Source of the DNA: Escherichia coli | GTDB taxonomy: Bacteria > Pseudomonadota > Gammaproteobacteria > Enterobacterales > Enterobacteriaceae | DNA: 64,000 nucleotides | NCBI RefSeq assembly: GCF_044324785.1 | Contig: NZ_CP172127.1 | Strand: one strand, 5' to 3' | Shown: piece after piece, positions 1 through 64,000 of the stretch | Position numbering within the stretch: the stretch's first letter is position 1 | Layout: each line of letters begins with the position of its first letter | Notes under the pieces: generated by a model | The model's input: the letters and a program-made list of their open reading frames with translations, nothing else | What the model was told of the DNA's origin: nothing | The model's database searches: none | Position numbers and translations under genes: made by a program

Positions 1-650
1 GTTTCTGGTGCGTTTATGGCGTGATATGCCCCCCGCTTTGCTGAACCTGTCAGGAGTCTTTTTTCACCATGTGAGGTAATAGTCTGTGCTGCTGTTACTG
101 CGCCGGATTTATCCACCAGCGCCAGCAACAGAGATCCATCGGGCAACACGGGGAATGTAAAATCACCTACCCCTTTCGCAACCAGATAATCAGATTTGCC
201 GTTTACAGCCTTTCTGCGCATGTCATCAAACTGACGGGAAAACGTATCCCGTCTTTGTTGTTCGTCCTTCTCTGCCCTTTTCAGGCGCTCCTGTTCGCGT
301 CGCTGGCGCTCGGTTTCCAGTTGTTCCCGTTTCTGGCTGGTGGCTTCTGGTGTTTCCGTTGTCCGGTAATCAATACCCAGAACATCAGCGGCAAGAAGCG
401 CCGCCTCTGTTGTGTCGCAGTTATTTACGCGTTTAATTAAATCCAGCCCATCACCAGCGCCGCACTGATTACAGATGAAGCTACCGCGCCCGTTGTCATC
501 GAACCGGAATCGATCTTTGCCCCCACATGCAGGGCAGGGAGCATGACGGCGCGGAGAGTCAGGGACATTTATGTTCAGGCAGCCCAGCACATGAGGCCAG
601 TTGTTTTCAGACGCACTGATAACCTGACGGATAAGATCAATGTTTCGCAT
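1..650 (-). CDS. P4-family DNA primase, N-terminal part only (gene continues beyond window start)
   Basis: Manual translation of the minus strand from ATG at 650-648 gives MRNIDLIRQVISASENNWPHVLGCLNINVPDSPRRHAPCPACGGKDRFRFDDNGRGSFICNQCGAGDGLDLIKRV...; the CPxCGGxDRFRF...CNQCGxGDG pattern is the zinc-ribbon of P4 alpha/TraC-type primases. No stop before position 1. Confidence 0.6.
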   Translation of the reverse strand, partial: MRNIDLIRQVISASENNWPHVLGCLNINVPDSPRRHAPCPACGGKDRFRFDDNGRGSFICNQCGAGDGLDLIKRVNNCDTTEAALLAADVLGIDYRTTETPEATSQKREQLETERQRREQERLKRAEKDEQQRRDTFSRQFDDMRRKAVNGKSDYLVAKGVGDFTFPVLPDGSLLLALVDKSGAVTAAQTITSHGEKRLLTGSAKRGAYHAINAPE

Positions 651-1008
651 CACCGTACCCCACGTGGTCTATAGCGTTTGCGATATGGCTAACCAGCATC
701 TGCCACTTGGTTATTCCGTAATCAGTCAGCATGCCATCATTGTTTAGCCACATATCAAATTCAGCGGTTGTCGCAAGTTTCCACTTATCGCCGTGGACAG
801 TCCTCATTGCTGGGTACATGAATGCGCAAATCAGATCACAAACATCTGACGGCTTCAGAGATGTAGTAATGGTGCGTCCCTCTGGCGTCTGAATTGCCAT
901 TTTCTCTTCACCAGTAGAATGAAGGTTATGAATCCACACAGCACCAGCAATCTTTGCCACCTGCTCTCCGATTGCGGAGCTAAGCGCCATTTCTGCATTT
1001 TCACGCAT
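637..1008 (-). CDS. hypothetical protein (mobile element, 123 aa)
   Basis: ORF in same-strand tightly packed gene string; start/stop overlaps with neighbours suggest an operon. No recognisable motif. Confidence 0.45.
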   Translation of the reverse strand: MRENAEMALSSAIGEQVAKIAGAVWIHNLHSTGEEKMAIQTPEGRTITTSLKPSDVCDLICAFMYPAMRTVHGDKWKLATTAEFDMWLNNDGMLTDYGITKWQMLVSHIANAIDHVGYGDAKH

Positions 1009-1342
1009 GAGAACCTCCCGCTACAGTTGCGCCCATGTCATTAACCATGCTTTGCCATATCTCACGCCCGACGTCAGTCAATCCGTCCTTAGTGACGCAA
1101 CGTTCAAGAAGCTCGATCCCCACGGTTTCCCACTGCGGGTAGAACACTTTCATGGCTGCCAGTGTGTAGCTATCGATCAGGCTGCGAACGCCTTTTACTC
1201 CATTGACGATTTCCACACGGACGGCCTCGCCGTCCGCATCAACCATGAAATAGTCCCCGCCGCTGGTGGAGGTAATGTGGTTATACAGTGCCGACGCATA
1301 CTTATTTGCCAGCGCATTCAGTCGGAAATTTTTAGTAATCAT
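1001..1342 (-). CDS. hypothetical protein (mobile element, 113 aa)
   Basis: ORF overlapping the downstream ORF start by 8 nt, typical of translational coupling. No recognisable motif. Confidence 0.45.
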   Translation of the reverse strand: MITKNFRLNALANKYASALYNHITSTSGGDYFMVDADGEAVRVEIVNGVKGVRSLIDSYTLAAMKVFYPQWETVGIELLERCVTKDGLTDVGREIWQSMVNDMGATVAGGSHA

Positions 1343-1352
1343 GGCTCCATCC

Positions 1353-1955
1353 TCAGTGCGTCACTGGTTCCGCTGGCATGCCGTTTTCATTCAGTTCAGC
1401 TATAAAGCTGTTGTGAAGTTCAGCAAGCGTTTCACGCCCAAATGGAGTCAGTGCTCCTTGTTCCACATCCATCATGGCTCTGTAGAAAATGATGGCGCGT
1501 TCTGTGCCAGACTCGATGCCAAAACGTTCTATCATCGCGCCCTCAATGTTGTTTGCCATAGCGAGGCGCTCTGCTACTGGATACAGCGGCATGGCGACGA
1601 TGCCGTTGGAATAAACAGCCACTTCGGAAGGATTGCCAGTATCATCAATGATGCTGACAGTGCCGTTTTCCTCTCTCATTTCCAGCATGAATACTGTTGC
1701 GATCAGCCATCTCCACATAATGACGTTATGCTGTGATGTGTAATCGAAATATCCCTGGTTGCCGCCATCGGCAATAGCGAGATGTATTGACATACCTTCA
1801 TCTGGTTTATCGTCATAATCCCCGGCATCCAGACGATTTACGGCATCAATATATGAGATGGCCTCAACGCGTTCTGTCATGCCATCGTTGCTGCGGTACA
1901 TGATGTTTACGCCGTCAGGCGTTGCTTCTGCATGGAAAGTTAAGAAATTATTCAT
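1353..1955 (-). CDS. hypothetical protein (mobile element, about 200 aa)
   Basis: ORF 1353-2060 trimmed to the ATG at 1955-1953 (MNNFLTFHAEATPDG...) which lies 2 nt after the stop of the upstream 73-aa ORF; longer start would overlap that gene. Confidence 0.4.
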   Translation of the reverse strand: MNNFLTFHAEATPDGVNIMYRSNDGMTERVEAISYIDAVNRLDAGDYDDKPDEGMSIHLAIADGGNQGYFDYTSQHNVIMWRWLIATVFMLEMREENGTVSIIDDTGNPSEVAVYSNGIVAMPLYPVAERLAMANNIEGAMIERFGIESGTERAIIFYRAMMDVEQGALTPFGRETLAELHNSFIAELNENGMPAEPVTH

Positions 1956-2169
1956 GTTTCGCTTCGCCTGAATGATTCTGTAACTCATATTTGCCCAACA
2001 ATTCGTCCGCTTCCTGAATAGCTTCTGGTACGCCATTGAGCAGTGACATAACCGCGCCAATCATTAACTTGTCTCTGTTGCTGGGGCTGGCCCCTTCAAG
2101 CCAGAACCCTAAAACAGTCTGAACCTGTTCGATGCGACATTGCGCTTCAATGAGCTGGATGTTGGTCAT
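1948..2169 (-). CDS. hypothetical small protein (73 aa)
   Basis: ORF in operon-like array, start overlaps upstream ORF stop (2166-2169). Confidence 0.4.
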   Translation of the reverse strand: MTNIQLIEAQCRIEQVQTVLGFWLEGASPSNRDKLMIGAVMSLLNGVPEAIQEADELLGKYELQNHSGEAKHE

Positions 2170-2429
2170 TTCGCACTCTCCACATCGATTAAACCGATAT
2201 CTATCAGGGAGGTAACTTTTTGTAGCCAGCTATTGATTACTGTCGCCTGTTCCCCTCCCACCGAGGGAACAATCTCATTCATCACATGAACCAGACCTGT
2301 GCGCGCTCTGGTAAGCCGTTCAGTCGCGCAATCTGCGGGAGTGAATGTGTCTGGATATGGCTCTTCACGCCCCAGCAATGATTCAATTTCCAGCTCACAC
2401 GGATGACGATAAATTAAGTTGATATTCAT
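2166..2429 (-). CDS. hypothetical small protein (87 aa)
   Basis: ORF in operon-like array; 4-nt overlap with upstream ORF. Confidence 0.4.
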   Translation of the reverse strand: MNINLIYRHPCELEIESLLGREEPYPDTFTPADCATERLTRARTGLVHVMNEIVPSVGGEQATVINSWLQKVTSLIDIGLIDVESAK

Positions 2430-2620
2430 TTTTCACCCCCAAGAATTACCAGCTCGGCACGGGCATCGTTAACCAAAGATGAGCACGCTTTAATCGCATC
2501 CACGACATCAGCAGCGTCCATTTCTTCAGCCGAAAGACTGACAGCAACCAGGACAGCCGCTGCTTGCTCGATTAATTGAAGTGCGGACGTAAGGCGAGGG
2601 GTATTAATTGAGTTATTCAT
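2426..2620 (-). CDS. hypothetical small protein (about 64 aa)
   Basis: ORF 2426-2677 trimmed to ATG at 2620 ([10 protein letters not shown]...) preceded by a G-rich Shine-Dalgarno-like stretch. Confidence 0.35.
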   Translation of the reverse strand: MNNSINTPRLTSALQLIEQAAAVLVAVSLSAEEMDAADVVDAIKACSSLVNDARAELVILGGEK

Positions 2621-3680
2621 TGGTTGCCCCCGTTTTTCCTGGCATTTCGCCACCTTCCAGCAGGAAATGAACGTCACGAACGGCGAGATCCAATATCGCG
2701 AGTAACGCCTTCAGTCTTTCGTCTCGTGAGGGAGAGTTGCTCACCAGAATGTCGTTAATCACTTCTGTCAGTGTGATGATCTGGCTTGTGCGTTCGAGGG
2801 GATCCATATGCACATCGTAGGTTTTAATCATGAGCCACCTCCATGCGGATACGACCAGCAAAAAAGCAGACGTGATCGCGCACCAGAGAACGGCGAGCAT
2901 CGCGTTCAGACTCGGCAGCAATATGATGAATTTTGGCGGTAATTGTCGGGCAATCGCGGCGAACTGCGGCGATAATCCAGATAAATTGCGGTTTTTGGGT
3001 AGGGGTAGTAGCCAGCATGTGGCAGCCTCCATTCGATAGCATGTAACGCTACCACCGGAAACGCCAATTTCGCTGGTGGTAGCCCAGACAGGGTTGGCGT
3101 AACCGGCTCGAATGGATACCGGCGCTTCCGAAGAAGCCCCTGCCTGAGCCACCATTGATTGACAAAGGCGCTGGATTATACACCAACGCCCAAAAAATGG
3201 GTGAGTCAGACCTACGACATAAAAAAAGACGCTCGGCGCGTCATATGTCGCCATTCGATTTACCAGGACGCCAATCCCGGCACCCGTTTTATGAGGTGCC
3301 TTATAACCATAAACCGTGTTGCCGCATAACGGCAAGCTCTTTTTTATGGACTCCGAAAACTCGCTATTGGAAGCACCAGATGCACAGTACATCGCGCTCA
3401 TTTCGTTAACGTCACGCACGTGGACGAATGTTTTTGTGGAGTCACTACACGAGCGGAAGACATCATCTACGACCAGAAATTTTCTGGCGCAGCCGCTGAC
3501 CTTCTCAACGCTAACACCATCGACCGTAATTTCTGACATAGTTAAGGCATCCGCTCCCACCACCAGAAAATGATAAACTTTGCTTGTATCTGCTGTATTA
3601 ATGCCAGACTTTGCTGTCATATTGCTGGATTTTGGCGACATACCTGCCAGTGAAAATGTCTTCTTCTGGACGGTTAGCAT
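2613..3680 (-). CDS. hypothetical protein; gene structure uncertain (355-aa ORF, possibly two genes)
   Basis: Single uninterrupted ORF with a GGAGG Shine-Dalgarno 7 nt before its ATG at 3680; however a second strong GGAGGTG ribosome-binding site precedes an internal ATG at 2831 and the middle of the ORF has a W/C-rich composition atypical of real protein. Confidence 0.3.
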
Positions 3681-3856
3681 TTGTTAACCTCCGCGAACTC
3701 CTTCATGAAACGTGCCAGCGGTTGTACGCATGGCGATTGATACCCGTCGCGATAAAACGTCACTCGGTTGTGAGACACGCTTTCGACAGTAACGAGTGCT
3801 CCGTGGGCATCTTTGTAGCGTTTTTGAGGTTGTGGTGTTCCTGTCGGCTTAAACAT
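3674..3856 (-). CDS. hypothetical small protein (about 60 aa)
   Basis: ORF 3674-3943 trimmed to internal ATG (MFKPTGTPQPQK...) so that it does not run deep into the upstream gene; stop abuts the next ORF start. Confidence 0.3.
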   Translation of the reverse strand: MFKPTGTPQPQKRYKDAHGALVTVESVSHNRVTFYRDGYQSPCVQPLARFMKEFAEVNKC

Positions 3857-4682
3857 GGACCGCCTCCAGACGCTTGGCGAGCCAGCGTTGCGACAGGCGG
3901 GTGAGTTCTCCTTTGCGCTGCTCATATTCCATGCCCATATCAATTAACGTGATATTGGTGCTTTCGAGATATGAGAGGTGCTCAAGCTGTTCTGCGTTCA
4001 TATGGTCGCGAGGTTCGCCAGAATAGCCATTTATCCGCGCCCACTGCTTAGCAGTTAGCCCACCAAGAACGATACGAGAAATCATATTGCTCTCGTTTGT
4101 GTAGTGGTGTTGCTGCGTCGTTTTCCCCTGCTCGGCACGGGCCATATTCAGCGCATCGCACATTGGCTTAAAGTTGTTTGCGGCACTAATACGGGCTTTT
4201 AGCTGGCGACGATAGCGGGCGGCGATTTCAGGCACGCTACGCTGTAATTCTTCCTCGCACTGGATGAAATAACGACGGATAGCGCGACCCTGATCATTGC
4301 GTTCGATCATTGCCAGTTCTTTCGCCATTCCGACACTTAACAGATAGTCTTTGCCGGGTCTGCCAGACTGCTTAATCTTGCTGTAAGCCGCGCCATTCGG
4401 GCTTTTCCCCAAATTTGGGGAAATTGTTTTATGGACTGAGTAATCGTGCCCAATGGTGAAGTCATATTCAGAGATGCGATCAGTGATCCATGTAGAGAAG
4501 TCTTTTCCCACGCCCAACGCTTTGTGTAACGCTTTTGCGCTAACAATATTGGTTTCACGCCCACCGATATGACCAGGAATAACCGGGACAATTGCGGCAA
4601 ATTCATTACCGTTAATTGTGCCCAGAGAGGCGTTCAGATGAGGGGCGGCCTCAGAAATTAATCTGCTTTTTTCGATGTTCAT
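3849..4682 (-). CDS. phage antirepressor-like protein (AntA N-terminal / KilA-C-like C-terminal)
   Basis: 277-aa ORF; sequence features reminiscent of prophage antirepressor families (…AKALHKALGVGKDFSTWITDRI… and C-terminal …ELAMIERNDQGRAIRRYFIQCEEEL…). Family call from memory, not searched. Confidence 0.5.
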   Translation of the reverse strand: MNIEKSRLISEAAPHLNASLGTINGNEFAAIVPVIPGHIGGRETNIVSAKALHKALGVGKDFSTWITDRISEYDFTIGHDYSVHKTISPNLGKSPNGAAYSKIKQSGRPGKDYLLSVGMAKELAMIERNDQGRAIRRYFIQCEEELQRSVPEIAARYRRQLKARISAANNFKPMCDALNMARAEQGKTTQQHHYTNESNMISRIVLGGLTAKQWARINGYSGEPRDHMNAEQLEHLSYLESTNITLIDMGMEYEQRKGELTRLSQRWLAKRLEAVHV

Positions 4683-4694
4683 TTTCAGTCTCCG

Positions 4695-5126
4695 TTAGGC
4701 GGCGTTAAACGCGTCCGGGTAGAGTTTCAGAATGTCGGCAATTTCCTGCTGAGAAAGTCCGTTGTGATCATTTATGTTCGCAAGATGGTTAACATGAGTG
4801 ATCACTTTCAGAACATCACCACGGCAGGAGAAACGGTAGCGGAGGTGTGTTCCGATACCATCAGGATTCTTTTCGTCGATACGCTCCAGAATGATTCCAA
4901 GCTGGCGTTCTAACTCTGTTGCATAGTTACGACCAGAAGACAGACGGCAGTAGCGAAGAATGTCATTTTCTGTCCATCCCTCTATACCAGTACGCAGCAT
5001 ATAGACTCTGGCACGATGTTTTTTCGGTGTGCGCTTTGGTGCTTGAAGGGATTTTTTCAGGGGCGTAACATCAGACACGCGAATATCTGAATTAGCCGCC
5101 TGTAATGGGCGGTTTTTCTTTTCCAT
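4695..5126 (-). CDS. hypothetical protein (mobile element, 143 aa), basic N-terminus
   Basis: ORF immediately downstream of alpA-like gene with start/stop overlap at 5126. Confidence 0.45.
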   Translation of the reverse strand: MEKKNRPLQAANSDIRVSDVTPLKKSLQAPKRTPKKHRARVYMLRTGIEGWTENDILRYCRLSSGRNYATELERQLGIILERIDEKNPDGIGTHLRYRFSCRGDVLKVITHVNHLANINDHNGLSQQEIADILKLYPDAFNAA

Positions 5127-5329
5127 CAGGCCACCTTCCCGCGGCGTTCTGCCAGCCAGTTGTGAATCTCAACCGCATCAAACGCAGTTATTTTTTCTCC
5201 CAGCTTTACTGGACGTGGTAGTGAACCGTTTCTTACTTTACGGTCGATGGTGGATACACTAACGCCCAGCAATTCAGCCAGGCGAAAGCGTCTGATATAG
5301 CCTTTTGTAGGGATAGTGTCGATGTTCAT
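5126..5329 (-). CDS. alpA: AlpA-family prophage transcriptional regulator / excisionase-like HTH protein
   Basis: 67-aa ORF MNIDTIPTKGYIRRFRLAELLGVSVSTIDRKVRNGSLPRPVKLGEKITAFDAVEIHNWL...; size and HTH pattern match AlpA/Vis-like proteins of P4/CP4-type elements. Confidence 0.7.
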   Translation of the reverse strand: MNIDTIPTKGYIRRFRLAELLGVSVSTIDRKVRNGSLPRPVKLGEKITAFDAVEIHNWLAERRGKVA

Positions 5330-5435
5330 GATTCCCGTAACCTCTTAGCGATAGTTGTTGCTTCGTTACGAGAAATCTAGCTGTATAGATATACAATGAA
5401 AAGGTACTGTAATTTTGCAGTACCTCTATAGTAAG

Positions 5436-6386
5436 TTAACTATCCACTTTGCCATTTGCCGCAGATCGTAGATGTTTAAGAATTACATCTTCATTAGTTA
5501 TCATAAGTGGTGGAACTTCGTCTAAATGACGAACAAGACAGTCACGCCACTTCTCAGGGCTTATTTCTTTCCTTTCTCCCCTGCATTCATTTGGATACTT
5601 ACTAAGTATATAAATTGCAGATTTTAATAGTTTCTCCCTATTGACTGCGTACCGTTCGGCACGTTTATTAACTTTTAGCGTATTTATATCATTGGATAAC
5701 TTGTTTGCGGATGGTTTGTGCATGGGTCTGTCATAAATATATTTTCCTCCATTTATAAGAAGATTGTATTCATAGTCAGTTATATACATTTTGTTTCGGC
5801 TTATTTCATACCAGCCGTCAATATAAAAAGCTCCGATTTCATAATTATTCGATTTGCTAAACTCGTCACATCTCGGAGGTATCAGTTCGCATACAGAGAT
5901 CTCCCAATCATCCCATTCTGATAGCTCCCGCTCATCGTTATCTATGAACGCAGGCGGAATTGCTAATAGACCGCTCCATCTTTCGATATCTCTTTCATCC
6001 TTCCCAACATTGTATCGCTCTATAACTGAGAAATGTTCTGATTTGTATGAAAACCTCATAAAATACATATAGTTATCGCTATTTTTATAATCAAGTGATG
6101 ATAAGCCATATGATTCGAGATTATCTGCCTTATTGCTCAGATCAAGGAGATAATTCTCATGTGCTGCTTTTGTATCTATATGAAAAATACTATCTGTTTC
6201 AACTTTAAGTAATTCTGGCTCGGCATCTTCATTTTTTGGGTAATGGTAAAACAATTCAATAGGTGGAATTTTTATACATATTTCTAAAACCCCAATTGCT
6301 GCATAGTGTATTAAATCGGATACTTCACATCCGGCCAGTTTGGCTGCTTTATCCAAAGAATAATATTTATGCGCAGGTAATTTCAT
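5436..6386 (-). CDS. hypothetical cargo protein (316 aa), AT-rich, between integrase and alpA
   Basis: Long ORF with markedly AT-rich codon usage compared with flanking genes; N-terminus has an HTH-like stretch (SLDKAAKLAGCEVSDLIHYAAIG); acidic, Y/N/K-rich remainder without recognisable catalytic motif. Confidence 0.55.
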   Translation of the reverse strand: MKLPAHKYYSLDKAAKLAGCEVSDLIHYAAIGVLEICIKIPPIELFYHYPKNEDAEPELLKVETDSIFHIDTKAAHENYLLDLSNKADNLESYGLSSLDYKNSDNYMYFMRFSYKSEHFSVIERYNVGKDERDIERWSGLLAIPPAFIDNDERELSEWDDWEISVCELIPPRCDEFSKSNNYEIGAFYIDGWYEISRNKMYITDYEYNLLINGGKYIYDRPMHKPSANKLSNDINTLKVNKRAERYAVNREKLLKSAIYILSKYPNECRGERKEISPEKWRDCLVRHLDEVPPLMITNEDVILKHLRSAANGKVDS

Positions 6387-6404
6387 TATGAATCTTTCCT
6401 CTCA

Positions 6405-7658
6405 TCATGCTCTGATTGGCGTTACGTTGTAGTCTTTTCCGCTTTCCAGTGCCACCAGCAGATCTGCCCACTGTGCTAGTGCTGCTTTACGCTCATCAAA
6501 ATACTGATGACGGTTATAAATCCCCTCTACGCCCTTAATGCGATGATTGAGGCATCGTTCCGCCACGACAGGATCAACACCCAATGCTGCTAAATGAGTA
6601 CGTGCGGTGCGTCGGAAGTCGTGAATCGTGAAATTAGGCACATCCGGAATTTCGGCGCGAACCTTAGCCAGTGCTACGGGTAAAGTGCTTTCCTGAATAT
6701 GTGGGATCATTCTGTTTTGCATCTTCCTGGCCGGAAGCACCCATGCGCTATTACATGAAAAGGTGTGTAGCTCTCTCAACCATTCAACGGCTGGGGAAGG
6801 TAGAGGTATATCAATAGGGTCTCCGTTTTTGCTGCGTTCTTCCGGCAAATGCCATACCGCACCATCTAAATCAAACTCTTCCCATCGTGCGGCGCATAAC
6901 TCCATCTTACGAACGCATAGTGCCAGCAATAGTTTAAATGTCAGTTCGTTTTGGCGGCTGAATCCTTTTGCGGTGCGCATAGCCTCGAATAGTCTGATAA
7001 GCTCATCGCGAGTTAGCCAACGGTCGCGGGAAACCTCTTTACCACCAGCATCAGATACTTCAAACGCTGAACAAGGGTTTATCTCCAGAGCGTGGCGTTT
7101 TATCCCATAGTCAAAGATACGGCGTGTCCAGCGCAATACATCTGTTGCTATCGTTGGTGCTCCTCGGTCAACGATACCTTTCAACATGTCGTCAATGTGG
7201 CGTGGCTTAACGTCCTCTACCTTCATATGCCCAATGCAGGGGTTAATATCCTTATCAATTCTCCGGCGAAGGATATCGGGATGTTTCCATCTCGGAAGTA
7301 TCTGGCGCTCGAAGTATTCGGAGGCCAGATCTGAAACACGCATGGCGTTTTTCTCAGCCTCCATTTTTGCCAGTGCTTCAGCTTTTCGTTCCTGTTTCTC
7401 TGCTGCTACGTCATAGCCAAGAGCAACTCTGGCTGACAGCTCTTTTGCTGTTTCTCTGGCTTTTGATAGTGACAGTTCGGAGTAAGAGCCTATAACCATA
7501 GCCCGCTGCTTTCCTGCGAGCTTATAGCGGAATCGCCAGAACGGGACTGTGTAGTTTTTGGGGTAGCAAATATAAAGGCCGTTGCCGTCTGCCTTGCCAT
7601 CAAATCTGTCTCCCGCCTTTATCCATGCGCGGATCTGCATATCTGTGAGTTTTGGCAT
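6405..7658 (-). CDS. int: tyrosine site-specific integrase, P4-type
   Basis: ORF 6405-7742 trimmed to MPKLTDMQIRAWIKAGDRFDG... (typical P4-integrase N-terminus); C-terminal catalytic region contains ...HDFRRTARTHLAALGV... and ...GIYNRHQY... (R/H-x-x-R/Y signature). Confidence 0.85.
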   Translation of the reverse strand: MPKLTDMQIRAWIKAGDRFDGKADGNGLYICYPKNYTVPFWRFRYKLAGKQRAMVIGSYSELSLSKARETAKELSARVALGYDVAAEKQERKAEALAKMEAEKNAMRVSDLASEYFERQILPRWKHPDILRRRIDKDINPCIGHMKVEDVKPRHIDDMLKGIVDRGAPTIATDVLRWTRRIFDYGIKRHALEINPCSAFEVSDAGGKEVSRDRWLTRDELIRLFEAMRTAKGFSRQNELTFKLLLALCVRKMELCAARWEEFDLDGAVWHLPEERSKNGDPIDIPLPSPAVEWLRELHTFSCNSAWVLPARKMQNRMIPHIQESTLPVALAKVRAEIPDVPNFTIHDFRRTARTHLAALGVDPVVAERCLNHRIKGVEGIYNRHQYFDERKAALAQWADLLVALESGKDYNVTPIRA

Positions 7659-7686
7659 TGCGAATACCTGAATATCGAATATGGGT

Positions 7687-7738
7687 GTGTACATAAAGCA
7701 ATGTACATGAAAGTCATTATGTACACCTCTATGTACAC
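7687..7738. promoter_or_regulatory. four direct copies of ATGTACA-like motif just upstream of int: candidate integrase arm-type binding sites / att region
   Basis: gtgtacat (7687-7694), atgtacatg (7701-7709), atgtacac (7719-7726), atgtacac (7731-7738) visible directly in sequence. Confidence 0.35.
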
Positions 7739-7783
7739 GCATATTGTGCGCTTTGTTGCGTCGTTATGATAGCTCATGATAAC

Positions 7784-7820
7784 AAAAAAGCCCGACATTT
7801 CGCGGGCTTTGTGGTTTTTT
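7784..7820. terminator. bidirectional rho-independent terminator downstream of yicC
   Basis: aaaaaagcccg-acatttcg-cgggctttgtggtttttt: GC stem flanked by A-run and T-run. Confidence 0.5.
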
Positions 7821-7846
7821 GCTGCTTGGTGATTTTTACTGATAGC

Positions 7847-8710
7847 TTATTCGATATTCTGGATCTGCTCGCGCATCTGCTCAATCAACACTTTCAGCTC
7901 GATGGCGGAGTTTGTCACTTCGGCATTGATAGACTTCGAAGCAAGAGTGTTCGACTCGCGGTTGAACTCCTGCATCATAAAGTCCAGACGACGGCCAACC
8001 GCTTCTTTTTTCTTCAGAATGTTGTAGGTCTCTTTGACATGCGCTTCGAGGCGATCCAGTTCTTCGGCAACGTCAATTCGTTGTGCCAGCAGAACCAACT
8101 CCTGCTCCAGACGGTTGTTTTCCAGTTGCACCTGAGCATCTTCCAGCTTCGCGACCAGACGCTCACGCTGCCATTGCAGGATTTCCGGCATATGGGCGCG
8201 GACTTTGACCACTTCGGCGGTGACGCCTTCCAGACGCTGCTCGATCAATGCTTTCAGCGCCTGACCTTCGGTTTCGCGCGCGACGATAAAGTCGTCCAGC
8301 GTACCATCCAACGCCGCGAGAATTTCAGCGGCAATCGCGTCGAGATCCTGCTCCTGGGCTGCCATCACGCCCGGCCAGCGTAGAATATCAACCGGGTTGA
8401 TTTCCCCTTCGTCACTCTGCATTTTTACCCAGTTCGCGGCAGTTACCAGCTGTTTAGCCAGTTTTTCGTTAAGGATCAGCTCACCTTGTGCGCTAACATC
8501 TGGCTCATAACGCAGGGTACATTCCACTTTACCGCGCGTCAGGCGAGAACGAATACGCTCGCGAACGACAGGTTCAAGGCTACGGAACTGCTCCGGCAGA
8601 CGAAAGTAAGTTTCCAGATAACGCTGGTTTACCGAGCGCATTTCCCAGGTTGCGCTCCCCCATTCACCCTTGATTTCACGCCGGGCGTAGGCGGTCATAC
8701 TGCGGATCAT
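7847..8710 (-). CDS. yicC: YicC family stress-induced protein
   Basis: 287-aa ORF MIRSMTAYARREIKGEWGSATWEMRSVNQRYLETYFRLPEQFR... recognised as YicC; conserved position next to rph. Confidence 0.9.
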   Translation of the reverse strand: MIRSMTAYARREIKGEWGSATWEMRSVNQRYLETYFRLPEQFRSLEPVVRERIRSRLTRGKVECTLRYEPDVSAQGELILNEKLAKQLVTAANWVKMQSDEGEINPVDILRWPGVMAAQEQDLDAIAAEILAALDGTLDDFIVARETEGQALKALIEQRLEGVTAEVVKVRAHMPEILQWQRERLVAKLEDAQVQLENNRLEQELVLLAQRIDVAEELDRLEAHVKETYNILKKKEAVGRRLDFMMQEFNRESNTLASKSINAEVTNSAIELKVLIEQMREQIQNIE

Positions 8711-8836
8711 AGACGTTCCTGTTTATAAAAGGAGAGGTGGAAGGATTATAGCCATCGATGCCTTGTCAGGATAGGAATAACCGCCGGAAGTCCGTATAAT
8801 GCGCAGCCACATTTGTTTCAAGCCGGAGATTTCAAT

Positions 8837-9553
8837 ATGCGTCCAGCAGGCCGTAGCAATAATCAGGTGCGTCCCGTTACCCTGACTCGTAACTATACAA
8901 AACATGCAGAAGGCTCGGTGCTGGTCGAATTTGGCGATACCAAAGTATTGTGTACCGCCTCTATTGAAGAAGGCGTGCCGCGCTTCCTGAAAGGTCAGGG
9001 CCAGGGCTGGATCACCGCAGAGTACGGCATGCTGCCACGTTCTACCCACACCCGTAACGCGCGTGAAGCGGCGAAAGGTAAGCAGGGTGGACGCACCATG
9101 GAAATCCAGCGTCTGATCGCCCGTGCTCTTCGCGCGGCAGTAGATTTGAAAGCGCTGGGTGAGTTCACTATTACGCTGGACTGCGACGTGCTTCAGGCTG
9201 ATGGTGGCACGCGTACCGCGTCGATTACGGGTGCCTGCGTGGCGCTGGCAGATGCGCTACAGAAGCTGGTGGAAAACGGCAAGCTGAAAACCAACCCGAT
9301 GAAAGGGATGGTAGCCGCGGTTTCTGTCGGGATTGTGAACGGCGAAGCGGTTTGCGATCTGGAATACGTTGAAGACTCAGCCGCAGAGACCGACATGAAC
9401 GTAGTGATGACCGAAGACGGGCGCATCATTGAAGTGCAGGGGACGGCAGAAGGCGAGCCGTTCACCCATGAAGAGTTACTCACCTTGTTGGCGCTGGCCC
9501 GAGGGGGAATCGAATCCATTGTAGCGACGCAGAAGGCGGCGCTGGCAAACTGA
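8837..9553 (+). CDS. rph: ribonuclease PH (full length)
   Basis: ORF trimmed to [42 protein letters not shown]...; 238 aa, intact C-terminus. Confidence 0.9.
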
Positions 9554-9560
9554 TTTTTAA

Positions 9561-9586
9561 GGCGACTGATGAGTCGCCTTTTTTTT
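9561..9586 (+). terminator. rph-pyrE intercistronic attenuator hairpin with T8 tract
   Basis: ggcgact-gatg-agtcgcc followed by tttttttt, read directly; matches the known UTP-sensitive pyrE attenuator location. Confidence 0.7.
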
Positions 9587-9618
9587 GTCTGTAGAAAAGT
9601 AAGATGAGGAGCGAAGGC

Positions 9619-10260
9619 ATGAAACCATATCAGCGCCAGTTTATTGAATTTGCGCTTAGCAAGCAGGTGTTAAAGTTTGGCGAGTTTACGCTGAAGTCCG
9701 GGCGCAAAAGCCCCTATTTCTTCAACGCCGGGCTGTTTAATACCGGGCGCGATCTGGCACTGTTAGGCCGTTTTTACGCTGAAGCATTGGTGGATTCCGG
9801 CATTGAGTTCGATCTGCTGTTTGGCCCTGCTTACAAAGGGATTCCGATTGCCACCACAACTGCCGTGGCGCTGGCGGAGCATCATGACCTGGACCTGCCG
9901 TACTGCTTTAACCGCAAAGAAGCAAAAGACCACGGTGAAGGCGGCAATCTGGTCGGTAGCGCGTTACAAGGACGCGTAATGCTGGTGGATGATGTGATCA
10001 CCGCCGGAACGGCGATTCGCGAGTCGATGGAAATTATTCAGGCCAATGGCGCGACGCTTGCTGGCGTGTTGATTTCGCTCGATCGTCAGGAACGGGGGCG
10101 CGGCGAGATTTCGGCAATTCAGGAAGTTGAGCGTGATTACAACTGCAAAGTGATCTCTATCATCACCCTGAAAGACCTGATTGCTTACCTGGAAGAGAAG
10201 CCGGAAATGGCGGAACATCTGGCGGCGGTTAAGGCCTATCGCGAAGAGTTTGGCGTTTAA
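9619..10260 (+). CDS. pyrE: orotate phosphoribosyltransferase
   Basis: [40 protein letters not shown]...; PRTase motif [13 protein letters not shown]. Confidence 0.95.
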
Positions 10261-10295
10261 AAATATGCGCTGTGCAGGGTTTTTGCTGTGCGCAG

Positions 10296-10326
10296 CGTGA
10301 TGCGCTTTAAGATATCGTGTTAATCT
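10296..10326 (+). promoter_or_regulatory. possible retron promoter (extended -10 TGt-TAATCT, weak -35)
   Basis: TG at 10318-10319 followed by taatct at 10321-10326, about 6 nt upstream of the predicted msr 5' end at 10332. Weak match; could also be read-through from pyrE. Confidence 0.25.
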
Positions 10327-10331
10327 GCTTT

Positions 10332-10525
10332 CGCCAGCAGTGGCAATAGCGTTTCCGGCCTTTTGTGCCGGGAGGGTCGGCGAGTCGCCGACTTAACGCC
10401 AGTAGTATGTCCATATACCCAAAGTCGCTTCATTGTACCTGAGTACGCTTCGCGTACGTCGCGCTGACGCGCTCAGTACAGTTACGCGCCTTCGGGATGG
10501 TTTAATGGTATTGCCGCTGTTGGCG
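10332..10525 (+). ncRNA. msr-msd: retron msr-msd non-coding RNA (template and primer for msDNA), bounded by a1/a2 inverted repeats
   Basis: a1 10332-10348 (cgccagcagtggcaata) pairs with a2 10509-10525 (tattgccgctgttggcg) as a 17-bp RNA duplex with two G-U wobbles; unpaired G at 10349 in the context AUAG-C is the candidate branching G; msr hairpins ccggc-cttttgt-gccgg (10355-10371) and gtcggcg-agt-cgccgac (10376-10392); msd palindromic block 10434-10480. Confidence 0.6.
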
Positions 10526-10557
10526 CCTCTTTTGGCCGCCGTGATGTGGAGAGTGGA

Positions 10558-11517
10558 ATGGATGCTACCCGGATAACCCTTCTGGCGCTCGATTTGTTCG
10601 GCTCGCCGGGCTGGAGCGCCGATAAAGAAATACAGCGGCTGTATGCGCTCAGTAATCATGCCGGACGCCATTACCGACGCATTATTCTTTCTAAACGCCA
10701 CGGTGGTCAGCGGCTGGTGTTAGCCCCTGATTACTTGCTCAAAACCGTACAGCGCAACATTCTTAAGAACGTTCTTTCACAATTTCCGCTTTCCCCTTTT
10801 GCTACAGCCTACCGACCAGGTTGCCCAATTGTCAGCAACGCGCAGCCTCACAGCCAACAGCCACAAATACTGAAACTCGATATCGAAAACTTTTTCGATA
10901 GTATTAGCTGGTTACAGGTCTGGCGTGTGTTTCGCCAGGCCCAGTTGCCACGTAATGTGGTAACCATGCTGACCTGGATTTGTTGTTATAACGACGCGTT
11001 ACCGCAGGGGGCACCAACTTCGCCAGCCATTTCCAATCTTGTGATGCGCTGTTTTGATGAGTGCATCGGGGCATGGTGCCAGGCACGAGGAATTACCTAC
11101 ACCCGCTACTGCGATGACATGACTTTTTCAGGTCACTTCAATGCCCGCCAGGTTAAAAATAAAGTGTGCGGATTGTTAGCGGAGATGGGCCTGAGCCTCA
11201 ATCAACGCAAAAGCTCCCTGATAGCTGCCTGTAAGCGCCAGCAGGTAACCGGGATTGTTGTTAATCACAAACCACAGCTTGCCCGCGAAGCGCGGCGGGC
11301 GCTGCGTCAGGAAGTACACTTATGCCAAAAATATGGCGTCATTTCGCATCTTAGTCGTCGTGGTGAACTTGATCCTTCATGCGATCTCCATGCACAGGCA
11401 ACGGCGTATCTTTATGCTTTGCAGGGAAGAATAAACTGGCTATTGCAAATCAATCCTGAGGATGAGGCCTTTAAACAGGCGAGGGAAAGTGTAAAGCGAA
11501 TGCTGTTGGCATGGTAA
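10558..11517 (+). CDS. ret: retron-type reverse transcriptase (319 aa)
   Basis: Start at ATG 10558 preceded by GGAGAG; contains RT motifs ...LPQGAPTSPAISNL... and ...ITYTRYCDDMTFSG... (YxDD box); size typical of retron RTs with no extra fused domain. Confidence 0.9.
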   Translation: MDATRITLLALDLFGSPGWSADKEIQRLYALSNHAGRHYRRIILSKRHGGQRLVLAPDYLLKTVQRNILKNVLSQFPLSPFATAYRPGCPIVSNAQPHSQQPQILKLDIENFFDSISWLQVWRVFRQAQLPRNVVTMLTWICCYNDALPQGAPTSPAISNLVMRCFDECIGAWCQARGITYTRYCDDMTFSGHFNARQVKNKVCGLLAEMGLSLNQRKSSLIAACKRQQVTGIVVNHKPQLAREARRALRQEVHLCQKYGVISHLSRRGELDPSCDLHAQATAYLYALQGRINWLLQINPEDEAFKQARESVKRMLLAW

Positions 11518-11525
11518 GAAAAGCG

Positions 11526-11547
11526 TCAGGCAGACGTTTCTGCCTGA
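11526..11547. terminator. hairpin between convergent RT and slmA genes
   Basis: tcaggcaga-cgtt-tctgcctga perfect 9-bp stem in the 43-bp gap. Confidence 0.45.
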
Positions 11548-11560
11548 ACGTTTGGGAGAA

Positions 11561-12157
11561 TTACTGCAACTGTGCGGCAATTAGCGGCCAGCGGGCGTCA
11601 AAATCATCCGTCGGGCGGTATTTAAACTCGCTGCGGACAAAGCGTGACAGCATACCTTCACAGAAGGCCAGGATCTGGCTTGCCAGCAGGGTTTCATCGG
11701 TGGTGTAACCTTCACCCTCACGCATTCTCTTTTCGCGCAATACCTGACGCAACTGCGCTTCAATACGCTCGAACAGCTGGTTGATGCGCCCTTGCAGGCG
11801 ATCCTGTTCAAACATTAGTGCATGACCAGTGAGGATGCGGGTCAGGCCAGGATTACGCTCACCAAAACCGAGAAGCAGCAACACAATCAGACGCAGGCGC
11901 GCTGTGGTGTCCTTCTCATCTTTCAGAATCAGATTGATGCGAGTAATCAGGCTATCTTCGATAAACTCAATCAGGCTATCGAACATGCGGGTCTTACTGG
12001 GGAAGTGGCGATACAGTGCCGCTTCGGAAACGCCGACAGAGGCGGCCAGTTTTGCCGTCGTGATACGTTGGCTTCCATCGCTGGATTCCAGCATCAGCGC
12101 CAGAGACTGAAGTATTTCCTCGCGACGGTTCCTTTTCGCAGTTTGTTTTTCTGCCAT
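11561..12157 (-). CDS. slmA: nucleoid occlusion factor SlmA (TetR family)
   Basis: ORF trimmed to [52 protein letters not shown]... Confidence 0.9.
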
Positions 12158-12263
12158 GTTACAAAATACCCCTGAAAATAAGCACTTGCCAGGCGGCACC
12201 CACGCTATGACCGCAAACGAAATGTTTGCGGCTATGTTATGACGTTATTCGGATGCGTATGTG

Positions 12264-12722
12264 TTACTGACGACCAGAGTGACCAAAGCCGCCTTCACCG
12301 CGGTCGGTGGCGTCGAAATCTTCCACCAGATTAAATTCAGCCTGTACTACCGGAACAAAAATCATCTGGGCGATGCGTTCGCCAGGTTGAATGGTGAAGC
12401 TGTCCTGACCACGGTTCCACACGGAAATCATCAACTGGCCCTGATAGTCGGAATCGATCAATCCTACCAGGTTACCAAGCACGATACCGTGCTTATGTCC
12501 CAATCCGGAGCGCGGCAGCATCATTGCCGCCAGTGAAGGATCGGCAATATGAATCGCCAGCCCGGTCGGAACCAGCGTAGTGTCACCCGGAGCCAGTTCT
12601 ACGGCGTCGTCGAGACAGGCACGCAGGTCAAGTCCGGCAGAGCCAGAGGTGGCATAAGTCGGGAGCGGAAATTCCTTCCCAACGCGCGGGTCCAGAATCT
12701 TAACGTCGATTTTTTTCATCAT
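12264..12722 (-). CDS. dut: dUTP diphosphatase
   Basis: [37 protein letters not shown]... recognised. Confidence 0.9.
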
Positions 12723-13920
12723 AACGGGTCACGATCTCGTCGAGTAATAATTGGCCAAGGAGCTCTTTGCGCTCAAGCGGTAAGACTTTATCTCCGTCCT
12801 GCCAGAAAAGGTGTAATGCGTTGTTGTCGCTGTTAAATCCTTGAGTTGGCTGGGAAACATCGTTCGCGCAGATCAGATCAAGGTTTTTACGGATACGTTT
12901 TTGCCGGGCGTATTCTTCCACATTATTTGTTTCGGCGGCAAATCCAACGACGTAGGGTCGATGGTCTTTTAGTGCGGCAACGCCTGCGACGATATCGGGG
13001 TTTTTAACCATTTTTATTGTTAATTCATCACCCTGCGTGGCCTGCTTTTTGATTTTCTCTGGGGCCACGGTAGCTGCGCGATAATCCGCCACGGCGGCGC
13101 AACCGATAAAAATATTTTGCTGCTGTACAGAAGCATTCACGGCCGCTTCCATTTCCAGCGCAGTCATCACATCAACACGTTTAACAAACGGTGGCGTCGG
13201 TAGTGAAACCGGACCTGATACCAGCGTGACGTTCGCGCCACGACGGGCAGCGGCGGCGGCGATAGCAAAACCCATCTTGCCTGAGCTGTGATTAGAGATA
13301 TAACGCACCGGATCGAGCGGTTCACGCGTCGGGCCGGCGGTAATCATAATGCTCAGATGTTTCAGGTCGTTGACGGGCGAAAAATGCGCTACCGCCATAT
13401 CAACAATGGTTAACGGATCGAGCATTCGCCCAGGGCCGATATCACCACAAGCCTGACTGCCACTGTCTGGCCCCCAGATGAGCAAACCACGGGAAGCAAG
13501 CACCTCTAAATTATGCTGCGTGGCAGCGGCACGGTACATCTGCTGGTTCATGGCGGGGAGCACGGCTACAGGCGCAGGAGTGGCCAGACAAATCGTCGAT
13601 ACCAGATCATTCGCCATTCCGGCAGCAACACGGGCAATCAAATCTGCCGTGGCAGGGGCGAGAATCACTAAATCAGCCCATTTACCCAGCTCAATATGGC
13701 CCATTGCGGCTTCGGCTGCCGGGTCCAGCAGACTGTCGGAAACGGGATACCCAGAAACCGCCTGCAAGCTAAGTGGGGTGATAAAGGCTTTTGCCGCTTC
13801 GGTCATGGCTACGCGGACGTCGGCCCCGCGCTCGCGCAAACGACGCACCAGTTCAGGGGTTTTATAGGCAGCAATACCGCCGCTAACGCCGAGAACGATT
13901 TTTTTACCGGCCAGGCTCAT
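12700..13920 (-). CDS. coaBC: bifunctional phosphopantothenoylcysteine decarboxylase / synthetase
   Basis: ORF trimmed to [37 protein letters not shown]... Confidence 0.9.
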
Positions 13921-14085
13921 GATGATTTTTCCTGTTGGGTGACACCAGAAGTTGGCGATTTTATCACAATACTTTTGTTGTCGTGCCTTCACCTGAGAAT
14001 CACTTTGCGAGGCGCTTTCCAGGATTGAAAACTGGCCGTCGATTTAACGGAACGGCTATGACAGGATGCGAGCACCACAAAGGAG

Positions 14086-14760
14086 GTGAAGGTGAAAAAC
14101 AATGCACAGCTGTTGATGCCGCGCGAAAAAATGCTGAAGTTTGGTATTAGCGCCTTAACGGATGTCGAGCTGCTGGCGCTATTTCTGCGTACCGGAACGC
14201 GCGGTAAAGATGTATTAACCCTGGCAAAAGAGATGCTGGAGAATTTCGGCTCTCTTTATGGCTTGTTAACCTCTGAATATGAACAGTTTAGTGGCGTTCA
14301 TGGAATTGGTGTGGCGAAATTCGCCCAGTTAAAGGGGATTGCCGAACTGGCGCGGCGTTACTACAACGTGCGGATGCGTGAAGAAAGCCCTTTACTCAGC
14401 CCGGAGATGACGAGGGAATTTTTACAAAGCCAGCTCACGGGTGAGGAGCGGGAGATCTTTATGGTGATCTTTCTCGACTCACAACACCGGGTTATAACGC
14501 ATAGCCGACTTTTTTCCGGCACGCTAAACCATGTTGAAGTCCATCCTCGGGAAATTATCCGCGAAGCGATAAAAATAAACGCCTCGGCGCTGATCCTTGC
14601 ACATAATCACCCTTCGGGTTGTGCTGAACCCAGTAAAGCGGATAAACTCATTACTGAACGGATAATAAAGAGTTGTCAGTTCATGGATTTACGCGTGCTC
14701 GACCATATCGTGATTGGGCGTGGAGAGTATGTTTCTTTTGCCGAACGCGGCTGGATTTAA
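14086..14760 (+). CDS. yicR: RadC-like JAB domain protein YicR
   Basis: C-terminal ...[21 protein letters not shown]... JAB/MPN motif; conserved position. Confidence 0.85.
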
Positions 14761-14955
14761 CCCGCTATGCGCGATCCTTCGGGATCTTTGTCTGTTCGGG
14801 ACTTGAGCACATCGCTGAGTCAGCGTATACTACGCCACCTTTGAGAATCTCGGGTTTGGCATTTGGGCCTGGCAATCGAGAGTTCACATAGAACTGCGAT
14901 GACCGGGCTGTAAAGCCTGACGAGGCGCCAATACCCCATACGAAGCTCGAGCTAA

Positions 14956-15213
<258 letters not shown>

Positions 15214-15230
15214 GTACTTAGAGGAAATAA

Positions 15231-15401
<171 letters not shown>

Positions 15402-15425
15402 TTCTCGCTTTGATGTAACGAAAAA

Positions 15426-15447
15426 CCTCGCTCCGGCGGGGTTTTTT
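15426..15447 (+). terminator. rho-independent terminator after rpmBG
   Basis: cctcgc-tccg-gcgggg followed by tttttt. Confidence 0.5.
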
Positions 15448-15498
15448 GTTATCTGCTTACCCCCATATTGATTGCATCTGTTCATTCCTGGAGATGCT

Positions 15499-16308
15499 AT
15501 GCCTGAATTACCTGAAGTTGAAACCAGCCGCCGCGGCATAGAACCGCATCTCGTTGGTGCAACCATTCTTCATGCGGTGGTGCGCAACGGACGCTTGCGC
15601 TGGCCGGTTTCAGAAGAGATCTACCGTTTAAGCGACCAACCAGTGCTTAGCGTGCAGCGGCGGGCTAAATATCTGCTGCTGGAGCTGCCTGAGGGCTGGA
15701 TTATCATTCATTTGGGGATGTCTGGCAGCCTGCGCATCCTTCCAGAAGAACTTCCCCCTGAAAAGCATGACCATGTGGATTTGGTGATGAGCAACGGTAA
15801 AGTGCTGCGCTACACCGATCCGCGCCGCTTTGGTGCCTGGCTGTGGACCAAAGAGCTGGAAGGGCATAATGTGCTGACCCATCTTGGACCGGAGCCGCTT
15901 AGCGACGATTTCAACGGTGAGTATCTGCATCAGAAGTGTGCGAAGAAAAAAACGGCGATTAAACCGTGGCTGATGGATAACAAGCTGGTGGTAGGGGTAG
16001 GGAATATCTATGCCAGCGAATCGCTGTTTGCGGCGGGGATCCATCCGGATCGGCTGGCGTCATCACTGTCGCTGGCAGAGTGTGAATTGTTAGCTCGGGT
16101 GATTAAAGCGGTGTTGCTGCGTTCGATTGAGCAGGGCGGTACAACGCTGAAAGATTTTCTGCAAAGTGATGGTAAACCGGGCTATTTCGCTCAGGAATTG
16201 CAGGTTTACGGGCGAAAAGGTGAGCCGTGTCGGGTGTGCGGTACGCCGATTATGGCGACTAAACATGCGCAGCGGGCAACGTTTTATTGTCGGCAGTGCC
16301 AGAAGTAA
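15499..16308 (+). CDS. mutM: formamidopyrimidine-DNA glycosylase
   Basis: ORF trimmed to [20 protein letters not shown]...; C-terminal zinc finger CRVCGTPI...CRQCQK. Confidence 0.9.
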
Positions 16309-16346
16309 TTCATGCGCGCCGGATGGCATACCATCCGGCATAAACG

Positions 16347-18111
<1,765 letters not shown>

Positions 18112-18424
18112 AGTAAATAGCTGACTTATGGATGTGCTGGGGATTCTATGTATTTAGCTGTGGCTTTACCATTACTTTTCCCGTTTTTGACTTAAATAGC
18201 AATTTACCCGCCAATTCTTGCTGAACATCTATACTTTTTTTGTATTTTTATGCGATTCATTGATTTCTGCAGTACGTGCAGGAAGGAATCGCAGAGCAAC
18301 AGTGAAAGAATATGGTTGCTAATGATTTTATTTGATTGATTTCTTTATTGAAAATCAACAATGTGCTTAAAAATCATTCGGGTCGGATTGCCGCGAAAGA
18401 AGTGATACACTAGCGCGTCAATAT

Positions 18425-18474
18425 CAGTGCGGTATCAGTATTCAGGTAGCTGTTGAGCCTGGGGCGGTAGCGTG
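18425..18474 (+). promoter_or_regulatory. JUMPStart element containing ops site (GGCGGTAGCGTG) for RfaH-dependent antitermination of the waaQ operon
   Basis: cagtgcggtatcagtattcaggtagctgttgagcctggggcggtagcgtg read directly; ops 12-mer at 18463-18474. Confidence 0.8.
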
Positions 18475-18523
18475 CTTTTTCTGCTTCACCTTAATCGGAT
18501 AATCTCAACAAAAAGAGTTACTT

Positions 18524-19582
18524 GTGGATAAGCCATTTCGAAGAATTTTGCTCATTAAGATGCGTTTTCATGGGGATATGTTATTAACTACTCCCGTCAT
18601 TAGTTCGCTGAAAAAAAATTACCCTGACGCAAAAATCGATGTGCTGCTTTATCAGGACACCATCCCGATCCTGTCTGAAAATCCAGAGATTAACGCGCTC
18701 TACGGCATAAAAAATAAAAAAGCAAAAGCCTCAGAAAAAATTGCCAACTTTTTTCATCTCATCAAGGTATTACGTGCCAATAAGTATGACCTTATCGTCA
18801 ATCTTACCGATCAATGGATGGTTGCTATACTGGTTCGCTTATTAAATGCCCGTGTGAAAATTTCCCAGGATTATCATCATCGGCAGTCTGCTTTTTGGCG
18901 TAATAGTTTCACTCATTTGGTGCCGTTGCAGGGTGGAAATGTGGTGGAAAGTAACTTATCCGTGCTATCGCCATTGAGACTTGAATCGTTGGTGAAGCAG
19001 ACAACCATGAGTTACCCGCCTGCAAGCTGGAAACGTATGCGTCGCGAACTTGATCACGCTGGTGTTGGACAAAATTATGTGGTTATCCAACCTACGGCGC
19101 GGCAAATCTTCAAATGCTGGGACAACGCCAAGTTTTCCGCTGTGATTGATGCCTTACATGCTCGTGGTTATGAAGTCGTTCTGACGTCCGGCCCAGATAA
19201 AGACGATCTGGCCTGCGTCAATGAAATTGCCCAGGGATGCCAGACGCTACCAGTAACGGCGCTGGCCGGAAAGGTGACCTTCCCGGAACTTGGTGCGTTA
19301 ATCGATCATGCCCAGCTGTTTATTGGCGTTGATTCCGCACCGGCGCATATTGCCGCTGCAGTTAATACGCCGCTGATATCGCTGTTTGGTGCGACAGACC
19401 ATATTTTCTGGCGTCCCTGGTCAAATAACATGATTCAATTCTGGGCGGGAGATTACCGGGAAATGCCAACGCGCGATCAGCGTGACCGAAATGAGATGTA
19501 TCTTTCGGTTATTCCGGCGGCAGATGTCATTGCTGCTGTCGATAAATTACTGCCCTCCTCCACGACAGGTACGTCGTTATGA
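18524..19582 (+). CDS. waaQ: LPS heptosyltransferase III
   Basis: GTG start at 18524 keeps the conserved heptosyltransferase N-terminus (RRILLIK...GDML.TTPV); product recognised as WaaQ. Confidence 0.8.
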   Translation: MDKPFRRILLIKMRFHGDMLLTTPVISSLKKNYPDAKIDVLLYQDTIPILSENPEINALYGIKNKKAKASEKIANFFHLIKVLRANKYDLIVNLTDQWMVAILVRLLNARVKISQDYHHRQSAFWRNSFTHLVPLQGGNVVESNLSVLSPLRLESLVKQTTMSYPPASWKRMRRELDHAGVGQNYVVIQPTARQIFKCWDNAKFSAVIDALHARGYEVVLTSGPDKDDLACVNEIAQGCQTLPVTALAGKVTFPELGALIDHAQLFIGVDSAPAHIAAAVNTPLISLFGATDHIFWRPWSNNMIQFWAGDYREMPTRDQRDRNEMYLSVIPAADVIAAVDKLLPSSTTGTSL

Positions 19583-20703
19583 TCGTTGCTTTTTGTTTAT
19601 ATAAATATTTTCCCTTTGGCGGTTTGCAGCGCGATTTCATGCGTATTGCTCAGACAGTCGCCGCCCGAGGTCATCATGTTCGGGTTTATACCCAGTCGTG
19701 GGAAGGCGAATGCCCTGATGTATTTGAACTGATCAAAGTGCCGGTTAAATCGCATACCAATCACGGGCGCAATGCGGAGTATTTTGCCTGGGTGCAAAAA
19801 CATTTACGCGAACATCCCGTCGATAGAGTCGTTGGATTTAATAAAATGCCGGGGCTGGACGTTTATTATGCCGCTGATGTTTGTTATGCCGAGAAAGTAG
19901 CGCAGGAAAAAGGCTTTTTCTATCGCCTGACGTCACGTTATCGCCATTATGCCGCCTTTGAGCGGGCAACCTTCGAACAGGGCAAGCCGACACAGCTGCT
20001 GATGCTGACAGATAAGCAAATCGCCGATTTCCAGAAACATTATCAGACTGAAGCGGAGCGTTTTCATATTCTGCCACCGGGGATTTATCCTGATCGTAAA
20101 TATAGCCAGCAGCCAGCCAATAGCCGTGAAATCTTCCGTAAGAAGAATGGAATAACCGAACAACAATATTTATTGTTGCAGGTCGGTTCAGACTTCACGC
20201 GTAAAGGTGTCGATCGTTCCATTGAAGCACTTGCTTCATTACCGGATACGCTGCGCCACAACACATTGCTATATGTTGTTGGGCAGGATAAACCGCGAAA
20301 ATTTGAGGCGCTGGCAGAAAAACGCGGCGTGCGCAGTAATGTTCACTTCTTCTCGGGGCGCAACGATGTCTCGGAATTAATGGCGGCGGCGGATTTATTA
20401 CTGCATCCTGCCTACCAGGAAGCGGCGGGAATTGTGCTGCTGGAAGCGATTACTGCAGGATTACCGGTACTAACAACTGCCGTTTGCGGCTATGCGCATT
20501 ATATTGTCGACGCCAATTGCGGCGAGGCTATTGCTGAGCCATTCCGCCAGGAAACATTGAATGAGATTTTACGCAAAGCGTTAACGCAATCTTCATTGCG
20601 CCAGGCCTGGGCGGAAAATGCGCGACATTATGCTGATACACAAGATTTATACAGTCTGCCAGAAAAAGCGGCGGATATCATAACGGGTGGTCTGGATGGT
20701 TGA
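19579..20703 (+). CDS. waaG: LPS core glucosyltransferase I (GT4)
   Basis: 374-aa [42 protein letters not shown]... Confidence 0.9.
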
Positions 20704-21493
20704 ACTTAAAGAGCCGTTTGCCACGTTATGGCGCGGTAAAGATCCTTTTGAGGAAGTTAAAACCTTGCAGGGTGAGGTTTTTCGTGAACTGGAAACTCGC
20801 CGCACTCTGCGCTTTGAAATGGCGGGCAAAAGCTATTTTCTCAAATGGCATCGCGGCACGACCCTGAAAGAGATAATCAAAAATTTACTCTCATTACGGA
20901 TGCCAGTATTAGGCGCAGACCGCGAATGGAATGCGATTCATCGACTGCGGGATGTCGGCGTTGATACTATGTATGGGGTGGCATTCGGCGAAAAAGGCAT
21001 TAATCCGCTGACCAGAACCTCGTTTATTATAACCGAAGATCTGACACCAACCATCAGTCTGGAAGATTACTGTGCTGACTGGGCGACTAACCCTCCAGAT
21101 GTTCGCGTAAAGCGTATGCTTATTAAGCGTGTCGCGATGATGGTGCGCGATATGCATGCTGCGGGCATTAACCACCGTGACTGTTATATCTGTCATTTCC
21201 TGCTGCACTTGCCTTTTTCCGGTAAGGAAGAGGAGTTAAAAATTTCGGTAATTGACCTGCACCGGGCGCAGCTTCGCACGCGCGTTCCACGTCGTTGGCG
21301 CGATAAAGATCTTATTGGGCTTTATTTTTCTTCGATGAATATCGGCCTGACTCAGCGGGATATCTGGCGGTTTATGAAAGTGTATTTTGCCGCCCCGCTT
21401 AAAGACATTCTCAAGCAGGAACAAGGACTGCTGTCGCAAGCAGAAGCAAAAGCCACAAAAATCAGGGAAAGAACGATTAGAAAATCGTTGTAA
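20696..21493 (+). CDS. waaP: LPS core heptose I kinase
   Basis: ORF trimmed to [41 protein letters not shown]... Confidence 0.9.
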
Positions 21494-21535
21494 CCCGTAA
21501 CTTATTTTTGCCAAAAATTTGGATACAGAGTAAAT

Positions 21536-22543
21536 ATGTCTCAACTCAATGATAGTGACATCATCCTTTTTGAGTATAATTTTCATTATCAAAATATAAG
21601 ATCTAAAAATACTCTTGATATAGCATTTGGTATTGACAGAAATTTTCTTTTTGGATGTGGTGTAGCCATTGCATCTATTCTATTAAACAATAGCGAAATC
21701 TCTTGTGAATTTCATGTTTTCACAGATTATATCAGTGATAAAGACAAGTTATATTTTTCCGATTTAGCAAAACAATATAATTCAAGAATTAATATTTATG
21801 TTATCAATTGTGATAAGCTGAAGTCATTACCAAGCACGAAAAACTGGACTTACGCAACATATTTTCGATTTATAATTGCAGATTATTTCTATAATAAACA
21901 TGAAAAAATACTATATCTTGATGCAGATATTGCTTGCAAGGGTAGTATTAAAGAACTCTTAGATTATCAATTTTCTACTAATGAAATTGCCGCAGTTGTA
22001 GCTGAAAGAGATATTGAATGGTGGCAGAATCGAGCCTCGGTATTAACTACACCACAATTAGGTTCTGGATATTTCAATGCTGGTTTTTTGCTGATAAATA
22101 TTGATGAGTGGAATCTAAATAACATTTCGTCAAAAGCTATTGAAATGCTGCGTGACCCAGATTGGGTAAGTAAAATCACCCACCTTGATCAAGATGTACT
22201 GAATGTATTATTGAATGGTAAAGTGAAGTTTGTTTCGGGGAAATATAATACCCGATATAGTATTAACTATGAATTAAAAGACAAAGTTGATAATCCAGTT
22301 AATGATGACACCGTGTTTATACACTATGTGGGACCTACAAAACCCTGGCATGAGTGGGCTGATTATCCGGTGTCACGTAGTTTTTTGATCGCCAAAGCAG
22401 CTTCTCCGTGGTGTAAAGAAGATTTACTTAAACCTGTGAATAGCAATCAGTATCGGTATTGTGCAAAACATAAATTTAAACAAAAGCATTATATTGCAGG
22501 CATTTTTAATTATTTAAAGTATTATAAAGAAAAATGCTTCTAA
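21536..22543 (+). CDS. waaI: LPS outer-core glycosyltransferase, family GT8 (WaaI/WaaO-like; first outer-core alpha-1,3 hexosyltransferase)
   Basis: 335-aa ORF with GT8 features (FGIDRNF..., DxD in LYLDADI, C-terminal HYVGPTKPWHEW); AT-rich. Symbol is an R3-type assignment inferred from gene order. Confidence 0.55.
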   Translation: MSQLNDSDIILFEYNFHYQNIRSKNTLDIAFGIDRNFLFGCGVAIASILLNNSEISCEFHVFTDYISDKDKLYFSDLAKQYNSRINIYVINCDKLKSLPSTKNWTYATYFRFIIADYFYNKHEKILYLDADIACKGSIKELLDYQFSTNEIAAVVAERDIEWWQNRASVLTTPQLGSGYFNAGFLLINIDEWNLNNISSKAIEMLRDPDWVSKITHLDQDVLNVLLNGKVKFVSGKYNTRYSINYELKDKVDNPVNDDTVFIHYVGPTKPWHEWADYPVSRSFLIAKAASPWCKEDLLKPVNSNQYRYCAKHKFKQKHYIAGIFNYLKYYKEKCF

Positions 22544-22568
22544 AGATTTAAGGTTAAAATAATTCAAT

Positions 22569-23276
22569 ATGATATATAATAAAACGATAAATGGGTTGAA
22601 AGTTTTCATAAAAGATAATGATCCCTTTTATGAGCAAGTTCTGAATGACTTTTTAACTTGCAGGGTTAAAACATTAAAAGTTTTTCGTTCTATTGATGAT
22701 ACTAAAGTCATTCTTATTGACACTGCTCGTGGACCTCTTGTACTTAAAGTTTATGCGCCAAAGCATAAAATGATCGAACGTTTCTTAAAATCTTGCATAA
22801 AAAAAGATTATTATGAAAATTTAATTTATCAAACCGATCGGGTACGTGGTGAAGGCATTCAATCAATTAATGACTATTTTTTGCTTGCTGAACGTAAAAC
22901 ATTAAATTTCGCGCATTATTATATTATGCTCATTGAGTATATTGAAGGTGTCGGGTTAAATGAGTATTTGGAAATTTCTGAAGAACTGAAGGATCAATTA
23001 TCAGAATCGATAAAAGAGTTGCATCAGCATGGAATGGTGTCTGGCGATCCTCATAAAGGAAATTTTATAGTATCTGAAAAAGGTTTAAGACTAATTGACC
23101 TTTCAGGTAAAAAAACAACCGCAGTTTTAAAAGCAAAAGATCGCATTGATCTTGAACGGCACTATAATATAAAAAATGAATTGAAAGACTTTGGCTATAC
23201 ATATCTTATATTCAAAAAGAAAATTAAAAAAGCAATCAGGGATGTAAAAGTCAAACTAGGCTTGAAGAGCAAATAA
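22569..23276 (+). CDS. waaY: LPS core heptose II kinase
   Basis: 235-aa ORF, kinase-like (...HQHGMVSGDPHKGNFIVSEKGLRLIDLSGK...). Confidence 0.75.
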   Translation: MIYNKTINGLKVFIKDNDPFYEQVLNDFLTCRVKTLKVFRSIDDTKVILIDTARGPLVLKVYAPKHKMIERFLKSCIKKDYYENLIYQTDRVRGEGIQSINDYFLLAERKTLNFAHYYIMLIEYIEGVGLNEYLEISEELKDQLSESIKELHQHGMVSGDPHKGNFIVSEKGLRLIDLSGKKTTAVLKAKDRIDLERHYNIKNELKDFGYTYLIFKKKIKKAIRDVKVKLGLKSK

Positions 23277-23300
23277 TGATTATGATGAAGGGTAATTAAA

Positions 23301-24314
23301 TTGGATTTTAAACATCTTACTCAATTTAAAGATATAATTGAACTGGACAAGCGCCCCGTTAAACTTGATGAACGGGAAACGTTTAATGTCTCATGGGGTA
23401 TTGATGAGAACTACCAGGTTGGGGCTGCGATTTCAATTGCTTCAATTCTTGAAAATAATAAACAAAACAAATTTACCTTTCACATAATCGCTGATTACTT
23501 AGACAAAGAGTATATTGAATTATTATCACAATTAGCAACGAAGTATCGAACAGTAATTAAATTATATCATATTGATTCTGAGCCATTGAAGGCGCTACCT
23601 CAATCAAATATCTGGCCAGTATCTATTTATTATCGTTTGCTTTCATTTGATTATTTTTCTGCGCGATTGGATTCATTATTATATCTTGATGCTGATATCG
23701 TCTGTAAGGGTTCATTGAACGAGTTAATAGCATTAGAGTTTAAAGATGAATATGGGGCTGTGGTAATTGATGTAGATGCTATGCAAAGTAAAAGCGCTGA
23801 GCGTTTATGTAATGAGGATTTTAACGGTAGCTATTTTAACTCTGGTGTAATGTATATTAATTTACGGGAATGGTTACAACAAAGACTAACGGAGAAATTC
23901 TTTGATCTATTATCAGATGAGTCAATTATCAAAAAATTAAAGTATCCGGATCAAGATATTTTAAACTTAATGTTTTTACATCATGCTAAAATATTACCGA
24001 GAAAATATAATTGTATTTATACTATAAAGTCAGAATTTGAAGAAAAAAATAGTGAATATTACACCCAGTTTATTAATGATGAAACTGTCTTCATACATTA
24101 TACTGGTGTAACTAAGCCATGGCATGATTGGGCGGACTACGCATCTGCAGATTATTTTCGTAATATTTATAATATATCTCCATGGAGAAACATACCTTAT
24201 AAAAAAGCTGTTAAAAAACATGAGTACAAAGAAAAATATAAACACTTGCTTTACCAGAAAAAATTTCTCGATGGTGTTTTTACAGCAATTAAATATAATG
24301 TTATGAAAGGTTAA
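23301..24314 (+). CDS. waaJ: LPS outer-core glycosyltransferase, family GT8 (WaaJ-like alpha-1,2-glucosyltransferase)
   Basis: 337-aa ORF with GT8 features (SWGIDENYQVGA..., LYLDADIVCKG, HYTGVTKPWHDW). Symbol inferred from order. Confidence 0.55.
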   Translation: MDFKHLTQFKDIIELDKRPVKLDERETFNVSWGIDENYQVGAAISIASILENNKQNKFTFHIIADYLDKEYIELLSQLATKYRTVIKLYHIDSEPLKALPQSNIWPVSIYYRLLSFDYFSARLDSLLYLDADIVCKGSLNELIALEFKDEYGAVVIDVDAMQSKSAERLCNEDFNGSYFNSGVMYINLREWLQQRLTEKFFDLLSDESIIKKLKYPDQDILNLMFLHHAKILPRKYNCIYTIKSEFEEKNSEYYTQFINDETVFIHYTGVTKPWHDWADYASADYFRNIYNISPWRNIPYKKAVKKHEYKEKYKHLLYQKKFLDGVFTAIKYNVMKG

Positions 24315-24322
24315 TATTCGAG

Positions 24323-25465
24323 ATGGTTGATAAAATAATATTTACAGTTACTCCTATTTTTTCAATTCCTCCTCGCGGAGCGGCCGCTGTTGAAACGTGG
24401 ATGTATCAGGTTGCTCAGCGTACCAATTTCCCAAATCGTATTGTTTGTATCAAGAATCCAGGATACTCAAATTACACCTTTGTTAATGATAATTGTAGTA
24501 TTCATAGGGTTGGATTCAGTCGCATATATAAGCGGTTATTTCAAAAATGGACAAGACTTGATCCTCTTCCATATTCACAGAGAATATTGAATATTGCCCA
24601 TGATTTTCCTATAACGAAAGAAAGTGTTATTGTAGTTCATAATAGCATGAAGCTATACACTCAAATTCGTAAGCGAGCTCCTCAGGCAAGAGTGGTTATT
24701 CATATGCATAATGCATTTGAACCAAAATTGCTTGAGCAAAATGTTAAAATGATAGTGCCTAGTTTATACTTGAAAAAGTATTACCAATCTTATTTAGCAA
24801 ATGCAGATATTGAGATTGTACCAAATGGAATTGATTTAGAAACCTATCAATCTACTTTTCAGCCGATCACTAGAAGCGAACTTAATATCTCCCCTGAAGA
24901 GAAAATTATTTTTTATGCTGGGCGTATCGTCCCTGATAAAGGCATATTACTGTTGATGCAATCATTCGAAAAATTGGCCGCTGCTCACAAAAATTTAAAA
25001 TTAGTTGTGATTGGTGATTATACAGAAATGAGTAAAAGTGACAAAGGTGCATATCAACACAATGTCAGGGAAATTGCAAAACGTTTGAAGGATCGTTGCA
25101 TTATGTTAGGAAGCATACCGCCTGAAAAGATGCATTGTTATTACCCACTGGCAGATTTAGTCATCATTCCTTCCCAGTTCCAGGAACCATTTTGCATGGT
25201 GGCAATTGAAGCTATGGGGGCTGGTAAGCCTGTTTTAGTGAGTACGCGTGGGGGGATGACGGAATTTGTCAAAGAAAATACTACGGGATTCCATTTAAAA
25301 GAACCTATGACTGCAGACTCTATAAGCAGCGATATTTTAAAAACGTTAGCGAATCCTGAATTAACAGCAGTTGCAAAGCAAGGTCAGGATTTTGTGTTTG
25401 ATCACTACAGTTGGGATGGCGTAACTCAAAGATTTGAAGAGGTCATTCATAATTGGTTTGAATAA
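24323..25465 (+). CDS. waaD: LPS outer-core glycosyltransferase, family GT4 (WaaD-like, R3-type terminal transferase)
   Basis: 380-aa ORF with GT4 EX7E-type region (...EPFCMVAIEAMGAGKPVLVSTRGGMTEFV...). Symbol is a tentative R3-type assignment. Confidence 0.45.
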   Translation: MVDKIIFTVTPIFSIPPRGAAAVETWMYQVAQRTNFPNRIVCIKNPGYSNYTFVNDNCSIHRVGFSRIYKRLFQKWTRLDPLPYSQRILNIAHDFPITKESVIVVHNSMKLYTQIRKRAPQARVVIHMHNAFEPKLLEQNVKMIVPSLYLKKYYQSYLANADIEIVPNGIDLETYQSTFQPITRSELNISPEEKIIFYAGRIVPDKGILLLMQSFEKLAAAHKNLKLVVIGDYTEMSKSDKGAYQHNVREIAKRLKDRCIMLGSIPPEKMHCYYPLADLVIIPSQFQEPFCMVAIEAMGAGKPVLVSTRGGMTEFVKENTTGFHLKEPMTADSISSDILKTLANPELTAVAKQGQDFVFDHYSWDGVTQRFEEVIHNWFE

Positions 25466-25467
25466 AT

Positions 25468-25500
25468 AAAAAGGCCGCATTATGCAGCCTTTTTTATTTT
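25468..25500. terminator. hairpin plus T-rich tract between convergent waaD-like and waaL
   Basis: aaaaaggccgcattatgcagccttttttatttttt. Confidence 0.4.
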
Positions 25501-26709
25501 TTACTTGTTTTTCATTGCTAATAATAAGCCGGCGTAAACGCCTAATAAATTTGGTTCAATTTGTTCTACGTTTCCACGGATAACAAAATAACCTATAAAA
25601 GATAGTAAGATTATATAATATGCATTATATGGTGAGCGGTTTTTATTCTGGACGCCATTTTTTATACACTCTTTCAATATTGCACAGTATAGCATCATAA
25701 GACTTATCAGCCCTAATAAACCAGTGCCAAACCAGATGAATAGCGCAAAATTATGTGGCCCTATCGATTGTCTAAAGGTCCATTCTGGATAATCAACGAC
25801 ACGTTTATTATAGACATCTTTATATGCAACGTTACCGTAACCGTAACCAATAACAGGATTTTCTAATATTAGATCGAGTGCGCTGCCTTGAGTACCATTT
25901 GCATAGCGATAAGAACTATTAGTTTGTTGAAGTTTATACGTTAGCTTTGCGGTCATCTCCTTATGTGTGAAAATAACCGACAATGCAATGATGGAAACCA
26001 TTACTCCTACTAATAGTAACTTCCATTGTTTAAACATCAGAATCCATATTAATCCAATGACTAACACGGAAAGCCAGGCCCCTCTGGATAAAGTTCCTAA
26101 TATCAGAAAAATAAAAATAAAGCTTAGAACCACAAAAGAAATGCGGTATTTTGCTGATTTGATAAGCCAGAGATTTAACAATGCAGGGAATAAAAAGACC
26201 ATCGAGTCAGAAATGCTACGGTGTCTATAATCTGCGAATGGCATTATCCCTTGTTGATAGTCCTTATAATAGGCAATCAATTCAGAAAAACAGCGTAAGC
26301 CCAACGCACTAATAAATGAGAAGAAAACGATTTTTTCGACATCTTCTCTTTTCTCGTCTCTCAATATGACTGGTATTGCTATTGTGCATAGTAAAGTATT
26401 CTCAATAATAGCTTTGAAAATTTCCTTCATGCTAGCCCCTGCATCAGGGGATTGAAGAAGTGACAGCAATGCAGCAATAGTTAATATGGCAACACTACCA
26501 AAAAGAAATGTTTTAAATAGTGAGAGATAGTGTTTTGGCCGTTTGCAGAGATAGACGATTGTCGTTATTGTCATAAGAATAACAATAAGATGTTTATACC
26601 TTGTAATCCCACCCAAAAAATAGGTGGTAATGAATAAGAATACGAGAGCTCTGTTCCAGTACGCTATCCAGTTTTTTTTCTCGAGAGAGAAAAATAATGT
26701 TGAGGTCAT
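25501..26709 (-). CDS. waaL: O-antigen ligase
   Basis: 402-aa polytopic membrane protein, AT-rich, located upstream of waaC in the hldD-waaF-waaC-waaL operon. Confidence 0.8.
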   Translation of the reverse strand: MTSTLFFSLEKKNWIAYWNRALVFLFITTYFLGGITRYKHLIVILMTITTIVYLCKRPKHYLSLFKTFLFGSVAILTIAALLSLLQSPDAGASMKEIFKAIIENTLLCTIAIPVILRDEKREDVEKIVFFSFISALGLRCFSELIAYYKDYQQGIMPFADYRHRSISDSMVFLFPALLNLWLIKSAKYRISFVVLSFIFIFLILGTLSRGAWLSVLVIGLIWILMFKQWKLLLVGVMVSIIALSVIFTHKEMTAKLTYKLQQTNSSYRYANGTQGSALDLILENPVIGYGYGNVAYKDVYNKRVVDYPEWTFRQSIGPHNFALFIWFGTGLLGLISLMMLYCAILKECIKNGVQNKNRSPYNAYYIILLSFIGYFVIRGNVEQIEPNLLGVYAGLLLAMKNK

Positions 26710-27698
26710 CTTATCTCCGATGTCAACTTATTGATTATTATTTCAAGATTTAAATTTTGAAAAACGGTTTGAGCTGGCAAATCTGCAAGAGACATACTTG
26801 TAGAACGACACTCTACTTGATTCTTCCCATACCCACCAATTAATCCCGGATCGGTTGGTCCATAAACCGTGATATTGGGTCTATCCAGTGCCGCCGTTAA
26901 ATGGCTTAACCCCGTATCCACCGACACTACAAATTTAGCCCCGGCCAGCACGCGGGCAACGCCTTCCAGACTCATCTTCGGCAATACTTCAACATAAGCA
27001 AATCCTTCCGCCAGTCGTTTCGCCCGTTCTTCCTCATGCGGCGCGCCCCACGGAAGTTTAATCCGTATTCCTGAATCAGCCAGTAAACCAATCAATTCTC
27101 GCCAGTGTTCTTCCGGCCAGTGTTTATCATCACGGGTCGTCGCATGAAGAAATACGGCATATTCGCCAGCATCTGTAGGCAGGTTCGTCAGGAAATGCTG
27201 TGCAATAGCATAATCGCCCTGGGTTTGCGGTTTGCTATAGCCCAGACTTTTGGCAAACAGTTCGCGGGTGCGTTCTACGGCGTGCTGCTGTTTTGCAATA
27301 TGATGCTTACGATTGTAAAACAGGCTGGCTAACGGTTCGCGAGCGGTTTGCCAGTCCAATCCATGCTTTACGCCATGCGCCAGACGTGTCACCAGTGCCG
27401 CGCTTTTTACCAGCCCCTGAGCGTCGATAACTGCGTCATAGTTCTCTGCTTGTAGCGCTTCACGAAACGCTTTGCGTTCAGCTTTTATGGGGGCCGAGAA
27501 CCAGGCTTTACGCCAGCGACGTATTGCCACAGGAATAACTCGCTCAACGGCAGCGTGCCAGGAAGGAATCTGTGCGAACCCTTCTTCCACCACCCAGTCA
27601 AACTTAATCCCTGGGATTGCCTGCTGGGCATCAGTGAGTGCGGGCAACGTATGGAGAACATCGCCCATCGACGATGTTTTAACGATCAAAACCCGCAT
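26706..27698 (-). CDS. waaC: LPS heptosyltransferase I
   Basis: MRVLIVKTSSMGDVLHTLPALTDAQQAIPGIKFDWVVEEGF... Confidence 0.9.
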   Translation of the reverse strand: MRVLIVKTSSMGDVLHTLPALTDAQQAIPGIKFDWVVEEGFAQIPSWHAAVERVIPVAIRRWRKAWFSAPIKAERKAFREALQAENYDAVIDAQGLVKSAALVTRLAHGVKHGLDWQTAREPLASLFYNRKHHIAKQQHAVERTRELFAKSLGYSKPQTQGDYAIAQHFLTNLPTDAGEYAVFLHATTRDDKHWPEEHWRELIGLLADSGIRIKLPWGAPHEEERAKRLAEGFAYVEVLPKMSLEGVARVLAGAKFVVSVDTGLSHLTAALDRPNITVYGPTDPGLIGGYGKNQVECRSTSMSLADLPAQTVFQNLNLEIIINKLTSEIR

Positions 27699-27701
27699 CC
27701 G

Positions 27702-28748
27702 TCAGGCTTCCTCTTGTAACAATAGTGCGTTGAGTTCTTCCAGTACGTGCTGGGGAGTAATGTCGATCAAGCTCTGGTGATAACCCTCCGCAGCGTCACC
27801 TTTACGCACTTTGTGATAGCCGGTAATCAGACGGATCACGCGCGCTTTATGGGATAGCGGTGGTGTGAAGTCCGGGCTACTCGGACCATACAGGGCAACC
27901 AGCGGACGATTGAGCGCCGCCGCAACGTGCATCAGACCAGAATCGTTAGTAACAATGGCTTTACAGGCTGCAATCAGGATAACCGCTTGATCAAGCTGTG
28001 TTTCCCCCGCCAGGTTACGACACCATGCCTGCTGCTCGGTATTCAAAGCGGCAAGAATCTCATTGCCCGCTTCATGATCTTTCGCCGAGCCAAACAGAAC
28101 CACCTGATAACCTTCATCAATCAGCTGCTTTGCCAGCTCCGCATAGTGGTAGTGTGGCCACCGTTTTGCCGGACCAAACTCCGCACCCGGGCAAAAGCCA
28201 ATCATCGGACGTTCTGATGAAAGCGAAAATTGATTACAGGTATATGATTTTTCACCTTCGCTCACCTGCAACTGCGGCCATAACAATGGCTGCGGCAGAT
28301 CTTGTGCTGTACGCATAATGCCTTTGTCATAGGCCAGCGCGACATAGCGTTCCACCATTAGCGGCCAGGCTTCTTTATCGAGCACGCGTACATCGTTGAG
28401 TAAACCGTAGCGCATCTCGCCGCGCCAGCCGGTGCGATGAGGAATACCCGCGAAGAAAGGCACTAATGCGGACTTGAAGGAGTTGGGTAAGACGTAGGCG
28501 CGGTCGTAGCGCTTTTCACGCAGACTATGACCCAGTTTGCGGCGTTCGCCGATTTCCAGCGCTCCGTGACCGAGAGGCATAGGGATAGCTTCGTTAACTT
28601 CCGGCATCCGCGATAATAATGGACGGCACCATGCCGGTGCCATCACGTCGATTATCGCCTGGGGATAGCGCGCCTGGAGCGTGCGATAGAGACTTTGCGA
28701 CATCATCATGTCGCCAACCCAAGACGGGCCGATCACCAGTATTTTCAT
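27702..28748 (-). CDS. waaF: LPS heptosyltransferase II
   Basis: MKILVIGPSWVGDMMMSQSLYRTLQARYPQAIIDVMAPAWCRPLL... Confidence 0.9.
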   Translation of the reverse strand: MKILVIGPSWVGDMMMSQSLYRTLQARYPQAIIDVMAPAWCRPLLSRMPEVNEAIPMPLGHGALEIGERRKLGHSLREKRYDRAYVLPNSFKSALVPFFAGIPHRTGWRGEMRYGLLNDVRVLDKEAWPLMVERYVALAYDKGIMRTAQDLPQPLLWPQLQVSEGEKSYTCNQFSLSSERPMIGFCPGAEFGPAKRWPHYHYAELAKQLIDEGYQVVLFGSAKDHEAGNEILAALNTEQQAWCRNLAGETQLDQAVILIAACKAIVTNDSGLMHVAAALNRPLVALYGPSSPDFTPPLSHKARVIRLITGYHKVRKGDAAEGYHQSLIDITPQHVLEELNALLLQEEA

Positions 28749-28757
28749 GCAGAGCTC

Positions 28758-29690
28758 TTATGCGTCGCGATTCAGCCAGGCCATGTATTCCGTTACACCT
28801 TCCGCAACGGTTTTGAACGGTTTGTCGTAACCCGCCGCGCGCAGATTTGTCAGATCTGCCTGCGTGAACGCCTGATAGCGGCCTTTCAGTTTATCCGGGA
28901 ACGGAATGTATTCGATCTGGCCTTTCTTGTGATAAGCAAGCGTTGCATCGGCTACTGCCTGGAAGGATTCTGCACGACCGGTGCCGAGGTTGAAGATGCC
29001 GGAAACGCCATTTTCCAGGAACCACAGATTCACATCAGCCACGTCGCCCACATAGACGAAGTCGCGTTTGAAGTTCTCGCTACCTTCAAACAGCTTCGGT
29101 GATTCACCGTTGTTAAGCTGGGTGTTGAGATGGAAAGCGACGCTCGCCATGCTGCCTTTATGGCCTTCACGCGGTCCATAAACGTTGAAATAACGGAATC
29201 CAACAATCTGCGAGTTGGCTTCCGGCAGGATTTGGCGAACATATTCATCAAACAGGAATTTTGAGTAACCGTAGACGTTCAACGGTTTTTCGTACTCGCG
29301 GGATTCAATAAAGTCGGAGGTGCGTCCGCCGTAGGTGGCTGCGGAAGAGGCATACAGGAACGGGATTTCGCGCTCCAGACAGTAGTGCAACAGCTCTTTG
29401 GAGTATTGATAGTTGTTATCCATCATATACTTGCCATCCCACTCGGTGGTGGAAGAGCATGCGCCCTCGTGGAAAATCGCTTCGACATCACCGAACTCTT
29501 CGCCAGCCATAATCTGGATCAGGAAGTCTTCCTTATCCATATAGTCCGCGATATTCAGATCCACCAGGTTCACAAACTTGGTGCCGTCTTTCAGGTTGTC
29601 CACCACCAGAATATCGGTGATGCCTTTATCATTCAGGGCCTTAACGATGTTGCTGCCGATAAAGCCCGCGCCGCCGGTAACGATGATCAT
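28758..29690 (-). CDS. hldD: ADP-L-glycero-D-manno-heptose 6-epimerase
   Basis: [42 protein letters not shown]... Confidence 0.95.
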
Positions 29691-29993
29691 AACTGTAACC
29701 TTCGAATTATGGAGTCAGAGACAATCTCAGACACGAATGTCTGTAATCATACCATCACATCCGAATCCCTTCAGCCCTTTACATAGAGGTGCAAGGATGC
29801 TAATTGCAACAAACTAGTTTGGGTTTTAGCGAGTCCTTCATGGCGGATGTTGGTTTTGTATGTGAATAGTGCTTTAGTATCAATATTCCGATGTATGATA
29901 AATAACGGAAGCATTTGAATGGATAATATACAGTATACATTCTGTTAATATTTATGATATAATTCTTTTTTTATATTAATGGTCTTATTAGTA

Positions 29994-30851
29994 ATGAAAT
30001 CATCCACCACAATTATCACTGCATATTTTGACATTGGTAGAGGGGATTGGACTGCTAATAAAGGGTTCCGTGAAAAACTAGCTCGTTCAGTTGATGTTTA
30101 TTTTAGTTACTTTGAGCGTCTGGCCGCACTTGAAAATGAGATGATTATTTTCACTTCTCCCGATTTGAAACCAAGGGTTGAAGCGATTCGCAACGGAAAA
30201 CCAACAACGGTTATCGTTATCGATATAAAAAAGAAATTTAGATATATCAGAAGTCGTATCGAAAAAATTCAAAAAGATGAGTCGTTTACAAATAGACTTG
30301 AGCCGCGGCAATTAAAAAACCCAGAGTACTGGTCACCAGAGTATGTATTGGTATGTAACCTTAAGGCCTATTTTGTAAATAAAGCTATCAACATGGGCTT
30401 AGTGAAAACGCCTCTTGTTGCGTGGATAGATTTTGGCTATTGCCGTAAGCCAAATGTAACTCGAGGATTGAAAATTTGGGATTTCCCATTTGATGAAAAT
30501 AAGATGCATCTTTTCACTATAAAAAAAGGGCTTACTGTCACATCTCAACAACAGGCTTTTGATTTCATGATTGGCAATCATGTATATATTATTGGTGGCG
30601 CAATTGTTGGTTCACAGCATAAATGGAAAGAATTCTATAAATTAGTTCTGGAAAGTCAAAAAATAACCCTAAACAATAACATTGTGGACGATGACCAGGG
30701 CATCTTTGTCATGTGCTATTACAAACGTTCCGATCTCTTCAACCTAAACTATCTGGGGAGAGGAAAATGGTTCGATTTGTTTCGCTGCTTCAGGAGTAAC
30801 ACTTTAGGGGCAAAAATGCAGGCGCTGAGAATTTTCCTTTCAAGAAAATAG
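29994..30851 (+). CDS. htrL: HtrL/YibB family protein
   Basis: ORF trimmed to MKSSTTIITAYFDIGRGDWTANKGF...; AT-rich gene at the conserved position between hldD and kbl. Confidence 0.75.
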   Translation: MKSSTTIITAYFDIGRGDWTANKGFREKLARSVDVYFSYFERLAALENEMIIFTSPDLKPRVEAIRNGKPTTVIVIDIKKKFRYIRSRIEKIQKDESFTNRLEPRQLKNPEYWSPEYVLVCNLKAYFVNKAINMGLVKTPLVAWIDFGYCRKPNVTRGLKIWDFPFDENKMHLFTIKKGLTVTSQQQAFDFMIGNHVYIIGGAIVGSQHKWKEFYKLVLESQKITLNNNIVDDDQGIFVMCYYKRSDLFNLNYLGRGKWFDLFRCFRSNTLGAKMQALRIFLSRK

Positions 30852-30897
30852 GTTTCCCTCCATTAGTGGGTAGCGTTTTGATGCCAACTGAGATAGG

Positions 30898-30930
30898 AAA
30901 AATGATGCTTTGGCATCATTTTTTCTTTTT
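30898..30930 (+). terminator. rho-independent terminator after htrL
   Basis: aatgatgc-tttg-gcatcatt followed by ttttctttttat. Confidence 0.55.
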
Positions 30931-31125
30931 ATATCAATGCAGTAAAATCGCGCATCATTATGCCCAGCCAAAACTGTACAGTTTTTCTACTATCTGTAGG
31001 TGTTGAGAGACATCAAGATACACGTTATTTATCCTGAATTTTGCAGAAGTGTTAACGCGTCATCTCGTCGCGACCTATAAGTTTGGGTAATATGTGCTGG
31101 AATTTGCCCTGTCTGGAGAATCGCA

Positions 31126-32322
31126 ATGCGTGGAGAATTTTATCAGCAGTTAACCAACGATCTGGAAACCGCACGGGCGGAAGGGTTGTTTAAAGAAGAG
31201 CGCATTATTACGTCTGCGCAGCAAGCAGATATCACTGTGGCTGATGGAAGCCACGTCATTAACTTTTGTGCCAATAACTATCTCGGACTGGCGAATCATC
31301 CGGATCTGATTGCGGCGGCAAAGGCGGGAATGGATTCTCACGGTTTCGGCATGGCTTCGGTGCGTTTTATTTGCGGCACTCAGGACAGCCATAAAGAGCT
31401 TGAACAAAAACTGGCGGCATTCCTGGGGATGGAAGATGCGATTCTCTACTCTTCCTGCTTTGATGCTAACGGTGGCCTGTTCGAAACGCTGTTGGGCGCG
31501 GAAGACGCCATTATCTCCGACGCACTGAACCACGCGTCTATTATTGATGGTGTGCGTCTGTGCAAAGCTAAACGCTATCGTTATGCCAACAACGATATGC
31601 AGGAGCTGGAAGCACGTCTGAAAGAAGCGCGTGAAGCCGGTGCGCGTCATGTGCTGATTGCCACCGATGGTGTGTTCTCGATGGATGGCGTGATTGCCAA
31701 CCTGAAAGGCGTTTGCGATCTGGCAGATAAATATGATGCCCTGGTGATGGTAGACGACTCCCACGCGGTAGGTTTTGTCGGTGAAAACGGTCGTGGTTCC
31801 CATGAATACTGCGATGTGATGGGCCGGGTCGATATTATCACCGGCACGCTCGGTAAAGCGCTGGGCGGGGCTTCTGGTGGTTATACCGCGGCGCGCAAAG
31901 AAGTGGTTGAGTGGCTGCGCCAGCGTTCTCGTCCGTACCTGTTCTCCAACTCGCTGGCACCGGCCATTGTTGCCGCGTCCATCAAAGTGCTGGAGATGGT
32001 TGAAGCGGGTAGCGAGCTGCGTGACCGTCTCTGGGCGAACGCGCGTCAGTTCCGTGAGCAAATGTCGGCGGCGGGCTTTACCCTGGCGGGAGCCGATCAC
32101 GCCATTATTCCGGTCATGCTTGGCGATGCGGTAGTAGCGCAGAAATTTGCTCGTGAGCTGCAAAAAGAGGGGATTTACGTCACCGGTTTCTTCTATCCGG
32201 TCGTTCCGAAAGGTCAGGCGCGTATTCGTACCCAGATGTCTGCGGCGCATACCCCTGAGCAAATTACGCGTGCAGTAGAAGCATTCACGCGTATTGGTAA
32301 ACAACTGGGCGTTATCGCCTGA
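31126..32322 (+). CDS. kbl: 2-amino-3-ketobutyrate CoA ligase (glycine C-acetyltransferase)
   Basis: 398-aa [41 protein letters not shown]... Confidence 0.95.
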
Positions 32323-32331
32323 GGATGTGAG

Positions 32332-33357
32332 ATGAAAGCGTTATCCAAACTGAAAGCGGAAGAGGGCATCTGGATGACCGACGTTCCTGTACCGGAACTC
32401 GGGCATAACGATCTGCTGATTAAAATCCGTAAAACAGCCATCTGCGGGACTGACGTTCACATCTATAACTGGGATGAGTGGTCGCAAAAAACCATCCCGG
32501 TGCCGATGGTCGTGGGCCATGAATATGTCGGTGAAGTGGTAGGTATTGGTCAGGAAGTGAAAGGCTTCAAGATTGGCGATCGCGTTTCTGGCGAAGGCCA
32601 TATCACCTGCGGTCACTGTCGCAACTGTCGTGGCGGTCGTACCCATCTGTGCCGCAACACGATCGGCGTCGGCGTTAACCGTCCGGGCTGCTTTGCCGAG
32701 TATCTGGTGATTCCGGCGTTCAACGCTTTCAAAATCCCCGACAATATCTCCGATGATCTGGCTTCCATTTTTGATCCCTTCGGTAACGCCGTGCATACCG
32801 CGCTGTCGTTCGATCTGGTGGGTGAAGATGTGCTGGTCTCTGGTGCAGGCCCGATTGGTATTATGGCGGCGGCGGTGGCGAAACACGTTGGTGCACGTAA
32901 CGTGGTGATTACTGATGTTAACGAATACCGCCTTGAGTTGGCGCGTAAAATGGGTATCACCCGTGCGGTTAACGTCGCTAAAGAGAACCTCAATGATGTG
33001 ATGGCAGAACTGGGCATGACCGAAGGCTTTGATGTCGGTCTGGAAATGTCCGGTGCGCCGCCAGCGTTTCGTACCATGCTCGACACCATGAACCACGGCG
33101 GTCGTATTGCGATGCTGGGTATTCCGCCGTCTGATATGTCTATCGACTGGACCAAAGTGATCTTTAAAGGCTTGTTCATTAAAGGTATTTACGGTCGTGA
33201 GATGTTTGAAACCTGGTACAAGATGGCGGCGCTGATTCAGTCTGGCCTCGATCTTTCGCCGATCATTACCCATCGTTTCTCTATCGATGATTTCCAGAAG
33301 GGCTTTGACGCCATGCGTTCGGGCCAGTCCGGGAAAGTTATCCTGAGCTGGGATTAA
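32332..33357 (+). CDS. tdh: L-threonine 3-dehydrogenase
   Basis: 341-aa [48 protein letters not shown]... Confidence 0.95.
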
Positions 33358-33365
33358 CACAAACA

Positions 33366-33390
33366 AGGGCTGGTATTCCAGCCCTTTTTC
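33366..33390 (+). terminator. rho-independent terminator after kbl-tdh
   Basis: agggctgg-tatt-ccagccct followed by ttttt. Confidence 0.6.
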
Positions 33391-33595
33391 CTGAGGATAA
33401 TCTGTTAAATATGTAAAATGCTGTCAGTAAAATAAAGAATGGGTAATTGCGCTGATCTCTTATATAGCTGTTCTCATTATCTCTCTACCCTGAAGTGACT
33501 CTCTCACCTGTAAAAATAATATCTCACAGGCTTAATAGTTTCTTAATACAAAGCCTGTAAAACGTCAGGATAACTTCAGAGGTCGTCGGTAATTT

Positions 33596-34630
33596 ATGAT
33601 GAACAGCACCAATAAACTTAGTGTTATTATTCCGTTATATAATGCGGGTGATGATTTCCGCACTTGTATGGAATCTTTAATTACGCAAACCTGGACTGCT
33701 CTGGAAATCATTATTATTAACGATGGTTCAACGGATAATTCTGTTGAAATAGCAAAGCATTACGCAGAAAACTATCCGCACGTTCGTTTGTTGCATCAGG
33801 CGAATGCTGGCGCATCGGTGGCGCGTAATCGTGGGATCGAGGCGGCGACGGGTAAATATGTCGCTTTTGTCGATGCTGACGATGAGGTCTATCCCACCAT
33901 GTACGAAACGCTGATGACCATGGCGTTAGAGGACGACCTCGACGTGGCGCAGTGCAACGCTGACTGGTGTTTTCGTGAAACGGGAGAAACCTGGCAATCC
34001 ATCCCCAGCGATCGCCTTCGCTCAACCGGTGTATTAACCGGCCCGGACTGGCTGCGGATGGGGCTTTCTTCGCGCCGTTGGACTCACGTTGTCTGGATGG
34101 GGGTTTATCGCCGCGATGTTATTGTTAAAAATAACATTAAATTTATTGCCGGATTACATCATCAGGATATTGTCTGGACAACAGAATTCATGTTTAACGC
34201 GCTGCGTGCGCGATATACCGAGCAATCGTTATATAAATATTATCTGCATAATACGTCAGTGAGTCGGTTGAATAGACAAGGGAATAAAAACCTTAATTAT
34301 CAACGTCACTATATTAAGATTACCCGCCTGCTAGAGAAATTAAATCGAAATTATGCCGACAAAATTACGATTTACCCGGAATTTCATCAGCAAATAACTT
34401 ACGAAGCATTGCGTGTTTGCCATGCGGTGCGCAAAGAGCCGGATATTATTACCCGCCAACGGATGATTGCCGAGATATTTACTTCCGGTATGTATAAGCG
34501 CCTGATTACCAATGTGCGCAGCGTGAAGGTGGGTTACCAGGCGTTACTGTGGTCTTTCCGCTTATGGCAATGGCGCGACAAAACGCGGTCGCACCATCGC
34601 ATTACGCGTAGCGCCTTTAATTTGCGCTAG
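33596..34630 (+). CDS. waaH: GT2 family glycosyltransferase WaaH (YibD)
   Basis: MMNSTNKLSVIIPLYNAGDDFRTCMESLITQTWTALEIIIINDGSTDNS... GT2 signature. Confidence 0.85.
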   Translation: MMNSTNKLSVIIPLYNAGDDFRTCMESLITQTWTALEIIIINDGSTDNSVEIAKHYAENYPHVRLLHQANAGASVARNRGIEAATGKYVAFVDADDEVYPTMYETLMTMALEDDLDVAQCNADWCFRETGETWQSIPSDRLRSTGVLTGPDWLRMGLSSRRWTHVVWMGVYRRDVIVKNNIKFIAGLHHQDIVWTTEFMFNALRARYTEQSLYKYYLHNTSVSRLNRQGNKNLNYQRHYIKITRLLEKLNRNYADKITIYPEFHQQITYEALRVCHAVRKEPDIITRQRMIAEIFTSGMYKRLITNVRSVKVGYQALLWSFRLWQWRDKTRSHHRITRSAFNLR

Positions 34631-35576
34631 CGTTAAGTTTTGCCGCTTCGGGCTGCTTGCCCCAGCCTTGCCACTGATGCTGGAAGTAAACGATCAGCGT
34701 GCTCTGGCTGATGCTTTCGCTTAATACTTCAAAGAAGCGATTAGCATAAACAGGTTCTATCGGTTTCTTCGGTTTGCAGAGCTTCACGCCACGGAACGGA
34801 TTACGCGGTGTGTCGGGCACAGTGTTTTTCGGCGGTGTAGACGTATCAATCTGCGGTTCATTCAGCAAGCTGCTGGCTTTCACCAGCGTAATGTCTGGCG
34901 GCAGGTTATAAACCATCTGTTGTAGCACGCGTACCGTGGAAGGGTGAGGATGCCCAATGGCAATGGTTGAACCGTTGCGACGCGCCAGATCAATTGCGCG
35001 ATTGAACTGCACACGGATGTCCGCTTCATTTTGCGAATCGTCGAGGAATACCTTCCGTTTGATCACCTTCACGCCAGTGCCTTGCGCGGCGCGCATCGCC
35101 TGGGTATTACCGATGGTTACGCTGTCGAGGAAGTAAAGATTGTAACGCTCCAGCGCCTGCATCACTTTCTGCATACCAAACAGGTTAGAGGTCATCTTGC
35201 TGCCCATGTGGTTGTTGATCCCCACGGCATAGGGCACGTTATTGACCGCACTACGAATAATGCGCTCAATTTCGTCGCTGCTCATCTCCGGGCGTAGCGT
35301 ATTTTTCTCCAGCGGCTGTTTACTCAGTGGTGCCATCGGTAGATGAATCAACACTTCGTGACCGCTGTTATGCGCTTTGGTCGCCATCTCTCTGGCGTGC
35401 GGTGAATCGGGTAATACAGCGACGGAGATGGCAGAAGGCATCGCCAGCACCTGGTTTTCGTTGTGCGGGCGATACCCAAAATCATCAATGACGATGGCAA
35501 GTTTGCCAGCAATTACGGGGGAGGAGAGCGCCAACAGAGCGGCAAATGCAAGAACGTTACGACGAAATGGAAACAA
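34617..35576 (-). CDS. yibQ: divergent polysaccharide deacetylase family protein YibQ
   Basis: 319-aa ORF with signal peptide; conserved position. Confidence 0.8.
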   Translation of the reverse strand: MFPFRRNVLAFAALLALSSPVIAGKLAIVIDDFGYRPHNENQVLAMPSAISVAVLPDSPHAREMATKAHNSGHEVLIHLPMAPLSKQPLEKNTLRPEMSSDEIERIIRSAVNNVPYAVGINNHMGSKMTSNLFGMQKVMQALERYNLYFLDSVTIGNTQAMRAAQGTGVKVIKRKVFLDDSQNEADIRVQFNRAIDLARRNGSTIAIGHPHPSTVRVLQQMVYNLPPDITLVKASSLLNEPQIDTSTPPKNTVPDTPRNPFRGVKLCKPKKPIEPVYANRFFEVLSESISQSTLIVYFQHQWQGWGKQPEAAKLNASAN

Positions 35577-35579
35577 AAC

Positions 35580-36839
35580 TTATCTTCCCAACCACGGCTG
35601 TGGATTGACCGCCTGACCCTGGCGGCGAATTTCGAAATAGAGTGAAGGCCGACCCTGACCGCCACTGCTGCCCACCAGTGCAATCGGCTGGCCCGCGCGA
35701 ACCTGCGAACCAACGCTCACCAGTGCGCTCTGATTATAGCCGTAAAGACTCATGTCGCCTTTACCATGCTCAACCACCACCACCAGACCGTAGCCTTGCA
35801 GCCAGTCAGCCAGAATCACCCGACCGTCGGCAATTGCTTTAACTTCAGTGCCTTCAGAGGCACCGATCACCATCCCTTTCCAGCGTAGTTCGCCTTGTAG
35901 TTGTTCACCATAGCGATGCAGCGTAGGGCCACGAACTGGCCAGAATGCCTGACCACGCGGCGCACCCAGGCCACCGGTGCGAGACATCAGCGATTTTTCG
36001 CTTTCGGTCGGTTTGTAGGTGGTGCCTTTGCGCGTTGCTTCTTTCTGGCGGTCGCGAACCGCCTGGGCCTCACGCGCTTCTCGTTCAGCACGCGCTTTCG
36101 CCGCGGCTTCCGCACGGGCAATGCTGTTACGCAGACGGGATTCGTTGGCGCGCAGCTCGCTCAACTGTTGCTGACCTTGCTGGATGGAAGACTCCAGCCC
36201 TGCCAGCGTCTTTTTACGCTCGTTCAGCGCCTGGGTCAGCTTCGCCTGTTGGGCGCGCTGCTCATACAACAGCGTTTGTTGCTCGCTCTGTTTCTCTTCC
36301 AGCTCGGCGCGTTGCATAGCGACTTCTTCACGCGTTTGTTTCAACTGAGCAATGGTTTCTTGTCGCGCCTGGTTGAGATAGCCGAAATAAGCCTGTAAAC
36401 GCTGTCCACGCTGGCTTTCTTCACCGCTGAGAATCAGCTGAATACCGGTATGCTCGCCCTGACGGAATGCGGCATCCAGTTGTGCGGCGAGGCTGCGCTC
36501 CTGGGCGGCTTTTTGCTGCTCCAGTTTGGCAATCGACGCGTTCATCTCATCAATCTGTTTATTCAGTTGATTGAGCGTGTTTTGCGTTTCGCGCAGCTTA
36601 CGGGTGGCTTCCGAGATCGCTTCTTCCTGCTTTTTCAACTGAGCAAGCAGGCTGGAGCGTTGTTGTTGCTTTTGGCGTACCGCGCGCTCTTTCGCGGCGA
36701 TATCTGCCTGAATAGATTTGAGTTGGTCACGCTCATCCGCGTGGGCGGAAAAGGCGCACAACAATACGCCAGCGCTAAGAACGCTGGCGTAGATGATGGG
36801 CCTGATTGCAAACCTGCGCGGTTTCACGGCCCGTGTCAT
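35580..36839 (-). CDS. envC: murein hydrolase activator EnvC (coiled coil + LytM/M23-like)
   Basis: ORF trimmed to MTRAVKPRRFAIRPIIYASVLSAG...; long Q/A/E-rich coiled coil then M23-like C-terminus. Confidence 0.9.
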   Translation of the reverse strand: MTRAVKPRRFAIRPIIYASVLSAGVLLCAFSAHADERDQLKSIQADIAAKERAVRQKQQQRSSLLAQLKKQEEAISEATRKLRETQNTLNQLNKQIDEMNASIAKLEQQKAAQERSLAAQLDAAFRQGEHTGIQLILSGEESQRGQRLQAYFGYLNQARQETIAQLKQTREEVAMQRAELEEKQSEQQTLLYEQRAQQAKLTQALNERKKTLAGLESSIQQGQQQLSELRANESRLRNSIARAEAAAKARAEREAREAQAVRDRQKEATRKGTTYKPTESEKSLMSRTGGLGAPRGQAFWPVRGPTLHRYGEQLQGELRWKGMVIGASEGTEVKAIADGRVILADWLQGYGLVVVVEHGKGDMSLYGYNQSALVSVGSQVRAGQPIALVGSSGGQGRPSLYFEIRRQGQAVNPQPWLGR

Positions 36840-36872
36840 GGTATTAATCGCCTTTCCCCTCATGGGGAGGGA

Positions 36873-38417
36873 TTATTCCACGATGAACAGCGGCTTACCA
36901 GTCATCTCTTGCGGGATTTCCATACCCATCAGCGACAACATGGTCGGCGCGATGTCAGAAAGTTTGCCGCCTTCAACCGCTTTCACGTTCTTATCACCAA
37001 CGTAAATCAGCGGAACTGGTAGGTTGGTGTGTGCCGTGTGTGCCTGACCCGTTGCCGGATCGCGCATCTGTTCAGCGTTACCGTGGTCAGCGGTGATCAG
37101 CAGTTGTCCACCCACGGACTCAACCGCTTTCGCGACTTCTTCCACGCAGTGATCCAGCGCTTCAACCGCTTTAACCGCCGCTTCCATCACCCCGGTGTGA
37201 CCTACCATGTCGCCGTTCGGATAGTTACAGATAATGGTGTCGTATTTGCCGCTCTTGATTGCCGCAACCAGTTTTTCGGTCAGCTCTGCGGAGCTCATTT
37301 CCGGTTGCAGATCGTAGGTAGCCACTTTCGGTGAGTTGATCAGAATGCGATCTTCGCCTTTGAACGACTCTTCTACGCCACCGTTAAAGAAGAAAGTGAC
37401 GTGGGCATATTTTTCGGTTTCGGAAATACGCAACTGAGTTTTGTCGTTTTTCGCCATCCATTCGCCGAAGGTGTTAACCAGGGAAGCTGGTGGGTAAGCA
37501 ACCGCAGTTTTGATGTCAGCGGCGTATTCGGTCAGCATCACGAAATCGACGTTAACCACTTTCTTACGCGCGAAGCCATCGAAATCAGCGTTCACGAATG
37601 CACGAGTGATTTCACGTGCGCGGTCAGCACGGAAGTTCATGAAAATCAGCGCATCGCCGTCTTCCATTGCCGCATCTGGCTGACCTTCTGCACGAATAAC
37701 GGTCGCTTTCACGAACTCGTCGTTTTCGTCGCGAGCATAAGCAGCCTGCAAACCAGCAACGGCGGTATCGGCCTGGAACTCGCCCTGCGCCAGAGTCAGC
37801 AGGTCATAAGCTTTTTCAACGCGATCCCAACGGTTATCGCGGTCCATGGCGTAGTAACGACCAATGATGGACGCTACGCGGCCTTTGCCCAGTGCGGCAA
37901 ATTTTTCTTCGAATTTTTTCAGCGAGGATTCAGCACTGCGCGGTGGAGTGTCGCGACCGTCAAGGAATGCGTGCAGGTAGATTTTTTCTGCGCCGCGTTC
38001 AGCGGCCAGTTCTACCATCGCCATGATGTGATCTTCGTGGCTGTGTACGCCGCCTGCGGAGAGCAGACCCATAATGTGAACTGCTTTGCCTGCGTTTTTC
38101 GCTTTATCTACCGCGCCAGTCAGTACCGGGTTAGCGAAGAAAGCGCGATCTTTGATTTCAACGTCCAGACGAGTCAGGTCCTGATACACGATGCGGCCGG
38201 CACCCAGGTTAACGTGGCCTACTTCGGAGTTACCCATCTGACGGTCAGGCAGACCGACTTCCAGACCGGAAGCGTCGATCAGGGTATGCGGACGATTGGC
38301 CCACAGTGCATCCATTACCGGGGTTTTAGCACTAAAAATGGCGTTATCCTGCTGTTCTTCACGATAGCCATAGCCATCCAGAATCACCAGTACCATAGGT
38401 TTTTTAGAAACCGACAT
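36873..38417 (-). CDS. gpmM: 2,3-bisphosphoglycerate-independent phosphoglycerate mutase
   Basis: ORF trimmed to [28 protein letters not shown]... (514 aa). Confidence 0.9.
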
Positions 38418-38665
38418 TGCGACAACCTCATACTCAAGAGTCAAAATTTGCGTAATTTTACTACAGCTGAATCGATAAAATAGCCTCTGAAGATCAAAAT
38501 ATACGACCGCTCGCGGCAAGCCGATGCCAGATTTGCGCTTTTTTTTTCGTCGCGCCCCGCAAAATTGCATTCCAGTTAACGCGCTGGCTGTATTTGCCGC
38601 ACCGCGCAGGTATACTCCTTTCCTGGTTTTTTTAATCACTACGTCGGGAGTTGTTACCCCCCATG

Positions 38666-39094
38666 CAAGAAATTATGCAATTTGTTGGCCGTCATCCCAT
38701 ACTGAGTATCGCCTGGATCGCGTTACTGGTGGCGGTTCTTGTGACTACGTTTAAGAGCCTGACCTCGAAAGTGAAGGTGATTACTCGTGGTGAAGCTACG
38801 CGTCTGATCAACAAAGAAGACGCTGTGGTTGTGGATTTACGTCAGCGTGATGACTTCCGTAAAGGCCATATCGCAGGTTCTATCAACTTGTTGCCGAGCG
38901 AAATCAAAGCCAACAATGTTGGTGAGCTTGAGAAGCACAAAGACAAACCGGTTATCGTGGTAGACGGTTCTGGCATGCAGTGCCAGGAGCCTGCAAACGC
39001 GCTGACGAAAGCTGGTTTTGCGCAAGTATTCGTGCTGAAAGAGGGCGTTGCTGGCTGGGCTGGCGAAAACTTACCTCTGGTGCGCGGCAAATAA
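38666..39094 (+). CDS. yibN: rhodanese-like domain protein YibN
   Basis: ORF trimmed to [27 protein letters not shown]...; rhodanese fold region. Confidence 0.85.
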
Positions 39095-39235
39095 TTTACC
39101 TGTCGTCTTTCATGATGCAGGCCGTTAGCTGCAATTAGGCCCCCAGCGACTTATTGTTATAAGCTTCTGGGGACACTCCATTTTGCAGCCGCCCTGCAAC
39201 ATGAAATTTCAGGGTAAAAAAACAGGAGCTAAGTT

Positions 39236-39487
39236 ATGGCCAATGTTGAAATCTATACCAAAGAAACCTGCCCGTATTGCCATCGTGCGAAAGCACTGCT
39301 GAGCAGCAAGGGCGTGAGTTTTCAGGAGTTGCCGATCGATGGCAACGCCGCTAAGCGTGAAGAGATGATCAAACGCAGCGGGCGCACCACGGTTCCCCAG
39401 ATTTTTATTGACGCACAGCACATTGGCGGCTGTGATGACTTGTATGCATTGGATGCACGTGGTGGACTGGATCCCCTGCTGAAATAA
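39236..39487 (+). CDS. grxC: glutaredoxin 3
   Basis: [83 protein letters not shown] (CPYC active site). Confidence 0.95.
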
Positions 39488-39549
39488 CGTGTGAACGTTG
39501 GCATTACATTGCGCAGTATTTAAGGACAACACTTAAGGGTTTTCTACAC

Positions 39550-40017
39550 ATGTCAGAACAAAACAACACCGAAATGACTTTCCAGATCCAACGTATTTAT
39601 ACCAAGGATATTTCTTTCGAAGCGCCGAACGCGCCGCACGTTTTCCAGAAAGATTGGCAGCCAGAAGTTAAACTTGATCTGGATACGGCATCTTCTCAAC
39701 TGGCAGATGACGTTTACGAAGTGGTACTGCGTGTTACCGTAACGGCCTCCCTGGGCGAAGAAACCGCGTTCCTGTGTGAAGTTCAGCAGGGCGGTATTTT
39801 CTCCATCGCGGGTATCGAAGGCACCCAGATGGCACATTGCCTGGGTGCATACTGCCCGAACATTCTGTTCCCGTATGCTCGTGAGTGCATCACCAGCATG
39901 GTATCCCGCGGTACATTCCCGCAACTGAACCTTGCGCCGGTTAACTTCGATGCGCTGTTCATGAACTATTTGCAGCAGCAGGCTGGCGAAGGTACTGAAG
40001 AACATCAGGATGCCTGA
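39550..40017 (+). CDS. secB: protein-export chaperone SecB
   Basis: [51 protein letters not shown]... Confidence 0.95.
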
Positions 40018-41036
40018 TGAACCAACGTAATGCTTCAATGACTGTGATCGGTGCCGGCTCGTACGGCACCGCTCTTGCCATCACCCTGGCAAGAAATGGC
40101 CACGAGGTTGTCCTCTGGGGCCATGACCCTGAACATATCGCAACGCTTGAACGCGACCGCTGTAACGCCGCGTTTCTCCCCGATGTGCCTTTTCCCGATA
40201 CGCTCCATCTTGAAAGCGATCTCGCCACTGCGCTGGCAGCCAGCCGTAATATTCTCGTCGTCGTACCCAGCCATGTCTTTGGTGAAGTGCTGCGTCAGAT
40301 TAAACCGCTGATGCGTCCTGATGCGCGTCTGGTGTGGGCGACCAAAGGGCTGGAAGCGGAAACCGGGCGTCTGTTACAGGACGTGGCGCGTGAAGCGTTA
40401 GGCGATCAAATTCCGCTGGCGGTTATCTCTGGCCCAACGTTTGCGAAAGAACTGGCAGCAGGTTTACCGACGGCTATTTCGCTGGCCTCGACCGACCAGA
40501 CCTTTGCCGATGATCTCCAGCAGCTGCTGCACTGCGGCAAAAGTTTCCGCGTTTACAGCAACCCGGATTTCATTGGCGTGCAGCTTGGCGGCGCGGTGAA
40601 AAACGTCATCGCCATTGGCGCGGGGATGTCCGACGGTATCGGTTTTGGTGCGAATGCGCGTACGGCGCTGATCACCCGTGGGCTGGCTGAAATGTCGCGT
40701 CTTGGTGCGGCGCTGGGTGCCGATCCTGCCACCTTTATGGGCATGGCGGGGCTGGGCGATTTGGTGCTGACCTGTACCGACAACCAGTCGCGTAACCGCC
40801 GTTTTGGCATGATGCTCGGTCAGGGCATGGATGTACAAAGCGCGCAGGAGAAGATTGGTCAGGTGGTTGAAGGCTACCGCAATACGAAAGAAGTCCGCGA
40901 ACTGGCGCATCGCTTCGGCGTTGAAATGCCAATAACCGAGGAAATTTATCAAGTATTATATTGCGGAAAAAACGCGCGCGAGGCAGCATTGACGTTATTA
41001 GGTCGTGCACGCAAGGACGAGCGCAGCAGCCACTAA
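40017..41036 (+). CDS. gpsA: NAD(P)H-dependent glycerol-3-phosphate dehydrogenase
   Basis: [50 protein letters not shown]... Confidence 0.95.
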
Positions 41037-41114
41037 TCCCAGGGAACTTTGTTACCGCTATGACCCGGCCCGCGCAGAACGGGCCGGTCATTATCTCATC
41101 GTGTGGAGTAAGCA

Positions 41115-41936
41115 ATGTCGTGTGAAGAACTGGAAATTGTCTGGAACAATATTAAAGCTGAAGCCAGAACGCTGGCGGACTGTGAGCCAATGCTGGCCAG
41201 TTTTTACCACGCGACGCTACTCAAGCACGAAAACCTGGGCAGTGCACTGAGCTACATGCTGGCGAACAAACTGTCATCGCCAATTATGCCTGCCATTGCT
41301 ATCCGCGAAGTGGTGGAAGAAGCCTACGCCGCCGACCCGGAAATGATCGCCTCTGCGGCCTGTGATATTCAGGCAGTGCGTACCCGCGACCCGGCAGTCG
41401 ATAAATACTCAACCCCATTGTTATACCTGAAAGGTTTTCATGCCTTGCAGGCCTATCGTATCGGTCACTGGCTTTGGAATCAGGGCCGCCGCGCACTGGC
41501 AATATTTCTGCAAAACCAGGTTTCTGTGACGTTCCAGGTTGATATTCACCCGGCAGCAAAAATTGGTCGCGGTATCATGCTTGACCATGCGACGGGCATC
41601 GTCGTCGGTGAAACGGCGGTGATTGAAAACGACGTATCGATTCTGCAATCTGTGACGCTTGGCGGTACGGGTAAATCTGGTGGTGACCGTCACCCGAAAA
41701 TTCGTGAAGGTGTGATGATTGGCGCGGGCGCGAAAATTCTCGGCAATATTGAAGTTGGGCGCGGCGCGAAGATTGGCGCAGGTTCCGTGGTGCTGCAACC
41801 GGTGCCGCCGCATACCACCGCCGCTGGCGTTCCGGCACGCATTGTCGGTAAGCCGGATAGCGATAAACCGTCAATGGATATGGATCAGCATTTCAACGGT
41901 ATTAACCATACGTTTGAATATGGGGATGGGATCTGA
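41115..41936 (+). CDS. cysE: serine O-acetyltransferase
   Basis: MSCEELEIVWNNIKAEARTLADCEPMLASFYHATLLKHENLGSALSYMLANKL...; hexapeptide repeats. Confidence 0.95.
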   Translation: MSCEELEIVWNNIKAEARTLADCEPMLASFYHATLLKHENLGSALSYMLANKLSSPIMPAIAIREVVEEAYAADPEMIASAACDIQAVRTRDPAVDKYSTPLLYLKGFHALQAYRIGHWLWNQGRRALAIFLQNQVSVTFQVDIHPAAKIGRGIMLDHATGIVVGETAVIENDVSILQSVTLGGTGKSGGDRHPKIREGVMIGAGAKILGNIEVGRGAKIGAGSVVLQPVPPHTTAAGVPARIVGKPDSDKPSMDMDQHFNGINHTFEYGDGI

Positions 41937-41988
41937 CGTCCTGTGATTGTGCCGGATGCGATGTAATCATCTATCCGGCATACAGTAA

Positions 41989-42462
41989 CTAATCTCTCAA
42001 TACCGCTCCCGGATACCCCAGCTGCCGCCAGGCTTCATACACCACGACCGACACCGCATTGGACAGGTTCATGCTGCGGCTGTCCGGCACCATTGGAATG
42101 CGAATTTTTTGTTCAGCGGGCAGGGCATCAAGAATGCTTGCTGGCAGGCCGCGCGTTTCCGGGCCGAACATCAGATAATCGCCATCCTGATAGCTTACGG
42201 CGCTGTGAGCAGGCGTACCTTTCGTGGTGAGGGCAAACAGGCGCTGGGGATTTTCTGCTTCGAGGAACGCGCGATAGTCATGATGACGCGTAACGGCGGT
42301 AAACTCGTGATAGTCCAGCCCCGCGCGGCGCAGGCGCTTATCGTCCCAGGCAAATCCCATCGGTTCGATGATATGCAGACGAAAGCCGGTATTAGCGCAA
42401 AGACGGATGATGTTGCCAGTATTTGGCGGAATTTCTGGTTCGTAAAGTACGATGTTTAGCAT
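41989..42462 (-). CDS. trmL: tRNA (cytidine/uridine-2'-O)-methyltransferase TrmL
   Basis: [54 protein letters not shown]... Confidence 0.9.
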
Positions 42463-42534
42463 ACTGCCCCCTTAGTGCGGGGGCAGGATAGCAGAAAATT
42501 GGTGATTGGTACGGTCTTTTCCCCTCACCCCCGA

Positions 42535-43725
42535 CTATGCCGCATTCCCTTTCGCCATCGGAGCCAGTGCCGCAGGCAACTCTTTACCCAGCCCCTGCAC
42601 CAGCGAATCTTGCGTAATTTCGCTAATTGATTTCGCACCAGTCAGCGTCATTGCCACTTTCATCTCTTTTTCGATCAGATTCAGCAGGTTAGCTACACCC
42701 GCCTGGCCCGCTGTTGCCAGCGCATACAGGAAAGCACGACCCAGCAGTATGGTATCAGCACCGAGCGCGATCATACGCACGACATCAAGCCCGTTACGAA
42801 TCCCGCTATCTGCCAGAATGGCGATATCACCTTTCACGGCATCTGCAATAGCAGGCAGTGCACGAGCAGAAGAGAGTACGCCATCTAACTGGCGGCCACC
42901 GTGGTTAGAAACCACAATTCCATCAGCACCAAAACGTACTGCATCGCGCGCATCTTCCGGATCGAGGATCCCTTTGATCACCATCGGGCCATCCCAGAAA
43001 TCGCGGATCCACTCAAGGTCTTTCCATGAGATGGACGGATCGAAGTTATTCCCCAGCCAGCCGATGTAATCTTCCAGTCCGGTCGGTTTGCCGAGGTAAG
43101 CCGAGATATTACCTAAATCATGTGGACGACCGTTCAGGCCCACATCCCACGCCCATTGCGGATGCGTCACCGCCTGCAAATAGCGGCGCATTGCCGCGTT
43201 CGGGCCGCTCATCCCAGAATGTGCATCACGGTAACGTGCGCCCGGTGTCGGCATATCCACGGTGAAAACCAGCGTCGAGCAGCCTGCCGCTTTTGCTCGC
43301 TCCAGCGCGTTACGCATAAAGCCGCGATCGCGCAGCACATAAAGCTGGAACCACATCGGACGTTTAATGGCTGGAGCGACTTCTTCAATCGGGCAAACGG
43401 AAACCGTCGAGAGAGTAAACGGAATGCCATGCGCATCCGCCGCTTTGGCAGCCTGAACTTCGCCACGACGCGCATACATGCCACACAAACCCACCGGAGC
43501 CAGCGCCACCGGCATCGACAATTTCTCATTAAACAGCGTCGTTTCCAGGCTTAAGTCAGACATGTTTTTCAGAATACGCTGGCGCAGCGCCACTTCTGAC
43601 AAATCTTCCACGTTGCGGCGCAGCGTGTATTCAGAATATGCACCCCCATCCATATAGTGGAACAGGAACGGCGGCAGAATGCGTTGTGCTGCGGCGCGAT
43701 AATCGCTGGCTGCGGAAATAATCAT
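42535..43725 (-). CDS. lldD: L-lactate dehydrogenase (FMN-dependent)
   Basis: [50 protein letters not shown]... Confidence 0.95.
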
Positions 43726-44498
43726 GCGTTTTTCTCCCTCGAATGCTCATTATGGTCACCAGGCAGGCGGGTAATACGTGCATGGCGAGCTTGATCTTCA
43801 TCGAATCGTTTCATGGTAGTGTGAACAAAGCTAAGGTGCGCCATCATTGCTTTGCGCGCCCCGTCAGCATCACCGGCAAAAATGGCGTCAATGACTGCCT
43901 GATGTTGTTCGGTCAGCTGTGAAAAAACCGGGGGTACCAGATACATCCGCTGGCGGCTATGCTTCACAGAGGATTGCAGGACATCGAAGAAACCGCGCAT
44001 GGTTTGCAGCAGCACGATGTTATGTGAGGCTTCGGCAATCGCCAGATGAAAACGAACGTCCGCTTGTGAGGCGAGATCCGGGTCTTCACTTAGCGTTGCT
44101 TCAAAGCAAAGCTGAATTTTCTCTTTTTCGCCAGGTGTGGCGCGCATTGCCGCATGCCACGCGGTGCTGGCTTCAATGGCGTAGCGGGCTTCCAGAATAT
44201 CGAAACTGTAATCCGGATCATCGGCCATCAGCGTTTTCAGCGGCTGGACGATGTTTTGCTCCGACCATGTGTCATGACGCCAGCGAATAAACGTCCCGCC
44301 GCCGCGTCGACTAAGCAGCACGCCTTCGCTCACCAGTTTTGCCAGCGCCTCGCGCAGTGAATTACGCGACACACCGAGTTGCATCGCCAGTTGACGTTCA
44401 GCGGGCAACTTCATGCCCGCCTCCAGGTTTTTTTCATCAATCAGCGCCCGCACACGATCGGCAACCTCGTCTGACAGGCGTCTGGGTAAAACAATCAT
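43722..44498 (-). CDS. lldR: GntR-family L-lactate operon regulator
   Basis: ORF trimmed to [55 protein letters not shown]... Confidence 0.9.
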
Positions 44499-46153
44499 TA
44501 AGGAATCATCCACGTTAAGACATAAGCCTGAAGCGTGGTGATCACGCCCACCATACAGGTGAAGATCAGGCTGTGTTTGACAGTAAAGCGGAACAAATCA
44601 GACTCTTTGCCCACCAGGCCTACCGCCGCACAGGCGATAGCGATAGATTGCGGCGAGATCATTTTGCCGGTGACACCACCGGTGGTGTTGGCGGCAACCA
44701 GCAACAGGTCAGAAACGCCAATTTGTTGTGCTGCAGTGGCTTGCAGCGCGGCGAACAGGGCGTTAGATGAGGTATCCGATCCGGTCAGGAAGACACCAAG
44801 CCAGCCGAGGAACGGCGAGAAGAAGGTGAATGCATGGCCGGTGTGCGCCAGTGCCAGCGCCAGCGTTGATGATAGTCCGGAATAGTTCGAGATAAAGGCG
44901 AACGCCAGCACCATACCGATGGAGTAGATAGGCAGAGCCAGTTCTTTCAGCGTGCTGCCGAAGGTGCTGATAGCGTCAGATGGTTTCATCTTCAGCCAGA
45001 CAATTGAGAGCAGGGCAGCAAAAAGAATGGCGGTACCGGTGGCAGAGAACCAGTCGAACTTAAACACGGCGGCATACGCTGTCGCTTCGCTGACCACTGG
45101 CGGCATACGGGCAACCAGTTTATCGAGGTACGGCACCGGAATATTGATCACCCATTCATACAGCGCACCACCCGAAGCGAACAGGGCTTTAAACGGTGGA
45201 ATACTCCACAGCGTTACGGTGGCGGTCAGGAATAGGAACGGTGTCCAGGCGCGAAGCACCTGACCTGCGGTGTAACCGGTGTGAGCCAGCGTCATATCAA
45301 CCTGTGACGCCCCTAAGTCACCGAAGCGGAATACGCGCACTGGTTGCCAGCGTTTGAGGAACAGCGTCAGGCAGAGCAGTGATACCAGCGAAGAGATAAT
45401 GTCTGGCAGTTCCGGCCCAATGAAGTTAGAGCTGAGGTATTGAGCAATGGCAAACGAACCACCTGCAACCACGACCGCAGGCCACGTTTCTTTGATTCCG
45501 CGCCAACCGTCCATAATCGCCATGATCCAGAACAGCACGATAATGGTCATAAACGGCAGCTGACGCCCCACCATCTGACCAATCTCAAAGCTGTCGATGC
45601 CTGTTACCTGCCCGGCGACCAGAATCGGAATACCCATCGCGCCAAATGCCACTGGTGCGGTGTTAACAATCAGGCACAGTCCGGCGGCGTAGAGTGGTTT
45701 AAAGCCCAGACCGACCAGCAATGCGGCGGTAATTGCTACCGGTGCGCCAAAGCCTGCGGCTCCTTCAAGGAAAGCGCCGAAACAGAAACCGACGATCAGC
45801 ATTTGCAGGCGCTGGTCAGGGGTTATCGAAAGAATAGACGAGCGGATGATGTCAAACTGCCCGGTTTTCACCGAGATCTTATAGACGAACACCGCTGCAA
45901 TAATGATCCACGCGATGGGCCACAAACCGTAGAAGAAGCCATAAATCACCGAGGCCAGCGCGTTAGCGACCGGCATTTTATAGAACAGCAAAGCCACGGC
46001 AAGGGCGATTGCCACCGTCCATGAGGCGGCGACATAACCTTTGAGTTTGAGCTTAATCAGCGCAAAGAAGAAAAACAGGATGGGAAGCGATGCTATCAGA
46101 CTGGAAAGCCAGATATTCCCGGCGGGATCGTAGTTTTGTTGCCAGAGATTCAT
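44498..46153 (-). CDS. lldP: L-lactate permease
   Basis: ORF trimmed to [41 protein letters not shown]... Confidence 0.9.
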
Positions 46154-46385
46154 TGCAGGTCTCCTGGAGTCCACGCACATCGTGTAATGAGTCTGATGCT
46201 CATCTCCTTGTCACACGTTGTGTAAAAGTGGCACTGCCAATTGTGTTGTGTAGGGATAATGACAATGAATGGTTAACTAAATGTTATGCATTGGCAACAT
46301 TGATGCGAGTTTTAATTGGGGAATTGTGAACCAGAGGTCAGATAAGCGAAGAATTGGTAGGGCCAATCTTGGGGGAGAGGTAATG

Positions 46386-46420
46386 AAGAAAAGGGCAATC
46401 CTCATCAGAGAATTGCCCTC
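46386..46420 (-). terminator. rho-independent terminator downstream of the autotransporter gene
   Basis: On minus strand: gggcaattctctgatgaggattgccc followed by ttttcttc. Confidence 0.5.
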
Positions 46421-46431
46421 AGATTGTTGAC

Positions 46432-46535
<104 letters not shown>

Positions 46536-46564
46536 GTGGCGTTTACCCATTCGTTAATGGATGA

Positions 46565-49500
46565 TTACCACTGAATACCGGCACCGAGTGCGGCGGAGTA
46601 TTCACCCTGGCTATTGGTACTACCTTGTAATTTGTAGACCCAACGACCATTGGCGCTCACCATCGACACACCTAAAGCAACAGCCGACTCACCGTTGTAA
46701 GTACCGCCACCAATAGAGGCCATACTGGCACCTGGAGTGTAAGCCTGCGGCAGACCGGTCATTGCCATTGCAGAAGCGATACCACCGCTCAACTTGCTTT
46801 CGGTTTTGGACAGTTTGTTATCCATCTCAACCATCCGCTGATCGGTGTATTGCTTCGTTTCCTGCACGCTTTGCTTCAGCTGCGCATAGTTCACTGCGTC
46901 GTTGTTGTTCACGCCAGCGGAGACGTTGCTGATGCGAGTCGTACCGCCATTACCACCACCGAGAGTGATGTTGCTGTAGTCTACAGAGCCATCAGCTTTG
47001 GTGTCGTAACGAACGCCGCCTGCCTCAGAAGACTTCAGCTGCGAAACGTTAACCGCATCGGTGGCATTAACACCTGCAGCAACGTTGGTGATACGACGCT
47101 GGTTGGTAGAAGAACCCACAGAGATGGTATTTTCTTCGTTGGCCACGGAGCCTGTACCCAGCGCGACGCTGTTGTCAGCGGCAGCAATGGAACCAGAACC
47201 AATCGCAACACTGTCTTTACCCTGCGCGTTGGCATCTACGCCATCGGTGTTGGTCTTGAAGTATTTGGTGCTACCGGTGGTTACGATATCGCCAATGCCG
47301 TTTTCGATATTGGTAACGCGAGTATCCAGATTCGTCACCTGATTGTTCAGGTTAGTAATGCTCTGGGTATTCTGGGAAACCTGCGCGTCCGTTACTTTCA
47401 ACTGACCCACGTTGACCGCATCGGTATCAGCCGAACCAGCCGCGACGTTGGTGATCTGACGTTGACCGTCTTCACTGCCGACAGAGAACTCACCCACAGA
47501 GTTCTGCGGTGCATCCATGTTGTAGGCGGTGTAGCCAGTTTGAGCACCACGAGTCGTCTGTGAGCCATTACCCATAGCAATGCTGTTTGCATGGTTTGCA
47601 CGCGCGTTGCTACCAATAGCAATACCGTTGATCGCATCAGACAGAACCAGAGTGTTCAGGCCGATACCAATGCCCGCATTACCATTAACGATAGTATTCG
47701 CGCCCATTGCCAGCGAGTCAGTACCTACTGCCAGTGAATCTTCTTCCGTTGAATTAGCGTGGAAGTATTTAGTCGGCGTGGTTGCAACTGCACCAATGGC
47801 ATTTTGCAACTGGCGAACCGTAACGGCGTCATGGGCTTCGGAACCATCGGCTACGTTGATGATTTGACGATATTTACCATCATCACCAATAGACAACGCA
47901 CCAAGTAGTTCGCCATCCGTGGTGTCATAACCAATCACAACACCTTCTTCCGACACGCTGGTGTCACGAGAACCTTTAACTATTACACGGCTGGAAACAG
48001 AACTGCTACCCAGGGCGATACCCGTATCAACGTCGCTGTAGCTGTCCTGACCGATGACTACACTGCTATGGCCTTCGGCAACAGCGTTATAACCCACGGC
48101 CACGCTGCTATCGCCTTTGGCAACAGAGTCATAACCGACAGCGGTAGAGCCGATACCAACTGCGCTGGCGTCGTTGAACGCTAAGCCCTTATCGTTGGTA
48201 CGCACATAGTTAATACCTGCACCATTTTCGTTGATATAGGATTCGCTGGTGTCACCGGCAAGCTGATTGATGATTTCGCTGTTCTGCTGGATCATCATAT
48301 TGGTGTTAAACAGCTGAGAACCGTTGATGGCGTCGGTACTGCCTTCGCCAATGTTACCATCAGCAACGTTTGTGATGATGCTGGCCTTGCCGTCATGGCT
48401 GGCGTTGTAGGCACCTGCACCGTCATTGGCCGTTGCATCCCACAGCAGAGCGTTATCGTCGAGCGCATCCAGGGCGTCACCGACGTTGTTGTACTCGGCA
48501 TTTGCAATGGTGTAACTCGGCGCAGTGATAGTGCCGTCAGCGTTAACTTCTGCGTCACCCCCCAGGGCATCGGCAATGTATTTGTTGGTGGTATACAGTT
48601 GTGAACCGTTAATGGCATCGCTGCTGGTGGCAGAGATTGCACCGTTAGCGACGTTAGTGATTACACTGGCTGTTTTATCTTTTCCGTGAGCGGCGCTAAA
48701 TGCACCATTACCATCATTGGCTGTAGCATCCCACAGCAGGGCGTCATCCAGCGTGGTATCGATCGCTTCCAGCGCGTCACCGACGTTGCTGTAACTGCCG
48801 CCAGCGATGGCATAAGTCGGTGCGGTGATTGTGCCGTCAGCATTGACTTCTGCGTCACCACCCAGAGTATCGGCAATGTACTTGCTGGTGTCATAGAGCT
48901 GTGAGCCGTTAATAGCGTCGCTGCTGGTAGAGGAAATTGCACCGTCTGCAACATTAGTAATGATGCTGGCCATGTTATCTTTTCCGCGACCGGCGCTAAA
49001 CGCACCGTCACCGCCCTTGGCGGTCGCATCCCAGAGTAGGGCGTCACCGAGTGATGTGCTAAATGACGTGTTAATGGCTGCCAGAGCCTCACCGACGTTA
49101 TTGTAGTCAGTACCACCAATAGTGTAGGTTGGCCCGGTTAATACACCCGCATCGCTGATATCAGCACCACCGCCAAGGTATGACGTAAATGAATCAGCTA
49201 AGCCATAAAGTTGTGAGCCATTAATGGCGTCAGTGCTGTCAGAGGATACTGTGCCTGCCAGTAAGTTGGTGATTTTGCTGTCAGTACCGTTGGTGCCGTG
49301 TTTGGCACTGAATGCACCCGCCGTAGCATTCCACAGCAGAGAGTCATCACCGAGACTGTCAACAGCATCACTCAGGTTGTTGATATTGGTAGTGTTGGTG
49401 GTGATATTGGCGGTATTGGTCGCCACGTTATCGTTGGTGGTTTTCAGCTGAGAGCCGTTAACCGCGTCGGTGCTGCCAGCCGCCAGTTCACCGGCTTTGA

Positions 49501-52279
49501 CGTTGGTGATTTTGTTGGTGGCATCGGTGCCGTGCGCGGCGCTGAATGCTTTCGCTGCATCATTCCACAGCAGAGAGTCATCACCGAGACTGTCAACAGC
49601 GTCAGTCAGGTTGGTGATGTTGGTGGTGTTCGTGGCGATATTGGTGGTGTTGGCTGCCACGGCATCGTTAGTGGTTTTGAGCTGAGAGCCGTTAACCGCG
49701 TCGGTGCTGCCAGCCGTCAGGTCACCGTCTTTGACGTTAGTGATTTTGCTGGTGGCATCGGTACCGTGTGCGGCGCTGAATGCTTTCGCTGCATCATTCC
49801 ACAGCAGAGAGTCATCACCGAGACTGTCAACAGCGTCAGTCAGGTTGGTGATGTTGGTGGTGTTCGTGGCGATATTGGTGGTGTTGGCTGCCACGGCATC
49901 GTTAGTGGTTTTGAGCTGAGAGCCGTTAACCGCGTCGGTGCTGCCAGCCGTCAGGTCACCGTCTTTGACGTTAGTGATTTTGCTGGTGGCATCGGTACCG
50001 TGTGCGGCGCTGAATGCTTTCGCTGCATCATTCCACAGCAGAGAGTCATCACCGAGACTGTCAACAGCGTCAGTCAGGTTGGTGATGTTGGTGGTGTTCG
50101 TGGCGATATTGGTGGTGTTGGCTGCCACGGCATCGTTAGTGGTTTTGAGCTGAGAGCCGTTAACAGCGTCGGTGCTGCCAGCCGTCAGGTCACCGTCTTT
50201 GACGTTGGTGATTTTGCTGGTGGCATCGGTGCCGTGCGCGGCGCTGAACGCGGTGCCATTCCACAGCAGGGCATCGTCTTTAAGGTCGCCAACGGAATCA
50301 GTCAGGTTGGTGATATTGGTGGTGTTGGTCGCTACGTTATCGTTGGTGGTTTTGAGCTGAGAGCCGTTAACCGCGTCAGTGCTGCCAGCCGTCAGGTCAC
50401 CGTCTTTGACGTTGGTGATTTTGCTGGTGGCATCGGTGCCGTGCGCGGCGCTGAACGCGGTGCCATTCCACAGCAGGGCATCGTCTTTAAGGTCGCCAAC
50501 GGAATCAGTCAGGTTGGTGATATTGGTGGTGTTGGTCGCTACGTTATCGTTGGTGGTTTTGAGCTGAGAGCCGTTAACCGCGTCAGTGCTGCCAGCCGTC
50601 AGGTCACCGTCTTTGACGTTAGTGATTTTGCTGGTGGCATCGGTGCCGTGCGCGGCGCTGAACGCGGTGCCATTCCACAGCAGGGCATCGTCTTTAAGGT
50701 CGCCAACGGAATCCGTCAGGGTATTGATACTGTTAGTGTTGGTGGTGATATTGGCAGTATTGGTCGCTACGTTATCGTTGGTGGTTTTCAGCTGAGAACC
50801 GTTAACCGCATCCTTACTGGTATCAGAAATAGCGCCGTCTTTAACGTTGGTGATGGTACTGGTAGTATCTGTACCATGTGCCGCACTATATGCCTTTTTA
50901 AGGGAGTCCCATTGTAACGTATTATTGTCCAGGCCCGTTAAGGCGTCGCCAACAGTGCCGAAAATACCACTTTTCAGCCTGTAATTTGGGGAAGTAACGA
51001 CGCCTTGCGCATTGACGGTAGCCCCCCCACCAAGATTGTCCGCTACTGACTTACTGATAGCATAAAGCTGTGATCCATTGATGGCATCAGTACTGGTAGT
51101 GCTGATATCACCTGCTGCCATATTGACAATTTGTCGCTGAGCTGTTGTGTTACCCACAGAAACAGTATCCGCGTCAGTCGCTACAGAACCAGCACCCAGA
51201 GCAACTGAATTTTTCCCCTGAGCACTGGCTTGAGCACCAATTGCAGTGCCATTTTCTAAACCGGCATAACTGCCTTGTCCAAGAGCAATAGCATTTACAC
51301 CACCTGTAATACTACCATTACCCAGCGCGATAGCATTTGCGCCGTCAGCTTTATTCCCTTGACCGATGGCAATTGCGCCAGCCGCTACTGCCTGACTTTG
51401 ATTGCCCAGAGCAATCGTGTTGTCGACATCTGCAATACTGCCGGAGCCCAACGCGATACTATTAAGTCCATTTGCCTCCGCGTTAGTACCAACTGCCGTC
51501 GCATTTTCAGCAGCTTTGCTCTCTGCACCCATAGCAATCGCGTTTGCGTCGCTGGCGGCGGATAGTCTGCCTAATGCGAGGCTGTCTACGCCAGCAGCAG
51601 CACTGTTACGGCCTACTGCAATCGCGTTAGCTGCAGATGCGGCACTACTTGCACCCAGCGCCATTGCATATTCTTTCGACGCATTAGCCGTTGCACCGAG
51701 GGCGATACTCATAATTCCTAAGGCCTTGCTCTTACGTCCAAATGCGATGGCGTCATCAGCACCAGTCTCTGCGTAATCCCCTTGTGCAATAGCAAATTCA
51801 CCTGTTGAGTTTGCATAACGACCAAGTGCGATTGAAAATCCACCCGTTGACGTTGCCGATGCACCTATAGCGAGGCTTCGCTCACCTGCTGAGATAGTGT
51901 TAATCCCTAACGCCACTGATGCTTCGCCAAGCGAATGGGTCTTAGCACCGAGGGCTGTTGACCACCTTCCGTCAGCAGTTGAGTGATAACCTACTGCGGT
52001 GCTGGAGCCACCCCCGGTGTCTGTAAAGCTATTTGCTTTTGCATCTTCACCGATAGCAACCCAGCCTGTTCCTGTGCCCTGGCCATAATTGACGCCCTGA
52101 CCGTTGTCAATCCCGGCATTCGCCAGTGCCCCAAACGACGACAACAACCCACCCGCAACCAGGGCAGAAATTAACAGCTTACTGCGCCCGCTCTTTTTGC
52201 CACGGCTTTTGGCCGTTTCGCTGGCAACGGTGTAACTGCCCGTAGCCGGATTCCAGATAACTTTAAAAATTTTGTTCAT
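46565..52279 (-). CDS. trimeric autotransporter adhesin (YadA-like membrane anchor; UpaG/EhaG/SadA family), 1904 aa
   Basis: N-terminal extended signal peptide [21 protein letters not shown]...; hundreds of residues of NxxAxG/SxAxG head and neck repeats; C-terminal YadA-type anchor ...[41 protein letters not shown] ending in aromatic residue. Confidence 0.9.
49452..50800. repeat. near-identical in-frame tandem repeats inside the autotransporter gene (3 x 234 bp then 3 x 207 bp)
   Basis: Antisense ORF track shows identical 71-aa peptides at 49704 and 49938 (period 234) and identical 62-aa peptides at 50172 and 50379 (period 207); in the sense frame the protein repeats [48 protein letters not shown]... 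Confidence 0.85.
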
Positions 52280-52322
52280 TATTGATGCTCTCTATTCCTT
52301 GATATAAGCGCAGAAGCTGCAT

Positions 52323-53006
52323 TTATTTTTTGTTTTTTCGCTGCCGAGTTTCAGCAGGTTGAACAGTGTCGAACTGGAGATTGGCCATATTGATGGACAA
52401 CTTCAGATACTTCAGGTTATTAGGCGAAACGCCTTTTAATGTCAGATTAATGTCTTGCCATTGACCAGGCATTAATTGCAGAGTGGAATTCATGGTGGTG
52501 TTGAAAAGTAATTGTTGCCACTTTGCCAGAGCTTTGGCATCGGTGGGTCTTTCATTGCCCCATGTCGCATGAAAGCCAATATTTGATACGGGAACGCTTA
52601 AAAGGTTAACCAGCGAAATACGAATAACACTGCCATTTTCAACCGCATCAATAGCCAGCACCCGGCCTGCCAAACCGACCGATCCGTTATTTAAAATGAA
52701 ATATTGTGTTTGTGCTGGGTTAAATTCTGTAAAGACAAATTCGTCCTGCTTGTCTTTAACCGCTTTCACCACGCCAGCGAGCGTTTTGGTACTATTTATG
52801 ATGGTAGTTTGTTGTTTTTCAAAATGTTCTATCTTTCGCTTATCGAGTTCCTGTTGTTTCTCAAGCGCCTCAATTTTGCTTTTTTGCAACTCTTGCTGTG
52901 TAACGAGGTCGTCGACCTTACTCGCTTTTTCAATATAGTCACACCCTGCCAATAAGCAGAGAGGCACTATTATTAACACGCTTAACAGTGTTTTCTTTAG
53001 GTTCAT
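52323..53006 (-). CDS. SadB-like lipoprotein (putative trimeric autotransporter export helper)
   Basis: Lipobox LLAGC after signal peptide; coiled-coil segment QQELQKSKIEALEKQQELDKRKIEHFEKQQ; encoded immediately upstream of and co-oriented with the autotransporter, as sadB is with sadA in Salmonella. Confidence 0.6.
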   Translation of the reverse strand: MNLKKTLLSVLIIVPLCLLAGCDYIEKASKVDDLVTQQELQKSKIEALEKQQELDKRKIEHFEKQQTTIINSTKTLAGVVKAVKDKQDEFVFTEFNPAQTQYFILNNGSVGLAGRVLAIDAVENGSVIRISLVNLLSVPVSNIGFHATWGNERPTDAKALAKWQQLLFNTTMNSTLQLMPGQWQDINLTLKGVSPNNLKYLKLSINMANLQFDTVQPAETRQRKNKK

Positions 53007-53494
53007 AGGATGAATTCCTTTTCATAATCCCGATACGTTGATAATTACAGTACAATCATTTTTTTTATGAATGATTAGAGTGGGGCATATCCGCCAAATA
53101 AATTTGTTAGAGAATTTTTGTATTAATGGGTTGTGCGAATATGTTTTTAAGTGTCAAACAATTTTAGTTTGTAGCCAATAAATAAATTGATCGCGCGGAT
53201 TTTAATGATCGCTGTCAATCAATGTCAAATGTTTCACCGGATAAAGGCCCAGGGAAGGGAAAGGTAAATATTCAGTTGAGTGATGTTTTATTGCGAAGTT
53301 TGCGATGCTGATAGAAAAATTTAAATAATTAATTATGTTTCAAGCATTGATATGCGGTAATTCATTGCTGATATTGATACATCATTATTTAATTTGTACC
53401 TGCTTTTCAGAATTTAGCCTGCTCCGAGCGCTCAGAAGTGTAGGTGGAGTTGAATATATAATGTTAAGAACGTTACAAATATTCGATCTCTGAA

Positions 53495-53525
53495 ACAGGC
53501 TCCTGCATGTGCCAGCAGGAGCGAG
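53495..53525 (-). terminator. stem-loop downstream of yibL
   Basis: ggctcctgc-atgtgcca-gcaggagc 8-9 bp stem. Confidence 0.4.
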
Positions 53526-53566
53526 TAAATCGTGAGTGGCTGTAATTACAGCGACGAGAAAGGAAC

Positions 53567-53929
53567 TTAAAACGCAGTCTTAGAGAATCCAGTCATCTCC
53601 TGCAGGCCCATTTCACGGCCCAGCGCGGTCATTGGGTGCACAACGACCAGTCCGCGAACGCTCTTCTTCAGTTTGCCCATATCAGCTTGCTCTTTTTTAG
53701 TAATCGCGCGCTGGAACGGCATCTTCATCAGCTTCTGTGCTTCCTTACTGAGTTTCTGGCTGTGAACTTCGCGCAGGCGAGCAATTTCTGCTTCCAGAGT
53801 GGCTTTCTCTTTTTCCAGTTCGGCATATTTGTCTGCGGCTTCCACCAGCGACAGATCGGCCTGCTGGTGACGGATGGCGTCCAGACGATCGCTGAGACGT
53901 TTGATTTCGTTTTTTTCGACTTCTTTCAT
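53567..53929 (-). CDS. yibL: YibL family ribosome-associated protein
   Basis: 120-aa [55 protein letters not shown]... Confidence 0.85.
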
Positions 53930-54212
53930 GTGATGACTTCTGATAGAGATAAATTTATAGCCTCTAGTATGCGCGACCAGGTGCTTTGTTCACAACTGAT
54001 GACATTGCAATAGTTCTATAACGTAATCATTAACTTGCTTAAAAAGCACGCAATTTGTTGATTAATTAAGAAATTTAAAGAAAAAAGATAGTTAACAGAA
54101 GCGGATGATTATTGAGGATTGAGCACGTTTTCCTTAATGTCATTTATACCGGGATCTAAACTAAAATTGGCGGCCGCGCATTCCCGGCGCGGGGTAATAC
54201 GGAGATATCATC

Positions 54213-54422
54213 ATGGGCAAATTAGGTGAAAACGTTCCGCTTCTTATCGATAAAGCCGTAGATTTCATGGCATCCAGCCAGGCGTTCCGGGAGTATCTGA
54301 AAAAACTACCTCCCCGTAACGCGATTCCGTCCGGAATACCTGATGAAAGCGTGCCGTTATATCTACAACGTCTGGAGTATTATCGTCGGCTTTATCGGCC
54401 GAAACAGGTAGAGGAGAAGTAA
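54213..54422 (+). CDS. yibT: small protein YibT-like (69 aa)
   Basis: ORF at the position occupied by yibT between yibL and mtlR; symbol from position, sequence not independently verified. Confidence 0.55.
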
Positions 54423-54432
54423 GCGAAAGTAC

Positions 54433-55020
54433 TTACTTTTGAAAGGCTTTTTTTAAGCTGATTTTGGAAATCAGCTCTGTCAGTGAAAGGACCATTGTTG
54501 ATCGCACAGCCTGTTGGTAACGCTGAATTTGCATTGCATACAAACTGGAGTCTGCAGGTTCAAACTGTGGCGGCGGTGGTAACGCCGCCACGCAATGCAG
54601 TTCACCAAAGGGTCCAAGGATTTCGTCGTCGGTAAACGCGTACTCGTTGCCGTCGTGATTTAGCTCTTCACGCAATGCCATCAGTAGCTCCGCATCTTCG
54701 TATTCCTGGCGGTTAATGACGCCCAACCCGTAAATGAGTTTTAAACGCACAGAAAGCTCGCCCAGCGGACCGTCGCCGTCGAGTAACGGTTCTACAGCAT
54801 ACTTCACCGCGTAATCGTCTTTGCGGAATACCTGAAGCACCAGAAGATTTACCGCCTCGGTCAAAAGCTCGACGGCGGTGATCAGAAAGCTTCGCACGGT
54901 TTTGCCAGCATTCAGACGCTCAAGCACACGGTTTTCAAAGGCCTGGGTTTGTTCCATTGTTGCCTGCATATCTGACAATCTGTTATTCGGGCGCAGGGTG
55001 TCCTGCGCCTGGTCCACCAT
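54433..55020 (-). CDS. mtlR: mannitol operon repressor
   Basis: 195-aa ORF directly downstream of mtlD. Confidence 0.85.
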   Translation of the reverse strand: MVDQAQDTLRPNNRLSDMQATMEQTQAFENRVLERLNAGKTVRSFLITAVELLTEAVNLLVLQVFRKDDYAVKYAVEPLLDGDGPLGELSVRLKLIYGLGVINRQEYEDAELLMALREELNHDGNEYAFTDDEILGPFGELHCVAALPPPPQFEPADSSLYAMQIQRYQQAVRSTMVLSLTELISKISLKKAFQK

Positions 55021-56168
55021 TATTGCATTGCTTTATAAGCGGTTACCGCCTCGGATACAACCTCGCTGTTGGCATCAAGACCGGAAATCTGTGCCAGCGC
55101 CGCCTGCGGACCTTTGTCAGCGATCAGTGCTGCCAGTTCCTGAGCCTGCGGATCATCTTCACTGCGGAAGTGCATTGCAGCGGCAATACCTTCAATCAGG
55201 TTTTTATGTGGCAGACCATATTCCAGCGTACCGAGCAGTGGCTTGATCAGACGGTCACCAGCGCTCAGTTTACGCAGCGGCTGACGGCCTACGCGCTCTA
55301 CATCATCTTTCAGATACGGGTTCTCAAAACGACCAAGGATTTTCTGGATGTACGCCGCATGTTTGTCCGCGTCAAAGCCGTAACGCTTGATCAGTACCGC
55401 GCCGCTTTCTTCCATCGCACCTTTTACCACCGCGCGGATTTTCTCGTCGAGAATCGCATCACGAATGGTCTGATGACCCGCCAGTTTTCCGAGGTACGCG
55501 GTTATAGCATGACCCGTATTCAGGGTGAAGAGTTTACGTTCGACAAATGCCATCAGGTTGTCGGTTAACTCCATGCCTGGGATGTTCGGCAGCGCGCCTT
55601 TGAACTGGGTTTTATCAACAATCCATTCGCTGAATGTTTCTACCGTCACTTCCAGCGGATCGTTGGTTGCAGAAGCCGAAGGCGGCACGATGCGGTCAAC
55701 GGCGGAATCAACAAAGCCAACGTGTTCTTCTACCCACGCTTTGGCATCTTCTGGCAGGGCGTTCATCACATGGCCTTTCAGCTGCGTGGTGCCGCGTACC
55801 ATGTTTTCACAAGCGATAATGTTCAGTGGGGATTCATTACCTTGTTCTTTACGTTTCACCAGCCCTTTGGCGATTGCCGGGGCAATACGTTCCAGCACAA
55901 CCGGACCAACGGCGGTAGTGACTAAATCAACCTGAGCAATCAGATCAACGACATCATCACCAATGCTGCTGACGGCATTGACGCCGGAAACGGTATCTAC
56001 CTGCTCGGTTTCACCGACCACATGAACCTGATAGCTATGACGGGCATTCAGGGCATCAAGTACCACCTGATTGACATCGGCAAACGTCAGTTGGATACCC
56101 GCGTCTGCCAGCAGTTTACCGATAAAGCCACGACCGATATTACCTGCGCCAAAATGTAATGCTTTCAT
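55020..56168 (-). CDS. mtlD: mannitol-1-phosphate 5-dehydrogenase
   Basis: ORF trimmed to [34 protein letters not shown]... (382 aa). Confidence 0.95.
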
Positions 56169-56189
56169 AGTATTAACCTTCATCAATGT

Positions 56190-56260
56190 TTTTACCCGAG
56201 AGGGCTGGGGTGAGGCTTTTCCCTCACCCAAACCCTCTCCGTGAGGAGAGGGTAGGATTG
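56190..56260. repeat. GC-rich palindromic element in the mtlA-mtlD intercistronic region
   Basis: Two adjacent hairpins: gggtgagg-cttttc-cctcaccc and ccctctc-cgtgagg-gagaggg. Confidence 0.6.
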
Positions 56261-56262
56261 GA

Positions 56263-64000: not shown

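Follow-up and report, generated by a model that had tools for sequence, protein, structure and literature searches.

A Probable EcCIMP1-Type PICI Integrated at the 3′ End of yicC in Escherichia coli

Background

Experiments have shown that EcCIMP1, a phage-inducible chromosomal island (PICI) of Escherichia coli MP1, excises only when its P22-like helper Kapi1 is present, that it requires int and alpA, and that Kapi1 transduces it (Pick, Stadel & Raivio 2025, PMC11773190). A four-zone plan of PICIs, made up of Integration, Bro, Replication and Late zones, has been set out by Tommasini et al. The yicC-dinD locus is itself listed as a PICI attachment site, occupied by EcCIRM13514 with the repeat GAGCAGATTCAA, and a second Gram-negative PICI, CfCIP10159, is likewise placed at yicC (Fillol-Salom et al. 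2018, PMC6092414, Table S1). MGI and SGI1-like islands, too, are known to insert into the 3′ end of this gene (PMC8409611), and partial phage sequences have been described between yicC and dinD (PMC10050402).

The Locus and Its Attachment Site

The DNA analysed here (the window) is a 64-kb stretch of the E. coli contig NZ_CP172127.1, and its positions 1–7867 cover the integrase end (7.9 kb) of an island situated between yicC and dinD. In K-12 these genes are separated by an empty 220-bp spacer, and a sequence-only reading of the window had rightly placed dinD directly beside yicC there. All parts of the co-oriented module which that reading outlined (primase, small ORFs, antirepressor, alpA, cargo and integrase) are present on the minus strand, with int, alpA and primase in that order and every element ORF within the window intact. 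It was also right that the window cuts the element inside the primase gene, of which the N-terminal 216 aa remain at 650..1. The element measures ~20 kb in L001 and L003, the two inspected genomes with the block, both of which carry it between yicC and dinD; its far half and attL fall outside the window, and what is said below of late genes comes from these relatives. At least 80% of window 1–9000 recurs in 125 of the 5,426 complete E. coli genomes compared, which excludes an arrangement by chance. DNA related to int is more widespread (554 of the 5,426 genomes, ~10%), and a related integrase adjoins yicC at each of the seven E. coli loci examined and at one Yersinia locus.

The absence of a tRNA gene at the junction was borne out, since ARAGORN found no tRNA or tmRNA across the whole 64-kb window and Rfam returned no RNA family at the element/yicC junction. 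The attachment site had been supposed to be either intergenic or the 3′ terminus of a protein-coding gene, and it is the latter: comparison of six attL/attR pairs defined an 11-bp identity block, TTCTGAATCTG, inside yicC at codons 282–285, and the same yicC-side site was also seen in L009 and in Yersinia. The cleanest pair is that of L008, in which attL reads native TTATTCGATG, then TTCTGAATCTG, then AATATTG, and attR reads CTACTCAATA, then TTCTGAATCTG, then CTCGCG. The block overlaps the repeat published for EcCIRM13514. In the window, the attR identity block, or crossover region, lies at 7857..7867, inside yicC and not in the interval 7740–7790 where a direct repeat had been anticipated. It reads TTCTGGATCTG, one substitution from the consensus (7862 is G here and A in close relatives), and excision could be hindered if attL does not match this base.

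The element does not end at 7742, as had been proposed; element-derived DNA continues to ~7856, within the yicC reading frame, and identity to K-12 to the left of the att block stops at the yicC stop codon. The 10 nt at 7847..7856 (minus strand) are supplied by the element and run from the third base of codon 285 through codons 286–287 to the end of the stop codon. Because the element brings these last nucleotides of yicC together with its stop codon, YicC stays full length: the target gene (7847..8710, minus strand) is intact, and 286 of its 287 residues match K-12 YicC, the C-terminal QIQNIE included. An A at 7856, where K-12 has G, is shared by the window and by L001 and L003, both of the other inspected carriers of this element type, and other elements bring clearly different yicC ends, namely TTACTCCACATTT and CTACTCAATA. 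The rho-independent terminator found by a terminator scan at 7787..7810 (minus strand) had been taken for that of native yicC. It belongs to the element and now terminates yicC; in L001 and L003 the K-12 yicC terminator is found at the junction next to dinD.

With int directly 3′ of yicC and the identity block within yicC, the island falls into the yicC-specific integrase group. The integrase (6405..7658, minus strand) is a 417-aa tyrosine recombinase of P4-type architecture, with Pfam domains Arm-DNA-bind_3, Phage_int_M and Phage_integrase. The island is a site-specific integrative element, and the P4-type integrase named in the sequence-only reading was confirmed. Its true start, according to RefSeq annotation in relatives, is at 7658 (MPKLTDMQ...); the ATG at 7742 merely opens the longest int ORF, and the extension overlaps a cluster of candidate arm-type sites at 7686..7738. 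The cluster contains TRTGTACAY at 7686–7695 (palindromic), 7718–7726 and 7730–7738, together with ATGTACAT at 7701–7708. Matches to TRTGTACAY occur nowhere else in the 64-kb window, where 1.4 would be expected by chance; in L001 and L003 two more copies lie at the far, dinD-side end and none between the ends. The motif is conserved in RM13514, O157, ET881 and Yersinia.

Gene Content and the Immunity Region

All of the genes between int and the window edge are read from the minus strand. Next to int is a gene for a 316-aa protein (5436..6386) of low GC content, 0.35–0.39 as compared with ~0.50 in the adjacent DNA. The protein begins with a MerR/Xis-like winged helix, continues with a beta-rich middle that varies and ends, at the C-terminus, in a helical part that is invariant; it is an orphan and a putative DNA-binding protein. 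The AlpA-family regulator/excisionase that follows (67 aa, 5126..5329; Pfam Phage_AlpA, 2.5e-8) is cognate to the yicC-type integrase. Beyond it lies a gene for a 143-aa protein (4695..5126) for which protein-family searches gave no match; it is the last gene held in common with EcCIMP1, whose nucleotide homology stops at 5136. There follow a 277-aa AntA/AntB-type antirepressor (3849..4682; phrog_5817 and phrog_377, anti-repressor Ant, 1e-37) and a DUF4222 small protein (3674..3856; RefSeq annotation, phrog_285).

The next ORF, of 355 aa (2613..3680), belongs to the Ash family (“Bro network”), matching PHROG transcriptional regulator/repressor families and called “ash family protein” by RefSeq, and within it a second ORF, named “Icd-like” by RefSeq, occupies another frame (2824–3042). 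Embedded in the same Ash-family ORF are two immunity RNAs, both on the minus strand: a C4-type antisense RNA resembling P4 CI at 3072..3159 (Rfam RF01695, 79.5 bits; gathering score 45) and, at 3222..3299, an isrK-like RNA, the upstream, seqA-like target element of C4 RNA (Rfam RF01394, 67.1 bits; gathering score 50). The C4 loop at 3108–3116 is complementary to 3028–3036, just inside the Icd-like ORF (start 3042), and a second C4 segment at 3091–3100 is complementary to isrK 3268–3277.

Six small conserved ORFs of unassigned function, taken from RefSeq annotation of relatives, come next (637–1008, 1001–1342, 1353–1955, 1948–2169, 2166–2429 and 2426–2620); matches in this interval are to phrog_37628, phrog_1515 and phrog_20558, all of unknown function. 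The series closes with the replication primase-helicase at the window edge, which matches PHROG DNA primase families and lies in a stretch 96.9% identical to EcCIMP1. Its full-length homologue in L001 has 918 aa, with Zn_Ribbon_Prim (residues 34–69) followed by Toprim_3 and DUF927.

The immunity region resembles that of two known systems. In P4, the immunity RNA (CI/seqA) likewise lies inside a Bro-network gene, the C4 and isrK matches being its equivalent in the island. The P1 immunity region has the arrangement c4-icd-ant, and it is this immI operon of P1 and P7 that, like the island, brings together a C4 antisense RNA, an Icd-like ORF and an antirepressor; a further likeness is that the C4 loop is complementary to sequence shortly after the start of the icd-like ORF. 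The order in the island is ant, isrK, C4, icd-like, and it is found in a satellite, whereas P1/P7 is a plasmid prophage.

Relationship to EcCIMP1 and Competing Explanations

The island is very probably the integrase-proximal part of a ~20-kb Gram-negative PICI of the EcCIMP1 type in which a yicC-specific integration module has replaced the tRNA-Thr module. Identity to EcCIMP1 is 96.9% over window 1–5136 and 98.1% over 14.6 kb for the element of L001. The shared backbone consists of the antirepressor, the Ash/Icd/C4 region, the small ORFs and the primase, extending in relatives to the gp14/7/20/16-like late genes, with the same gene order and the same ~20 kb size. Expressed in zones, the Bro and replication zones in the window and the late zone of close relatives, which carries P22-like homologues of gp14, gp7, gp20 and gp16, are 97–98% identical to EcCIMP1, and the layout fits the four-zone PICI plan of Tommasini et al. 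The likeness does not extend to the integration end, where the island and EcCIMP1 proteins are only 29% (Int) and 36% (AlpA) identical. EcCIMP1 has an IntS-type integrase that uses tRNA-Thr (proA-yagU) with the core TCCTATTATC, where the island uses yicC, and it lacks the 316-aa gene that the island has between int and alpA; alpA, the 316-aa gene, int and the att site are a different, swapped-in integration module. The distal ends also differ, with an ImmA/IrrE peptidase in the yicC island type and alpA_1 plus a pRiA4b ORF-3 family gene in EcCIMP1.

Set against the original description of PICIs (Fillol-Salom et al. 2018), the island has the integrase, the master regulator AlpA, the replication module and the conserved unidirectional order. 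Its site, too, agrees with a dedicated one not used by prophages: yicC-dinD is a listed PICI site, and the seven E. coli loci inspected there all hold PICI-like elements, with MGI/SGI1-like islands sharing the target gene. Two properties do not agree with that description: phage structural genes should be absent, but in close relatives there are counterparts of the P22 head-morphogenesis protein gp14 and of its ejection proteins gp7, gp20 and gp16, and the size should be 12–15 kb, but it is ~20 kb in L001 and L003. EcCIMP1 departs from the original description in the same two respects.

The label “P4-family element”, which the sequence-only reading had given to the whole, is defensible for the integrase, alpA and the C4/isrK immunity RNAs and gives way elsewhere to a backbone 97–98% identical to EcCIMP1. 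The corresponding explanation, a genuine P4-like satellite that parasitizes a P2-like phage, redirects its capsid size through Sid and Psu and occupies a non-tRNA site by chance, can point to several features: P4 and P4-like elements share with the island the integrase architecture and an AlpA/Vis-type regulator (Moura de Sousa & Rocha 2021, PMC8628076), the C4 and isrK models detect relatives of P4 CI and seqA, RefSeq annotates Ash- and Icd-like genes, and P4 too has a unidirectional early operon ending in the primase-helicase. However, PHROG and NCBIfam models matched no psu, delta, sid or epsilon in any ORF of the window or the complete L001 element, and the primase is of a different family, its Zn_Ribbon_Prim, Toprim_3 and DUF927 domains giving no match to the NCBIfam P4-family model. 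A P4-like element is defined by at least five of seven components (PMC8628076), and int and alpA are the only ones present here, with psu, delta, sid, epsilon and the alpha-type primase-helicase not found. The late functions are P22-like and not P2-related, those of P4 being dependent on P2, and integration is into a protein gene and not a tRNA gene. P4 itself integrates at the tRNA-Leu gene leuX. Taken together, we consider a P4-like satellite very unlikely, and the same very low probability attaches to the idea that the island belongs with the MGI or SGI1-like integrative mobilizable elements, which depend on conjugative elements (SXT/R391 or IncC) for their transfer. The tyrosine recombinases of MGIVflInd1 and of the SGI1-like IEEcoMOD1 do insert site-specifically at the same end of the same gene (PMC8409611), but such elements carry oriT, mob, tra-related genes and RdfM and no satellite genes, whereas mobI, mpsA, traG, traN, sgaC and rdfM were neither annotated nor detected in the element (L001, L003). 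The genes that it does carry are those of a phage satellite, and it is phage transduction that moves EcCIMP1, with which it has 97–98% nucleotide identity over the shared backbone.

Somewhat less improbable, though still unlikely, is a decayed and now immobile remnant of a temperate prophage, P22-like or other. PHASTER-type tools label such inserts “incomplete prophage”, the partial phage sequences described between yicC and dinD (PMC10050402) would agree with this, relatives have phage-like ejection genes, and the attL pseudo-ends have small deletions at five of the six attL junctions compared. Yet the ~20-kb gene set is 98% identical across strains and with the experimentally mobile EcCIMP1, every ORF in the window is intact, and capsid, portal, terminase, tail and lysis genes are all lacking, with none of the ragged gene loss typical of decay. 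No phage protein is more than 52% identical to the gp16-like protein, which is therefore not a recent phage fragment. Finally, empty sites match attL-type scars, which suggests that precise excision still occurs.

Proposed Life Cycle

On the EcCIMP1-type PICI interpretation, the C4-like RNA would silence the downstream Icd-like and replication genes by pairing with the isrK site and with the site just inside the Icd-like ORF. Upon induction of a P22-like helper such as Kapi1, AlpA may act both as the helper-induced activator and as the recombination directionality factor. Int is predicted to bind the arm sites and the core, with strand exchange taking place within the identity block, and the excised island would replicate by means of its own primase-helicase. 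It would then be packaged in helper capsids with the use of head and ejection proteins of its own, which are diverged and gp14/gp7/gp20/gp16-like. Dependence on a helper is proposed by analogy with EcCIMP1 and its 97% identical backbone; the alpA promoter region belongs to the swapped module, so the same helper may not induce the island.

Other Elements at yicC

The element type and the yicC insertion site are both already described, and the novelty implied by the sequence-only reading does not stand, given that yicC-dinD is a listed PICI site (PMC6092414, Table S1) and the yicC 3′ end a target of MGI/SGI1-like islands (PMC8409611). EcCIRM13514, at the same locus, has an Int 89.7% identical to that of the island and the same attR layout of arm sites, element-borne terminator, replacement yicC end and TGAATCTG core. 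The yicC end that it brings is different, encoding NVE*, and so are its Bro, replication and accessory modules, in which Rha/AntA, SSB, ProQ/FinO, PerC and a “DNA primase family protein” are found; it is 11.9 kb long and has no ejection-protein genes. The XJ5.2 element, at the same site, has a primase annotated as “P4 family”, unlike that of the island. In some strains, small deletions (“scars”) are seen at the yicC 3′ end.

Gene Content of the yicC Island

In this stretch of E. coli chromosome, on the minus strand and reading from right to left, the target gene yicC (7847-8710) is followed by genes for a tyrosine integrase, a 316-aa protein (the gene being low in GC), a 67-aa AlpA-family protein, a 143-aa protein, an AntA/AntB antirepressor and a DUF4222 protein, then by an Ash-family ORF of 355 aa, by six small ORFs and, last in the series, by a primase gene of which the first 216 codons are present before the window start cuts it. 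The integrase has the P4-type architecture (Pfam Arm-DNA-bind_3, Phage_int_M and Phage_integrase) and starts at 7658 rather than 7742, the putative arm sites described below lying under the longer ORF; the 67-aa regulator matches Pfam Phage_AlpA, and in a 99%-identical relative, where the primase is complete, Pfam assigns it Zn_Ribbon_Prim, Toprim_3 and DUF927. A sequence-only reading of this DNA had thus correctly described a co-oriented module of primase, small ORFs, antirepressor, alpA and int beside yicC, cut by the window inside the primase gene.

The same reading held that no tRNA lies at the junction and that dinD sits directly next to yicC in K-12. ARAGORN finds no tRNA or tmRNA in the entire 64 kb and Rfam no RNA at the junction, its E-value mode on 1-13000 giving only Trp_leader (E = 0.7) on the terminator, and these two scans rule out a tRNA or tmRNA at this position; in K-12, the yicC-dinD spacer is merely 220 bp. 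Because the junction is free of tRNA and other RNA genes and the K-12 site is empty, the observation is confirmed.

Identity of the Element

Of 5,426 complete genomes of E. coli, 125 contain 80% or more of window 1-9000, and the best matches are 99.1% identical without the retron considered in the last section and 97.9% identical with it. In two close relatives, CRE1540 (99.1% identical) and CH10508, an insert of ~20 kb occupies the yicC-dinD spacer, and past the primase both carry homologues of P22 gp14, gp7 and gp20, a gp16-like protein with a lytic transglycosylase domain, an ImmA/IrrE peptidase and a PerC regulator. The gp16-like protein finds its best matches among P22-like podoviruses (e.g., CUS-3, HK620 and epsilon34) and shares no more than 52% identity with any phage protein of the collection; its gene is therefore a satellite gene of long standing, not a recent prophage fragment.

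The nearest described relative of this backbone is EcCIMP1, a 19,963-bp PICI of E. coli MP1 that excises only when its P22-like helper Kapi1 is present, requires its own alpA and int, and is transduced by Kapi1 (PMC11773190). The window is 96.9% identical to EcCIMP1 over 1-5136, and the CRE1540 element is 98.1% identical to it over 14.6 kb. DNA homology ends at 5136, just within the 3′ end of alpA; from there on, neither alpA nor the 316-aa gene, int or the att site shows any DNA relatedness to EcCIMP1, and AlpA and Int are only 36% and 29% identical to their EcCIMP1 counterparts. Int instead shares 89.7% identity with its counterpart in EcCIRM13514, a PICI for which Fillol-Salom et al. list the yicC-dinD locus and the repeat GAGCAGATTCAA (PMC6092414, Table S1). 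Taken together, the identity up to 5136 and the EcCIRM13514-like Int make the element an EcCIMP1 backbone joined to an EcCIRM13514-type integration module, and its layout fits the plan of Integration, Bro, Replication and Late zones proposed for enterobacterial PICIs (Tommasini et al., 10.1101/2022.07.18.500453).

The alternative put forward from sequence alone, that this is a P4-family element, stands for the architecture of the integrase and fails for the element as a whole. No ORF matches the Psu, Sid, Delta or Epsilon families, the primase falls outside the P4 alpha family, and the late genes are P22-like; the published definition of P4-like elements calls for five or more of seven components (PMC8628076), and only int and alpA are present here. 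The element is therefore not a P4.

An immunity module escaped the sequence-only reading. Rfam detects a C4 antisense RNA (3072-3159, minus strand, 79.5 bits) and an isrK-like RNA (3222-3299, minus strand, 67.1 bits), both within the Ash ORF. Complementarity links the C4 loop (3108-3116) to 3028-3036, a site just inside an Icd-like ORF with its start codon at 3042, and a second C4 segment (3091-3100) to 3268-3277 in isrK. The module (3028-3299, minus strand) represents RNA immunity of the P4 CI/seqA/seqC or P1 c4-icd-ant type; according to Tommasini et al., the two Rfam models pick up relatives of P4 CI and seqA in PICIs.

The Attachment Site

The dinD-side junction (attL) and the junction inside yicC (attR) of six occupied strains were compared with K-12. 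The cleanest pair is that of ET881, in which attL reads native TTATTCGATG, then TTCTGAATCTG, then element, and attR reads element ...CTACTCAATA, then TTCTGAATCTG, then CTCGCG of yicC, such that comparison of the two defines TTCTGAATCTG as the identity block. This block is the reverse complement of CAGATTCAGAA, which represents yicC codons 282-285; it overlaps the published 12-bp repeat, and its copy in the window lies at 7857-7867 with a single substitution (G at 7862). Two kinds of attachment site had been guessed at, intergenic or at the 3′ end of a protein gene, and the second guess is right.

Two other placements of the crossover were considered. A direct repeat had been proposed near 7740-7790, and similar ATTATGTACACC..TATGTACACG sequences do occur at both element ends, but they are better read as arm-type sites than as the crossover, and alignment with K-12 puts the junction at or within the yicC stop codon. 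A crossover at that codon (TTA/TTATTC) was rejected because attR in RM13514, O157 and ET881 is clearly non-native between the stop codon and TGAATCTG. All four matches to TRTGTACAY in the 64-kb window lie inside 7686-7738, against a chance expectation of 1.4. In CRE1540 and CH10508, the related motifs ATGTACA/TGTACAT are confined to both element ends, with two tandem copies on the dinD side and a lone interior exception, one stray match at 23383 of the CH10508 locus; they are kept in RM13514, O157:H7, ET881 and a Yersinia enterocolitica element. All are taken here as candidate integrase arm-type sites.

At attR, the element supplies 10 nt (7847-7856), a spacer and a strong terminator (7787-7810), while the native yicC terminator remains beside dinD. 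YicC itself remains whole: 286 of its 287 residues match K-12, and the C-terminus is unchanged. The identity block of the window reads TTCTGGATCTG, whereas CRE1540, CH10508 and all other att pairs examined have A at 7862; the G is a synonymous change in yicC. It could give heterology with attL, which lies beyond the window, and so impede excision.

Scars at the yicC 3′ End

Among the six attL junctions, the native pseudo-end of yicC is undamaged in ET881 alone: RM13514 has lost 2 nt, O157:H7 9 nt and CH10508 7 nt, and CRE1540 and XJ5.2 show further variants. Deletions of 2, 5, 7 and 9 nt lie directly to the left of the crossover block, and they match between attL junctions and some empty sites. 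The empty site of CEC01302 (1541-1560 of its locus) has a 9-nt deletion that yields a 284-aa YicC ending EQIQ*, and that of 13E0780 (1541-1567) has a 2-nt deletion and a G-to-A change that yield a 285-aa YicC ending EQIQH*; these pair with the attL junctions of the O157:H7 (9-nt) and O145:H28 (2-nt) islands, respectively. No empty site with the 7-nt scar of CH10508 was found at 100% identity in 5,426 genomes.

The scarred empty sites look like footprints of satellite traffic. Conservative recombination explains why they match attL junctions, but not how the deletions arose. "attB drift" has been mentioned for yicC PICIs (Tommasini et al.), and the scars could stem from a true attB drift, in which integrases of this clade exchange strands imprecisely or with a shift in register, instead of from ordinary mutation.

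The 316-aa Gene

The gene adjoining int (5436-6386, minus strand) encodes a protein with no match in Pfam, NCBIfam, PHROGs or PADLOC, and its homologues are all unnamed and restricted to Enterobacterales. It combines an Xis/MerR-like winged helix with a hypervariable middle and an invariant C-terminus, the latter comprising ~75 residues of the alignment. An orphan gene of 316-318 aa holds the int-adjacent position from E. coli to Yersinia (5367-6323 of the Yersinia locus); in other yicC-type islands the same slot holds unrelated genes of 201-216 aa, and in EcCIMP1 it is empty. Since the genes between int and alpA differ or are absent, this gap behaves as a variable accessory slot. The 316-aa protein might be a helper-sensing regulator, analogous to Stl of SaPIs, or a new anti-phage function. 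That satellite traffic remodels the C-terminus of YicC, that the protein has one of these two roles, or both, we consider improbable.

Distribution and Significance

DNA related to int plus attR, at identities down to 67%, is present in 554 of the 5,426 E. coli genomes. An integrase of this group is found in ~10% of complete E. coli genomes; O157:H7 and O145:H28 are among the carriers, and their islands at this site were inspected. In all seven loci opened (CRE1540, CH10508, RM13514, O157:H7 ECP17-46, XJ5.2, ET881 and 83972), the integrase adjoins the yicC stop codon in a PICI-like island of 9-20 kb. The XJ5.2 locus also has a second full-length dinD-annotated gene (9013-9837) at the distal end of the island, beside native dinD. 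Integrases 78-93% identical occur in Yersinia, Citrobacter, Klebsiella, Salmonella, Serratia, Pectobacterium, Erwinia, Pantoea and others, and the Y. enterocolitica order (yicC, int, 318-aa gene, alpA, 139-aa gene, antA) matches that of the window. MGIVflInd1 and SGI1-like islands likewise target the yicC 3′ end (PMC8409611).

The finding is genuine, but neither the type of element nor its probable helper nor the yicC site is new to the literature. Because the element class, helper type and attachment site are published, it matters little as a discovery. It serves rather as a worked example of how PICIs exchange integration modules, here an EcCIMP1 backbone with an EcCIRM13514-type int/alpA, and of how a satellite can target a protein gene harmlessly by providing a replacement gene end and terminator. 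"Incomplete prophage" annotations between yicC and dinD are likely satellites of this kind.

Other Loci in the Window

Between pyrE and slmA, a retron reverse transcriptase gene (10546-11517, plus strand; upstream spacer 10261-10545) scores 438 bits against the PADLOC model RT_Ec107-like; it is present in CH10508 and absent from K-12 and CRE1540. This is the retron-Ec107 locus of the literature, and Rfam detects no msr/msd RNA there. An ordinary JUMPstart RNA element (18436-18474, plus strand) precedes waaQ (rfaQ) of the LPS core operon. Two further loci are variable in E. coli: a 1,904-aa trimeric autotransporter adhesin ORF in the lldP-mtl interval (46565-52279, minus strand), with NCBIfam Vomp/Ata/EmaA-type domains, and a C-terminal RHS core ORF (62030-63961, minus strand) near the right end of the window.

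Follow-up and report, generated by a model that had tools for sequence, protein, structure and literature searches.

A 355-codon open reading frame of Escherichia coli as the probable eta-like read-through frame of a phage-satellite immunity region

Introduction

A 355-codon open reading frame (ORF) in a 64,000-nt stretch of Escherichia coli DNA (contig NZ_CP172127.1 of assembly GCF_044324785.1, here called the window) carries a second, in-frame start with a strong ribosome-binding site of its own, and it is not obvious whether such a frame is one gene, two genes or none. An initial annotation, made from the sequence alone, proposed two genes, an internal-start isoform or a recently fused or decayed gene, and held that a single 355-aa protein conserved throughout its homologues would speak against all of these. 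Here, the contents of the frame, its conservation among related loci and the selection acting on each of its segments are described, and the locus is compared with known immunity regions.

Results

Contents of the long ORF

The ORF lies on the minus strand, which the initial annotation had left unstated, and the Shine-Dalgarno (SD) sequence said to precede its first ATG (3680-3678) is present as GGAGG at 3692-3688. The start reads ATGCTAA and overlaps the stop codon of the upstream DUF4222 gene (TAA at 3676-3674); translation of the ORF is predicted to be coupled to that of the DUF4222 gene. At its other end the ORF extends 8 nt past the ATG (2620) of the next gene. The GGAGGTG sequence before an in-frame ATG at 2831, opening a 72-aa product, was also found, as was the reported richness of the intervening region in tryptophan and cysteine: W+C content is 8.8% in the 80 codons ahead of the internal ATG (3071-2832), 3.1% in the N-terminal 127 codons and 0% in the 72-aa part. 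The W/C-rich stretch owes its composition to being a real gene (icd) read in its +1 frame, in which it is not selected as protein. Between its ends the long ORF holds a fragment of a phage small-terminase gene (terS) with a pac site, a promoter-like motif, an isrK-type RNA, a C4-type RNA, icd out of frame and the 72-aa gene in frame (Table 1). The proposals of two genes and of an internal start are each right in part, as the 72-aa ORF behaves like a gene yet is nested in the long ORF, but they had missed the two RNA genes, the putative internal promoter and the terminator, the out-of-frame icd and the terS/pac fragment.

Table 1 Features of the long ORF and its surroundings, in coordinates of the window. 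Rfam, NCBIfam and PGAP designations are given where available.
Feature	Position	Strand	Details
Long ORF, probably eta-like	2613..3680	minus	355 codons + stop; PGAP name 'ash family protein'
N-terminal coding part of long ORF	3533..3680	minus	variable sites at codon positions 1, 2, 3: 5, 3, 14; dN/dS 0.33
P22-type small-terminase (terS) fragment, nt 268-374 of gene	3426..3532	plus (terS sense), antisense to ORF	107 bp
Second coding part of long ORF	3300..3425	minus	dN/dS 0.22; stop-free in ORF frame only
Internal promoter-like motif	3306..3335	minus	TTGCCG (3335-3330), 18 nt, TATGGT (3311-3306); 7 nt before isrK 5' end
isrK-type leader RNA	3222..3299	minus	Rfam RF01394, 67.1 bits (gathering score 50), model 1-77 of 77
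C4/CI-type antisense immunity RNA	3072..3159	minus	Rfam RF01695, 79.5 bits (gathering score 45), model 1-87 of 87
Second C4 target set, icd leader (sequence reading)	3026..3068	minus	a2 ATTGGCGT 3068-3061; b2 TCGAATGGA 3036-3028
Icd/Kil-like gene, 64 aa	2824..3018	minus, frame other than long ORF	NCBIfam NF033153, 71.7 bits (cut-off 25)
72-aa gene	2613..2831	minus, in frame with long ORF, common stop	SD GGAGGTG 2842-2836, ATG 2831-2829

The promoter-like motif, which occupies part of the last 36 nt of the second coding segment, agrees with the consensus at 8 of 12 positions; this is below the threshold of the consensus promoter scan, which did not report it. Its sequence CTTGCC...TATGGTTAT is kept across divergent alleles. 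The isrK-type RNA contains an intrinsic terminator (stem 3242-3228, then a U-run). In the Gifsy-1 prophage, the isrK promoter, the terminator and the read-through mRNA were demonstrated experimentally (PMC4825925).

The icd gene is annotated by PGAP in some near-identical loci, and kil of phage P4 matches the same NCBIfam model with 76.1 bits. Overlapping the end of icd by 8 nt, the 72-aa gene shows a third-position bias (variable sites 2, 4 and 6 by codon position) and a dN/dS of 0.37, and its product occurs as a standalone protein in clusters of 124 and 352 members; in one related locus (L002) PGAP labels it a hypothetical protein. Neither this protein nor the products of the next small ORFs matched a family in Pfam, NCBIfam or PHROG, including the Pfam Derepression family PF25738, which is matched by P4 epsilon. 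The 72-aa ORF thus has the properties of a real gene; translation of the long ORF would yield the same sequence as its C-terminus, hence the two form a nested pair.

Antisense RNA and its targets

The C4-type RNA folds into a long closing stem and two hairpins with a fold z-score of -5.8; all 27 pairs are kept in 25 alleles, and 15 of the pairs show compensatory double changes. It exposes the b' loop UCCAUUCGA at 3116-3108, complementary to sites b1 and b2, and the a' bulge ACGCCAA at 3100-3094, complementary to a1 and a2. The first set of targets (a1 3275-3268, b1 3258-3251) lies within the isrK-type leader, and the second precedes icd, where b2 overlaps the SD of icd (GGAGG, 3030-3026). For 23 variants of b' and 12 of a', complementary runs between loop and target average 8.6 and 10.3 nt in cognate combinations versus 4.5 and 5.6 nt in non-cognate ones; the values for the target set before icd, over 23 loop variants, are 10.3 and 5.6 nt. 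Across 23 alleles the C4 loops, the isrK sites and the sites at the icd ribosome-binding site (RBS) change together; this three-way co-variation provides direct evidence, from natural alleles, that immunity specificity in E. coli satellites is based on RNA.

Conservation of the open frame

Of 78 related loci, 77 have exactly one frame that stays open from a point 85 nt or more ahead of isrK to beyond the start of icd, a count uncorrected for shared ancestry. This spanning frame is in frame with icd, the arrangement of P4, in 30 loci and uses the frame of the present locus in 47; the one locus that lacks it is L066. Stops in the +1 frame of icd were found in none of 40 unique sequences in which the long ORF uses that frame and in 15 of 21 in which it does not (Fisher p = 8e-10, again uncorrected for shared ancestry). 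The long frame is open in all close homologues. Its RNA segments, with a dN/dS of 0.8-1.9, lack codon periodicity but are nevertheless free of stops in the ORF frame. The long open frame exceeds chance.

These counts bear on the possibility that the long ORF is never translated and is open by chance, as a stop-free conserved RNA with neighbouring real genes in phase. The RNA part is conserved as nucleotides, so that an open frame could be inherited and not re-selected each time, and in PGAP annotations the region is frequently divided between an 'ash' pseudogene and Icd. Against this, cassettes upstream of isrK that share no DNA-level alignment are all open and in phase, two classes of frame exist and the +1 frame of icd acquires stops only where it is unused, selection of the coding type occurs in the N-terminal flanks in the ORF frame only, the ORF begins within the end of the upstream gene, and the part of the P4 literature summarised in PMC10111431 reports a function for eta translation. 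We regard an untranslated frame as quite improbable. A related first reading, that of a purely spurious composite ORF over RNA genes, was dropped, since the frame is kept open where the upstream DNA is unalignable and since the N-terminal flanks show coding-type selection.

The suggestion of a recently fused or decayed gene fares worse. It would have two or three genes merged after loss of a stop, or one gene in the course of being broken up, and the parts of the ORF do differ in composition and history; frame-breaking changes also occur in some relatives, namely a 10-nt insertion in icd of L082 and the lack of an open frame in L066. The same architecture is nevertheless found in loci with Icd identity from 100% down to ~71%, and in P4; stop or frameshift remnants are missing among close homologues, the locus called a pseudogene by PGAP in strain M10 holds the full 355-codon frame, and a frame that is open in nearly all related loci in two alternative arrangements lends no support to decay. 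Fusion or decay is accordingly given very little weight.

Selection within the frame

The N-terminal part of the ORF is split into two segments that evolve as coding sequence (Table 1), and in the first of them (3533-3680) the ORF frame is the sole stop-free frame among six. Given the purifying selection on these flanks, the long ORF may have a function as a protein as well, if only through the N-terminus of its product; the N-terminal 127 aa have no family match in Pfam, NCBIfam or PHROG. An opposite-strand gene was considered as the source of the N-terminal periodicity and rejected, as the plus-strand frame that shares its phase has stops in both segments.

It could be argued from these data that the ORF encodes a genuine 355-aa protein of the 'Ash/Bro network', for instance an anti-repressor, whose sequence matters throughout, the RNA matches being secondary and embedded in a normal gene. 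The PGAP name agrees with this, as do a match to Pfam PF10554 (Phage_ASH) with 105.3 bits against a gathering score of 26, matches to PHROG families of 'transcriptional repressor/regulator' type, the dN/dS of 0.22-0.33 in the N-terminal flanks and the treatment of Phage_ASH as a Bro-network domain in PMC10111431. The Phage_ASH match covers aa 124-232 only, however, and the Pfam and PHROG matches together are confined to aa 106-233, which is exactly the DNA of promoter, isrK and C4. The residues matched by Phage_ASH correspond to nt ~3311-2985 (promoter, isrK, C4 and icd leader), a region with no third-position bias, the dN/dS of 0.8-1.9 given above and compensatory changes of the RNA type. Moreover, alleles of the RNA region have been exchanged wholesale between islands whose icd is 98-99% identical, the C-terminal continuation depends on the class of locus (Icd in one class, the +1 frame of icd together with a further gene in the other), and the stretch over icd has the composition described above. 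The product of the P4 'cI/ash' ORF is reportedly not the immunity factor, which is said to be the RNA (a finding attributed to Ghisotti et al., 1992). Conservation of a single 355-aa protein, as the initial annotation had envisaged it, is thus borne out for the frame, whereas the middle third evolves as RNA and not as protein, and a protein important along its whole length appears unlikely.

A terS/pac fragment within the ORF

Between the two N-terminal coding segments lies a piece of a terS gene of the P22 type. Identity is ~91% with terS from P22-like phages of E. coli and 86% with that of P22 itself, the overall range being 86-92%. The alignment to the annotated pac site of P22 takes in the first 22 bp of the fragment (3426-3447), and homology begins at the first base of pac. 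Variation of the fragment among island copies follows the terS frame (dN/dS 0.35, versus 0.76 in the ORF frame). The 17-mer of pac agrees with the published recognition pattern at 15 of 17 positions here, at 15-16 in sister islands and at all 17 in the phages; the G at pattern position 10 is a deviation fixed in all islands. The best phage matches differ between the terS fragments of island variants, which is suggestive only, the fragments being short and 87-92% identical. A sister island carries P22-type gp14/ejection-protein genes. The variable cassettes of three other island classes (L028, L034 and L068) were compared with phage packaging regions as a possible source, and none had a match in the phage collection.

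One tentative reading of this sequence is that the 107-bp antisense piece serves as a borrowed, working pac site, or else as an antisense decoy against the helper terS, by which P22-like (Lederbergvirus) helpers would package a class of satellites without a terS of its own, and recombination with the terS genes of circulating helpers would maintain the match. We hold this to be possible but doubtful. If true, the pac fragment together with the gp14/ejection-protein genes of the sister island would mark out a lineage of E. coli satellites that specialises on helpers of the podovirus type and has its packaging signal embedded in a translated regulatory ORF, and a working pac fragment would name the helper phage family of this island class. 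A limited literature search for satellites carrying P22-type pac sites returned nothing relevant, which is not proof of novelty; the terS/pac fragment is possibly the one feature of the locus that is new.

Island context

The window includes tyrosine-integrase domains and AlpA in the same orientation, with the chromosomal genes yicC and rph flanking the integrase, and ends before a primase; sister islands with the same gene order carry a TOPRIM/DUF927 or P4-family primase. A search for a tRNA at the island border found none. The order integrase, AlpA, AntA, DUF4222, the present locus, small ORFs and P4-type primase points to the immunity and early-control region of a phage satellite of the P4/PICI type.

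Discussion

The 355-codon ORF is best read as the long read-through frame of a satellite immunity region, resembling eta of P4, and thus as a layered control locus of a known kind; for the satellite identity and the eta-like mechanism taken jointly we estimate a probability of roughly 0.7. The transcription starts, the processing of the RNA and the anti-termination effect of translation are inferred by analogy with P4, P1 and Gifsy-1. By this analogy, a constitutive promoter inside the long ORF (~3335-3306) would start an untranslated leader at ~3299, most leader transcripts would stop at the isrK terminator, and read-through transcripts would be processed to the stable C4/CI-type RNA. Its two exposed segments would then pair with the sites in the isrK leader (a1, b1) and with those before icd (a2, b2), b2 covering the icd RBS, such that icd is silenced along with the 72-aa gene coupled to it and the replication genes further downstream, which would constitute the immune state. 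When a promoter upstream, before alpA, fires, ribosomes leaving the DUF4222 gene might directly enter the 355-codon ORF and translate through the terminator, the C4 sequence and the target sites; translation of the RNA region would block its folding and pairing as well as termination, and expression would become insensitive to immunity. On these assumptions the long ORF would be selected mainly for staying open and not for its amino-acid sequence, which would explain its odd composition.

Within 1 kb of DNA lie a putative promoter, a terminator, two RNAs with four target sites, one gene out of frame and another nested in frame, and a phage-derived site, and the whole of it appears to be selected for openness rather than for encoded content. 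This has consequences for annotation. In near-identical genomes the same DNA is described variously as a 355-aa 'ash family protein', as an 'ash' pseudogene plus Icd and as an 897-nt 'Icd-like' fusion. These names stem from the Pfam Phage_ASH and PHROG 'transcriptional repressor' profiles, which for the most part represent two RNA genes in translated form. Since ~26% of complete E. coli genomes have some match to a 1.5-kb query of the region and ~9% match most of it, the annotation error is widespread.

Comparison with known systems

The closest counterpart is the eta/seqA/CI (seqB)/seqC/kil region of P4, in which a long ORF has its start ahead of an internal constitutive promoter, a putative one at the present locus, and runs over an isrK-type leader (seqA) and the C4/CI RNA, as it does here. 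In the P4 sequence, which was checked, a 214-codon ORF spans the isrK and C4 matches and ends in the Icd-like kil. In both systems the RNAs are followed by an Icd-like gene, whose end has an 8-nt overlap with the gene after it, and the start of the long ORF is coupled to an upstream gene, at the present locus by prediction; the promoter-like motif described here would be the counterpart of P4 PLE and of PisrK. According to PMC10111431, which cites Forti et al. (1999, J Bacteriol 181:5225), translation of eta from the upstream promoter prevents immunity-dependent termination in P4; the immunity region of the P4 left operon appears to be described also by Sabbattini et al. (1995). The two systems differ in several respects. 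In P4, eta ends in kil, which has the same frame, whereas here the long ORF crosses icd in the +1 frame and the gene nested in frame is instead the 72-aa ORF; the latter takes the position that epsilon has after kil, but it is not an epsilon homologue, having no PF25738 match. The long ORF has 355 codons here versus about 200 in P4, which is without the terS/pac fragment found in the N-terminal part. The controlled terminator of P4 is Rho-dependent and lies within kil, while the visible terminator here is intrinsic. Owing to the out-of-frame icd and the intrinsic terminator, the P4 mechanism may not transfer unchanged.

The isrK-orf45-anrP-isrJ module of Gifsy-1 in Salmonella (PMC4825925) shares the Rfam isrK element and, as predicted for the present locus, read-through into downstream genes. 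There, isrK has its own promoter and a Rho-independent terminator yielding a 77-nt RNA, and IsrK acts in trans by activating translation of orf45/anrP, whereas the element here looks like a carrier of targets for C4, of the seqA/a1b1 type. Gram-negative PICIs and P4-like satellites with Phage_ASH 'Bro-zone' genes (PMC10111431) resemble the present island in their integrase, AlpA, Bro-type genes (AntA, Phage_ASH) and P4-family primase, and C4 and isrK Rfam matches inside such Phage_ASH genes have been reported in that work; its satellites use lambdoid cos phages as helpers, and P22-type pac fragments or ejection-protein genes are not mentioned there.

In immI of P1/P7 (c4 - icd - ant; Rfam RF01695 C4, RF03163 c4-a1b1), a' and b' each have two target copies, one set on either side of the RNA gene, b2 covers the icd RBS and specificity alleles differ by matched changes of loop and target, all as found here. 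The cargo downstream differs, consisting of satellite replication genes here and of an antirepressor in P1/P7, and to our knowledge the P1 model includes no long ORF translated across c4. As for packaging, SaPIbov5-type islands reportedly carry packaging sites of their helper phages instead of a terS of their own, as Chen et al. are said to have described in 2015 in the ISME J. The candidate site of the present locus would be similar in that a satellite holds a copy of the recognition site used in packaging its helper; SaPIbov5 differs in being Gram-positive, whereas the putative site here would be a fragment of the helper terS gene placed antisense within a translated ORF.

Organisation of the 355-codon frame

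The long open reading frame is on the minus strand, running from ATG 3680 to a stop at 2615-2613 (355 codons), with GGAGG at 3692-3688 upstream of a start that overlaps the stop of the preceding DUF4222 gene (ATGCTAA). The initial annotation had recognised this frame with its good Shine-Dalgarno, a GGAGGTG (2842-2836) before the in-frame ATG 2831 predicting a 72-aa product, and a W/C-rich stretch between the two starts, and all three were borne out from the sequence, the W+C content being 8.8% in the 80 codons preceding ATG 2831, 3.1% in the N-terminal 127 codons and 0% in the 72-aa part. Its interpretation as two genes, an internal-start isoform, or a fused or decayed gene was right in that there are several genes, one nested in frame, but it overlooked the main content, which includes two structured RNAs and an Icd-like gene in another frame (Table). 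The start of the 72-aa ORF lies 8 nt ahead of the icd stop. Folding of the C4 segment is much stronger than that of shuffled sequence (z = -5.8).

Table. Features of the long ORF region in window coordinates, with related loci of conflicting annotation in their own coordinates.
Feature	Position	Strand	Evidence
isrK RNA	3299-3222	- (same strand as ORF)	Rfam scan, full-length, 67.1 bits (gathering score 50)
C4 antisense RNA	3159-3072	- (same strand as ORF)	Rfam scan, full-length, 79.5 bits (gathering score 45)
Intrinsic terminator ending isrK	stem 3242-3228 plus T-run	-	
Icd-like gene, 64 aa, other frame than long ORF	3018-2824	-	NCBIfam NF033153, 71.7 bits (cut-off 25)
icd Shine-Dalgarno GGAGG	3030-3026	-	
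ORF segment	3680-3533	-	Coding evolution in ORF frame only; dN/dS 0.33; sole stop-free frame of six
ORF segment	3425-3300	-	Coding evolution in ORF frame only; dN/dS 0.22; sole stop-free frame of six
isrK to icd leader		-	Codon periodicity absent; dN/dS 0.8-1.9; ORF-frame stops never present
72-aa ORF		-	Coding; dN/dS 0.37
PGAP-inconsistent loci	L001 3697-4127; L002 1764-2660; L003 1743-2528; L008 1271-2338		

Every gene of the operon shares 4-8 nt with its neighbours (antA/DUF4222, DUF4222/long ORF, icd/72-aa ORF and long ORF/next gene, among others; window 2846-2613, 2620-2426 and 3943-3674), which implies that alpA through the primase form a single, tightly coupled translation unit.

Selection on the open frame

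The long ORF was at first assumed to be a mechanical artefact, a view dropped as a single open frame is kept in 77 of 78 loci. In each of these a single frame, and no other, stays open across both RNAs, reaching from at least 85 nt ahead of isrK to beyond the start of icd, and this is so even where the flanking DNA on the upstream side of isrK and on the downstream side of icd is unalignable with the window. The frame is that of icd in 30 loci, where it closes at the icd stop; in the other 47, the window among them, it is the icd +1 frame and closes at the next gene's stop. Stops in the icd +1 frame occur in none of 40 unique sequences of the +1-frame class versus 15 of 21 of the icd-frame class (Fisher p = 8e-10, without correction for shared ancestry). 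Substitutions were analysed by segment in 16 close homologues (Table); as the flanks are coding and the RNA part is stop-free but aperiodic, the long frame is under selection to remain open, and its middle is not selected as protein.

The sole locus lacking a frame open from isrK to icd is L066, and in L082 a 10-nt insertion in icd truncates icd and the long frame alike; both may be natural knock-outs useful for comparison. In other island classes (L026, L034, L049, L060, L064 and others) a variable long-ORF cassette about 100-350 nt upstream of isrK bears translated repeats (such as FETSTRE / VTSTRDG / TVTREF), without a match in the phage collection; their sequence suggests short direct DNA repeats within the open frame, possibly binding sites or iterons.

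Pairing specificity of the RNA module

The loop of C4 hairpin 2, UCCAUUCGA (3116-3108), has two complementary sites, TCGAATGG within isrK (3258-3251) and TCGAATGGA (3036-3028), the latter overlapping the icd Shine-Dalgarno. A further C4 segment, ACGCCAA (3100-3094), is the complement of ATTGGCGT, which occurs both at 3275-3268 and at 3068-3061. Among 79 related loci fetched with the Icd protein as bait, about 70 have the RNA module at near-constant spacing. Across 55 distinct sequences, 23 variants of the loop and 12 of the bulge occur, each matched by its own two targets; complementary runs average 8.6 and 10.3 nt for cognate and 4.5 and 5.6 nt for non-cognate combinations. None of the 27 predicted C4 pairs is broken in 25 alleles, and compensatory double changes are found at 15 pairs. 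The RNA switch, on this covariation, appears to be functional.

Even where icd shares 98-99% identity with that of the window, islands can carry C4 alleles unalignable with the window's, which suggests that immunity types are swapped as cassettes; the specificity cassettes appear to recombine between otherwise near-identical islands. Examples are L017 and L019-L022 (RNA region at about 2220-2500 of each locus), where C4 and target alleles diverge so far that BLAST gave no C4 match. In L017, moreover, 39 nt are deleted in frame between isrK and C4.

A small-terminase segment within the frame

Window 3426-3532, antisense in the long ORF and plus-strand in its own sense, is a 107-bp copy of the pac-bearing part of a P22-type small-terminase (terS) gene, 86-92% identical to nt 268-374 of the gene in P22 and E. 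coli P22-like phages. The homology sets in at base 1 of P22's annotated 22-bp pac site. Island copies vary according to the terS frame and not the ORF frame (dN/dS 0.35 vs 0.76), with variable sites on terS third codon positions. Just past the pac core, island differences mirror phage alleles (window, Bas106 type; L017, P22 type), and the best phage match differs by island variant, a pattern which suggests exchange of the island fragment with phage terS genes. Scored against the published P22 pseudo-pac pattern (PMC11226127), island cores reach 15-16/17 and phages 17/17, one deviation being fixed across all islands. The role of the segment may be that of a borrowed packaging (pac) site or of a decoy acting in antisense; a limited literature search found no account of a P22-type pac site in satellites. 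The cassettes of three other island classes had no match in the phage collection.

An E. coli CFSAN027343 island at tRNA-Thr (L012), 98.9% identical to the window over 2400-3950, carries after its primase a P22-type gene set (17829-22487) of gp14-like head morphogenesis, DNA ejection and DNA transfer proteins (phrog_651, 598, 917, 770), which fits the capture of late genes from a helper of the P22-like kind; the window ends before the matching region.

Island setting and annotation

The surrounding genes encode a P4-type integrase, AlpA, AntA and DUF4222, and sister islands run on into a P4-family primase; the element is a P4/PICI-type satellite adjoining yicC and rph. The locus is common, at least 80% of a 1.5-kb query being present in 478 of 5,426 complete E. 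coli genomes. No tRNA was found at the border beside yicC (region 7743-7846), which means that the island attaches here at something other than a tRNA gene; a weak match resembling Trp_leader (7782-7893; 22.9 bits, E = 0.64) probably reflects nothing more than the terminator on the yicC side. Between integrase and alpA lies a 316-aa ORF (5436-6386, minus strand) without a Pfam match, replaced by other DNA in sister islands.

Phage_ASH is the sole Pfam match of the 355-aa translation; it covers residues 124-232 of the translation, which correspond to nt ~3311-2985 with the putative internal promoter, isrK, C4 and icd leader. PHROG matches named "transcriptional repressor/regulator" fall on the same residues; Pfam PF10554 ('Ash protein family') and phrog_6928, 3960, 821 and 995 match only the translation of the putative promoter, isrK and C4 (~3365-2985). 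These names derive from old P4 records (X02534, X51522, NC_001609), which label part of the P4 frame "put. ash gene" or "cI gene product", and the PHROG 'repressor' label describes RNA function. PGAP is inconsistent on the same DNA, calling it variously a complete 'ash family protein' of 1068 nt, an 'ash' pseudogene alongside Icd-like, or an 'Icd-like' fusion of 897 nt; in the strain M10 'pseudogene' the 355-codon frame is intact. Neither isrK nor C4 is annotated at the locus in any record fetched. The value of the locus is threefold: it is a clear lesson in annotation, its natural covariation is evidence that RNA sets immunity specificity, and its pac fragment is possibly new.

Comparison with P4, P1 and Gifsy-1

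The locus belongs to a known kind, the RNA immunity region of the P4-eta/CI/kil and P1-c4/icd type, in a PICI/P4-like satellite. In P4 (L010) a 214-codon frame (895-1539) spans P4's own isrK (1015-1092) and C4 (1200-1287) matches, with a Phage_ASH match at aa 37-161 and an Icd-like one at aa 161-208, and epsilon follows with an 8-nt overlap. As this anatomy is the same, the window long ORF is, by analogy, an eta-type ORF. It differs in its longer N-terminal part, in that icd is out of frame with it, and in that the gene nested in frame is the one after icd, the 72-aa ORF, which has no match to the Pfam Derepression family that P4 epsilon matches. According to the passages of PMC10111431 that cite Forti et al. 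1999, a constitutive promoter within eta gives a transcript soon terminated via CI/seqA interactions and processed to CI, translation of eta prevents termination, and Kil is a truncated Eta; the Rfam C4 and isrK models pick up CI and seqA relatives in Gram-negative PICIs (PMC10111431). In Gifsy-1, experiments have shown that isrK has a promoter and a terminator that produces a 77-nt RNA, and that transcripts also read through into the genes downstream (PMC4825925). Rfam RF03163 (a1b1 targets) overlaps isrK in one relative, and the pairing logic of P1 c4 (a'/b' vs a1b1/a2b2) and of P4 CI (seqB vs seqA/seqC) is also that of the window.

Follow-up and report, generated by a model that had tools for sequence, protein, structure and literature searches.

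The gene that lies between the integrase gene (int) and alpA in the 64,000-nt stretch of Escherichia coli DNA analysed here (the window) encodes a member of a protein family that is undescribed in the libraries and papers searched. In the data inspected, this family was found only in satellite-like islands, in modules of the order int, X, alpA, where X denotes the gene under study. The positional class to which it belongs is already published as iolg/icg, the gene between int and alpA in PICMI elements, which falls into 13 function-less-named families among 35 PICMI subfamilies, none with an assigned function (PMC10803314). X is the enterobacterial PICI-like version of this class, and stands out by its conserved C-terminal module and by a natural series of five alleles at one site. 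We tentatively favour the view that X is an integrase-linked specificity or sensor factor for satellite excision or induction, and not free cargo.

X is a real, functional coding gene, as judged by its homologues, its dN/dS values and the protein-level conservation of its C-terminal domain. The reading frame was intact in 40 complete E. coli genomes at 95–100% nucleotide identity. GC content was 0.356 for X (GC3, 0.287), compared with 0.491 for int, 0.495 for alpA, 0.47–0.50 for the next two genes and 0.489 for the whole window, a gap between X and its neighbours that is far beyond chance. A first-pass annotation of the window had described an AT-rich gene of 316 codons between int and alpA, encoding an acidic, Tyr/Asn-rich protein of no assignable family. 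This description was borne out: the predicted protein has a pI of 5.33, contains 7.3% Tyr and 6.6% Asn, and had no match among Pfam, NCBIfam or PADLOC profiles. The features of the region are listed in Table 1. The role of alpA itself has been established in the satellites EcCIMP1 (PMC11773190) and EcCICFT073 (PMC6092414).

Table 1. Coordinates of X, its neighbours and the putative expression signals in the window.
Feature	Position	Strand	Description
Tyrosine integrase (int) of the island	6405..7658	-	417 aa as annotated in relatives; ORF extendable upstream to 7742
int–X spacer, 18 nt	6387..6404	-	From int stop to X start; ribosome-binding site GAGAGGAAAG
Gene X, 316-aa ORF and stop codon	5436..6386	-	ATG-to-stop ORF; the window's allele of the int-to-alpA slot
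X residues 1–45, N-terminal strand-helix-helix-strand module	6252..6386	-	pLDDT 93–96; AlpA/Xis-like in shape only
X residues 46–215, acidic, beta-rich, fast-evolving middle domain	5742..6251	-	pI 4.45
X residues 216–240, low-confidence linker	5667..5741	-	pLDDT 32–36 at residues 220–239
X residues 241–316, basic helical C-terminal domain, hallmark of the family	5439..5666	-	Near-invariant; ERxAxNRE...LSKYPxECRG...ISPEKW...LRxAxNG
Hairpin AGGTACTGCAA-AA-TTACAGTACCT followed by TTTT	5402..5425	-	10 nt past the X stop; 10-bp stem
alpA promoter/leader region	5330..5401	-	Weak hexamers TTTTCA (5397-5402) and TAGATT (5374-5379)
Palindrome TGTATATCTATACA near the putative alpA promoter	5382-5395	-	
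alpA leader hairpin enclosing the ribosome-binding site	5336-5370	-	
alpA	5126..5329	-	67 aa, AlpA-like; the satellite's activator/excision regulator; annotated as helix-turn-helix regulator

Database searches returned 61 homologues of X, all of them unnamed, with identities ranging from 97% down to 29%; those with a named source organism came from Enterobacterales. About half of these relatives have only the last 75–120 residues in common with X, at 53–82% identity, and are of near-equal length. A profile of the C-terminal domain, run against 1.84 billion representative proteins, retrieved only 44 clusters; in the full-length matches (about 200–380 aa) the conserved domain was again C-terminal. 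Pfam models, including Phage_AlpA and HTH_17, matched neither X nor 50 family members at an E-value of 0.001 or better, and PHROGs gave one weak match, between residues 1–44 of X and an unnamed family (E 0.019). For the relatives, too, NCBIfam yielded no assignment and PHROGs nothing beyond weak matches. Using Foldseek, 157 structural relatives were found, the best 50 of which were all uncharacterised gammaproteobacterial proteins of similar length. A literature search by protein accession found no papers.

The X protein is built of three parts, an N-terminus weakly like AlpA/Xis proteins in shape, an acidic middle and a basic C-terminal domain. The AlphaFold2 model had a pLDDT of 78.5. Residues 8–39 were predicted as a strand-helix-helix-strand unit at a pLDDT above 90, and over residues 7–40 the topology and the hydrophobic spacing are in register with the winged-helix proteins of the AlpA/Vis/Xis type (Phage_AlpA, HTH_17). 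X differs from these proteins in being five times longer, in lacking a Pfam match and in having no basic residues in helix 2, the presumed recognition helix. An hhalign comparison with AlpA proteins was likewise in register but non-significant (probability 5%, E 0.0076). Support for the 'HTH-like N-terminus' of the first-pass annotation is weak, and any DNA binding by this part is putative. Within the family alignment, the C-terminal domain (residues 241–313) contains 18 invariant positions. The middle domain has a median pI of 4.34 across the family and lies below 5 in 44 of 50 members; the last 76 residues of X have a pI of 9.26 and the C-terminus of the family a median of 9.05. This pattern of an acidic body and a basic tail is common to the whole X family.

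Purifying selection acts on the protein, most strongly on its C-terminal domain. For closely related 316-aa alleles, dN/dS was 0.07–0.35 overall and 0.21–0.35 in the middle domain, and none of the pairwise estimates exceeded 1. The N- and C-terminal parts of X mostly gave 0.07–0.13 (0.04–0.10 for int and the C-terminus), and int and alpA gave 0.02–0.08. The body of X evolves several times faster than its ends; between alleles that are not close kin, the middle domain was ~13–25% identical, in backbones with Int proteins 87–99% identical. In the C-terminal domain, pairs of alleles differed at 35–50 of ~72 third codon positions, compared with only 6–20 second positions, and pS between alleles was 0.70–0.99, that is, saturated, at a pN of 0.10–0.30. 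These third-position changes and the saturation of pS indicate that conservation acts on the protein and that the alleles are old. For the same reason, a DNA-level element such as an internal promoter was ruled out as the source of the C-terminal conservation.

The short spacer between int and X could not accommodate a promoter of its own, and an int–X transcript is therefore implied. In the 216-aa allele the slot gene overlaps int by 4 nt, and in the other alleles the two genes are separated by 95–115 nt. The Rfam int-alpA RNA motif (RF02996, 60–66 bits) was detected in this spacer in the 321-, 281- and 293-aa alleles and was not found in the window allele. Downstream of X, the region of the hairpin folds with a z-score of -4.4, and the stem is kept through compensatory changes in other alleles. 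It was not called by a consensus terminator scan. From its sequence and position, the hairpin looks like a putative terminator that would end the int–X unit before alpA. A LexA box within this hairpin was rejected by inspection, as the spacing is wrong (CTG-N8-CAG).

The last ~45 nt before alpA are conserved in all islands at the yicC site, and the part upstream of them changes with the slot allele. Here, between weak -35/-10-like hexamers, the window carries the palindrome TGTATATCTATACA where the 321-aa allele has TGTTCATATATGTACA. Both were considered as allele-specific operators and rejected, being absent at the orthologous Kosakonia and Intestinirhabdus loci; palindromes at the alpA promoter were not common to orthologous alleles (L007 compared with the window; L008 compared with L009). 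They resemble TGTACA repeats upstream of int and are more likely to be putative sites for AlpA or Int.

To describe the genomic context of the family, X-family loci were sampled from four species-representative genomes (Kosakonia, Intestinirhabdus, Tatumella and an Enterobacteriaceae MAG) and 12 IMG/VR contigs; three contigs with distant family members were also sampled for synteny. Overall, about 30 relatives from several genera were inspected, and nearly all of them had the order int, X, alpA. The order int, X, alpA on one strand was present in all four genomes, all 12 IMG/VR contigs and two of the three contigs with distant members. On the third, alpA follows X directly on the same strand, with no adjacent int. 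The order also persists at loci whose Int and AlpA have less than 30% identity to the window's proteins. A search of 50,697 phage records by tblastn found no relatives of X, and the single match in a plasmid collection was located in a 4.9-Mb, chromosome-sized record. Found in one place only, beside the same two genes across very different integrases, the family behaves as part of a module.

Within this fixed order, the C-terminal type of X varies independently of Int and AlpA type, with a non-significant Spearman rho of about 0.2. In one example of this decoupling, Int was 78% identical and the X C-terminus 28%; in another, Int was 27% identical and the X C-terminus 56%. This argues against a co-evolving contact of X with Int or AlpA, and the specific proposal that the C-terminal domain contacts one of the two is unsupported, since their types do not co-vary.

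The window covers only the int-proximal ~7.8 kb of the island. The full island was seen in E. coli SA186, in which the locus is 99.9% identical; it is about 17 kb long and flanked by yicG and yicC. The genes of the island are, in order, int, X, alpA, a 143-aa gene, the antA/antB antirepressor, DUF4222, the ash/icd region and four small genes, followed by a TOPRIM-DUF927 primase, DNA-ejection-like genes and PerC. The DNA-ejection-like genes suggest P22-like or Kapi1-like phages as candidate helpers. EcCIMP1 is a PICI-type E. coli satellite that phage Kapi1 excises and transduces in an alpA- and int-dependent manner (PMC11773190). It has the same gene order as the island of the window, including DUF4222, ash/icd, the TOPRIM-DUF927 primase, the DNA-ejection-like genes and PerC, and its 143-aa and AntA proteins are 97–98% identical. 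It differs in its integrase (29% identity, tRNA-Thr site) and in alpA (33%). Its int and alpA are only 427 nt apart, and the spacer contains a small ORF of doubtful status, EcCIMP1_002, and no X homologue. The idea that EcCIMP1_002 or the spacer derives from a former X was rejected, no similarity being present in any frame. Gene order and protein identities point to the window's island being EcCIMP1/PICI-like and close kin of EcCIMP1, inserted next to yicC, and not P4-like. The first-pass annotation had placed X in a cargo hotspot of P4/CP4-like satellites; this does not fit such an island, and the hotspot published for P4 is bounded by int and psu rather than by int and alpA (PMC10803314).

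The occupants of the int–alpA slot at the yicC site were counted in complete E. coli genomes (n = 5,426), roughly 290 of which have an island at this site. The 316-aa allele, X, was present in 40 of these; a 321-aa allele, which has only the C-terminal domain in common with X, in 76; a 281-aa distant relative of X (profile E 1e-19) in 37; a 293-aa allele in 21; and a 216-aa allele, phrog_30524, in 111. At least three of these five classes are one protein family of the same architecture. The 293-aa allele represents a separate family, whose N-terminus alone is weakly like that of X (hhalign E 6.7e-4, probability 27%). The two agree in the order of predicted secondary structure and in the pattern of acidic body and basic tail, and their best-50 Foldseek lists did not overlap. 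The 293-aa family is part of a large group of uncharacterised proteins from proteobacteria. A homologue of the 216-aa protein adjoins int, ahead of an alpA-like regulator, in vB_KppS-Ant (16.5-kb record). The gene content of this record is that of a capsid-forming PICI.

Every inspected island carried exactly one slot gene, of 216–321 aa, and int and alpA were about 0.85 to 1.07 kb apart in the loci sampled. A gene is thus always present at the site, and its sequence is not conserved. The variability noted in the first-pass annotation is real: E. coli islands at the yicC site are about 99% identical in int and about 98% in alpA, yet have very different slot genes. The further claim of a hotspot for cargo does not agree with a slot that always holds a single gene of this size, in at least three of the five classes from one family that was found nowhere else.

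Slot alleles have been swapped as cassettes between otherwise near-identical backbones. Compared with strains SBF22 or C8, the window's Int is 99% and AlpA 98–99% identical, and the slot proteins are alike only at the C-terminus or almost nowhere. The comparison with XJ5.2 shows X near-identical (dS 0.02–0.06) but int and alpA diverged (dS 1.27 and 0.94, respectively). The reverse pattern is seen with STIN_95, where dS is 0.05 for int and 0.33–0.46 for X. Where the allele wholly differs, the exchanged segment begins at the int stop codon and reaches to about 45 nt upstream of alpA.

Among known systems, X most resembles iolg/icg. It has the same position between int and alpA, lies on the same strand, adjoins int, occurs as one gene per element and is found in many unrelated-looking families; the 216-aa allele at the yicC site overlaps int by 4 nt exactly as iolg does. 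In PICMI, iolg is required for helper-induced excision, as shown for PICMI115 only, which is the sole functional datum for a gene at this position, and int and iolg are proposed to be constitutive and alpA to be phage-induced (PMC10803314). X itself differs from iolg in its 18-nt gap to int, which is of the icg type, and in its division into three parts, with a conserved C-terminal module of a kind not described for IOLG. PICMI are elements of about 6 kb in Vibrionaceae hosts, and X is likened to iolg by position.

Stl of the SaPIs, the master repressor of PICIs in Gram-positive cocci, is also int-proximal and highly diverse, and its variable part recognises a helper-phage protein, by which induction is coupled to the helper. 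X has one Stl-type trait, a highly variable domain that is a candidate for setting helper specificity. The stl gene and the operon under its repression are transcribed in opposite directions, and Stl contains a genuine HTH, whereas X is co-directional with alpA, with a hairpin in between, and its DNA binding is putative. No sequence or fold similarity between X and Stl was found. A third comparison is offered by YfjH of the K-12 cryptic prophage CP4-57, an uncharacterised protein of 318 aa whose gene lies between intA and alpA. Unlike X, yfjH is on the opposite strand and divergent from alpA, and YfjH was rejected as a homologue of X as there is no detectable similarity (BLASTP E 0.32).

Because homology gives no function, the case for a role of X is built on context and precedent. 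In the role we tentatively favour, X would be produced along with the integrase from the integrated island, and would act with Int and AlpA to license excision or induction upon helper infection or to set its specificity. The variable acidic body may serve to recognise a partner from phage or host, with the conserved C-terminal domain as a common output module that binds nucleic acid or a partner. Several observations weigh against a function in the satellite life cycle. EcCIMP1 excises and transfers without an X-like gene, so X is no universal requirement. X type does not co-vary with that of Int or AlpA, no conserved operator was found for X, and the N-terminal 'HTH' is not significantly AlpA-like and has no basic residues in its presumed recognition helix. 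The AT-richness and the exchange of cassettes fit genes of conflict or cargo equally well.

A serious, if somewhat less likely, alternative is that X is a single-gene anti-phage defence, abortive-infection or superinfection-exclusion protein, a moron-like cassette expressed with int from the integrated island. Its variable acidic body would then detect some phage component, with the conserved C-terminal domain as effector. Its AT-rich composition and its putative hairpin terminator would suit such a cassette, and synonymous-saturated alleles between near-identical int and alpA genes, or the same allele between diverged backbones, are typical of conflict genes. Satellites are known to carry defence genes (PMC10803314), and EcCIMP1 contributes immunity to superinfection by its helper (PMC11773190). 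That X type is independent of Int and AlpA type, and that EcCIMP1 works without X, which makes X look accessory, also speak for defence. The profile search of defence-system databases proposed in the first-pass annotation came out negative, no PADLOC model being accepted for any slot allele: PADLOC-DB 2.0 has no family for X or 13 further slot and family proteins, and the only match among the 15 slot proteins tested was a weak one of the 321-aa allele to PDC-S31 (E 0.002). We treated this match as noise, since the alignment is out of register and nine other members failed to reproduce it. PADLOC 2.0 dates from 2023, and newer or undescribed systems are outside its reach. Pfam and fold searches found no recognisable effector domain in X (nuclease, TIR, HEPN, pore or similar), and no known or multi-gene defence system was seen in the slot in the islands inspected. 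Mobile defence genes normally occur in many contexts, and no member of the X family was seen in a defence island, prophage or plasmid, the family being encountered only in the int, X, alpA module.

A counter-defence or establishment protein, for example an acidic inhibitor of the DNA-mimic type directed against host restriction or a DNA-binding protein of a helper or competitor phage, which would assist the island or its helper upon entry, is improbable. The strongly acidic, aromatic-rich body of X, joined to a basic tail, and the rapid diversification of the family would agree with this idea, and EcCIMP1-type islands do modulate helper biology (PMC11773190). At 316 aa and with a beta-rich fold, however, X is unlike the known small DNA mimics, and neither Ocr nor ArdA nor any other inhibitor was matched in the fold search. 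Transcription along with int from the integrated island would be unexpected timing for an entry function, and nothing tested points specifically to such a role. That X is a decaying or non-functional remnant kept between two useful genes, as its foreign composition and its lack of a named family or function might suggest, is very improbable given a frame intact in all 40 genomes at the dN/dS values above, a confidently predicted structure (AlphaFold2) and a C-terminal domain conserved at the protein level across genera despite saturated synonymous sites.

The reading of X as a factor in excision or induction also has a bolder form. For Gram-negative satellites, neither a repressor nor the mechanism by which helper phages activate alpA has been described (PMC6092414), which leaves a role that an X-like protein could fill. 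We consider it rather unlikely, but worth stating, that the X family, perhaps with other slot alleles, comprises the missing helper-phage sensors of Gram-negative AlpA-type satellites. X would then be constitutive with the integrase and hold back or license alpA-dependent excision, and the acidic variable domain of each allele would recognise a different helper-phage protein. If true, this would amount to an Stl-like logic on an unrelated and undescribed fold, and would explain both the locked position and the hypervariability of the gene.

Enterobacterial satellites thus carry a large unannotated protein family in the slot between int and alpA, which combines a conserved, output-like domain with a hypervariable body and is exchanged as a cassette. 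Should X set helper specificity or control excision, it would offer a point of entry to the induction and host range of satellites. Should it prove to be a defence protein, it would represent a new single-gene family that comes with its own series of alleles. Either way, the five natural alleles at one E. coli site are a ready-made swap experiment.

Between int and alpA in islands at the yicC site lies a single-gene slot, and in islands carrying the 321-, 281- and 293-aa alleles the int-alpA RNA motif (RF02996) is located between int and the slot gene. The outer stem of this RNA occurs in two forms, GATTGAGCC/GGCTCAATC and GACCGGAAC/GTTCCGGTC, that differ by a compensatory change. The motif is absent from the 18-nt spacer separating int from the 316-aa allele (window 6387-6404). 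The RNA has been lost from the window's allele; the Kosakonia orthologue appears to retain it. The coordinates of the features discussed here are collected in the table.

Features of the window and of the comparison loci L017 and L019 (related E. coli islands) and L036 (LR881103.1)
Feature	Location	Strand	Match or context
C4 antisense RNA (RF01695)	window 3072-3159	-	Rfam, 79.5 bits
isrK Hfq-binding RNA (RF01394)	window 3222-3299	-	Rfam, 67.1 bits
alpA leader hairpin CGTAAC-N23-GTTACG	window 5336-5370	-	
Ribosome-binding site AAGAGG	window 5341-5346		inside alpA leader hairpin
Four TGTACA hexamers	window 7688, 7702, 7720, 7732		int promoter/att-proximal region (7688-7737)
12-nt repeat ATTATGTACACC	window 7716		second copy near the island's far end in SA186
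Reverse transcriptase ORF, 323 aa	window 10546-11517	+	PADLOC RT_Ec107-like, 5.5e-132
int-alpA RNA (RF02996)	L017 1956-2022; L019 1657-1723		Rfam, 60-66 bits
int, int-abutting 216-aa-family gene, alpA-like regulator, primase, capsid/portal/terminase genes	L036 5123-7868		

The window's leader hairpin, which encloses the ribosome-binding site, has counterparts of differing sequence ahead of alpA in islands with the 216-aa allele, in Tatumella and in other distant loci. This pattern suggests that alpA is controlled at translation or by attenuation, or that the palindrome is a site for a protein. The TGTACA hexamers lie upstream of int in a region that adjoins the yicC terminator (window 7787-7810), and the akin sequences TATGTACAG and TCTATACAG are found in the alpA promoters of the 321-aa allele and of the window. 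The two groups are candidate binding sites for AlpA or arm-type sites for Int. The 12-nt repeat may mark the att core.

Both the C4 and isrK matches fall within a long ORF of odd composition (window 2613-3680), which is annotated as an 'ash family protein' in relatives and is positioned upstream of the antirepressor region. They probably belong to a control module of the satellite that resembles c4/icd/ant of the P1/P7 type.

The reverse transcriptase ORF is flanked by pyrE and slmA, genes that directly adjoin each other, with no reverse transcriptase gene between them, in the E. coli genomes SA186 and SBF22. Its PADLOC match identifies it as a retron Ec107-type insertion. An Rfam search of window 1-12500 with a cutoff of E 0.1 reported no msr/msd RNA.

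On a single contig, which carries a distant homologue of the 316-aa gene (L013, 3270-5454), int is not upstream of the slot gene. The homologue is instead preceded by opposite-strand genes, including those for HTH_3 + Peptidase_M78 (ImmA/IrrE-like) and PyocinActivator-family proteins, with three large unannotated genes farther out. Cargo may have been inserted here upstream of the homologue, which still adjoins alpA. LR881103.1 (16.5 kb) was deposited as a phage, 'Escherichia phage vB_KppS-Ant', and its gene layout is that of a capsid-forming PICI, a type of phage satellite. Because a 216-aa-family gene abuts int in this element, the int-alpA slot gene class reaches capsid-forming PICIs.

Follow-up and report, generated by a model that had tools for sequence, protein, structure and literature searches.

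The window, i.e. the whole stretch of 64,000 nucleotides of Escherichia coli DNA analysed here, carries a gene for a P4-like tyrosine integrase (int) on the minus strand at 6405-7658, the product of which has N-terminal Arm-DNA-bind_3, central and catalytic domains as per Pfam. RefSeq annotations and all homologues agree on a start at 7658 (MPKLTD...), which fixes the true int start for annotation purposes. A group of short repeats at 7687-7738 had been described in the initial annotation as lying immediately upstream of the integrase gene. This is correct for the annotated and conserved start, from which the repeats are 34-78 bp upstream, but not for the longest open reading frame, which runs back to 7742, across the repeats. 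Beyond the repeats lies yicC (7847-8710, minus strand), the host target gene whose 3' end has been rebuilt by the element, and after yicC come rph and pyrE. The att core (7847-7867; TTATTCGATATTCTGGATCTG) is made up of the final 21 bp of yicC, stop codon included. A G+C-rich hairpin with T-runs on both strands (7787-7810), which is borne by the element and replaces the native yicC terminator, is kept at this position in all related arms. Read along the minus strand, the order is core, hairpin, repeat sites and int, and int reads away from the core. An inverted core-type half-site (CCTGAATATCGAATA) is present at 7667-7681, where 14 of 15 bases are identical to core positions 7848-7862, and it overlaps the Shine-Dalgarno region of int. 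Pairing of this copy with the core in read-through RNA, or co-variation with it, was considered and rejected, as relatives matched at only 7-11 of 16 positions with no consistent co-variation, and the copy is weaker in most relatives and absent in some lineages.

The boundary of the element was determined by comparison with genomes in which the site is empty. Such genomes align to the window only from about 7845-7847 (the yicC stop) onwards, and this break in homology places the repeats inside the element arm. The 21-bp core TTATTCGATGTTCTGAATCTG is duplicated beside dinD in relatives, as seen when a K-12-type empty site was compared with both junctions. The island boundary is thereby fixed as the last 21 bp of yicC, in agreement with the earlier placing of the repeats between the int start and the element boundary. 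Position 1 of the window falls inside a primase gene and the other end of the island is beyond the window; therefore, the complete relatives AH25 and A20 were examined instead. The island is about 20 kb in size (range 10-20 kb). The island genes comprise int, an AlpA-family gene, an AntA antirepressor, ash, an icd-like gene, a TOPRIM or P4-type primase, SSB and PerC-type regulators, and by its gene content the island looks like a phage-inducible chromosomal island (PICI) or phage satellite. The arm region was matched in 546 of 5426 complete E. coli genomes (approximately 10%), and the family also occurs in many other genera. Small deletions in the dinD-side core were seen in several E. coli relatives, and going by these, many copies of the island may no longer recombine. 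A search of a phage collection revealed no DNA match to int plus arm, and the best phage integrase was 34% identical. Islands integrated in yicC have been reported in Shewanella and Pseudoalteromonas (PMC8978831). In our literature search, neither this set of sites nor the use of yicC as an att site by this E. coli island family was found to have been described; there was also no paper linking yicC, dinD and this integrase or PICIs, and none naming yicC as a PICI att site.

The 52 bp at 7687-7738 (gtgtacataaagcaatgtacatgaaagtcattatgtacacctctatgtacac) contain the hexamer TGTACA starting at 7688, 7702, 7720 and 7732, so that the four TGTACA-type repeats claimed earlier are indeed present. The hexamer as such is not enriched in the 64 kb window, with 10 copies found against 12.1 expected, 4 of them in the cluster and 6 elsewhere. 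Since the total count is not above chance, it is the clustering and not the abundance of the hexamer that is unusual. To assess the clustering, sequences of 64 kb were simulated with a first-order Markov model, in two sets of 1000. The maximum number of TGTACA copies per 52 bp was 1-2, with 3 copies in one run per set and 4 copies in none of the 2000 runs. The TGTACA cluster is thus real and non-random.

As TGTACA is palindromic, the orientation of each repeat has to be read off its flanks. Across 38 related arms, the flanks of site 1 matched those of sites 3 and 4 (the five bases 3' of GTAC) at 144 of 190 positions in the reversed reading as compared to 76 of 190 in the forward reading, and the flanks of site 2 likewise at 83 of 115 positions in the reversed and 41 of 115 in the forward reading. 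The better match of sites 1 and 2 on reversal shows that the unit is an asymmetric 12-mer, RTGTAC followed by 5 nt. The description of the repeats as direct is therefore true of the palindromic core only, and does not hold for the full 12-mers, which form two pairs facing each other. Candidate arm-type site 1 (7687-7698, plus strand; GTGTACATAAAG) is nearest to int, with its GTAC core 34 nt ahead of the int ATG, and this GTAC was invariant or nearly so in 35 aligned arms. Candidate site 2 (7701-7712, plus strand; ATGTACATGAAA) is the weakest and least conserved, a fourth GTAC being missing from 15 of the 38 related arms and the site often being degenerate. Candidate site 3 (7715-7726, minus strand; GTGTACATAATG) abuts candidate site 4 (7727-7738, minus strand; GTGTACATAGAG) with a centre-to-centre distance of 12 bp, and the GTAC core of site 4 is 110 bp from the yicC stop. 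The inter-site spacings are 12, 18 and 14 bp. The sequence of the RTGTAC+5 sites is unrelated to that of the att core.

Conservation of the arrangement was checked in relatives obtained by an integrase scan with one genome per species, which yielded 67 loci, 36 of them with an Int 61-92% identical to that of the window. These 36 came from Tatumella, Enterobacter, Rosenbergiella, Rouxiella, Pantoea, Erwinia, Yersinia, Rahnella, Serratia, Kosakonia, Aeromonas, Tolumonas, Zobellella, Vogesella, Azonexus and Rhodocyclaceae. With few exceptions, the related elements lie directly 3' of yicC (...EQMREQIQNIE*) and have a common layout, consisting of the core, about 40 bp, the G+C-rich hairpin with its T-run, about 45 bp, the GTAC sites and int. 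The GTAC of site 4 was 109-111 bp away from the yicC stop in 36 of the 37 arms compared, which came from Gamma- and Betaproteobacteria. Between site 1, the last site, and the int ATG the interval ranged from 15 to 45 nt, being 15 nt in Pantoea. The sites are thus phased to the core and not to int; in all arms they fall 15-89 nt upstream of the int ATG. In an alignment of 35 arms, with a mean column identity of 53%, the only invariant columns were TG.AC, TG..C and GT..A, inside sites 4, 3 and 1, respectively. The GTAC-N8-GTAC pair formed by sites 3 and 4 was kept in nearly all related arms. This pattern occurred 46 times in 628 kb of related loci, about 36 times in near arms and 7 times in far arms, the rest being at chance level. 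GTAC is replaced by GTGCAC in Azonexus and a related MAG, at 3 of 3 sites in L037 and at 3 of 4 in L036, where site 3 reads GTGAAC. Whether elements in tandem always belong to different arm classes could be looked at in only 2-3 cases, one of them a decayed remnant, and an E. coli record flagged with two matches proved to be a single element.

If the repeats belong to the att site, the motif is expected at the opposite end of the element as well, a check already proposed in the initial annotation. AH25, the closest complete relative, is 99.2% identical to the window over positions 1-7900, and the int arm of A20 is identical to that of the window. The dinD-side end of both carries GTGTACATAAGGGTGTACATAATC about 70 bp inside the duplicated core, in the context ...GATTATGTACACCCTTATGTACACGG.... 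Read in the direction of int, this far pair is GTGTACATAAGG GTGTACATAATC, i.e. the same 12-mers as sites 4 and 3 of the window. In the near arm, sites 4 and 3 share the orientation of the far pair, and sites 2 and 1 have the opposite one. The 21.1 kb AH25 locus contains seven copies of TGTACA, of which 2 belong to the far arm, 4 to the near arm and 1 to neither, and TGTACATA is confined to the two arms. The same far arrangement was found in 11 further elements, from E. coli, Erwinia, Aeromonas, Zobellella, Tenebrionibacter and Pantoea, so that a tandem pair of the motif does occur at the other att arm as anticipated. All 13 far arms recovered had the tandem GTAC-N8-GTAC, and in 11 of the 13 elements the pair (second GTAC) was exactly 69 bp from the core. 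The flanks of near and far sites matched at 10.1 of 14 positions within elements as compared to 8.0 of 14 between elements, and none of 20000 permutations gave a value as high.

A heterobivalent integrase is expected to carry a separate arm-binding domain, and one is predicted in Int by both Pfam and structural modelling. Arm-DNA-bind_3 spans Int residues 4-90 (Pfam E = 7.9e-20), and the central domain matches 2kj5 (E = 3.8e-44). The AlphaFold model of residues 1-100 had a pLDDT of 92, and its comparison by Foldseek with the arm-binding domain structures 3jtz, 3rmp and 3ju0 gave a probability of 1.0 and TM scores of 0.86-0.89 on the target at 27-29% identity. Comparison of Int by phmmer with the HPI and HAI7 arm-binding domain structures gave E = 1.5e-6 and 4.2e-6. 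Among the relatives, Int residues 1-100 showed a mean identity of 83% except for a hypervariable patch at residues 31-40, which in the AlphaFold model runs from the end of strand beta2 through the following loop into the start of beta3. Mutual information between Int columns and site flanks peaked at residues 40, 31, 36, 37 and 35.

The flanks fall into 4-5 classes, of which four could be defined on the basis of the flanks and of Int residues 27-41. Class 1, comprising the window, L006, L012, L020 and L021, has the flanks GTACATA / TATGTACAC and an Int reading GLY[IL]C[YF]P..Y..PFW. Class 2 combines the flanks GTACACCT / GGTGTACAC with GLYLSYRENYQTPVW in Int, class 3 the flanks GTAC[AC]CAA / TGGGTACAC with GLYLR[YFH]R..D..P[TS]W, and class 4 the flanks GTACCAA / TTGGTACA with GLYLC[YH]R..F..PKW. 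The corresponding pairings of loop and flank are C..Y...F with ATAA, S..Y...V with ACCT, R..D...T/S with MCAA and C..F...K with CAAA. For example, the patch at 31-40 is CYPKNYTVPF in the window type and RYREADKTPT in the L005 type, and the arm variants contrasted alongside these are GTGTACATAA and GTGTACCCAA. The switch of the core from GTAC to GTGCAC is accompanied by FEQRGDG at Int residues 19-25, which was found only in the integrases of the two betaproteobacterial GTGCAC arms (L036 and L037). The Int patch class agreed with the site-flank class in 33 of 33 clear cases, L035 being ambiguous, but this co-variation is confounded since both lie within about 200 bp and one recombination block could carry both. 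In addition, the flank classes are largely clades, amounting to few (4-5) independent events, and linkage as well as shared descent contribute to the pattern. The far arms of L006 and L007 look like class 3, unlike their own near arms.

The alternative with which this co-variation has to be weighed is that the repeats are operators for an AlpA-family protein, acting as excisionase or as activator of int, and not sites for the integrase. A gene for an AlpA-family helix-turn-helix protein of 67 aa (5126-5329, minus strand; Pfam Phage_AlpA, with a weak match to the 'excise' family) is located 1.3 kb downstream of int, and the protein is probably the excisionase or activator of the island. AlpA proteins induce excision with P4-like integrases, AlpA being the excisionase in CP4So (PMC5148205), and AlpA is the master activator of Gram-negative PICIs (PMC6092414). 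Any variant of AlpA could recognise the GTAC core that the sites have in common. The region between 7400 and 8000 gave no match to a sigma-70 promoter, no -35/-10 pair was seen by eye in its conserved blocks and no conserved -10 element on inspection of the aligned arms; lack of a consensus promoter would fit an int gene that depends on an activator. Of the earlier statement that the repeats mark the att arm and the int promoter region, the first half is thus borne out, while the second rests on position, no promoter having been located.

The sites nevertheless do not follow AlpA. The AlpA proteins of the window (class 1), L007 (class 2) and L005 (class 3) are 97-100% identical, so that three classes of sites occur with essentially one AlpA, whereas A20 and L006 have the sites of the window with an AlpA only 69-70% identical to that of the window. 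A second repeat family, which flanks the hairpin at 7757-7846, provides better candidates for the sites of an AlpA-like directionality factor. Its members are TGCGTC (7757-7762), TGATAGC (7767-7773), TGATAAC (7777-7783), TGATTTT (7830-7836) and TGATAGC (7840-7846). Five copies of ACTCC(G) take the place of this family in two loci of unlike Int class, L021 (class 1) and L025 (class 3), both of which encode the same alternative AlpA type (MDTLPKSGYMRP...STLWNWVKKGK). The TATCA/GACGCA repeats go with AlpA type alpha and the five ACTCC(G) copies with type beta. As judged from these sequences, there is a two-by-two dissociation, the GTAC flanks varying with Int and the inner repeats with the AlpA type. 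The location of the two families points in the same direction. Sites for directionality factors are usually restricted to a single arm, in the interval separating the arm sites from the core, a pattern which the TATCA/GACGCA repeats at 7757-7846 fit, whereas the GTAC sites are present on both arms. We consider operators for AlpA unlikely. Since the flanks track the Int patch at residues 31-40 independently of AlpA, the earlier suggestion of integrase or regulator binding sites can be narrowed, the sequence comparisons favouring the integrase as the reader.

The inverted arrangement of the two pairs also allows another interpretation, in which the repeats are not protein sites at all but the stem halves of a conserved hairpin that controls int, either in the int-leader RNA or as a DNA cruciform. 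RNAalifold predicted a 10-bp helix between sites 4 and 1, with 6 pairs changed on both sides, and the RNA of the window folded with z = -2.9, only 2 of 200 shuffled sequences folding as well. An Rfam search over 7400-8000 gave nothing near threshold, the Trp-leader and weak miRNA-like hairpin matches all falling far below it, as expected of chance matches. The covariation itself does not discriminate, as inverted copies of one protein-binding site yield the same, and ten sequences retain a mid-stem A.G mismatch. Site 2 is often lost, and so the inner pair between sites 3 and 2 is not conserved. Besides, a hairpin leaves unexplained the tandem site 3, the far pair, 10-20 kb away once the element is integrated, the co-variation of near and far flanks and the phasing to the core. 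Pairing of sites 4 and 1 is an alternative or additional reading of the inverted arrangement, and as the sole account of the repeats it is about as improbable as operators for AlpA.

Operators of another regulator, such as a host factor or a repressor of the island, with no role in recombination, would agree with the palindromic nature of the core (TGTACA; GGTGTACACC in class 2) and with its location directly upstream of a gene. The full sites are however asymmetric, the motif is absent from the other promoters of the island and restricted to the two att arms, the flank classes differ among E. coli strains having the same host factors, and no candidate regulator co-varies with the sites. This explanation appears very unlikely. 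A chance cluster or a decaying repeat without function can be practically dismissed, for although short AT-rich motifs may recur in intergenic DNA, 4 copies were never obtained in the simulations and the sole invariant columns of arms from Gamma- and Betaproteobacteria fall in the sites.

Taken together, the four repeats are most probably the int-proximal arm-type sites of a heterobivalent P4-like integrase whose island is inserted in the last 21 bp of yicC, as suggested by their presence on both arms, their phasing to the core and the co-variation of their flanks with the arm-binding domain of Int. Read in the direction of int, the excised attP would then consist of two tandem sites, 69 bp, the 21-bp core, a stretch of about 110 bp containing the terminator hairpin and the second repeat family, four sites and int; the int-proximal sites would be 4 and 3 in tandem, followed by 2 and 1 inverted. 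By analogy with lambda-type heterobivalent integrases, Int protomers may bind the six RTGTAC+5 sites with their N-terminal Arm-DNA-bind_3 domain and, at the same time, the core with their C-terminal domains. Such bridging would fold the 69-bp and 110-bp arms into a synaptic complex for integration, and excision would be carried out by the same complex together with the AlpA-like factor. By binding to the inner repeats on the int-side arm, the AlpA-like protein would shift the reaction towards excision. The element-borne hairpin at 7787-7810 would terminate yicC, the native terminator of which has been displaced, and would shield int from read-through. As the sites are just upstream of the int start, occupancy by Int is likely to lower expression of int as in KplE1, and we think that bound Int probably damps its own expression, which is a weaker inference by analogy. 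The anatomy of attP is thereby defined in terms of the core, the terminator, two kinds of candidate protein-binding repeats and six arm sites. Natural variants in which the contributions of Int and the AlpA-like factor come apart make this a clean and testable case for the reading of arm sites by P4-type integrases.

The presence of arm-type sites beside an integrase gene is expected biology, although the comparative support from many bacteria is unusually good in this case. Less routine is that integrases with one attB in common appear to have diversified in arm specificity. We tentatively propose, as a possibility with rather less than even chances, that the yicC-targeting integrases have diversified into at least 4-5 arm-specificity classes by changes in the loop at residues 31-40 and in the GTAC flanks on both arms. 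If such diversification is adaptive, islands that compete for one attB, or reside there in tandem, would be mutually orthogonal for excision, and the pairings of loop and flank would amount to a recognition code, supplied by nature, with which P4-type arm-binding domains could be reprogrammed. Specificity classes, if real, would be useful for orthogonal integrase systems and would help to explain how satellites share one attachment site.

The arrangement may be compared with that of phage lambda, where Int recognises through its N-terminal domain a repeated arm motif which is unlike the core and occurs on both attP arms at fixed distances and in mixed orientations. Like the arm-type (P/P') sites of lambda, the sites described here form a tandem motif on both arms, are phased to the core and have mixed orientations. 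In contrast to lambda, the present Int belongs to the P4 type, an Arm-DNA-bind_3 fold taking the place of the lambda N-domain, the RTGTAC+5 motif and the layout of 2 sites, core and 2+2 sites are peculiar to this element, and the target is the 3' end of the protein-coding yicC gene and not an intergenic site or a tRNA gene. The lambda-type heterobivalent integrase model has been summarised along with prophage KplE1 (CPS-53), in which the attL arm overlaps the intS promoter and both IntS and TorI repress intS (PMC2951348). As in KplE1, int reads away from the adjacent att site, and arm-type sites as well as directionality-factor sites are located in its upstream region, those for the present element being candidates. 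The promoter, starts and repression have been mapped in KplE1, whereas the present element is known from its sequence and has no recognisable promoter; its probable directionality factor is of the AlpA type, unlike TorI. At the protein level, the predicted arm-domain fold is shared with P4-like integrases from the Yersinia HPI and HAI7 (3jtz, 3rmp, 3ju0), at about 28% identity. The papers on PICIs (PMC6092414, PMC11773190) do not describe arm-type sites. With the Gram-negative PICIs EcCICFT073 and EcCIMP1 and with P4-like satellites, the island shares int, alpA, an antirepressor, ash/icd, a primase and a PerC-type regulator, a size of 10-20 kb and a dedicated chromosomal att site (PMC6092414, PMC11773190). 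Unlike PICIs, relatives of the AH25/A20 type carry phage DNA-ejection and lytic transglycosylase genes as well, while the smaller relatives L005 and L007 better fit the definition of a PICI, which asks for an int, alpA and primase/replication module, no phage structural or lysis genes and a size of about 12-20 kb.

Between the att core and the four GTAC sites upstream of int, a second family of short repeats was found at 7757-7846, on both sides of the terminator hairpin. It consisted of TGCGTC (7757-7762), TGATAGC (7767-7773), TGATAAC (7777-7783), TGATTTT (7830-7836) and again TGATAGC (7840-7846). Two related islands, L021 and L025, carried five ACTCC(G) copies in place of this family, and a different AlpA-type protein was common to both. 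The directionality factor probably binds the repeats at 7757-7846.

An inverted copy of a core-type half-site, CCTGAATATCGAATA, was present at 7667-7681, directly 5' of the int start, where it overlapped the Shine-Dalgarno AGG and matched the core (7848-7862) at 14 of 15 bases. A looser version, TATTCAATGTTCAGG, was kept in relatives, and several lineages were without such a half-site. This putative additional site could be bound by Int as a core-type site; alternatively, the inverted copy might base-pair with the core when both are present in a read-through transcript.

When compared with the 21-bp attB core, the dinD-side core copy of several E. coli relatives was shortened by small deletions, at 28942-28955 in locus L002, ~717-732 in L076 (the AH25 locus) and ~13172-13181 in L006. 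The shortened dinD-side cores read TTATTCGGAATCTG, TTACTCATTGAATCTG and TCTGAATCTG. From these sequences, many islands with such deletions may have lost the ability to excise. An ISL3-family transposase had inserted beside the island, in the dinD promoter/LexA-box region, in two relatives (L002, 27483-28703; L008, 14034-15254), and L008 also harboured a second dinD copy within the island-side segment.

Tandem elements were also found at yicC. Loci L040 and L024 lay on one contig of Erwinia psidii, with two intact integrases of different arm classes (2 and 3) 12.7 kb apart. In Pantoea stewartii a class-1 int had a class-4-type far arm directly upstream, and in E. endophytica the first element was followed by a decayed second int; the remaining tandem loci were L020 (9715-9900) and L023 (20633-21245). 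A further repeat that contains GTAC, GTACGCA, was seen in the interior of some related islands at a long distance from their att arms, in 3-4 copies with a spacing of ~11-12 bp (L010, ~17255; L012, ~17733; L018, ~20949; L041, ~12134), which may represent an iteron or origin-like array.

A 323-aa retron-type reverse transcriptase was encoded on the plus strand at 10546-11517, between pyrE and slmA, an interval devoid of any insert in strain A20. The ORF scored 226.7 bits against NCBIfam retron_St85_RT, slightly below the cut-off of 235, and no Rfam family was above threshold near it.

Within the island, Rfam matches above threshold were obtained on the minus strand for C4 antisense RNA (3072-3159, 79.5 bits) and isrK (3222-3299, 67.1 bits). 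Both fell in a region which relatives annotate as 'ash family protein', with the antA gene adjoining and, in some relatives, an icd-like gene also present. This C4/isrK region of the island resembles the antisense-RNA immunity module of P1/P4 type.

Follow-up and report, generated by a model that had tools for sequence, protein, structure and literature searches.

The pyrBI leader attenuator of E. coli is a UTP-sensitive, translation-coupled switch in which the ribosome behind a UTP-slowed polymerase prevents formation of the terminator hairpin. The pyrE attenuator follows the same logic, with the difference that the coupled frame of pyrBI is a short dedicated leader peptide, whereas pyrE makes use of the last part of a complete enzyme gene, rph. 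In two published accounts, read-through of the intercistronic pyrE attenuator is described as requiring tight coupling between translation of rph and transcription, and the rph-1 frameshift is reported to break this coupling, to cut PyrE and to cause partial pyrimidine starvation (PMC11148124, PMC2784333, citing Jensen 1993 and Bonekamp et al. 1984). The same accounts give UTP-dependent read-through into pyrE as known for K-12 rph+ (PMC11148124, PMC2784333). In laboratory evolution of rph-1 strains, a recurrent 82-bp deletion puts the stop codon beside the attenuator loop, a point mutation in the rph–pyrE intergenic region is fixed as well, and an rph-1 strain grows about 55% faster with mutations that restore pyrE expression (PMC6941894, PMC3203608).

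The stretch of DNA analysed here is 64,000 nt long (the window; all positions are counted from its first letter), and it almost certainly carries the wild-type form of the E. coli rph–pyrE operon, including an attenuator that is coupled to translation and sensitive to UTP. With the operon described in rph+ E. coli (Poulsen, Bonekamp and Jensen 1984; Jensen 1993) it shares the genes, their order and the 5-nt spacing between the rph stop codon and the hairpin, and it differs by neutral-looking substitutions alone, the two amino acid changes in the rph product relative to the MG1655 frame being A138 in place of V and T216 in place of I. The rph-1 allele of MG1655, W3110 and BW25113 has the same locus and the same attenuator sequence; it differs in having a run of four G, a 228-aa product with an altered tail and a stop codon 34 nt from the hairpin, where the window has five G and 5 nt.

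The rph gene of the window lies on the plus strand at 8837–9553 and reads from the ATG at 8837 to the TGA at 9551–9553, 239 codons in all, which corresponds to a full-length RNase PH of 238 aa. The program-made open reading frame begins earlier, at a TTG at 8813, and is 246 aa long; the MG1655 annotation places the start of rph at the ATG of 8837, and a GGAG 8 nt in front of this ATG (8825–8828, plus strand) is likely to serve as the ribosome-binding site. A scan of the region upstream of rph for consensus promoters found none; a TATAAT at 8795–8800 was not called the rph promoter as it is without a good -35 hexamer at 16–18 nt. Against the NCBIfam equivalog model for RNase PH (TIGR01966, curated cut-off 141.5 bits) the product scores 380.8 bits and covers model positions 1–235 of 236, while the match of the MG1655 product extends only to model position 221. 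It contains both Pfam domains of RNase PH, RNase_PH (PF01138) and RNase_PH_C (PF03725), and its residues 2–237 align to a solved 239-aa RNase PH (PDB 1r6l) with an E-value of 3.7e-104. The gene is thus predicted to encode a complete RNase PH with phosphorolytic 3' exoribonuclease activity.

The comparison with K-12 was made by alignment to MG1655 positions 3813500–3818500; the annotation of that genome calls rph a 'truncated RNase PH'. The site of the one-base rph-1 deletion is a run of five G at 9503–9507 (plus strand), which is intact in the window and is four G long in MG1655. Loss of this single G shifts the MG1655 frame so that the product ends in ...ARGESNPL and a stop after 228 aa. Up to Gly223 the MG1655 protein is that of the window save for A138V and T216I, and ESNPL and the stop follow. 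The premature TAG corresponds to 9522–9524 (plus strand) of the window, where it is out of frame and not used. In MG1655 the distance between the end of translation and the hairpin is therefore 34 nt, against 5 nt for the natural TGA, and translation ends about 29 nt earlier. The first-pass annotation of this DNA, which covered 8837–9586, exactly the interval that opens with the rph start codon and closes with the last T of the tract, had described an rph frame of 238 aa without the C-terminal frameshift of common K-12 laboratory strains, followed by an intact hairpin and eight T. The translation, the full-length family match and the alignment bear this description out: the frameshift is present in MG1655 and absent from the window, and positions 9504–9695, which run from the last part of rph through the attenuator with its hairpin and T8 tract and on through the ribosome-binding site and first 25 codons of pyrE, are 100% identical in the two sequences. 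Identity to MG1655 also extends over 8511–8946, including the region upstream of rph; in the alignment as a whole, rph and pyrE have 12 substitutions each.

Since the rph-1 deletion is absent, the window does not come from the MG1655/W3110 branch, in agreement with the non-MG1655 lineage proposed in the first-pass annotation. The intact frame is nevertheless weak evidence on this point when taken by itself: the K-12 strains JM83, JM109 and XL1-Blue are rph+ as well (PMC11148124), so that an intact frame alone does not exclude K-12. If the DNA came from an rph+ K-12 laboratory line of the JM83, JM109 or DH10B type, the state of rph would say nothing about its origin, and the two stretches identical to MG1655 would speak for such a line. 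What sets the window apart from K-12 as a whole, judged by the alignment, is the 12 substitutions in rph and the 12 in pyrE together with flanks that are not those of K-12. Homology to K-12 stops just past yicC, where an island with a tyrosine integrase stands in place of dinD, and unlike in K-12 an insert of 1.3 kb that resembles the Ec107 retron lies between pyrE and slmA. The closest matches to rph–pyrE are likewise outside K-12, in IAI39, CE10 and ST648-type strains (99.1%). An origin in an rph+ K-12 line was rejected on these substitutions and flanks, and we give it practically no chance. Among 5426 complete E. coli genomes in RefSeq none is identical to the window; over 24 kb, the highest identities are 98.8% for 16000–40000 and 99.5% for 40000–64000, the latter in strain N3.

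The island itself is P4-like, occupies approximately positions 1–7846 and adjoins yicC at the position that dinD has in K-12. Its genes include, all on the minus strand, a tyrosine integrase (6405–7742), a 316-aa open reading frame without a Pfam or PADLOC match (5436–6386), a protein with an AntA domain that matches PADLOC PDC-S22 weakly (3849–4682) and an Ash-family protein (2613–3680). There is no tRNA gene in the whole 64,000-nt window, and the integration site of the island would therefore not be a tRNA. Elsewhere in the window, a 1904-aa open reading frame (46565–52279, minus strand), the counterpart of which is annotated as a YadA-like adhesin in related genomes, lies near a region encoding an RHS core protein (56263–58176, minus strand), with mtlA and lldPD in the neighbourhood. 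For the RHS part, each genome typically offers many matching places (median 16).

The frequency of the two rph states among complete E. coli genomes was estimated with short diagnostic sequences. The 93-mer at 9494–9586, which spans the G5 run, the stop codon, the hairpin and the T8 tract, was counted within a band of at least 99% identity, which at 93 nt means zero differences, and it was found exactly in 4665 of 5424 genomes, i.e. at least 86%. The corresponding 91-mer of the MG1655 rph-1 allele occurs exactly in 167 genomes (about 3%). Among the matches listed for it (40 of the 167), all are K-12 laboratory strains or have K-12-like coordinates, and MG1655, W3110, BW25113, J53 and HMS174 are among them. 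Approximately 590 of the 5424 genomes match neither sequence exactly and may carry substitutions or other indels. On these counts the intact rph is to be regarded as the usual wild-type state and rph-1 as a rare laboratory exception.

The gene order around the operon, yicC, rph and pyrE followed by slmA–dut–coaBC, is that of other E. coli. After the natural rph stop TGA (9551–9553, plus strand), 5 nt remain before the attenuator hairpin (9559–9580, plus strand), which was detected by the terminator scan and by RNA folding and is the same as in MG1655. The attenuator is thus identical in sequence to the one from K-12 on which the experiments were done. In the DNA it reads AAGGCGACT-GATG-AGTCGCCTT, followed by the T's, and as RNA AAGGCGACU-GAUG-AGUCGCCUU, with a stem of 9 pairs, 5 of them G-C, and a 4-nt loop. 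The T8 tract is at 9579–9586 (plus strand), and its first two T are shared with the base of the hairpin stem. The 61 nt of RNA around the attenuator fold with a free energy of -18.5 kcal/mol (z = -3.1), and 2 of 200 shuffled sequences fold equally well. The region between rph and pyrE thus holds the G+C-rich hairpin and the U run of an attenuator, with the rph stop codon within a few nucleotides. An Rfam scan of 7500–12500 at E <= 1 found no attenuator or retron-RNA family and gave only two hits, both at chance level; Rfam appears to be without a model for either the pyrE attenuator or the retron RNA. Downstream, a GAGGAG at 9606–9611 (plus strand), 7 nt before the ATG and the same as in MG1655, is the likely pyrE ribosome-binding site. 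The pyrE gene itself (9619–10260, plus strand) encodes an orotate phosphoribosyltransferase of 213 aa with a Pfam Pribosyltran domain; the protein scores 240.6 bits against TIGR00336 (curated cut-off 106.8 bits), and its length and start are those of MG1655 b3642.

With this arrangement rph and pyrE would be transcribed together, with an intrinsic terminator, the 9559–9580 hairpin and the T8 tract, between them. At low UTP the RNA polymerase would move slowly across the U-rich end of rph and the ribosome translating rph would be close behind; on reaching the TGA 5 nt before the hairpin this ribosome would cover the 5' arm, the hairpin would not form and transcription would proceed into pyrE. 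At high UTP the polymerase would outrun the ribosome, the hairpin would form and most transcripts would end before pyrE. In MG1655 and W3110, which carry rph-1, the ribosome stops about 29 nt too early, so that termination is always high and PyrE low, with partial pyrimidine starvation as the consequence.

As the geometry of the locus is undamaged, both in sequence identity and in where the rph frame stops, it is a straightforward inference that UTP-sensitive attenuation of pyrE would be normal in the source strain, and hence PyrE levels as well. It is conceivable that the regulation of pyrE departs from the classic case in spite of the intact frame and hairpin, through the promoter, polymerase pausing or the retron that follows pyrE. 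The palindrome that K-12 has after pyrE is indeed exchanged for this retron, the pyrE stop codon is followed by a different hairpin that lacks a T run, and the speed of translation might in principle be altered by the 12 rph changes, which are synonymous or near-synonymous. However, identity to K-12 covers the region upstream of rph, the final 50 nt of the gene, the attenuator and the start of pyrE, and 381 complete E. coli genomes have this retron in the same position, which suggests that the arrangement is tolerated. We consider such a departure very improbable. The 3' end of the pyrE transcript may differ from that in K-12 because the retron replaces the palindromic intergenic sequence, but as the attenuator is located upstream of pyrE, the retron should not affect it. 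The preferred reading, a wild-type operon that would be under normal UTP-sensitive attenuation, is ordinary textbook biology, and no feature of the sequence speaks against it.

The element next to pyrE is an Ec107-type retron (Retron-Eco5), which by comparison of the junctions occupies 10261–11560, where K-12 has a palindromic intergenic sequence between pyrE and slmA. Its reverse transcriptase, a 323-aa open reading frame with a YCDD box (10546–11517, plus strand), matches the PADLOC RT_Ec107-like model with an E-value of 5.5e-132, and 22-nt inverted repeats of the a1/a2 type lie upstream of it at 10332–10353 and 10504–10525. The YCDD box is the form reported for Ec107, and Retron-Ec107 is described as replacing the palindromic intergenic sequence (PMC6868368). 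With a reverse transcriptase of this type, the upstream a1/a2 repeats and the insertion between pyrE and slmA, the element has the features of Retron Ec107, and production of msDNA is predicted. Of 5426 complete E. coli genomes, 381 have this retron at the pyrE–slmA site; none of their copies exceeds 96.9% identity to the copy in the window, while the adjoining rph–pyrE reaches 99.1%. An exact 60-mer over the junction between pyrE and the retron is absent from the GTDB representative genomes.

Directly after the pyrE stop codon there is a stable hairpin without a T run (10267–10298), and the terminator scan found no canonical terminator between pyrE and the retron RNA gene. The output of the UTP-sensing attenuator might thus reach the retron RNA and the reverse transcriptase by read-through from rph–pyrE, or PyrE, being a phosphoribosyltransferase, might be the partner protein that the retron lacks. 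Mestre et al. 2020 (PMC7736814) note that the reverse transcriptase of Ec107 adjoins pyrE and that PRTase-like effectors occur in sister clades of the retron; they regard the adjacency of the Ec107 reverse transcriptase and pyrE as possibly coincidental. A link of either kind between the operon and the retron appears highly doubtful to us.

The intact rph is of little practical consequence. It is a useful strain marker and a check on the sequence, although it is the state to be expected in about 97% of sequenced E. coli. As the source is not of the MG1655, W3110 or BW25113 type, it should be free of the pyrimidine limitation that these strains experience in minimal medium.

Follow-up and report, generated by a model that had tools for sequence, protein, structure and literature searches.

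Retron-Ec107, also named Retron-Eco5, was described by Herzer, Inouye & Inouye in 1992. It is located between pyrE and ttk (slmA), in place of a 34-bp palindrome, as stated in the title of Herzer 1992 and in Simon 2019 (PMC6868368). The element has about 1.3 kb and encodes a reverse transcriptase (RT) of 319 aa with a YCDD box, which Simon 2019 (PMC6868368) names as the RT-Eco5 variant; it is not associated with a prophage and lacks an accessory ORF. An orotate phosphoribosyltransferase (OPRTase) gene adjoins Eco5 (Mestre 2020). Production of the Ec107 msDNA and its dependence on RNase H have been reported in the literature, including Simon 2019 (PMC6868368), and induction by starvation and in stationary phase is credited to Herzer 1996 in Simon 2019 (PMC6868368). 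Ec107 has already been used to make ssDNA, in older antisense work (Simon 2019, PMC6868368) and in a test of editing in human cells.

Other described retrons resemble Ec107 in part. The type III-A retrons (Mestre 2020), whose RTs fall in clade 2 and other clades, have the closest RT outside the Ec107-like model, similar in size and motifs, but they carry a PRTase-like effector of clusters 67/113, in some cases accompanied by a winged-helix protein; the element studied here has neither. Retron-Eco1 (Ec86) shares the a1/a2 stem, the branching G in an AGC context, the msd hairpin and an RT of similar length (320 aa), and is the top fold match. However, it has an NDT-like effector and a prophage location, which Ec107 lacks, and the RT identity is only ~24-28%. 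The clade-2 Ec107-like metagenomic retrons (2026 SPIRE preprint; PADLOC PDLC03739) share the family, the ncRNA architecture and the lack of conserved neighbours. In contrast to these, the E. coli element is peripheral, proteobacterial and fixed at one chromosomal site.

Location and boundaries of the element

The window, which is the whole 64,000-nucleotide stretch of E. coli DNA analyzed here, has core DNA ~99.1% identical to that of the nearest complete genome. The cassette is located at 10261-11560 (plus strand, 1300 bp) and occupies the entire pyrE-slmA intergenic space. Its junctions were set against the empty site of K-12, and these limits are exact. The stop codons of pyrE and slmA are 36 bp apart in K-12 and 1300 bp apart in the window; one base is common to both alleles at each junction, so that 34 bp of K-12 were swapped out. 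The sequence lost relative to E. coli K-12 is the palindromic pyrE/slmA intergenic stretch (34-36 bp). An earlier note on this DNA had pointed to a 1.3-kb retron with a 319-aa RT in place of a short palindrome between pyrE and ttk (slmA), and both the size and the K-12 junctions bear this out.

The cassette physically takes the place of the bidirectional pyrE/slmA terminator palindrome, bringing two hairpins of its own instead. A stable hairpin without a U-tract (10267-10298, plus strand; dG -22.8 kcal/mol, z = -2.9) is present just 3' of the pyrE stop, and hairpins of other sequence are found at the corresponding position in two relatives (L003 and L006). It probably acts as a 3'-end element or partial terminator of pyrE, as successor to the lost palindrome. 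The other hairpin (11521-11553), flanked by the stop codons of RT and slmA, was detected by a terminator scan (minus strand, 11547-11526) and by folding, with z = -4.8 on the plus strand and -5.0 on the minus strand. Its U-tract is on the minus strand, which makes it a terminator of slmA; for the RT gene it probably serves as a weak one.

A phage-like island at positions 1-7742 of the window was considered as a carrier or partner of the retron and ruled out, as it also occurs alongside an empty pyrE-slmA site: one strain has the island and the empty site. No recognizable defence genes were found in this island.

Reverse transcriptase

The RT gene extends from an ATG at 10558 to a stop at 11517 (plus strand; 319 aa), preceded by a Shine-Dalgarno sequence, GGAG, at 10548-10551. 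The protein matches Pfam RVT_1, and the YCDD box that the earlier note had read as the YxDD motif is at residues 184-187. Two retron-specific motifs are also present: NAQPH at residues 94-98 (region X, NAxxH) and VTGIVVN at 230-236 (region Y). YCDD, NAxxH and VTG are invariant in an alignment of 17 proteins with identities down to 53%. The best PADLOC model was RT_Ec107-like (5e-132), followed by RT_III-A models (1.6e-93). By sequence, the nearest solved protein is the Ec86 RT (1.5e-37). The AF2 model aligns full-length with retron RTs, which are its top 18 structural neighbours; it is RT throughout, and no extra domain was found in it.

Against UniProt Q05804_ECOLX, which we take to be the entry tied to the 1992 Ec107 paper, the identity is 96%, with 14 aa differences. 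Relative to the common allele, the protein has 14 substitutions in its 319 residues, none of them at a family-invariant position, and its exact sequence is present on 288 public contigs. The dN/dS ratio is 0.12-0.13 against close and more distant alleles alike, and the gene is intact in every allele examined. By these measures, the RT is under functional constraint.

Non-coding RNA and promoter

The earlier note placed the hallmarks of a retron ncRNA in 285 nt upstream of the RT gene. The hallmarks stand, but the length applies only if counted to an in-frame GTG at 10546; before the ATG there are 297 non-coding nt, of which the ncRNA proper takes ~194 nt. The full set comprises an a1/a2 stem, a branching G, two msr hairpins and an msd hairpin, together with covariation. 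The inverted repeats a1 (10332-10348) and a2 (10509-10525), both on the plus strand, form the 5' and 3' arms of a closing stem of 17 bp, found by repeat search and by folding, in which 6 of 16 helix pairs show compensatory changes. Directly 3' of a1, the predicted branching (priming) guanosine, G10349 on the plus strand, is unpaired in the single-sequence fold. It lies in an invariant ATAGC/TAGC context, and A27-T28-A29-G30 are invariant in the 13 aligned sequences; a priming guanosine in an AGC context is a feature of retrons (Simon 2019, PMC6868368).

The RNA part, msr, covers 10332-10406 (plus strand, 3' end approximate) and folds into hairpins at 10353-10373 and 10374-10394; its helices 3 and 4 contain 7 pairs with compensatory changes. 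The msr of Ec107 is reportedly 75 nt long. The msd, template for the ~107-nt msDNA, is predicted at 10402-10508 on the minus strand, read right to left from beside a2, its ends being given by the position of a2 and the published length of 107 nt. From the base that adjoins a2, 107 nt to the left leads to 10402, which overlaps msr by 5 nt if the length of msr is 75 nt. A long hairpin with a forked top is present within msd (10418-10496; -22.9 kcal/mol when folded as DNA, z = -3.5), and helices 5-8 of msd are conserved, with 6 compensatory pairs. Some close relatives also have the 47-aa ORF found within msd; this recurrence is attributed to the conserved nucleotide sequence of msd.

The fold of the whole ncRNA has z = -6.45 against shuffles. 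Across 13 Enterobacterales sequences, compensatory changes were found in 20 of 58 pairs, a level reached by none of 500 shuffles, and paired cells amounted to 96.7%, versus 30-43% when the partners were slid. In ~66 of 78 other loci, a covariance model derived from the relatives located the ncRNA immediately 5' of the RT gene. Going by the compensatory changes in relatives and the covariance-model matches upstream of RT genes, the structure is not due to chance. An Rfam scan of positions 9000-13000 at E <= 1 gave only a chance lncRNA match, with no retron msr and no intron family, and thus supports neither side.

A putative promoter element of the extended -10 type, TGTTAATCT, is located at 10318-10326 (plus strand), ~6 nt upstream of a1. 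TGnTAnnnT elements (TGCTATTCT, TGCTATGCT and TGTTATGAT) are aligned with it in all Enterobacterales relatives. A generic sigma-70 scan called no plus-strand promoter, the TGTTAATCT element included, and its promoter function is proposed because the extended -10 is conserved in the alignment.

Distribution and gene neighbourhood

Of 5426 complete E. coli genomes, 381 (7%) have the element, with one copy in each and always at the pyrE-slmA locus. EPEC E2348/69 is a natural carrier. The best nucleotide identity of the cassette to any of these 381 copies is 96.9%. Nearly all differences fall within the RT gene, with 36 of 960 nt changed; for the ncRNA, the identity to E. coli AR_0013 is 99.5%. In cryptic Escherichia, Pseudocitrobacter and unnamed Enterobacteriaceae, the pyrE|slmA gap is filled by RT homologs with 68-88% identity. 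The divergence of the RT parallels that of the flanks, which suggests an old, mostly vertical residence at pyrE|slmA. Other sites of Ec107-like elements are cyaY|cyaA in Leminorella and cdaR|garD in Budvicia and Pragia. Relatives are also present in Firmicutes, including many Lachnospiraceae, with 40-57% RT identity and the same PADLOC RT_Ec107-like model as best match; in these loci an ncRNA with the architecture seen in E. coli lies upstream of the RT gene.

All-vs-all clustering of the neighbours at 86 related loci revealed no conserved neighbouring gene. Ten immediate downstream genes, annotated with PADLOC and NCBIfam, are of unrelated housekeeping types with nothing recurrent, and no further conserved ORF was found in the cassette on either strand. 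Since the 86 loci share no neighbour, the Ec107-like family is, as far as the genomic sequences indicate, one of stand-alone retrons composed of msr-msd and RT only. Mestre 2020 and the 2026 SPIRE preprint had already recorded this stand-alone nature, and our search for literature on the function of effector-less or stand-alone retrons gave nothing beyond these two. Membership among the tripartite defence retrons (types I-XIII, Mestre 2020) was rejected, as there is no accessory or effector gene and no effector domain fused to the RT.

Identity of the element and alternative explanations

The cassette is very probably an allele of retron-Ec107 (Retron-Eco5) that makes msDNA by the retron mechanism. 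This identity is based on the locus with its 34-bp replacement, the size, the motifs of the 319-aa RT, the name of the PADLOC model and the old UniProt entry, which stand in for the ECOR70 type sequence; the element differs from the described one as an allelic variant, with changes almost all in the RT gene. The earlier note had named retron-Ec107 as the probable identity and had expected a known element, in agreement with its description at this exact site in 1992 and with the existence of a PADLOC model for the family. A retron-Ec107 at pyrE-slmA has been known since then, and the identification by itself adds little. The chance that the gene encodes a non-retron RT (a group II intron maturase, DGR, Abi/UG (DRT) or other enzyme) with a fortuitous inverted repeat upstream is negligible. 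The protein does show a weak likeness to group_II_RT_mat, Drt2 and Drt3a, as expected for any RT, but the scores are far below the curated cut-offs: 60 vs 300 bits for group_II_RT_mat (TIGR04416), 56 vs 390 for Drt2 and 51 vs 200 for Drt3a. A group II intron RT/maturase, which the earlier note had listed among the outcomes that would overturn its reading, was rejected on this NCBIfam cutoff and on the lack of intron RNA domains in Rfam; the scan of 9000-13000 contained no intron or other RNA family. In sequence comparison the E-values of retron RTs are over 20 orders of magnitude better than those of group II and DRT RTs, and in the fold comparison retron RTs rank first. The NAxxH and VTG motifs are retron-specific, and the ncRNA bears every retron hallmark, with covariation.

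Other explanations accept the retron and differ on its partner or its state. By analogy with type III-A, the adjacent PyrE could be the effector of a tripartite defence retron, regulated by msDNA-RT. The RT_III-A models are second for the RT in PADLOC (1.6e-93), Mestre 2020 has Eco5 on a node with PRTase-linked RTs and remarks on the adjacent OPRTase, all Enterobacteriaceae copies have pyrE directly 5' of the element on the same strand, and the post-pyrE hairpin without a U-tract could permit co-transcription. Nevertheless, we consider this highly improbable. The PyrE protein of the window is 100% identical to that of the retron-free K-12 and matches no PADLOC retron PRTase model, its sole hit being ShosT at E = 0.021; on these two grounds PyrE was rejected as effector. 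Type III-A membership was rejected too, the neighbour being an ordinary OPRTase identical to that of K-12, so that the defining effector is missing. No PRTase neighbour is found in Leminorella, Budvicia, Pragia or ~70 Firmicutes loci, and in Mestre 2020 only 2 of 59 members of the branch adjoin a PRTase-type gene. The loss of an associated protein in this branch, suggested by Mestre 2020, would fit a decaying relic, that is, a once type III-A-like retron, deprived of its effector and without function, that is drifting to a pseudogene; the failure to find an effector and the patchy presence in E. coli (7%) point the same way. This is unlikely, however, given an RT dN/dS of 0.12-0.13, catalytic and retron-specific motifs invariant in 17 proteins down to 53% identity, compensatory changes that maintain the ncRNA helices, and an ncRNA still detectable in distant Firmicutes relatives. 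Moreover, the family is solo everywhere, in two phyla, so that the lack of an effector is long-standing and stable.

Proposed mechanism and biological role

The retron-Ec107 allele of the window is predicted to produce msDNA by steps established for retrons in general, and msDNA synthesis is well grounded as its putative molecular mechanism. Transcription would start from the extended -10 promoter of the cassette just 5' of a1, with read-through from pyrE also possible. Pairing of a1 (10332-10348) with a2 (10509-10525) would expose G10349. The RT would then bind both msr hairpins, and the 2'-OH of G10349 would prime reverse transcription of msd, beginning at about 10508 and proceeding leftwards for ~107 nt. 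Clearance of the template by host RNase H would leave the branched RNA-DNA molecule msDNA-Ec107, with its long forked DNA hairpin.

The earlier note knew of no established function for Ec107, and the literature searched agrees. With no effector gene linked in E. coli or any relative, the RT-msDNA particle would have to be the working product itself or act by way of a universal host factor. Sensing or sequestration of phage or foreign DNA without a dedicated toxin is quite possible, if short of an even chance; against a role in defence are the lack of an effector, the lack of mobile-element or defence-island context in Enterobacterales, a position orthologous across genera and an msd that is not hypervariable. 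A domesticated function tied to starvation or stationary phase can be suggested with some hesitation, and a housekeeping role is disfavoured by the rarity of the element (7% of complete E. coli genomes). That the element brings no benefit to the host is rather unlikely.

Conclusions

Ec107 is a clean natural case of the main gap in retron biology, the action of effector-less retrons. It is tractable, being self-contained in 1.3 kb, with a defined site, naturally empty in K-12, and with conserved relatives from Enterobacteriaceae to gut Lachnospiraceae. Since no toxin partner is needed, its RT/ncRNA pair is a candidate scaffold for ssDNA production in vivo. We propose, tentatively and with some doubt, that Ec107-like retrons, far from having inserted recently, are old, mostly vertically inherited residents whose RT-msDNA particle works without a dedicated effector. 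If so, the particle would be an effector-free anti-phage decoy or sensor, or a domesticated starvation-phase factor, and the 34-bp palindrome seen in K-12 would represent one state in a presence/absence polymorphism of long standing rather than an ancestral insertion target.

Retron locus and reverse transcriptase

The cassette lies in the rph-pyrE / slmA-dut-coaBC region of E. coli, between pyrE (plus strand, ending at 10260) and slmA (minus strand, ending at 11561). In K-12 the stop codons of these genes are 36 bp apart, with the palindrome CGCCGGATGAAAAGTCATCCGGCG inside the spacer. In the window 1300 bp lie between them, of which only the first and last base are common to the K-12 spacer; thus, 34 bp of K-12 are replaced by the insert, and this stop-to-stop comparison shows that the limits 10261-11560 proposed in the earlier note are exact. 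Behind the pyrE stop lies a stable hairpin that has no U-tract (10267-10298), at a place where relatives have hairpins of other sequence, and a hairpin between the RT and slmA stops (11521-11553) scores as an intrinsic terminator for slmA. With hairpins at both ends, the element would supply substitutes for the displaced terminator.

The RT gene runs from ATG 10558 to 11517 and encodes 319 aa, with GGAG 6 nt upstream; the start MDATR is common to all relatives. The protein matches Pfam RVT_1, and its best PADLOC model is RT_Ec107-like (5.2e-132), followed by RT_III-A models (1.6e-93). The motifs YCDD (184-187), NAxxH (94-98) and VTG (230-232) do not vary among 17 aligned relatives, of which the most distant has 53% identity. 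Group II intron maturase, Drt2 and Drt3a were rejected, their NCBIfam matches being far under the cut-offs. By sequence, the closest proteins of known structure are retron RTs (Ec86, 1.5e-37, versus 1.7e-7 for a group II intron RT). The top 18 Foldseek matches of the AlphaFold model (mean pLDDT 79) are also retron RTs, matched over the full length, which leaves no room for an effector domain in the RT. Its dN/dS is 0.13 against a common E. coli allele and 0.12 against a cryptic Escherichia allele, with values of 0.01-0.16 in flanking genes; in the RT, dS is 2-3 times as high as in the flanks.

Non-coding RNA

A 17-bp inverted repeat upstream of the RT gene (a1, 10332-10348; a2, 10509-10525) closes a structure that contains an unpaired G in ATAGC context, the predicted branch site (10349), a pair of hairpins (10353-10373, 10374-10394) and a further one, long and forked (10418-10496). 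The fold has -95.8 kcal/mol (z = -6.45), and the predicted 107-nt DNA copy, the reverse complement of 10402-10508, folds with z = -3.5. A consensus built by aligning this region from 13 Enterobacterales loci contains 58 pairs; compensatory double changes occur in 20, and ATAG at the branch site is invariant in these loci. Cells are paired in 96.7% of cases, against 30-43% when partners are slid by 1-3 columns, and none of 500 shuffles reached the observed covariation. The covariance model from the 13 loci found full-length matches in about 66 of 78 further loci, mostly Lachnospiraceae and other Firmicutes, directly upstream of the RT gene and on the same strand. No Rfam family matches the ncRNA. 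The model also gives a weak match on the minus strand (10418-10496, 19.9 bits), which stems from the near-palindromic msd hairpin and does not mark a second element. The ORF, RT motifs, ncRNA structure and K-12 junctions together confirm that a retron with msr-msd and a 319-aa RT fills the pyrE-slmA space, as had been claimed.

A conserved extended -10-like element, reading TGTTAATCT, is found about 6 nt upstream of a1 (10318-10326) and may act as a promoter; in the alignment relatives carry TGCTATTCT, TGCTATGCT or TGTTATGAT. A generic promoter scan made no call at this element. The forms TGCTATTCT or TGCTATGCT, found in other genera (loci L003, L006, L009, L093 and L094), have a C directly 5' of the hexamer, in place of which E. 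coli alleles carry TGTTAATCT. A C at this position is typical of sigma-S promoters. This would fit the reported stationary-phase induction of Ec107, whose expression is also reported to rise in starvation.

Among further ORFs in the cassette, none is conserved among lineages. A 47-aa TTG-start ORF inside msd (10433-10576, plus strand), beginning MYLSTLRVRRADALST, has similar residues in cryptic Escherichia and two other Enterobacteriaceae lineages and is absent from Pseudocitrobacter; we take it to reflect conservation of the msd nucleotides and not a gene.

Identity, distribution and history

The window RT shares 96% identity with UniProt Q05804_ECOLX, which we take to be the 1992 Ec107 entry. 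Retron-Eco5 (Ec107) was described as taking the place of a 34-bp intergenic palindrome, away from any mobile element and with YCDD in its RT (PMC6868368), and as adjoining an orotate phosphoribosyltransferase gene (PMC7736814). The window element likewise replaces a 34-bp palindrome, is outside any mobile-element context, has YCDD and is adjacent to such a gene. Locus, replacement, YCDD, RT_Ec107-like assignment and identity to Q05804_ECOLX support the earlier naming as probable retron-Ec107, and the match to the published descriptions bears out that the element is already known rather than new.

The element is present in 381 of 5426 complete E. coli genomes (7%), one being EPEC O127:H6, in one chromosomal copy each; every copy inspected has the same locus and an intact 319-aa RT. 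Judged by sequence, the window copy is a distinct allele, with at most 96.9% identity to any complete-genome copy and 36 differences in the 960-nt RT gene versus only 1-2 in the ncRNA region. Core DNA of the window (1-9000 and 11561-21000) reaches about 99.1% at best among the 5426 complete RefSeq genomes, so the source strain has no close relative in that collection, yet its exact RT protein occurs on 288 public contigs.

RT homologues in cryptic Escherichia (88% identity), other Enterobacteriaceae (71-72%) and several Pseudocitrobacter species (68-70%; L006, L009 and L010 among the loci) occupy the same pyrE-slmA gap. Those of Leminorella and a relative (loci L007, L008 and L095; 62-64%) lie between cyaY and cyaA, and those of Budvicia (L011) and Pragia (L018), with 54%, between cdaR and garD. 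Convergent housekeeping genes flank every such Ec107-like cassette. In both Pseudocitrobacter and Leminorella, the RT gene and the convergent gene overlap by 4 nt at their stops, and no terminator hairpin separates the two. RT identity declines in step with flank identity. From these comparisons, a long residence, inherited mostly vertically and with loss or replacement of alleles, seems to fit better than recent insertion.

Search for an effector

At 86 loci, ORFs lying up to 3.5 kb from the RT were clustered all against all, and no neighbour family was shared apart from the syntenic housekeeping genes that close relatives have in common. In Firmicutes loci whose RTs still best match RT_Ec107-like, ten immediate downstream genes are mutually unrelated (among them a response regulator, an aldo-keto reductase, surface proteins and a WYL regulator) and none matched retron effector models. 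A 2026 preprint agrees with our 86 loci, its clade2_Ec107like group (n = 192) being without recurrent accessory modules. PyrE, the only PRTase nearby, was rejected as effector: it is 100% identical to K-12 PyrE and matched no retron PRTase model.

A phage-like integrative element (1-7742) abuts yicC and stands in place of dinD-yicG of K-12-like strains. At 6405-7742 on the minus strand it encodes a tyrosine integrase, at 3849-4682 an AntA/AntB antirepressor and at 2613-3680 a repressor-like protein; relatives extend leftwards with a TOPRIM/DUF927 primase and phage ejection proteins. This island was rejected as a partner, since it is also found in E. coli CRE1540, where the pyrE-slmA site is empty, and is therefore independent of the retron. 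No recognisable defence genes were found in it. A 316-aa ORF beside its integrase (5436-6386, minus strand) has no NCBIfam, PADLOC or PHROGs match; this position is a cargo site, which in such islands often holds defence genes. The window also has genes for a 1904-aa trimeric autotransporter adhesin (46565-52279, minus strand) and the C-terminal part of an Rhs core protein (62030-63961, minus strand, reaching the window end), ordinary for this E. coli region, as well as the waa cluster, gpmI, lldP and mtlAD.

Possible mechanism and role

The cassette most likely follows established retron biochemistry: the ncRNA would fold, the RT would recognise the msr hairpins, the 2'-OH of G10349 would prime cDNA synthesis on msd from the position beside a2, RNase H would trim the template, and branched msDNA of about 107 nt would build up. 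The length of Ec107 msDNA has been reported to depend on RNase H. Because the family is solo both in E. coli and in the very different Lachnospiraceae, any partner must be a host factor found universally, unless the RT-msDNA particle is itself the effector. A phage-related role without a dedicated toxin is possible. Ec107 was omitted from the phage tests of Millman 2020. A domesticated, non-defence role is slightly less likely, and it is rather unlikely that the element gives the host no benefit. The interest of the cassette lies in what effector-less retrons do, a question that the conservation of site, RT and ncRNA across genera sharpens but does not answer.

Follow-up and report, generated by a model that had tools for sequence, protein, structure and literature searches.

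Positions 10332-10525 of the analysed window, a stretch of 64,000 nucleotides of the Escherichia coli contig NZ_CP172127.1, almost certainly constitute the msr-msd ncRNA gene of retron Ec107 (Retron-Eco5), located where this retron is canonically inserted in the chromosome and present as an allele that hardly differs from the one characterised. This assignment follows from the family of the adjacent reverse transcriptase (RT), the insertion site between pyrE and slmA, the identity of the ncRNA sequence and the matches of published primers. The element itself is already known and ordinary, being the long-known E. coli retron Ec107 that was characterised in 1992 (Herzer, Inouye and Inouye). The practical value of the analysis lies in the coordinate-level annotation of an RNA gene that is marked by neither RefSeq nor Rfam, while the comparative alignment provides independent evolutionary support for the Ec107 fold. 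The features of the element are the following:

10261..11560, plus strand: whole retron insert, 1300 bp, from the pyrE stop to the slmA stop, delimited by comparison with MG1655
10318..10326, plus strand: extended -10-like element TGtTAATCT, with the pattern TGnTAnnnT conserved upstream of the 5' arm
10332..10348, plus strand: 5' arm a1, CGCCAGCAGTGGCAATA, 17 pairs with 10509-10525
10349, plus strand: predicted priming (branching) guanosine in the context AUAGC, invariant in 16 homologues
10349..10399, plus strand: msr domain, with a possible closing 4-bp helix GCGU 10349-10352/ACGC 10396-10399 (RNAalifold)
10354..10372, plus strand: msr hairpin 1, 5-bp stem 10354-58/10368-72, 9-nt loop
10374..10394, plus strand: msr hairpin 2, 9-bp stem 10374-82/10386-94, 3-nt loop AGU
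10401..10508, minus strand: predicted msd, template of the msDNA of about 107 nt (complement, minus sense), ends placed to within 1-2 nt
10418..10496, plus strand: structured core of the msd, a three-way junction (RNAalifold, pair counts and DNA fold)
10418-10427/10487-10496: msd lower stem
10435-10438/10476-10479: msd GTAC stem
10443-10448/10452-10457: msd hairpin A
10461-10464/10469-10472: msd hairpin B
10508, plus strand: invariant G 5' of the 3' arm, opposite the predicted priming G (column 204 of the alignment, 16 sequences)
10509..10525, plus strand: 3' arm a2, TATTGCCGCTGTTGGCG, pairs with 10332-10348
10558..11517, plus strand: retron RT, 319 aa, motifs NAQPH, YCDD and VTG, PADLOC RT_Ec107-like
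11526..11547, no strand assigned: hairpin with a 9-bp stem at the insert's right end, resembling a terminator of slmA (minus strand)

Chromosomal site and reverse transcriptase

In the K-12 strain MG1655, the stop codons of pyrE and slmA lie apart by a 36-bp spacer, AGAAACTCGCCGGATGAAAAGTCATCCGGCGTCATA, which contains the palindrome CGCCGGATGA/TCATCCGGCG, and it is this spacer for which the window has 1300 bp instead. The gene order comprises pyrE, which ends at 10260, the RT open reading frame on the plus strand and the convergent slmA (ttk) from 11561. Retron Ec107 has been described as a 1.3-kb element that takes the place of a 34-bp palindromic intergenic sequence between pyrE and ttk, with no prophage nearby (PMC6868368; Simon et al. 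2019), and the insert in the window indeed lies between pyrE and ttk/slmA with the palindromic spacer of about 34 bp lost. The flanking chromosome is about 99% identical to E. coli, and pyrE is 99.1% identical to that of E. coli genomes carrying the common Ec107 allele.

The ncRNA region was found in 381 of 5426 complete E. coli genomes, with an identity of 99.3% in 359, and no annotated RefSeq feature lies under the match in E. coli genomes. Likewise, Rfam yielded no family over the region, be it in the whole window at gathering thresholds or in 10200-10700 at E values up to 10. The sequence identity of the ncRNA to Ec107 was measured against the copies in E. coli genomes: between 10261 and 10545, 2 of 285 positions differ from the common E. 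coli allele. In addition, the published cloning primers for the Ec107 ncRNA (Kong et al., PMC8563936 supplement) match 10391-10415 and 10497-10519.

Downstream of the ncRNA and on the same strand, the RT carries the NAxxH and VTG motifs and the xxDD catalytic box that are characteristic of retrons; its start was set at the ATG chosen by RefSeq for the homologues in E. coli. The best PADLOC match is RT_Ec107-like (5.5e-132), followed by other retron RT models, of which RT_III-A is next (1.7e-93). The length of 319 aa and the YCDD box agree with Ec107, as YCDD is a peculiarity of RT-Eco5 (PMC6868368). The RT gene shares 96.0% of its nucleotides with the common E. coli allele (38 of 960 nt differ), and an identical allele was found in none of the complete E. 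coli genomes of the collection. The codon differences comprise 24 synonymous and 12 non-synonymous ones, which indicates purifying selection on the RT, and from these sequence comparisons both RT and ncRNA appear to be maintained by selection. At least one E. coli genome, that of IAI39, has a pseudogene annotation for the RT.

Terminal stem and overall fold

The initial annotation had proposed a 17-bp duplex of the two arms in which both mismatches are G-U wobbles, and direct reading bears this out: all 17 positions pair, the non-Watson-Crick pairs being G10337-U10520 and U10341-G10516. Both wobbles hold on the plus strand only, where the minus strand would have C-A mismatches. The stem thereby represents the complementary ncRNA ends (8-30 nt) of a retron. 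An inverted-repeat search recovers the same pair of arms, extended to 22 nt at 82% complementarity, and among 1000 dinucleotide-shuffled versions of 10200-10700, 6 contained an ungapped stem of Watson-Crick and G-U pairs of at least 17 bp with a loop of 60-300 nt.

RNA folding of 10332-10525, which had been suggested as a check, revealed a strong fold, as the 194-nt RNA folds at -95.3 kcal/mol compared with -67.1 ± 4.2 in shuffles (z = -6.76). Since the complementary strand folds as well (z = -6.11), folding energy alone gives no strand. A prolongation of the terminal stem past the G10349-G10508 mismatch (C10350-G10507, G10351-U10506 and U10352-A10505) shows in the single-sequence fold and in the inverted-repeat search; it was rejected because column 203 varies uncompensated. 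The alternative GCGU/ACGC helix is 95% paired.

Comparative alignment and covariation

The fold was compared in an alignment (A2) of 16 homologous sequences from upstream of RTs, which were aligned over the whole ncRNA. The fetched loci form a graded series from a protein search, with RTs that are 88% to 54% identical, and stem from Escherichia sp., enterobacterial metagenome contigs, Pseudocitrobacter, Leminorella grimontii, L. richardii and Pragia fontium. One locus was added by a scan of species-representative genomes, while the other homologues were obtained by the protein search and contig look-ups.

The RNAalifold consensus of the 16 sequences comprises 57 pairs, and 97.9% of the cells are standard pairs. 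Compensatory changes on both sides occur in 21 of the 57 pairs, a number that was reached by 0 of 500 column shuffles, and pairing falls to 30-43% if the partner is slid by 1-3 columns. These changes are distributed over the helices as follows:

Terminal stem: 8 of 17 pairs compensatory, 97% of cells paired
msr hairpin 1: 3 of 5 pairs compensatory
msr hairpin 2: 4 of 9 pairs compensatory, 99.3% of cells paired
msd hairpin A: 3 of 6 pairs compensatory

All elements of the RNA-level msr-msd structure put forward beforehand are thus present, most of them with covariation support from the 16 homologues. Moreover, the arms and msr hairpins 1 and 2 together hold 73 G-U cells versus 3 A-C cells, and therefore the terminal stem and the msr hairpins are helices of the plus-strand RNA. 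In the msd helices, 346 cells are Watson-Crick, 1 is GU, 1 is AC and 4 are otherwise mismatched. Such near-pure Watson-Crick pairing would be expected of a region that must be able to fold at the RNA level and, once copied, at the DNA level.

The msr domain and the predicted priming guanosine

The motif ATAG including G10349 is invariant in 16 of 16 sequences, and TAGC is the usual priming context of retrons (PMC6868368). A conserved guanosine in this context hence follows the 5' arm on its inner side, where the priming nucleotide of a retron would be located. The previous description of G10349 as the first base after the 5' arm, in the context AUAGC, holds, while its designation as unpaired is uncertain because the consensus fold can pair it with C10399; in the single-sequence fold it is unpaired. 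The helix GCGU/ACGC, to which this pair would belong, is paired in 95.3% of cells, and with one compensatory pair and three one-sided changes the alignment lends slight support to such a closure of the msr domain.

The two msr hairpins had been placed at 10355-10371 and 10376-10392. Both exist and covary, and only their extents had to be enlarged slightly, to 10354-10372 and 10374-10394. Retrons usually feature one to three msr hairpins with stems of about 7-10 bp and loops of 3-10 nt, which is what is found here, although the 5-bp stem of hairpin 1 is slightly below the usual range and hairpin 2 lies within it. The RT-binding element of Eco1 and Eco3 comprises an 8-9-bp stem and a 3-base loop (PMC6868368), and by analogy hairpin 2 is likely the RT recognition hairpin.

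Position 10389 within hairpin 2 is C in the window, giving the pair G10379-C10389, and T in the common E. coli allele, giving a G-U pair; it constitutes the sole difference from the common allele inside the RNA. Since C is also present at this position in the divergent E. coli strains E400634 and R32_14_1F as well as in other genera, the T of the common E. coli allele looks derived.

The msd domain and the boundaries of the msDNA

Between the msr domain and the 3' arm, retrons contain a structured msd, usually one long hairpin; here it adopts the three-way junction listed above. A long imperfect palindrome at 10434-10480 had been regarded as the single stem of the msDNA. Its outer part does pair (GTAC, as well as TGAG with CTCA in the window), whereas the inner part, 10444-10471, is not one hairpin, and the lower stem 10418-10427/10487-10496 had been missed. 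In the single-hairpin register, inspection by eye finds 4 Watson-Crick and 2 G-U pairs among 12 positions of 10444-10471. One long hairpin over 10434-10480 was accordingly rejected, as its inner 28 nt pair poorly and covariation favours two small hairpins. DNA folding, likewise suggested as a check, confirmed that the predicted msDNA is structured: with DNA parameters the 107-nt molecule forms the same three-way junction (z = -3.5).

In the outer stem of the msd (10439-10441 versus 10474), TTAAG replaces CTGAG in 3 of 4 E. coli genomes examined, namely those of strain 48, E400634 and R32_14_1F. This G-to-A change produces an A-C mismatch in the RNA and a G-T wobble in the msDNA strand. As a single event, it hints that the DNA-level structure is what is tolerated in this stem.

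From the end of the msr domain to the 3' arm there are 109 nt (10400-10508), and this segment measures 108-110 nt in 15 of 16 homologues. An msDNA length of 107 nt was taken from the name of the element, and the segment allows it, since a DNA of this length fits if synthesis begins directly beside the 3' arm and leaves the last 1-2 nt ahead of the msr domain uncopied. The earlier estimate of an msd at roughly 10400-10508 and an msDNA of about 107 nt is therefore compatible with the 109-nt segment, with the reservation that the first template base may be 10507. In Ec86 the 3' arm is preceded by a G, and the cytosine before this G is where reverse transcription begins (PMC6868368, figure legend); inspection of the Ec86 string TTCTGACGTAAGGGTGCGCA confirmed that G adjoins the 3' arm. 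Because of this analogy, and because G10508 is invariant while 10507 (column 203) varies among G, C and A in the 16 sequences, G10508 may sit opposite the branching G with templating from 10507. Starts at 10508 and 10507 both give dC as the first base and both fit the 109-nt segment. As for the 3' end, termination in Eco1 is independent of secondary structure, and the length of the Eco5 DNA changes without RNase H1 (Palka et al. 2022, PMC8989520). The 3' end was consequently placed from length only. The msDNA would thus start opposite 10508 or 10507 and end opposite 10402 or 10401.

Transcription signals and terminator-like elements

Among 16 distinct homologous sequences, 15 have the pattern TGnTAnnnT of the extended -10-like element at a fixed distance from the predicted priming G, and this holds across two genomic contexts (pyrE-slmA and cyaY-cyaA). 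A simple sigma-70 scan did not call it, as there is no good -35 element. From its position, the predicted RNA start is at about 10332-10334, where the 5' arm begins. For Ec107, the RNA is reported to be about 75 nt long and branched at its 18th residue, which would correspond to G10349 with an RNA start at 10332.

A U-rich tract, CCTCTTTTGG (10526-10535), directly follows the 3' arm, and T-rich equivalents are present in most homologues. Together with 10512-10525 it was flagged as terminator-like by a simple scan, and it could reduce transcriptional read-through towards the RT or else define where the ncRNA ends. A hairpin, CGCTGTGC ... GCGCAGCG, was seen by eye at the insert's left junction (10268-10296), and related pyrE-slmA loci feature analogous GCTGCG...CGCAGC hairpins after pyrE. 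It is probably the pyrE-side terminator that stands in for the K-12 palindrome.

Proposed mechanism

What was observed, namely the sequence elements and how they are conserved and covary, the strand to which the msr helices belong, the family of the RT and the chromosomal surroundings, suggests a course of msDNA synthesis. In it, priming by G10349, the promoter with its start site, the precise ends of the DNA and the choice of hairpin by the RT are drawn by analogy with other retrons. Transcription would proceed from the extended -10 promoter at 10318-10326, start at about 10332 and continue through the RT gene. The arms 10332-10348 and 10509-10525 would then form the 17-bp stem and thereby bring G10349 next to the template, while the RT would bind the msr hairpins, most likely 10374-10394 with its 9-bp stem and 3-nt loop. 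Subsequently, the 2'-OH of G10349 would prime the cDNA, which would start opposite 10508 or 10507 and run leftwards for about 107 nt to about 10402 or 10401, just short of the msr domain. Finally, host RNase H would strip the template to yield a branched RNA-DNA molecule with the 2'-5' linkage expected of a retron, the DNA part of which is predicted to form the three-way junction.

Alternative explanations

The structure might also be read as an intergenic terminator or attenuator, or a REP-like palindrome, that serves pyrE, slmA or the RT gene rather than as a template-primer RNA. The K-12 spacer that was replaced is itself a palindromic, terminator-like hairpin, and the U-rich tract behind the flagged 10512-10525 segment recurs after the 3' arm of homologues. 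On the contrary, the structure spans 194 nt with four independently covarying helices, is always found directly upstream of an Ec107-type RT in three genomic contexts and contains the invariant TAGC priming motif, while the local hairpin picked up by the scan has only 5 pairs and is in competition with the 17-bp stem, which is much stronger. Moreover, Ec107 is counted among the experimentally validated retrons, and RT-dependent msDNA has already been reported for the Ec107 allele (PMC6868368), so that a mere terminator is extremely improbable. A decaying remnant, in which the structure is kept by recent descent and msDNA is no longer made, is likewise very unlikely. The lack of a linked effector, the pseudogene annotation in IAI39 and an RT allele 4% off the common one would suit such decay; against it, the RT frame is intact with all catalytic motifs, its codon differences bear the mark of purifying selection, and the ncRNA differs at just two positions, of which the one inside the RNA replaces a G-U by a G-C pair, as found in the other genera.

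The locus may, on the other hand, be the Ec107 msr-msd with priming or boundaries other than those given above, that is, with a start at 10507, a 3' end that lies some bases from 10402 or an RNA 5' end that is processed downstream of 10332. Such deviations are quite possible. Ec86 starts at the cytosine before the G that adjoins its 3' arm, and msr 5' ends are often trimmed (PMC6868368); an invariant G10508 beside a variable 10507 is what a structural rather than a templating G10508 would leave, and the RNase H1 dependence of the Eco5 DNA length (PMC8989520) leaves room for a shifted 3' end. Nevertheless, the sequence favours neither 10508 nor 10507, given that both starts are dC-first and compatible with 109 nt.

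Relation to known retrons

The element in the window resembles Retron-Eco5 (Ec107) in its pyrE-slmA/ttk site, the insert of about 1.3 kb, the 319-aa YCDD RT and the absence of an accessory gene. It differs from the common E. coli Ec107 allele in the 96.0% nucleotide identity of its RT gene, which entails 12 amino-acid differences, and in the C instead of T at 10389.

Retron-Eco1 (Ec86) shares the architecture, comprising a terminal stem, a UAGC priming G after the 5' arm and an opposing G before the 3' arm; in both elements, moreover, the msd is structured, the RT is encoded downstream and an msr hairpin has a loop of 3 nt. The terminal stem of Ec86, 12 bp long, compares with 17 bp in the window element, and the msd of Ec86 is a single long hairpin in place of a three-way junction. 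Furthermore, Ec86 features an NDT-type effector and a prophage context, neither of which applies to Ec107. The sequences of the two elements are unrelated, the RT identity amounting to about 24% (PMC6868368 supplement).

By their RTs, Type III-A retrons come closest once the Ec107 model is set aside, as judged by the PADLOC match to RT_III-A given above, and the Ec107 branch shares a node with RTs that are linked to PRTases (Mestre et al. 2020). Type III-A systems encode a PRTase-like effector (clusters 67/113, Mestre 2020), with or without a winged-helix protein, and no PRTase-like effector is present at the retron in the window. The adjacent pyrE does not place the element in Type III-A, as it is a housekeeping gene that is also present in the retron-free K-12.

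Effector question and function

The insert contains the ncRNA and the RT only. No match to a PADLOC defence family was obtained for the neighbouring open reading frames, and an accessory gene was found in 0 of 12 fetched loci with called genes. The linked effector of the tripartite defence systems (Mestre 2020, Millman 2020) is thus absent from this locus, which is the known state of the Ec107 branch (Mestre et al. 2020).

Related retrons occupy different sites, namely pyrE-slmA in Escherichia-like and Pseudocitrobacter-like loci, cyaY-cyaA in Leminorella and a site elsewhere in Pragia. As the Leminorella and Pragia loci lie elsewhere, adjacency to pyrE is not conserved, and its loss outside Escherichia-like loci argues against pyrE as the effector of the retron. 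Mestre et al. (2020) had left open the role of the neighbouring phosphoribosyltransferase. In four Leminorella-type loci (L011, L012, L017 and L018), a minimal unit of ncRNA and RT is located between cyaY and cyaA, where the 3' end of the RT gene overlaps the convergent cyaA stop by a few bases and mobility genes are absent. These loci are a further case of insertion between housekeeping genes that are convergent or adjacent.

Taken together, a linked effector is missing and the unit of ncRNA and RT is conserved in 13 loci at three kinds of site. It may tentatively be proposed, as a suggestion that is on the whole somewhat doubtful, that the Ec107 lineage is a functional retron without a cis-encoded effector, fixed between housekeeping genes in several enterobacterial genera, with its RT under purifying selection and a conserved three-way-junction msDNA. 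If this were true, the msDNA of Ec107 would act via an unlinked partner or outside abortive-infection defence, for example in starvation physiology. According to the literature, Ec107 is induced on starvation, and it was left out of the phage tests by Millman et al. Ec107 is the best-known effector-less retron, and a defined structure helps tests of the role of its msDNA.

Further features of the window

Two additional open reading frames were considered around the retron, at 10393-10701 on the minus strand and at 11511-11708 on the plus strand, and neither found support as a gene. The latter frame, of 65 aa, yielded no PADLOC match and overlaps slmA on the opposite strand.

Further upstream, Rfam matches were obtained for C4 antisense RNA (3072-3159, minus strand) and isrK (3222-3299, minus strand), near two large minus-strand open reading frames (5436-7742) whose counterparts in matching E. 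coli genomes carry the annotations tyrosine recombinase/integrase and hypothetical protein. The stretch with C4/isrK and the integrase frames is covered by 40 of 5426 genomes. This stretch by yicC looks like an integrated phage-like island, situated about 2.5 kb from a retron that has been described as not prophage-associated.

An Rfam JUMPstart element was detected at 18436-18474 on the plus strand (55.2 bits). Elements of this kind are typically found in leaders of polysaccharide or LPS-core operons. At 49-51 kb, stems of Watson-Crick and G-U pairs of up to 22 bp were flagged; they were not accepted as true inverted repeats, as the inverted-repeat search found none there, and they lie inside a 1904-aa open reading frame (46565-52279, minus strand), which is probably the gene of a repetitive large surface protein.
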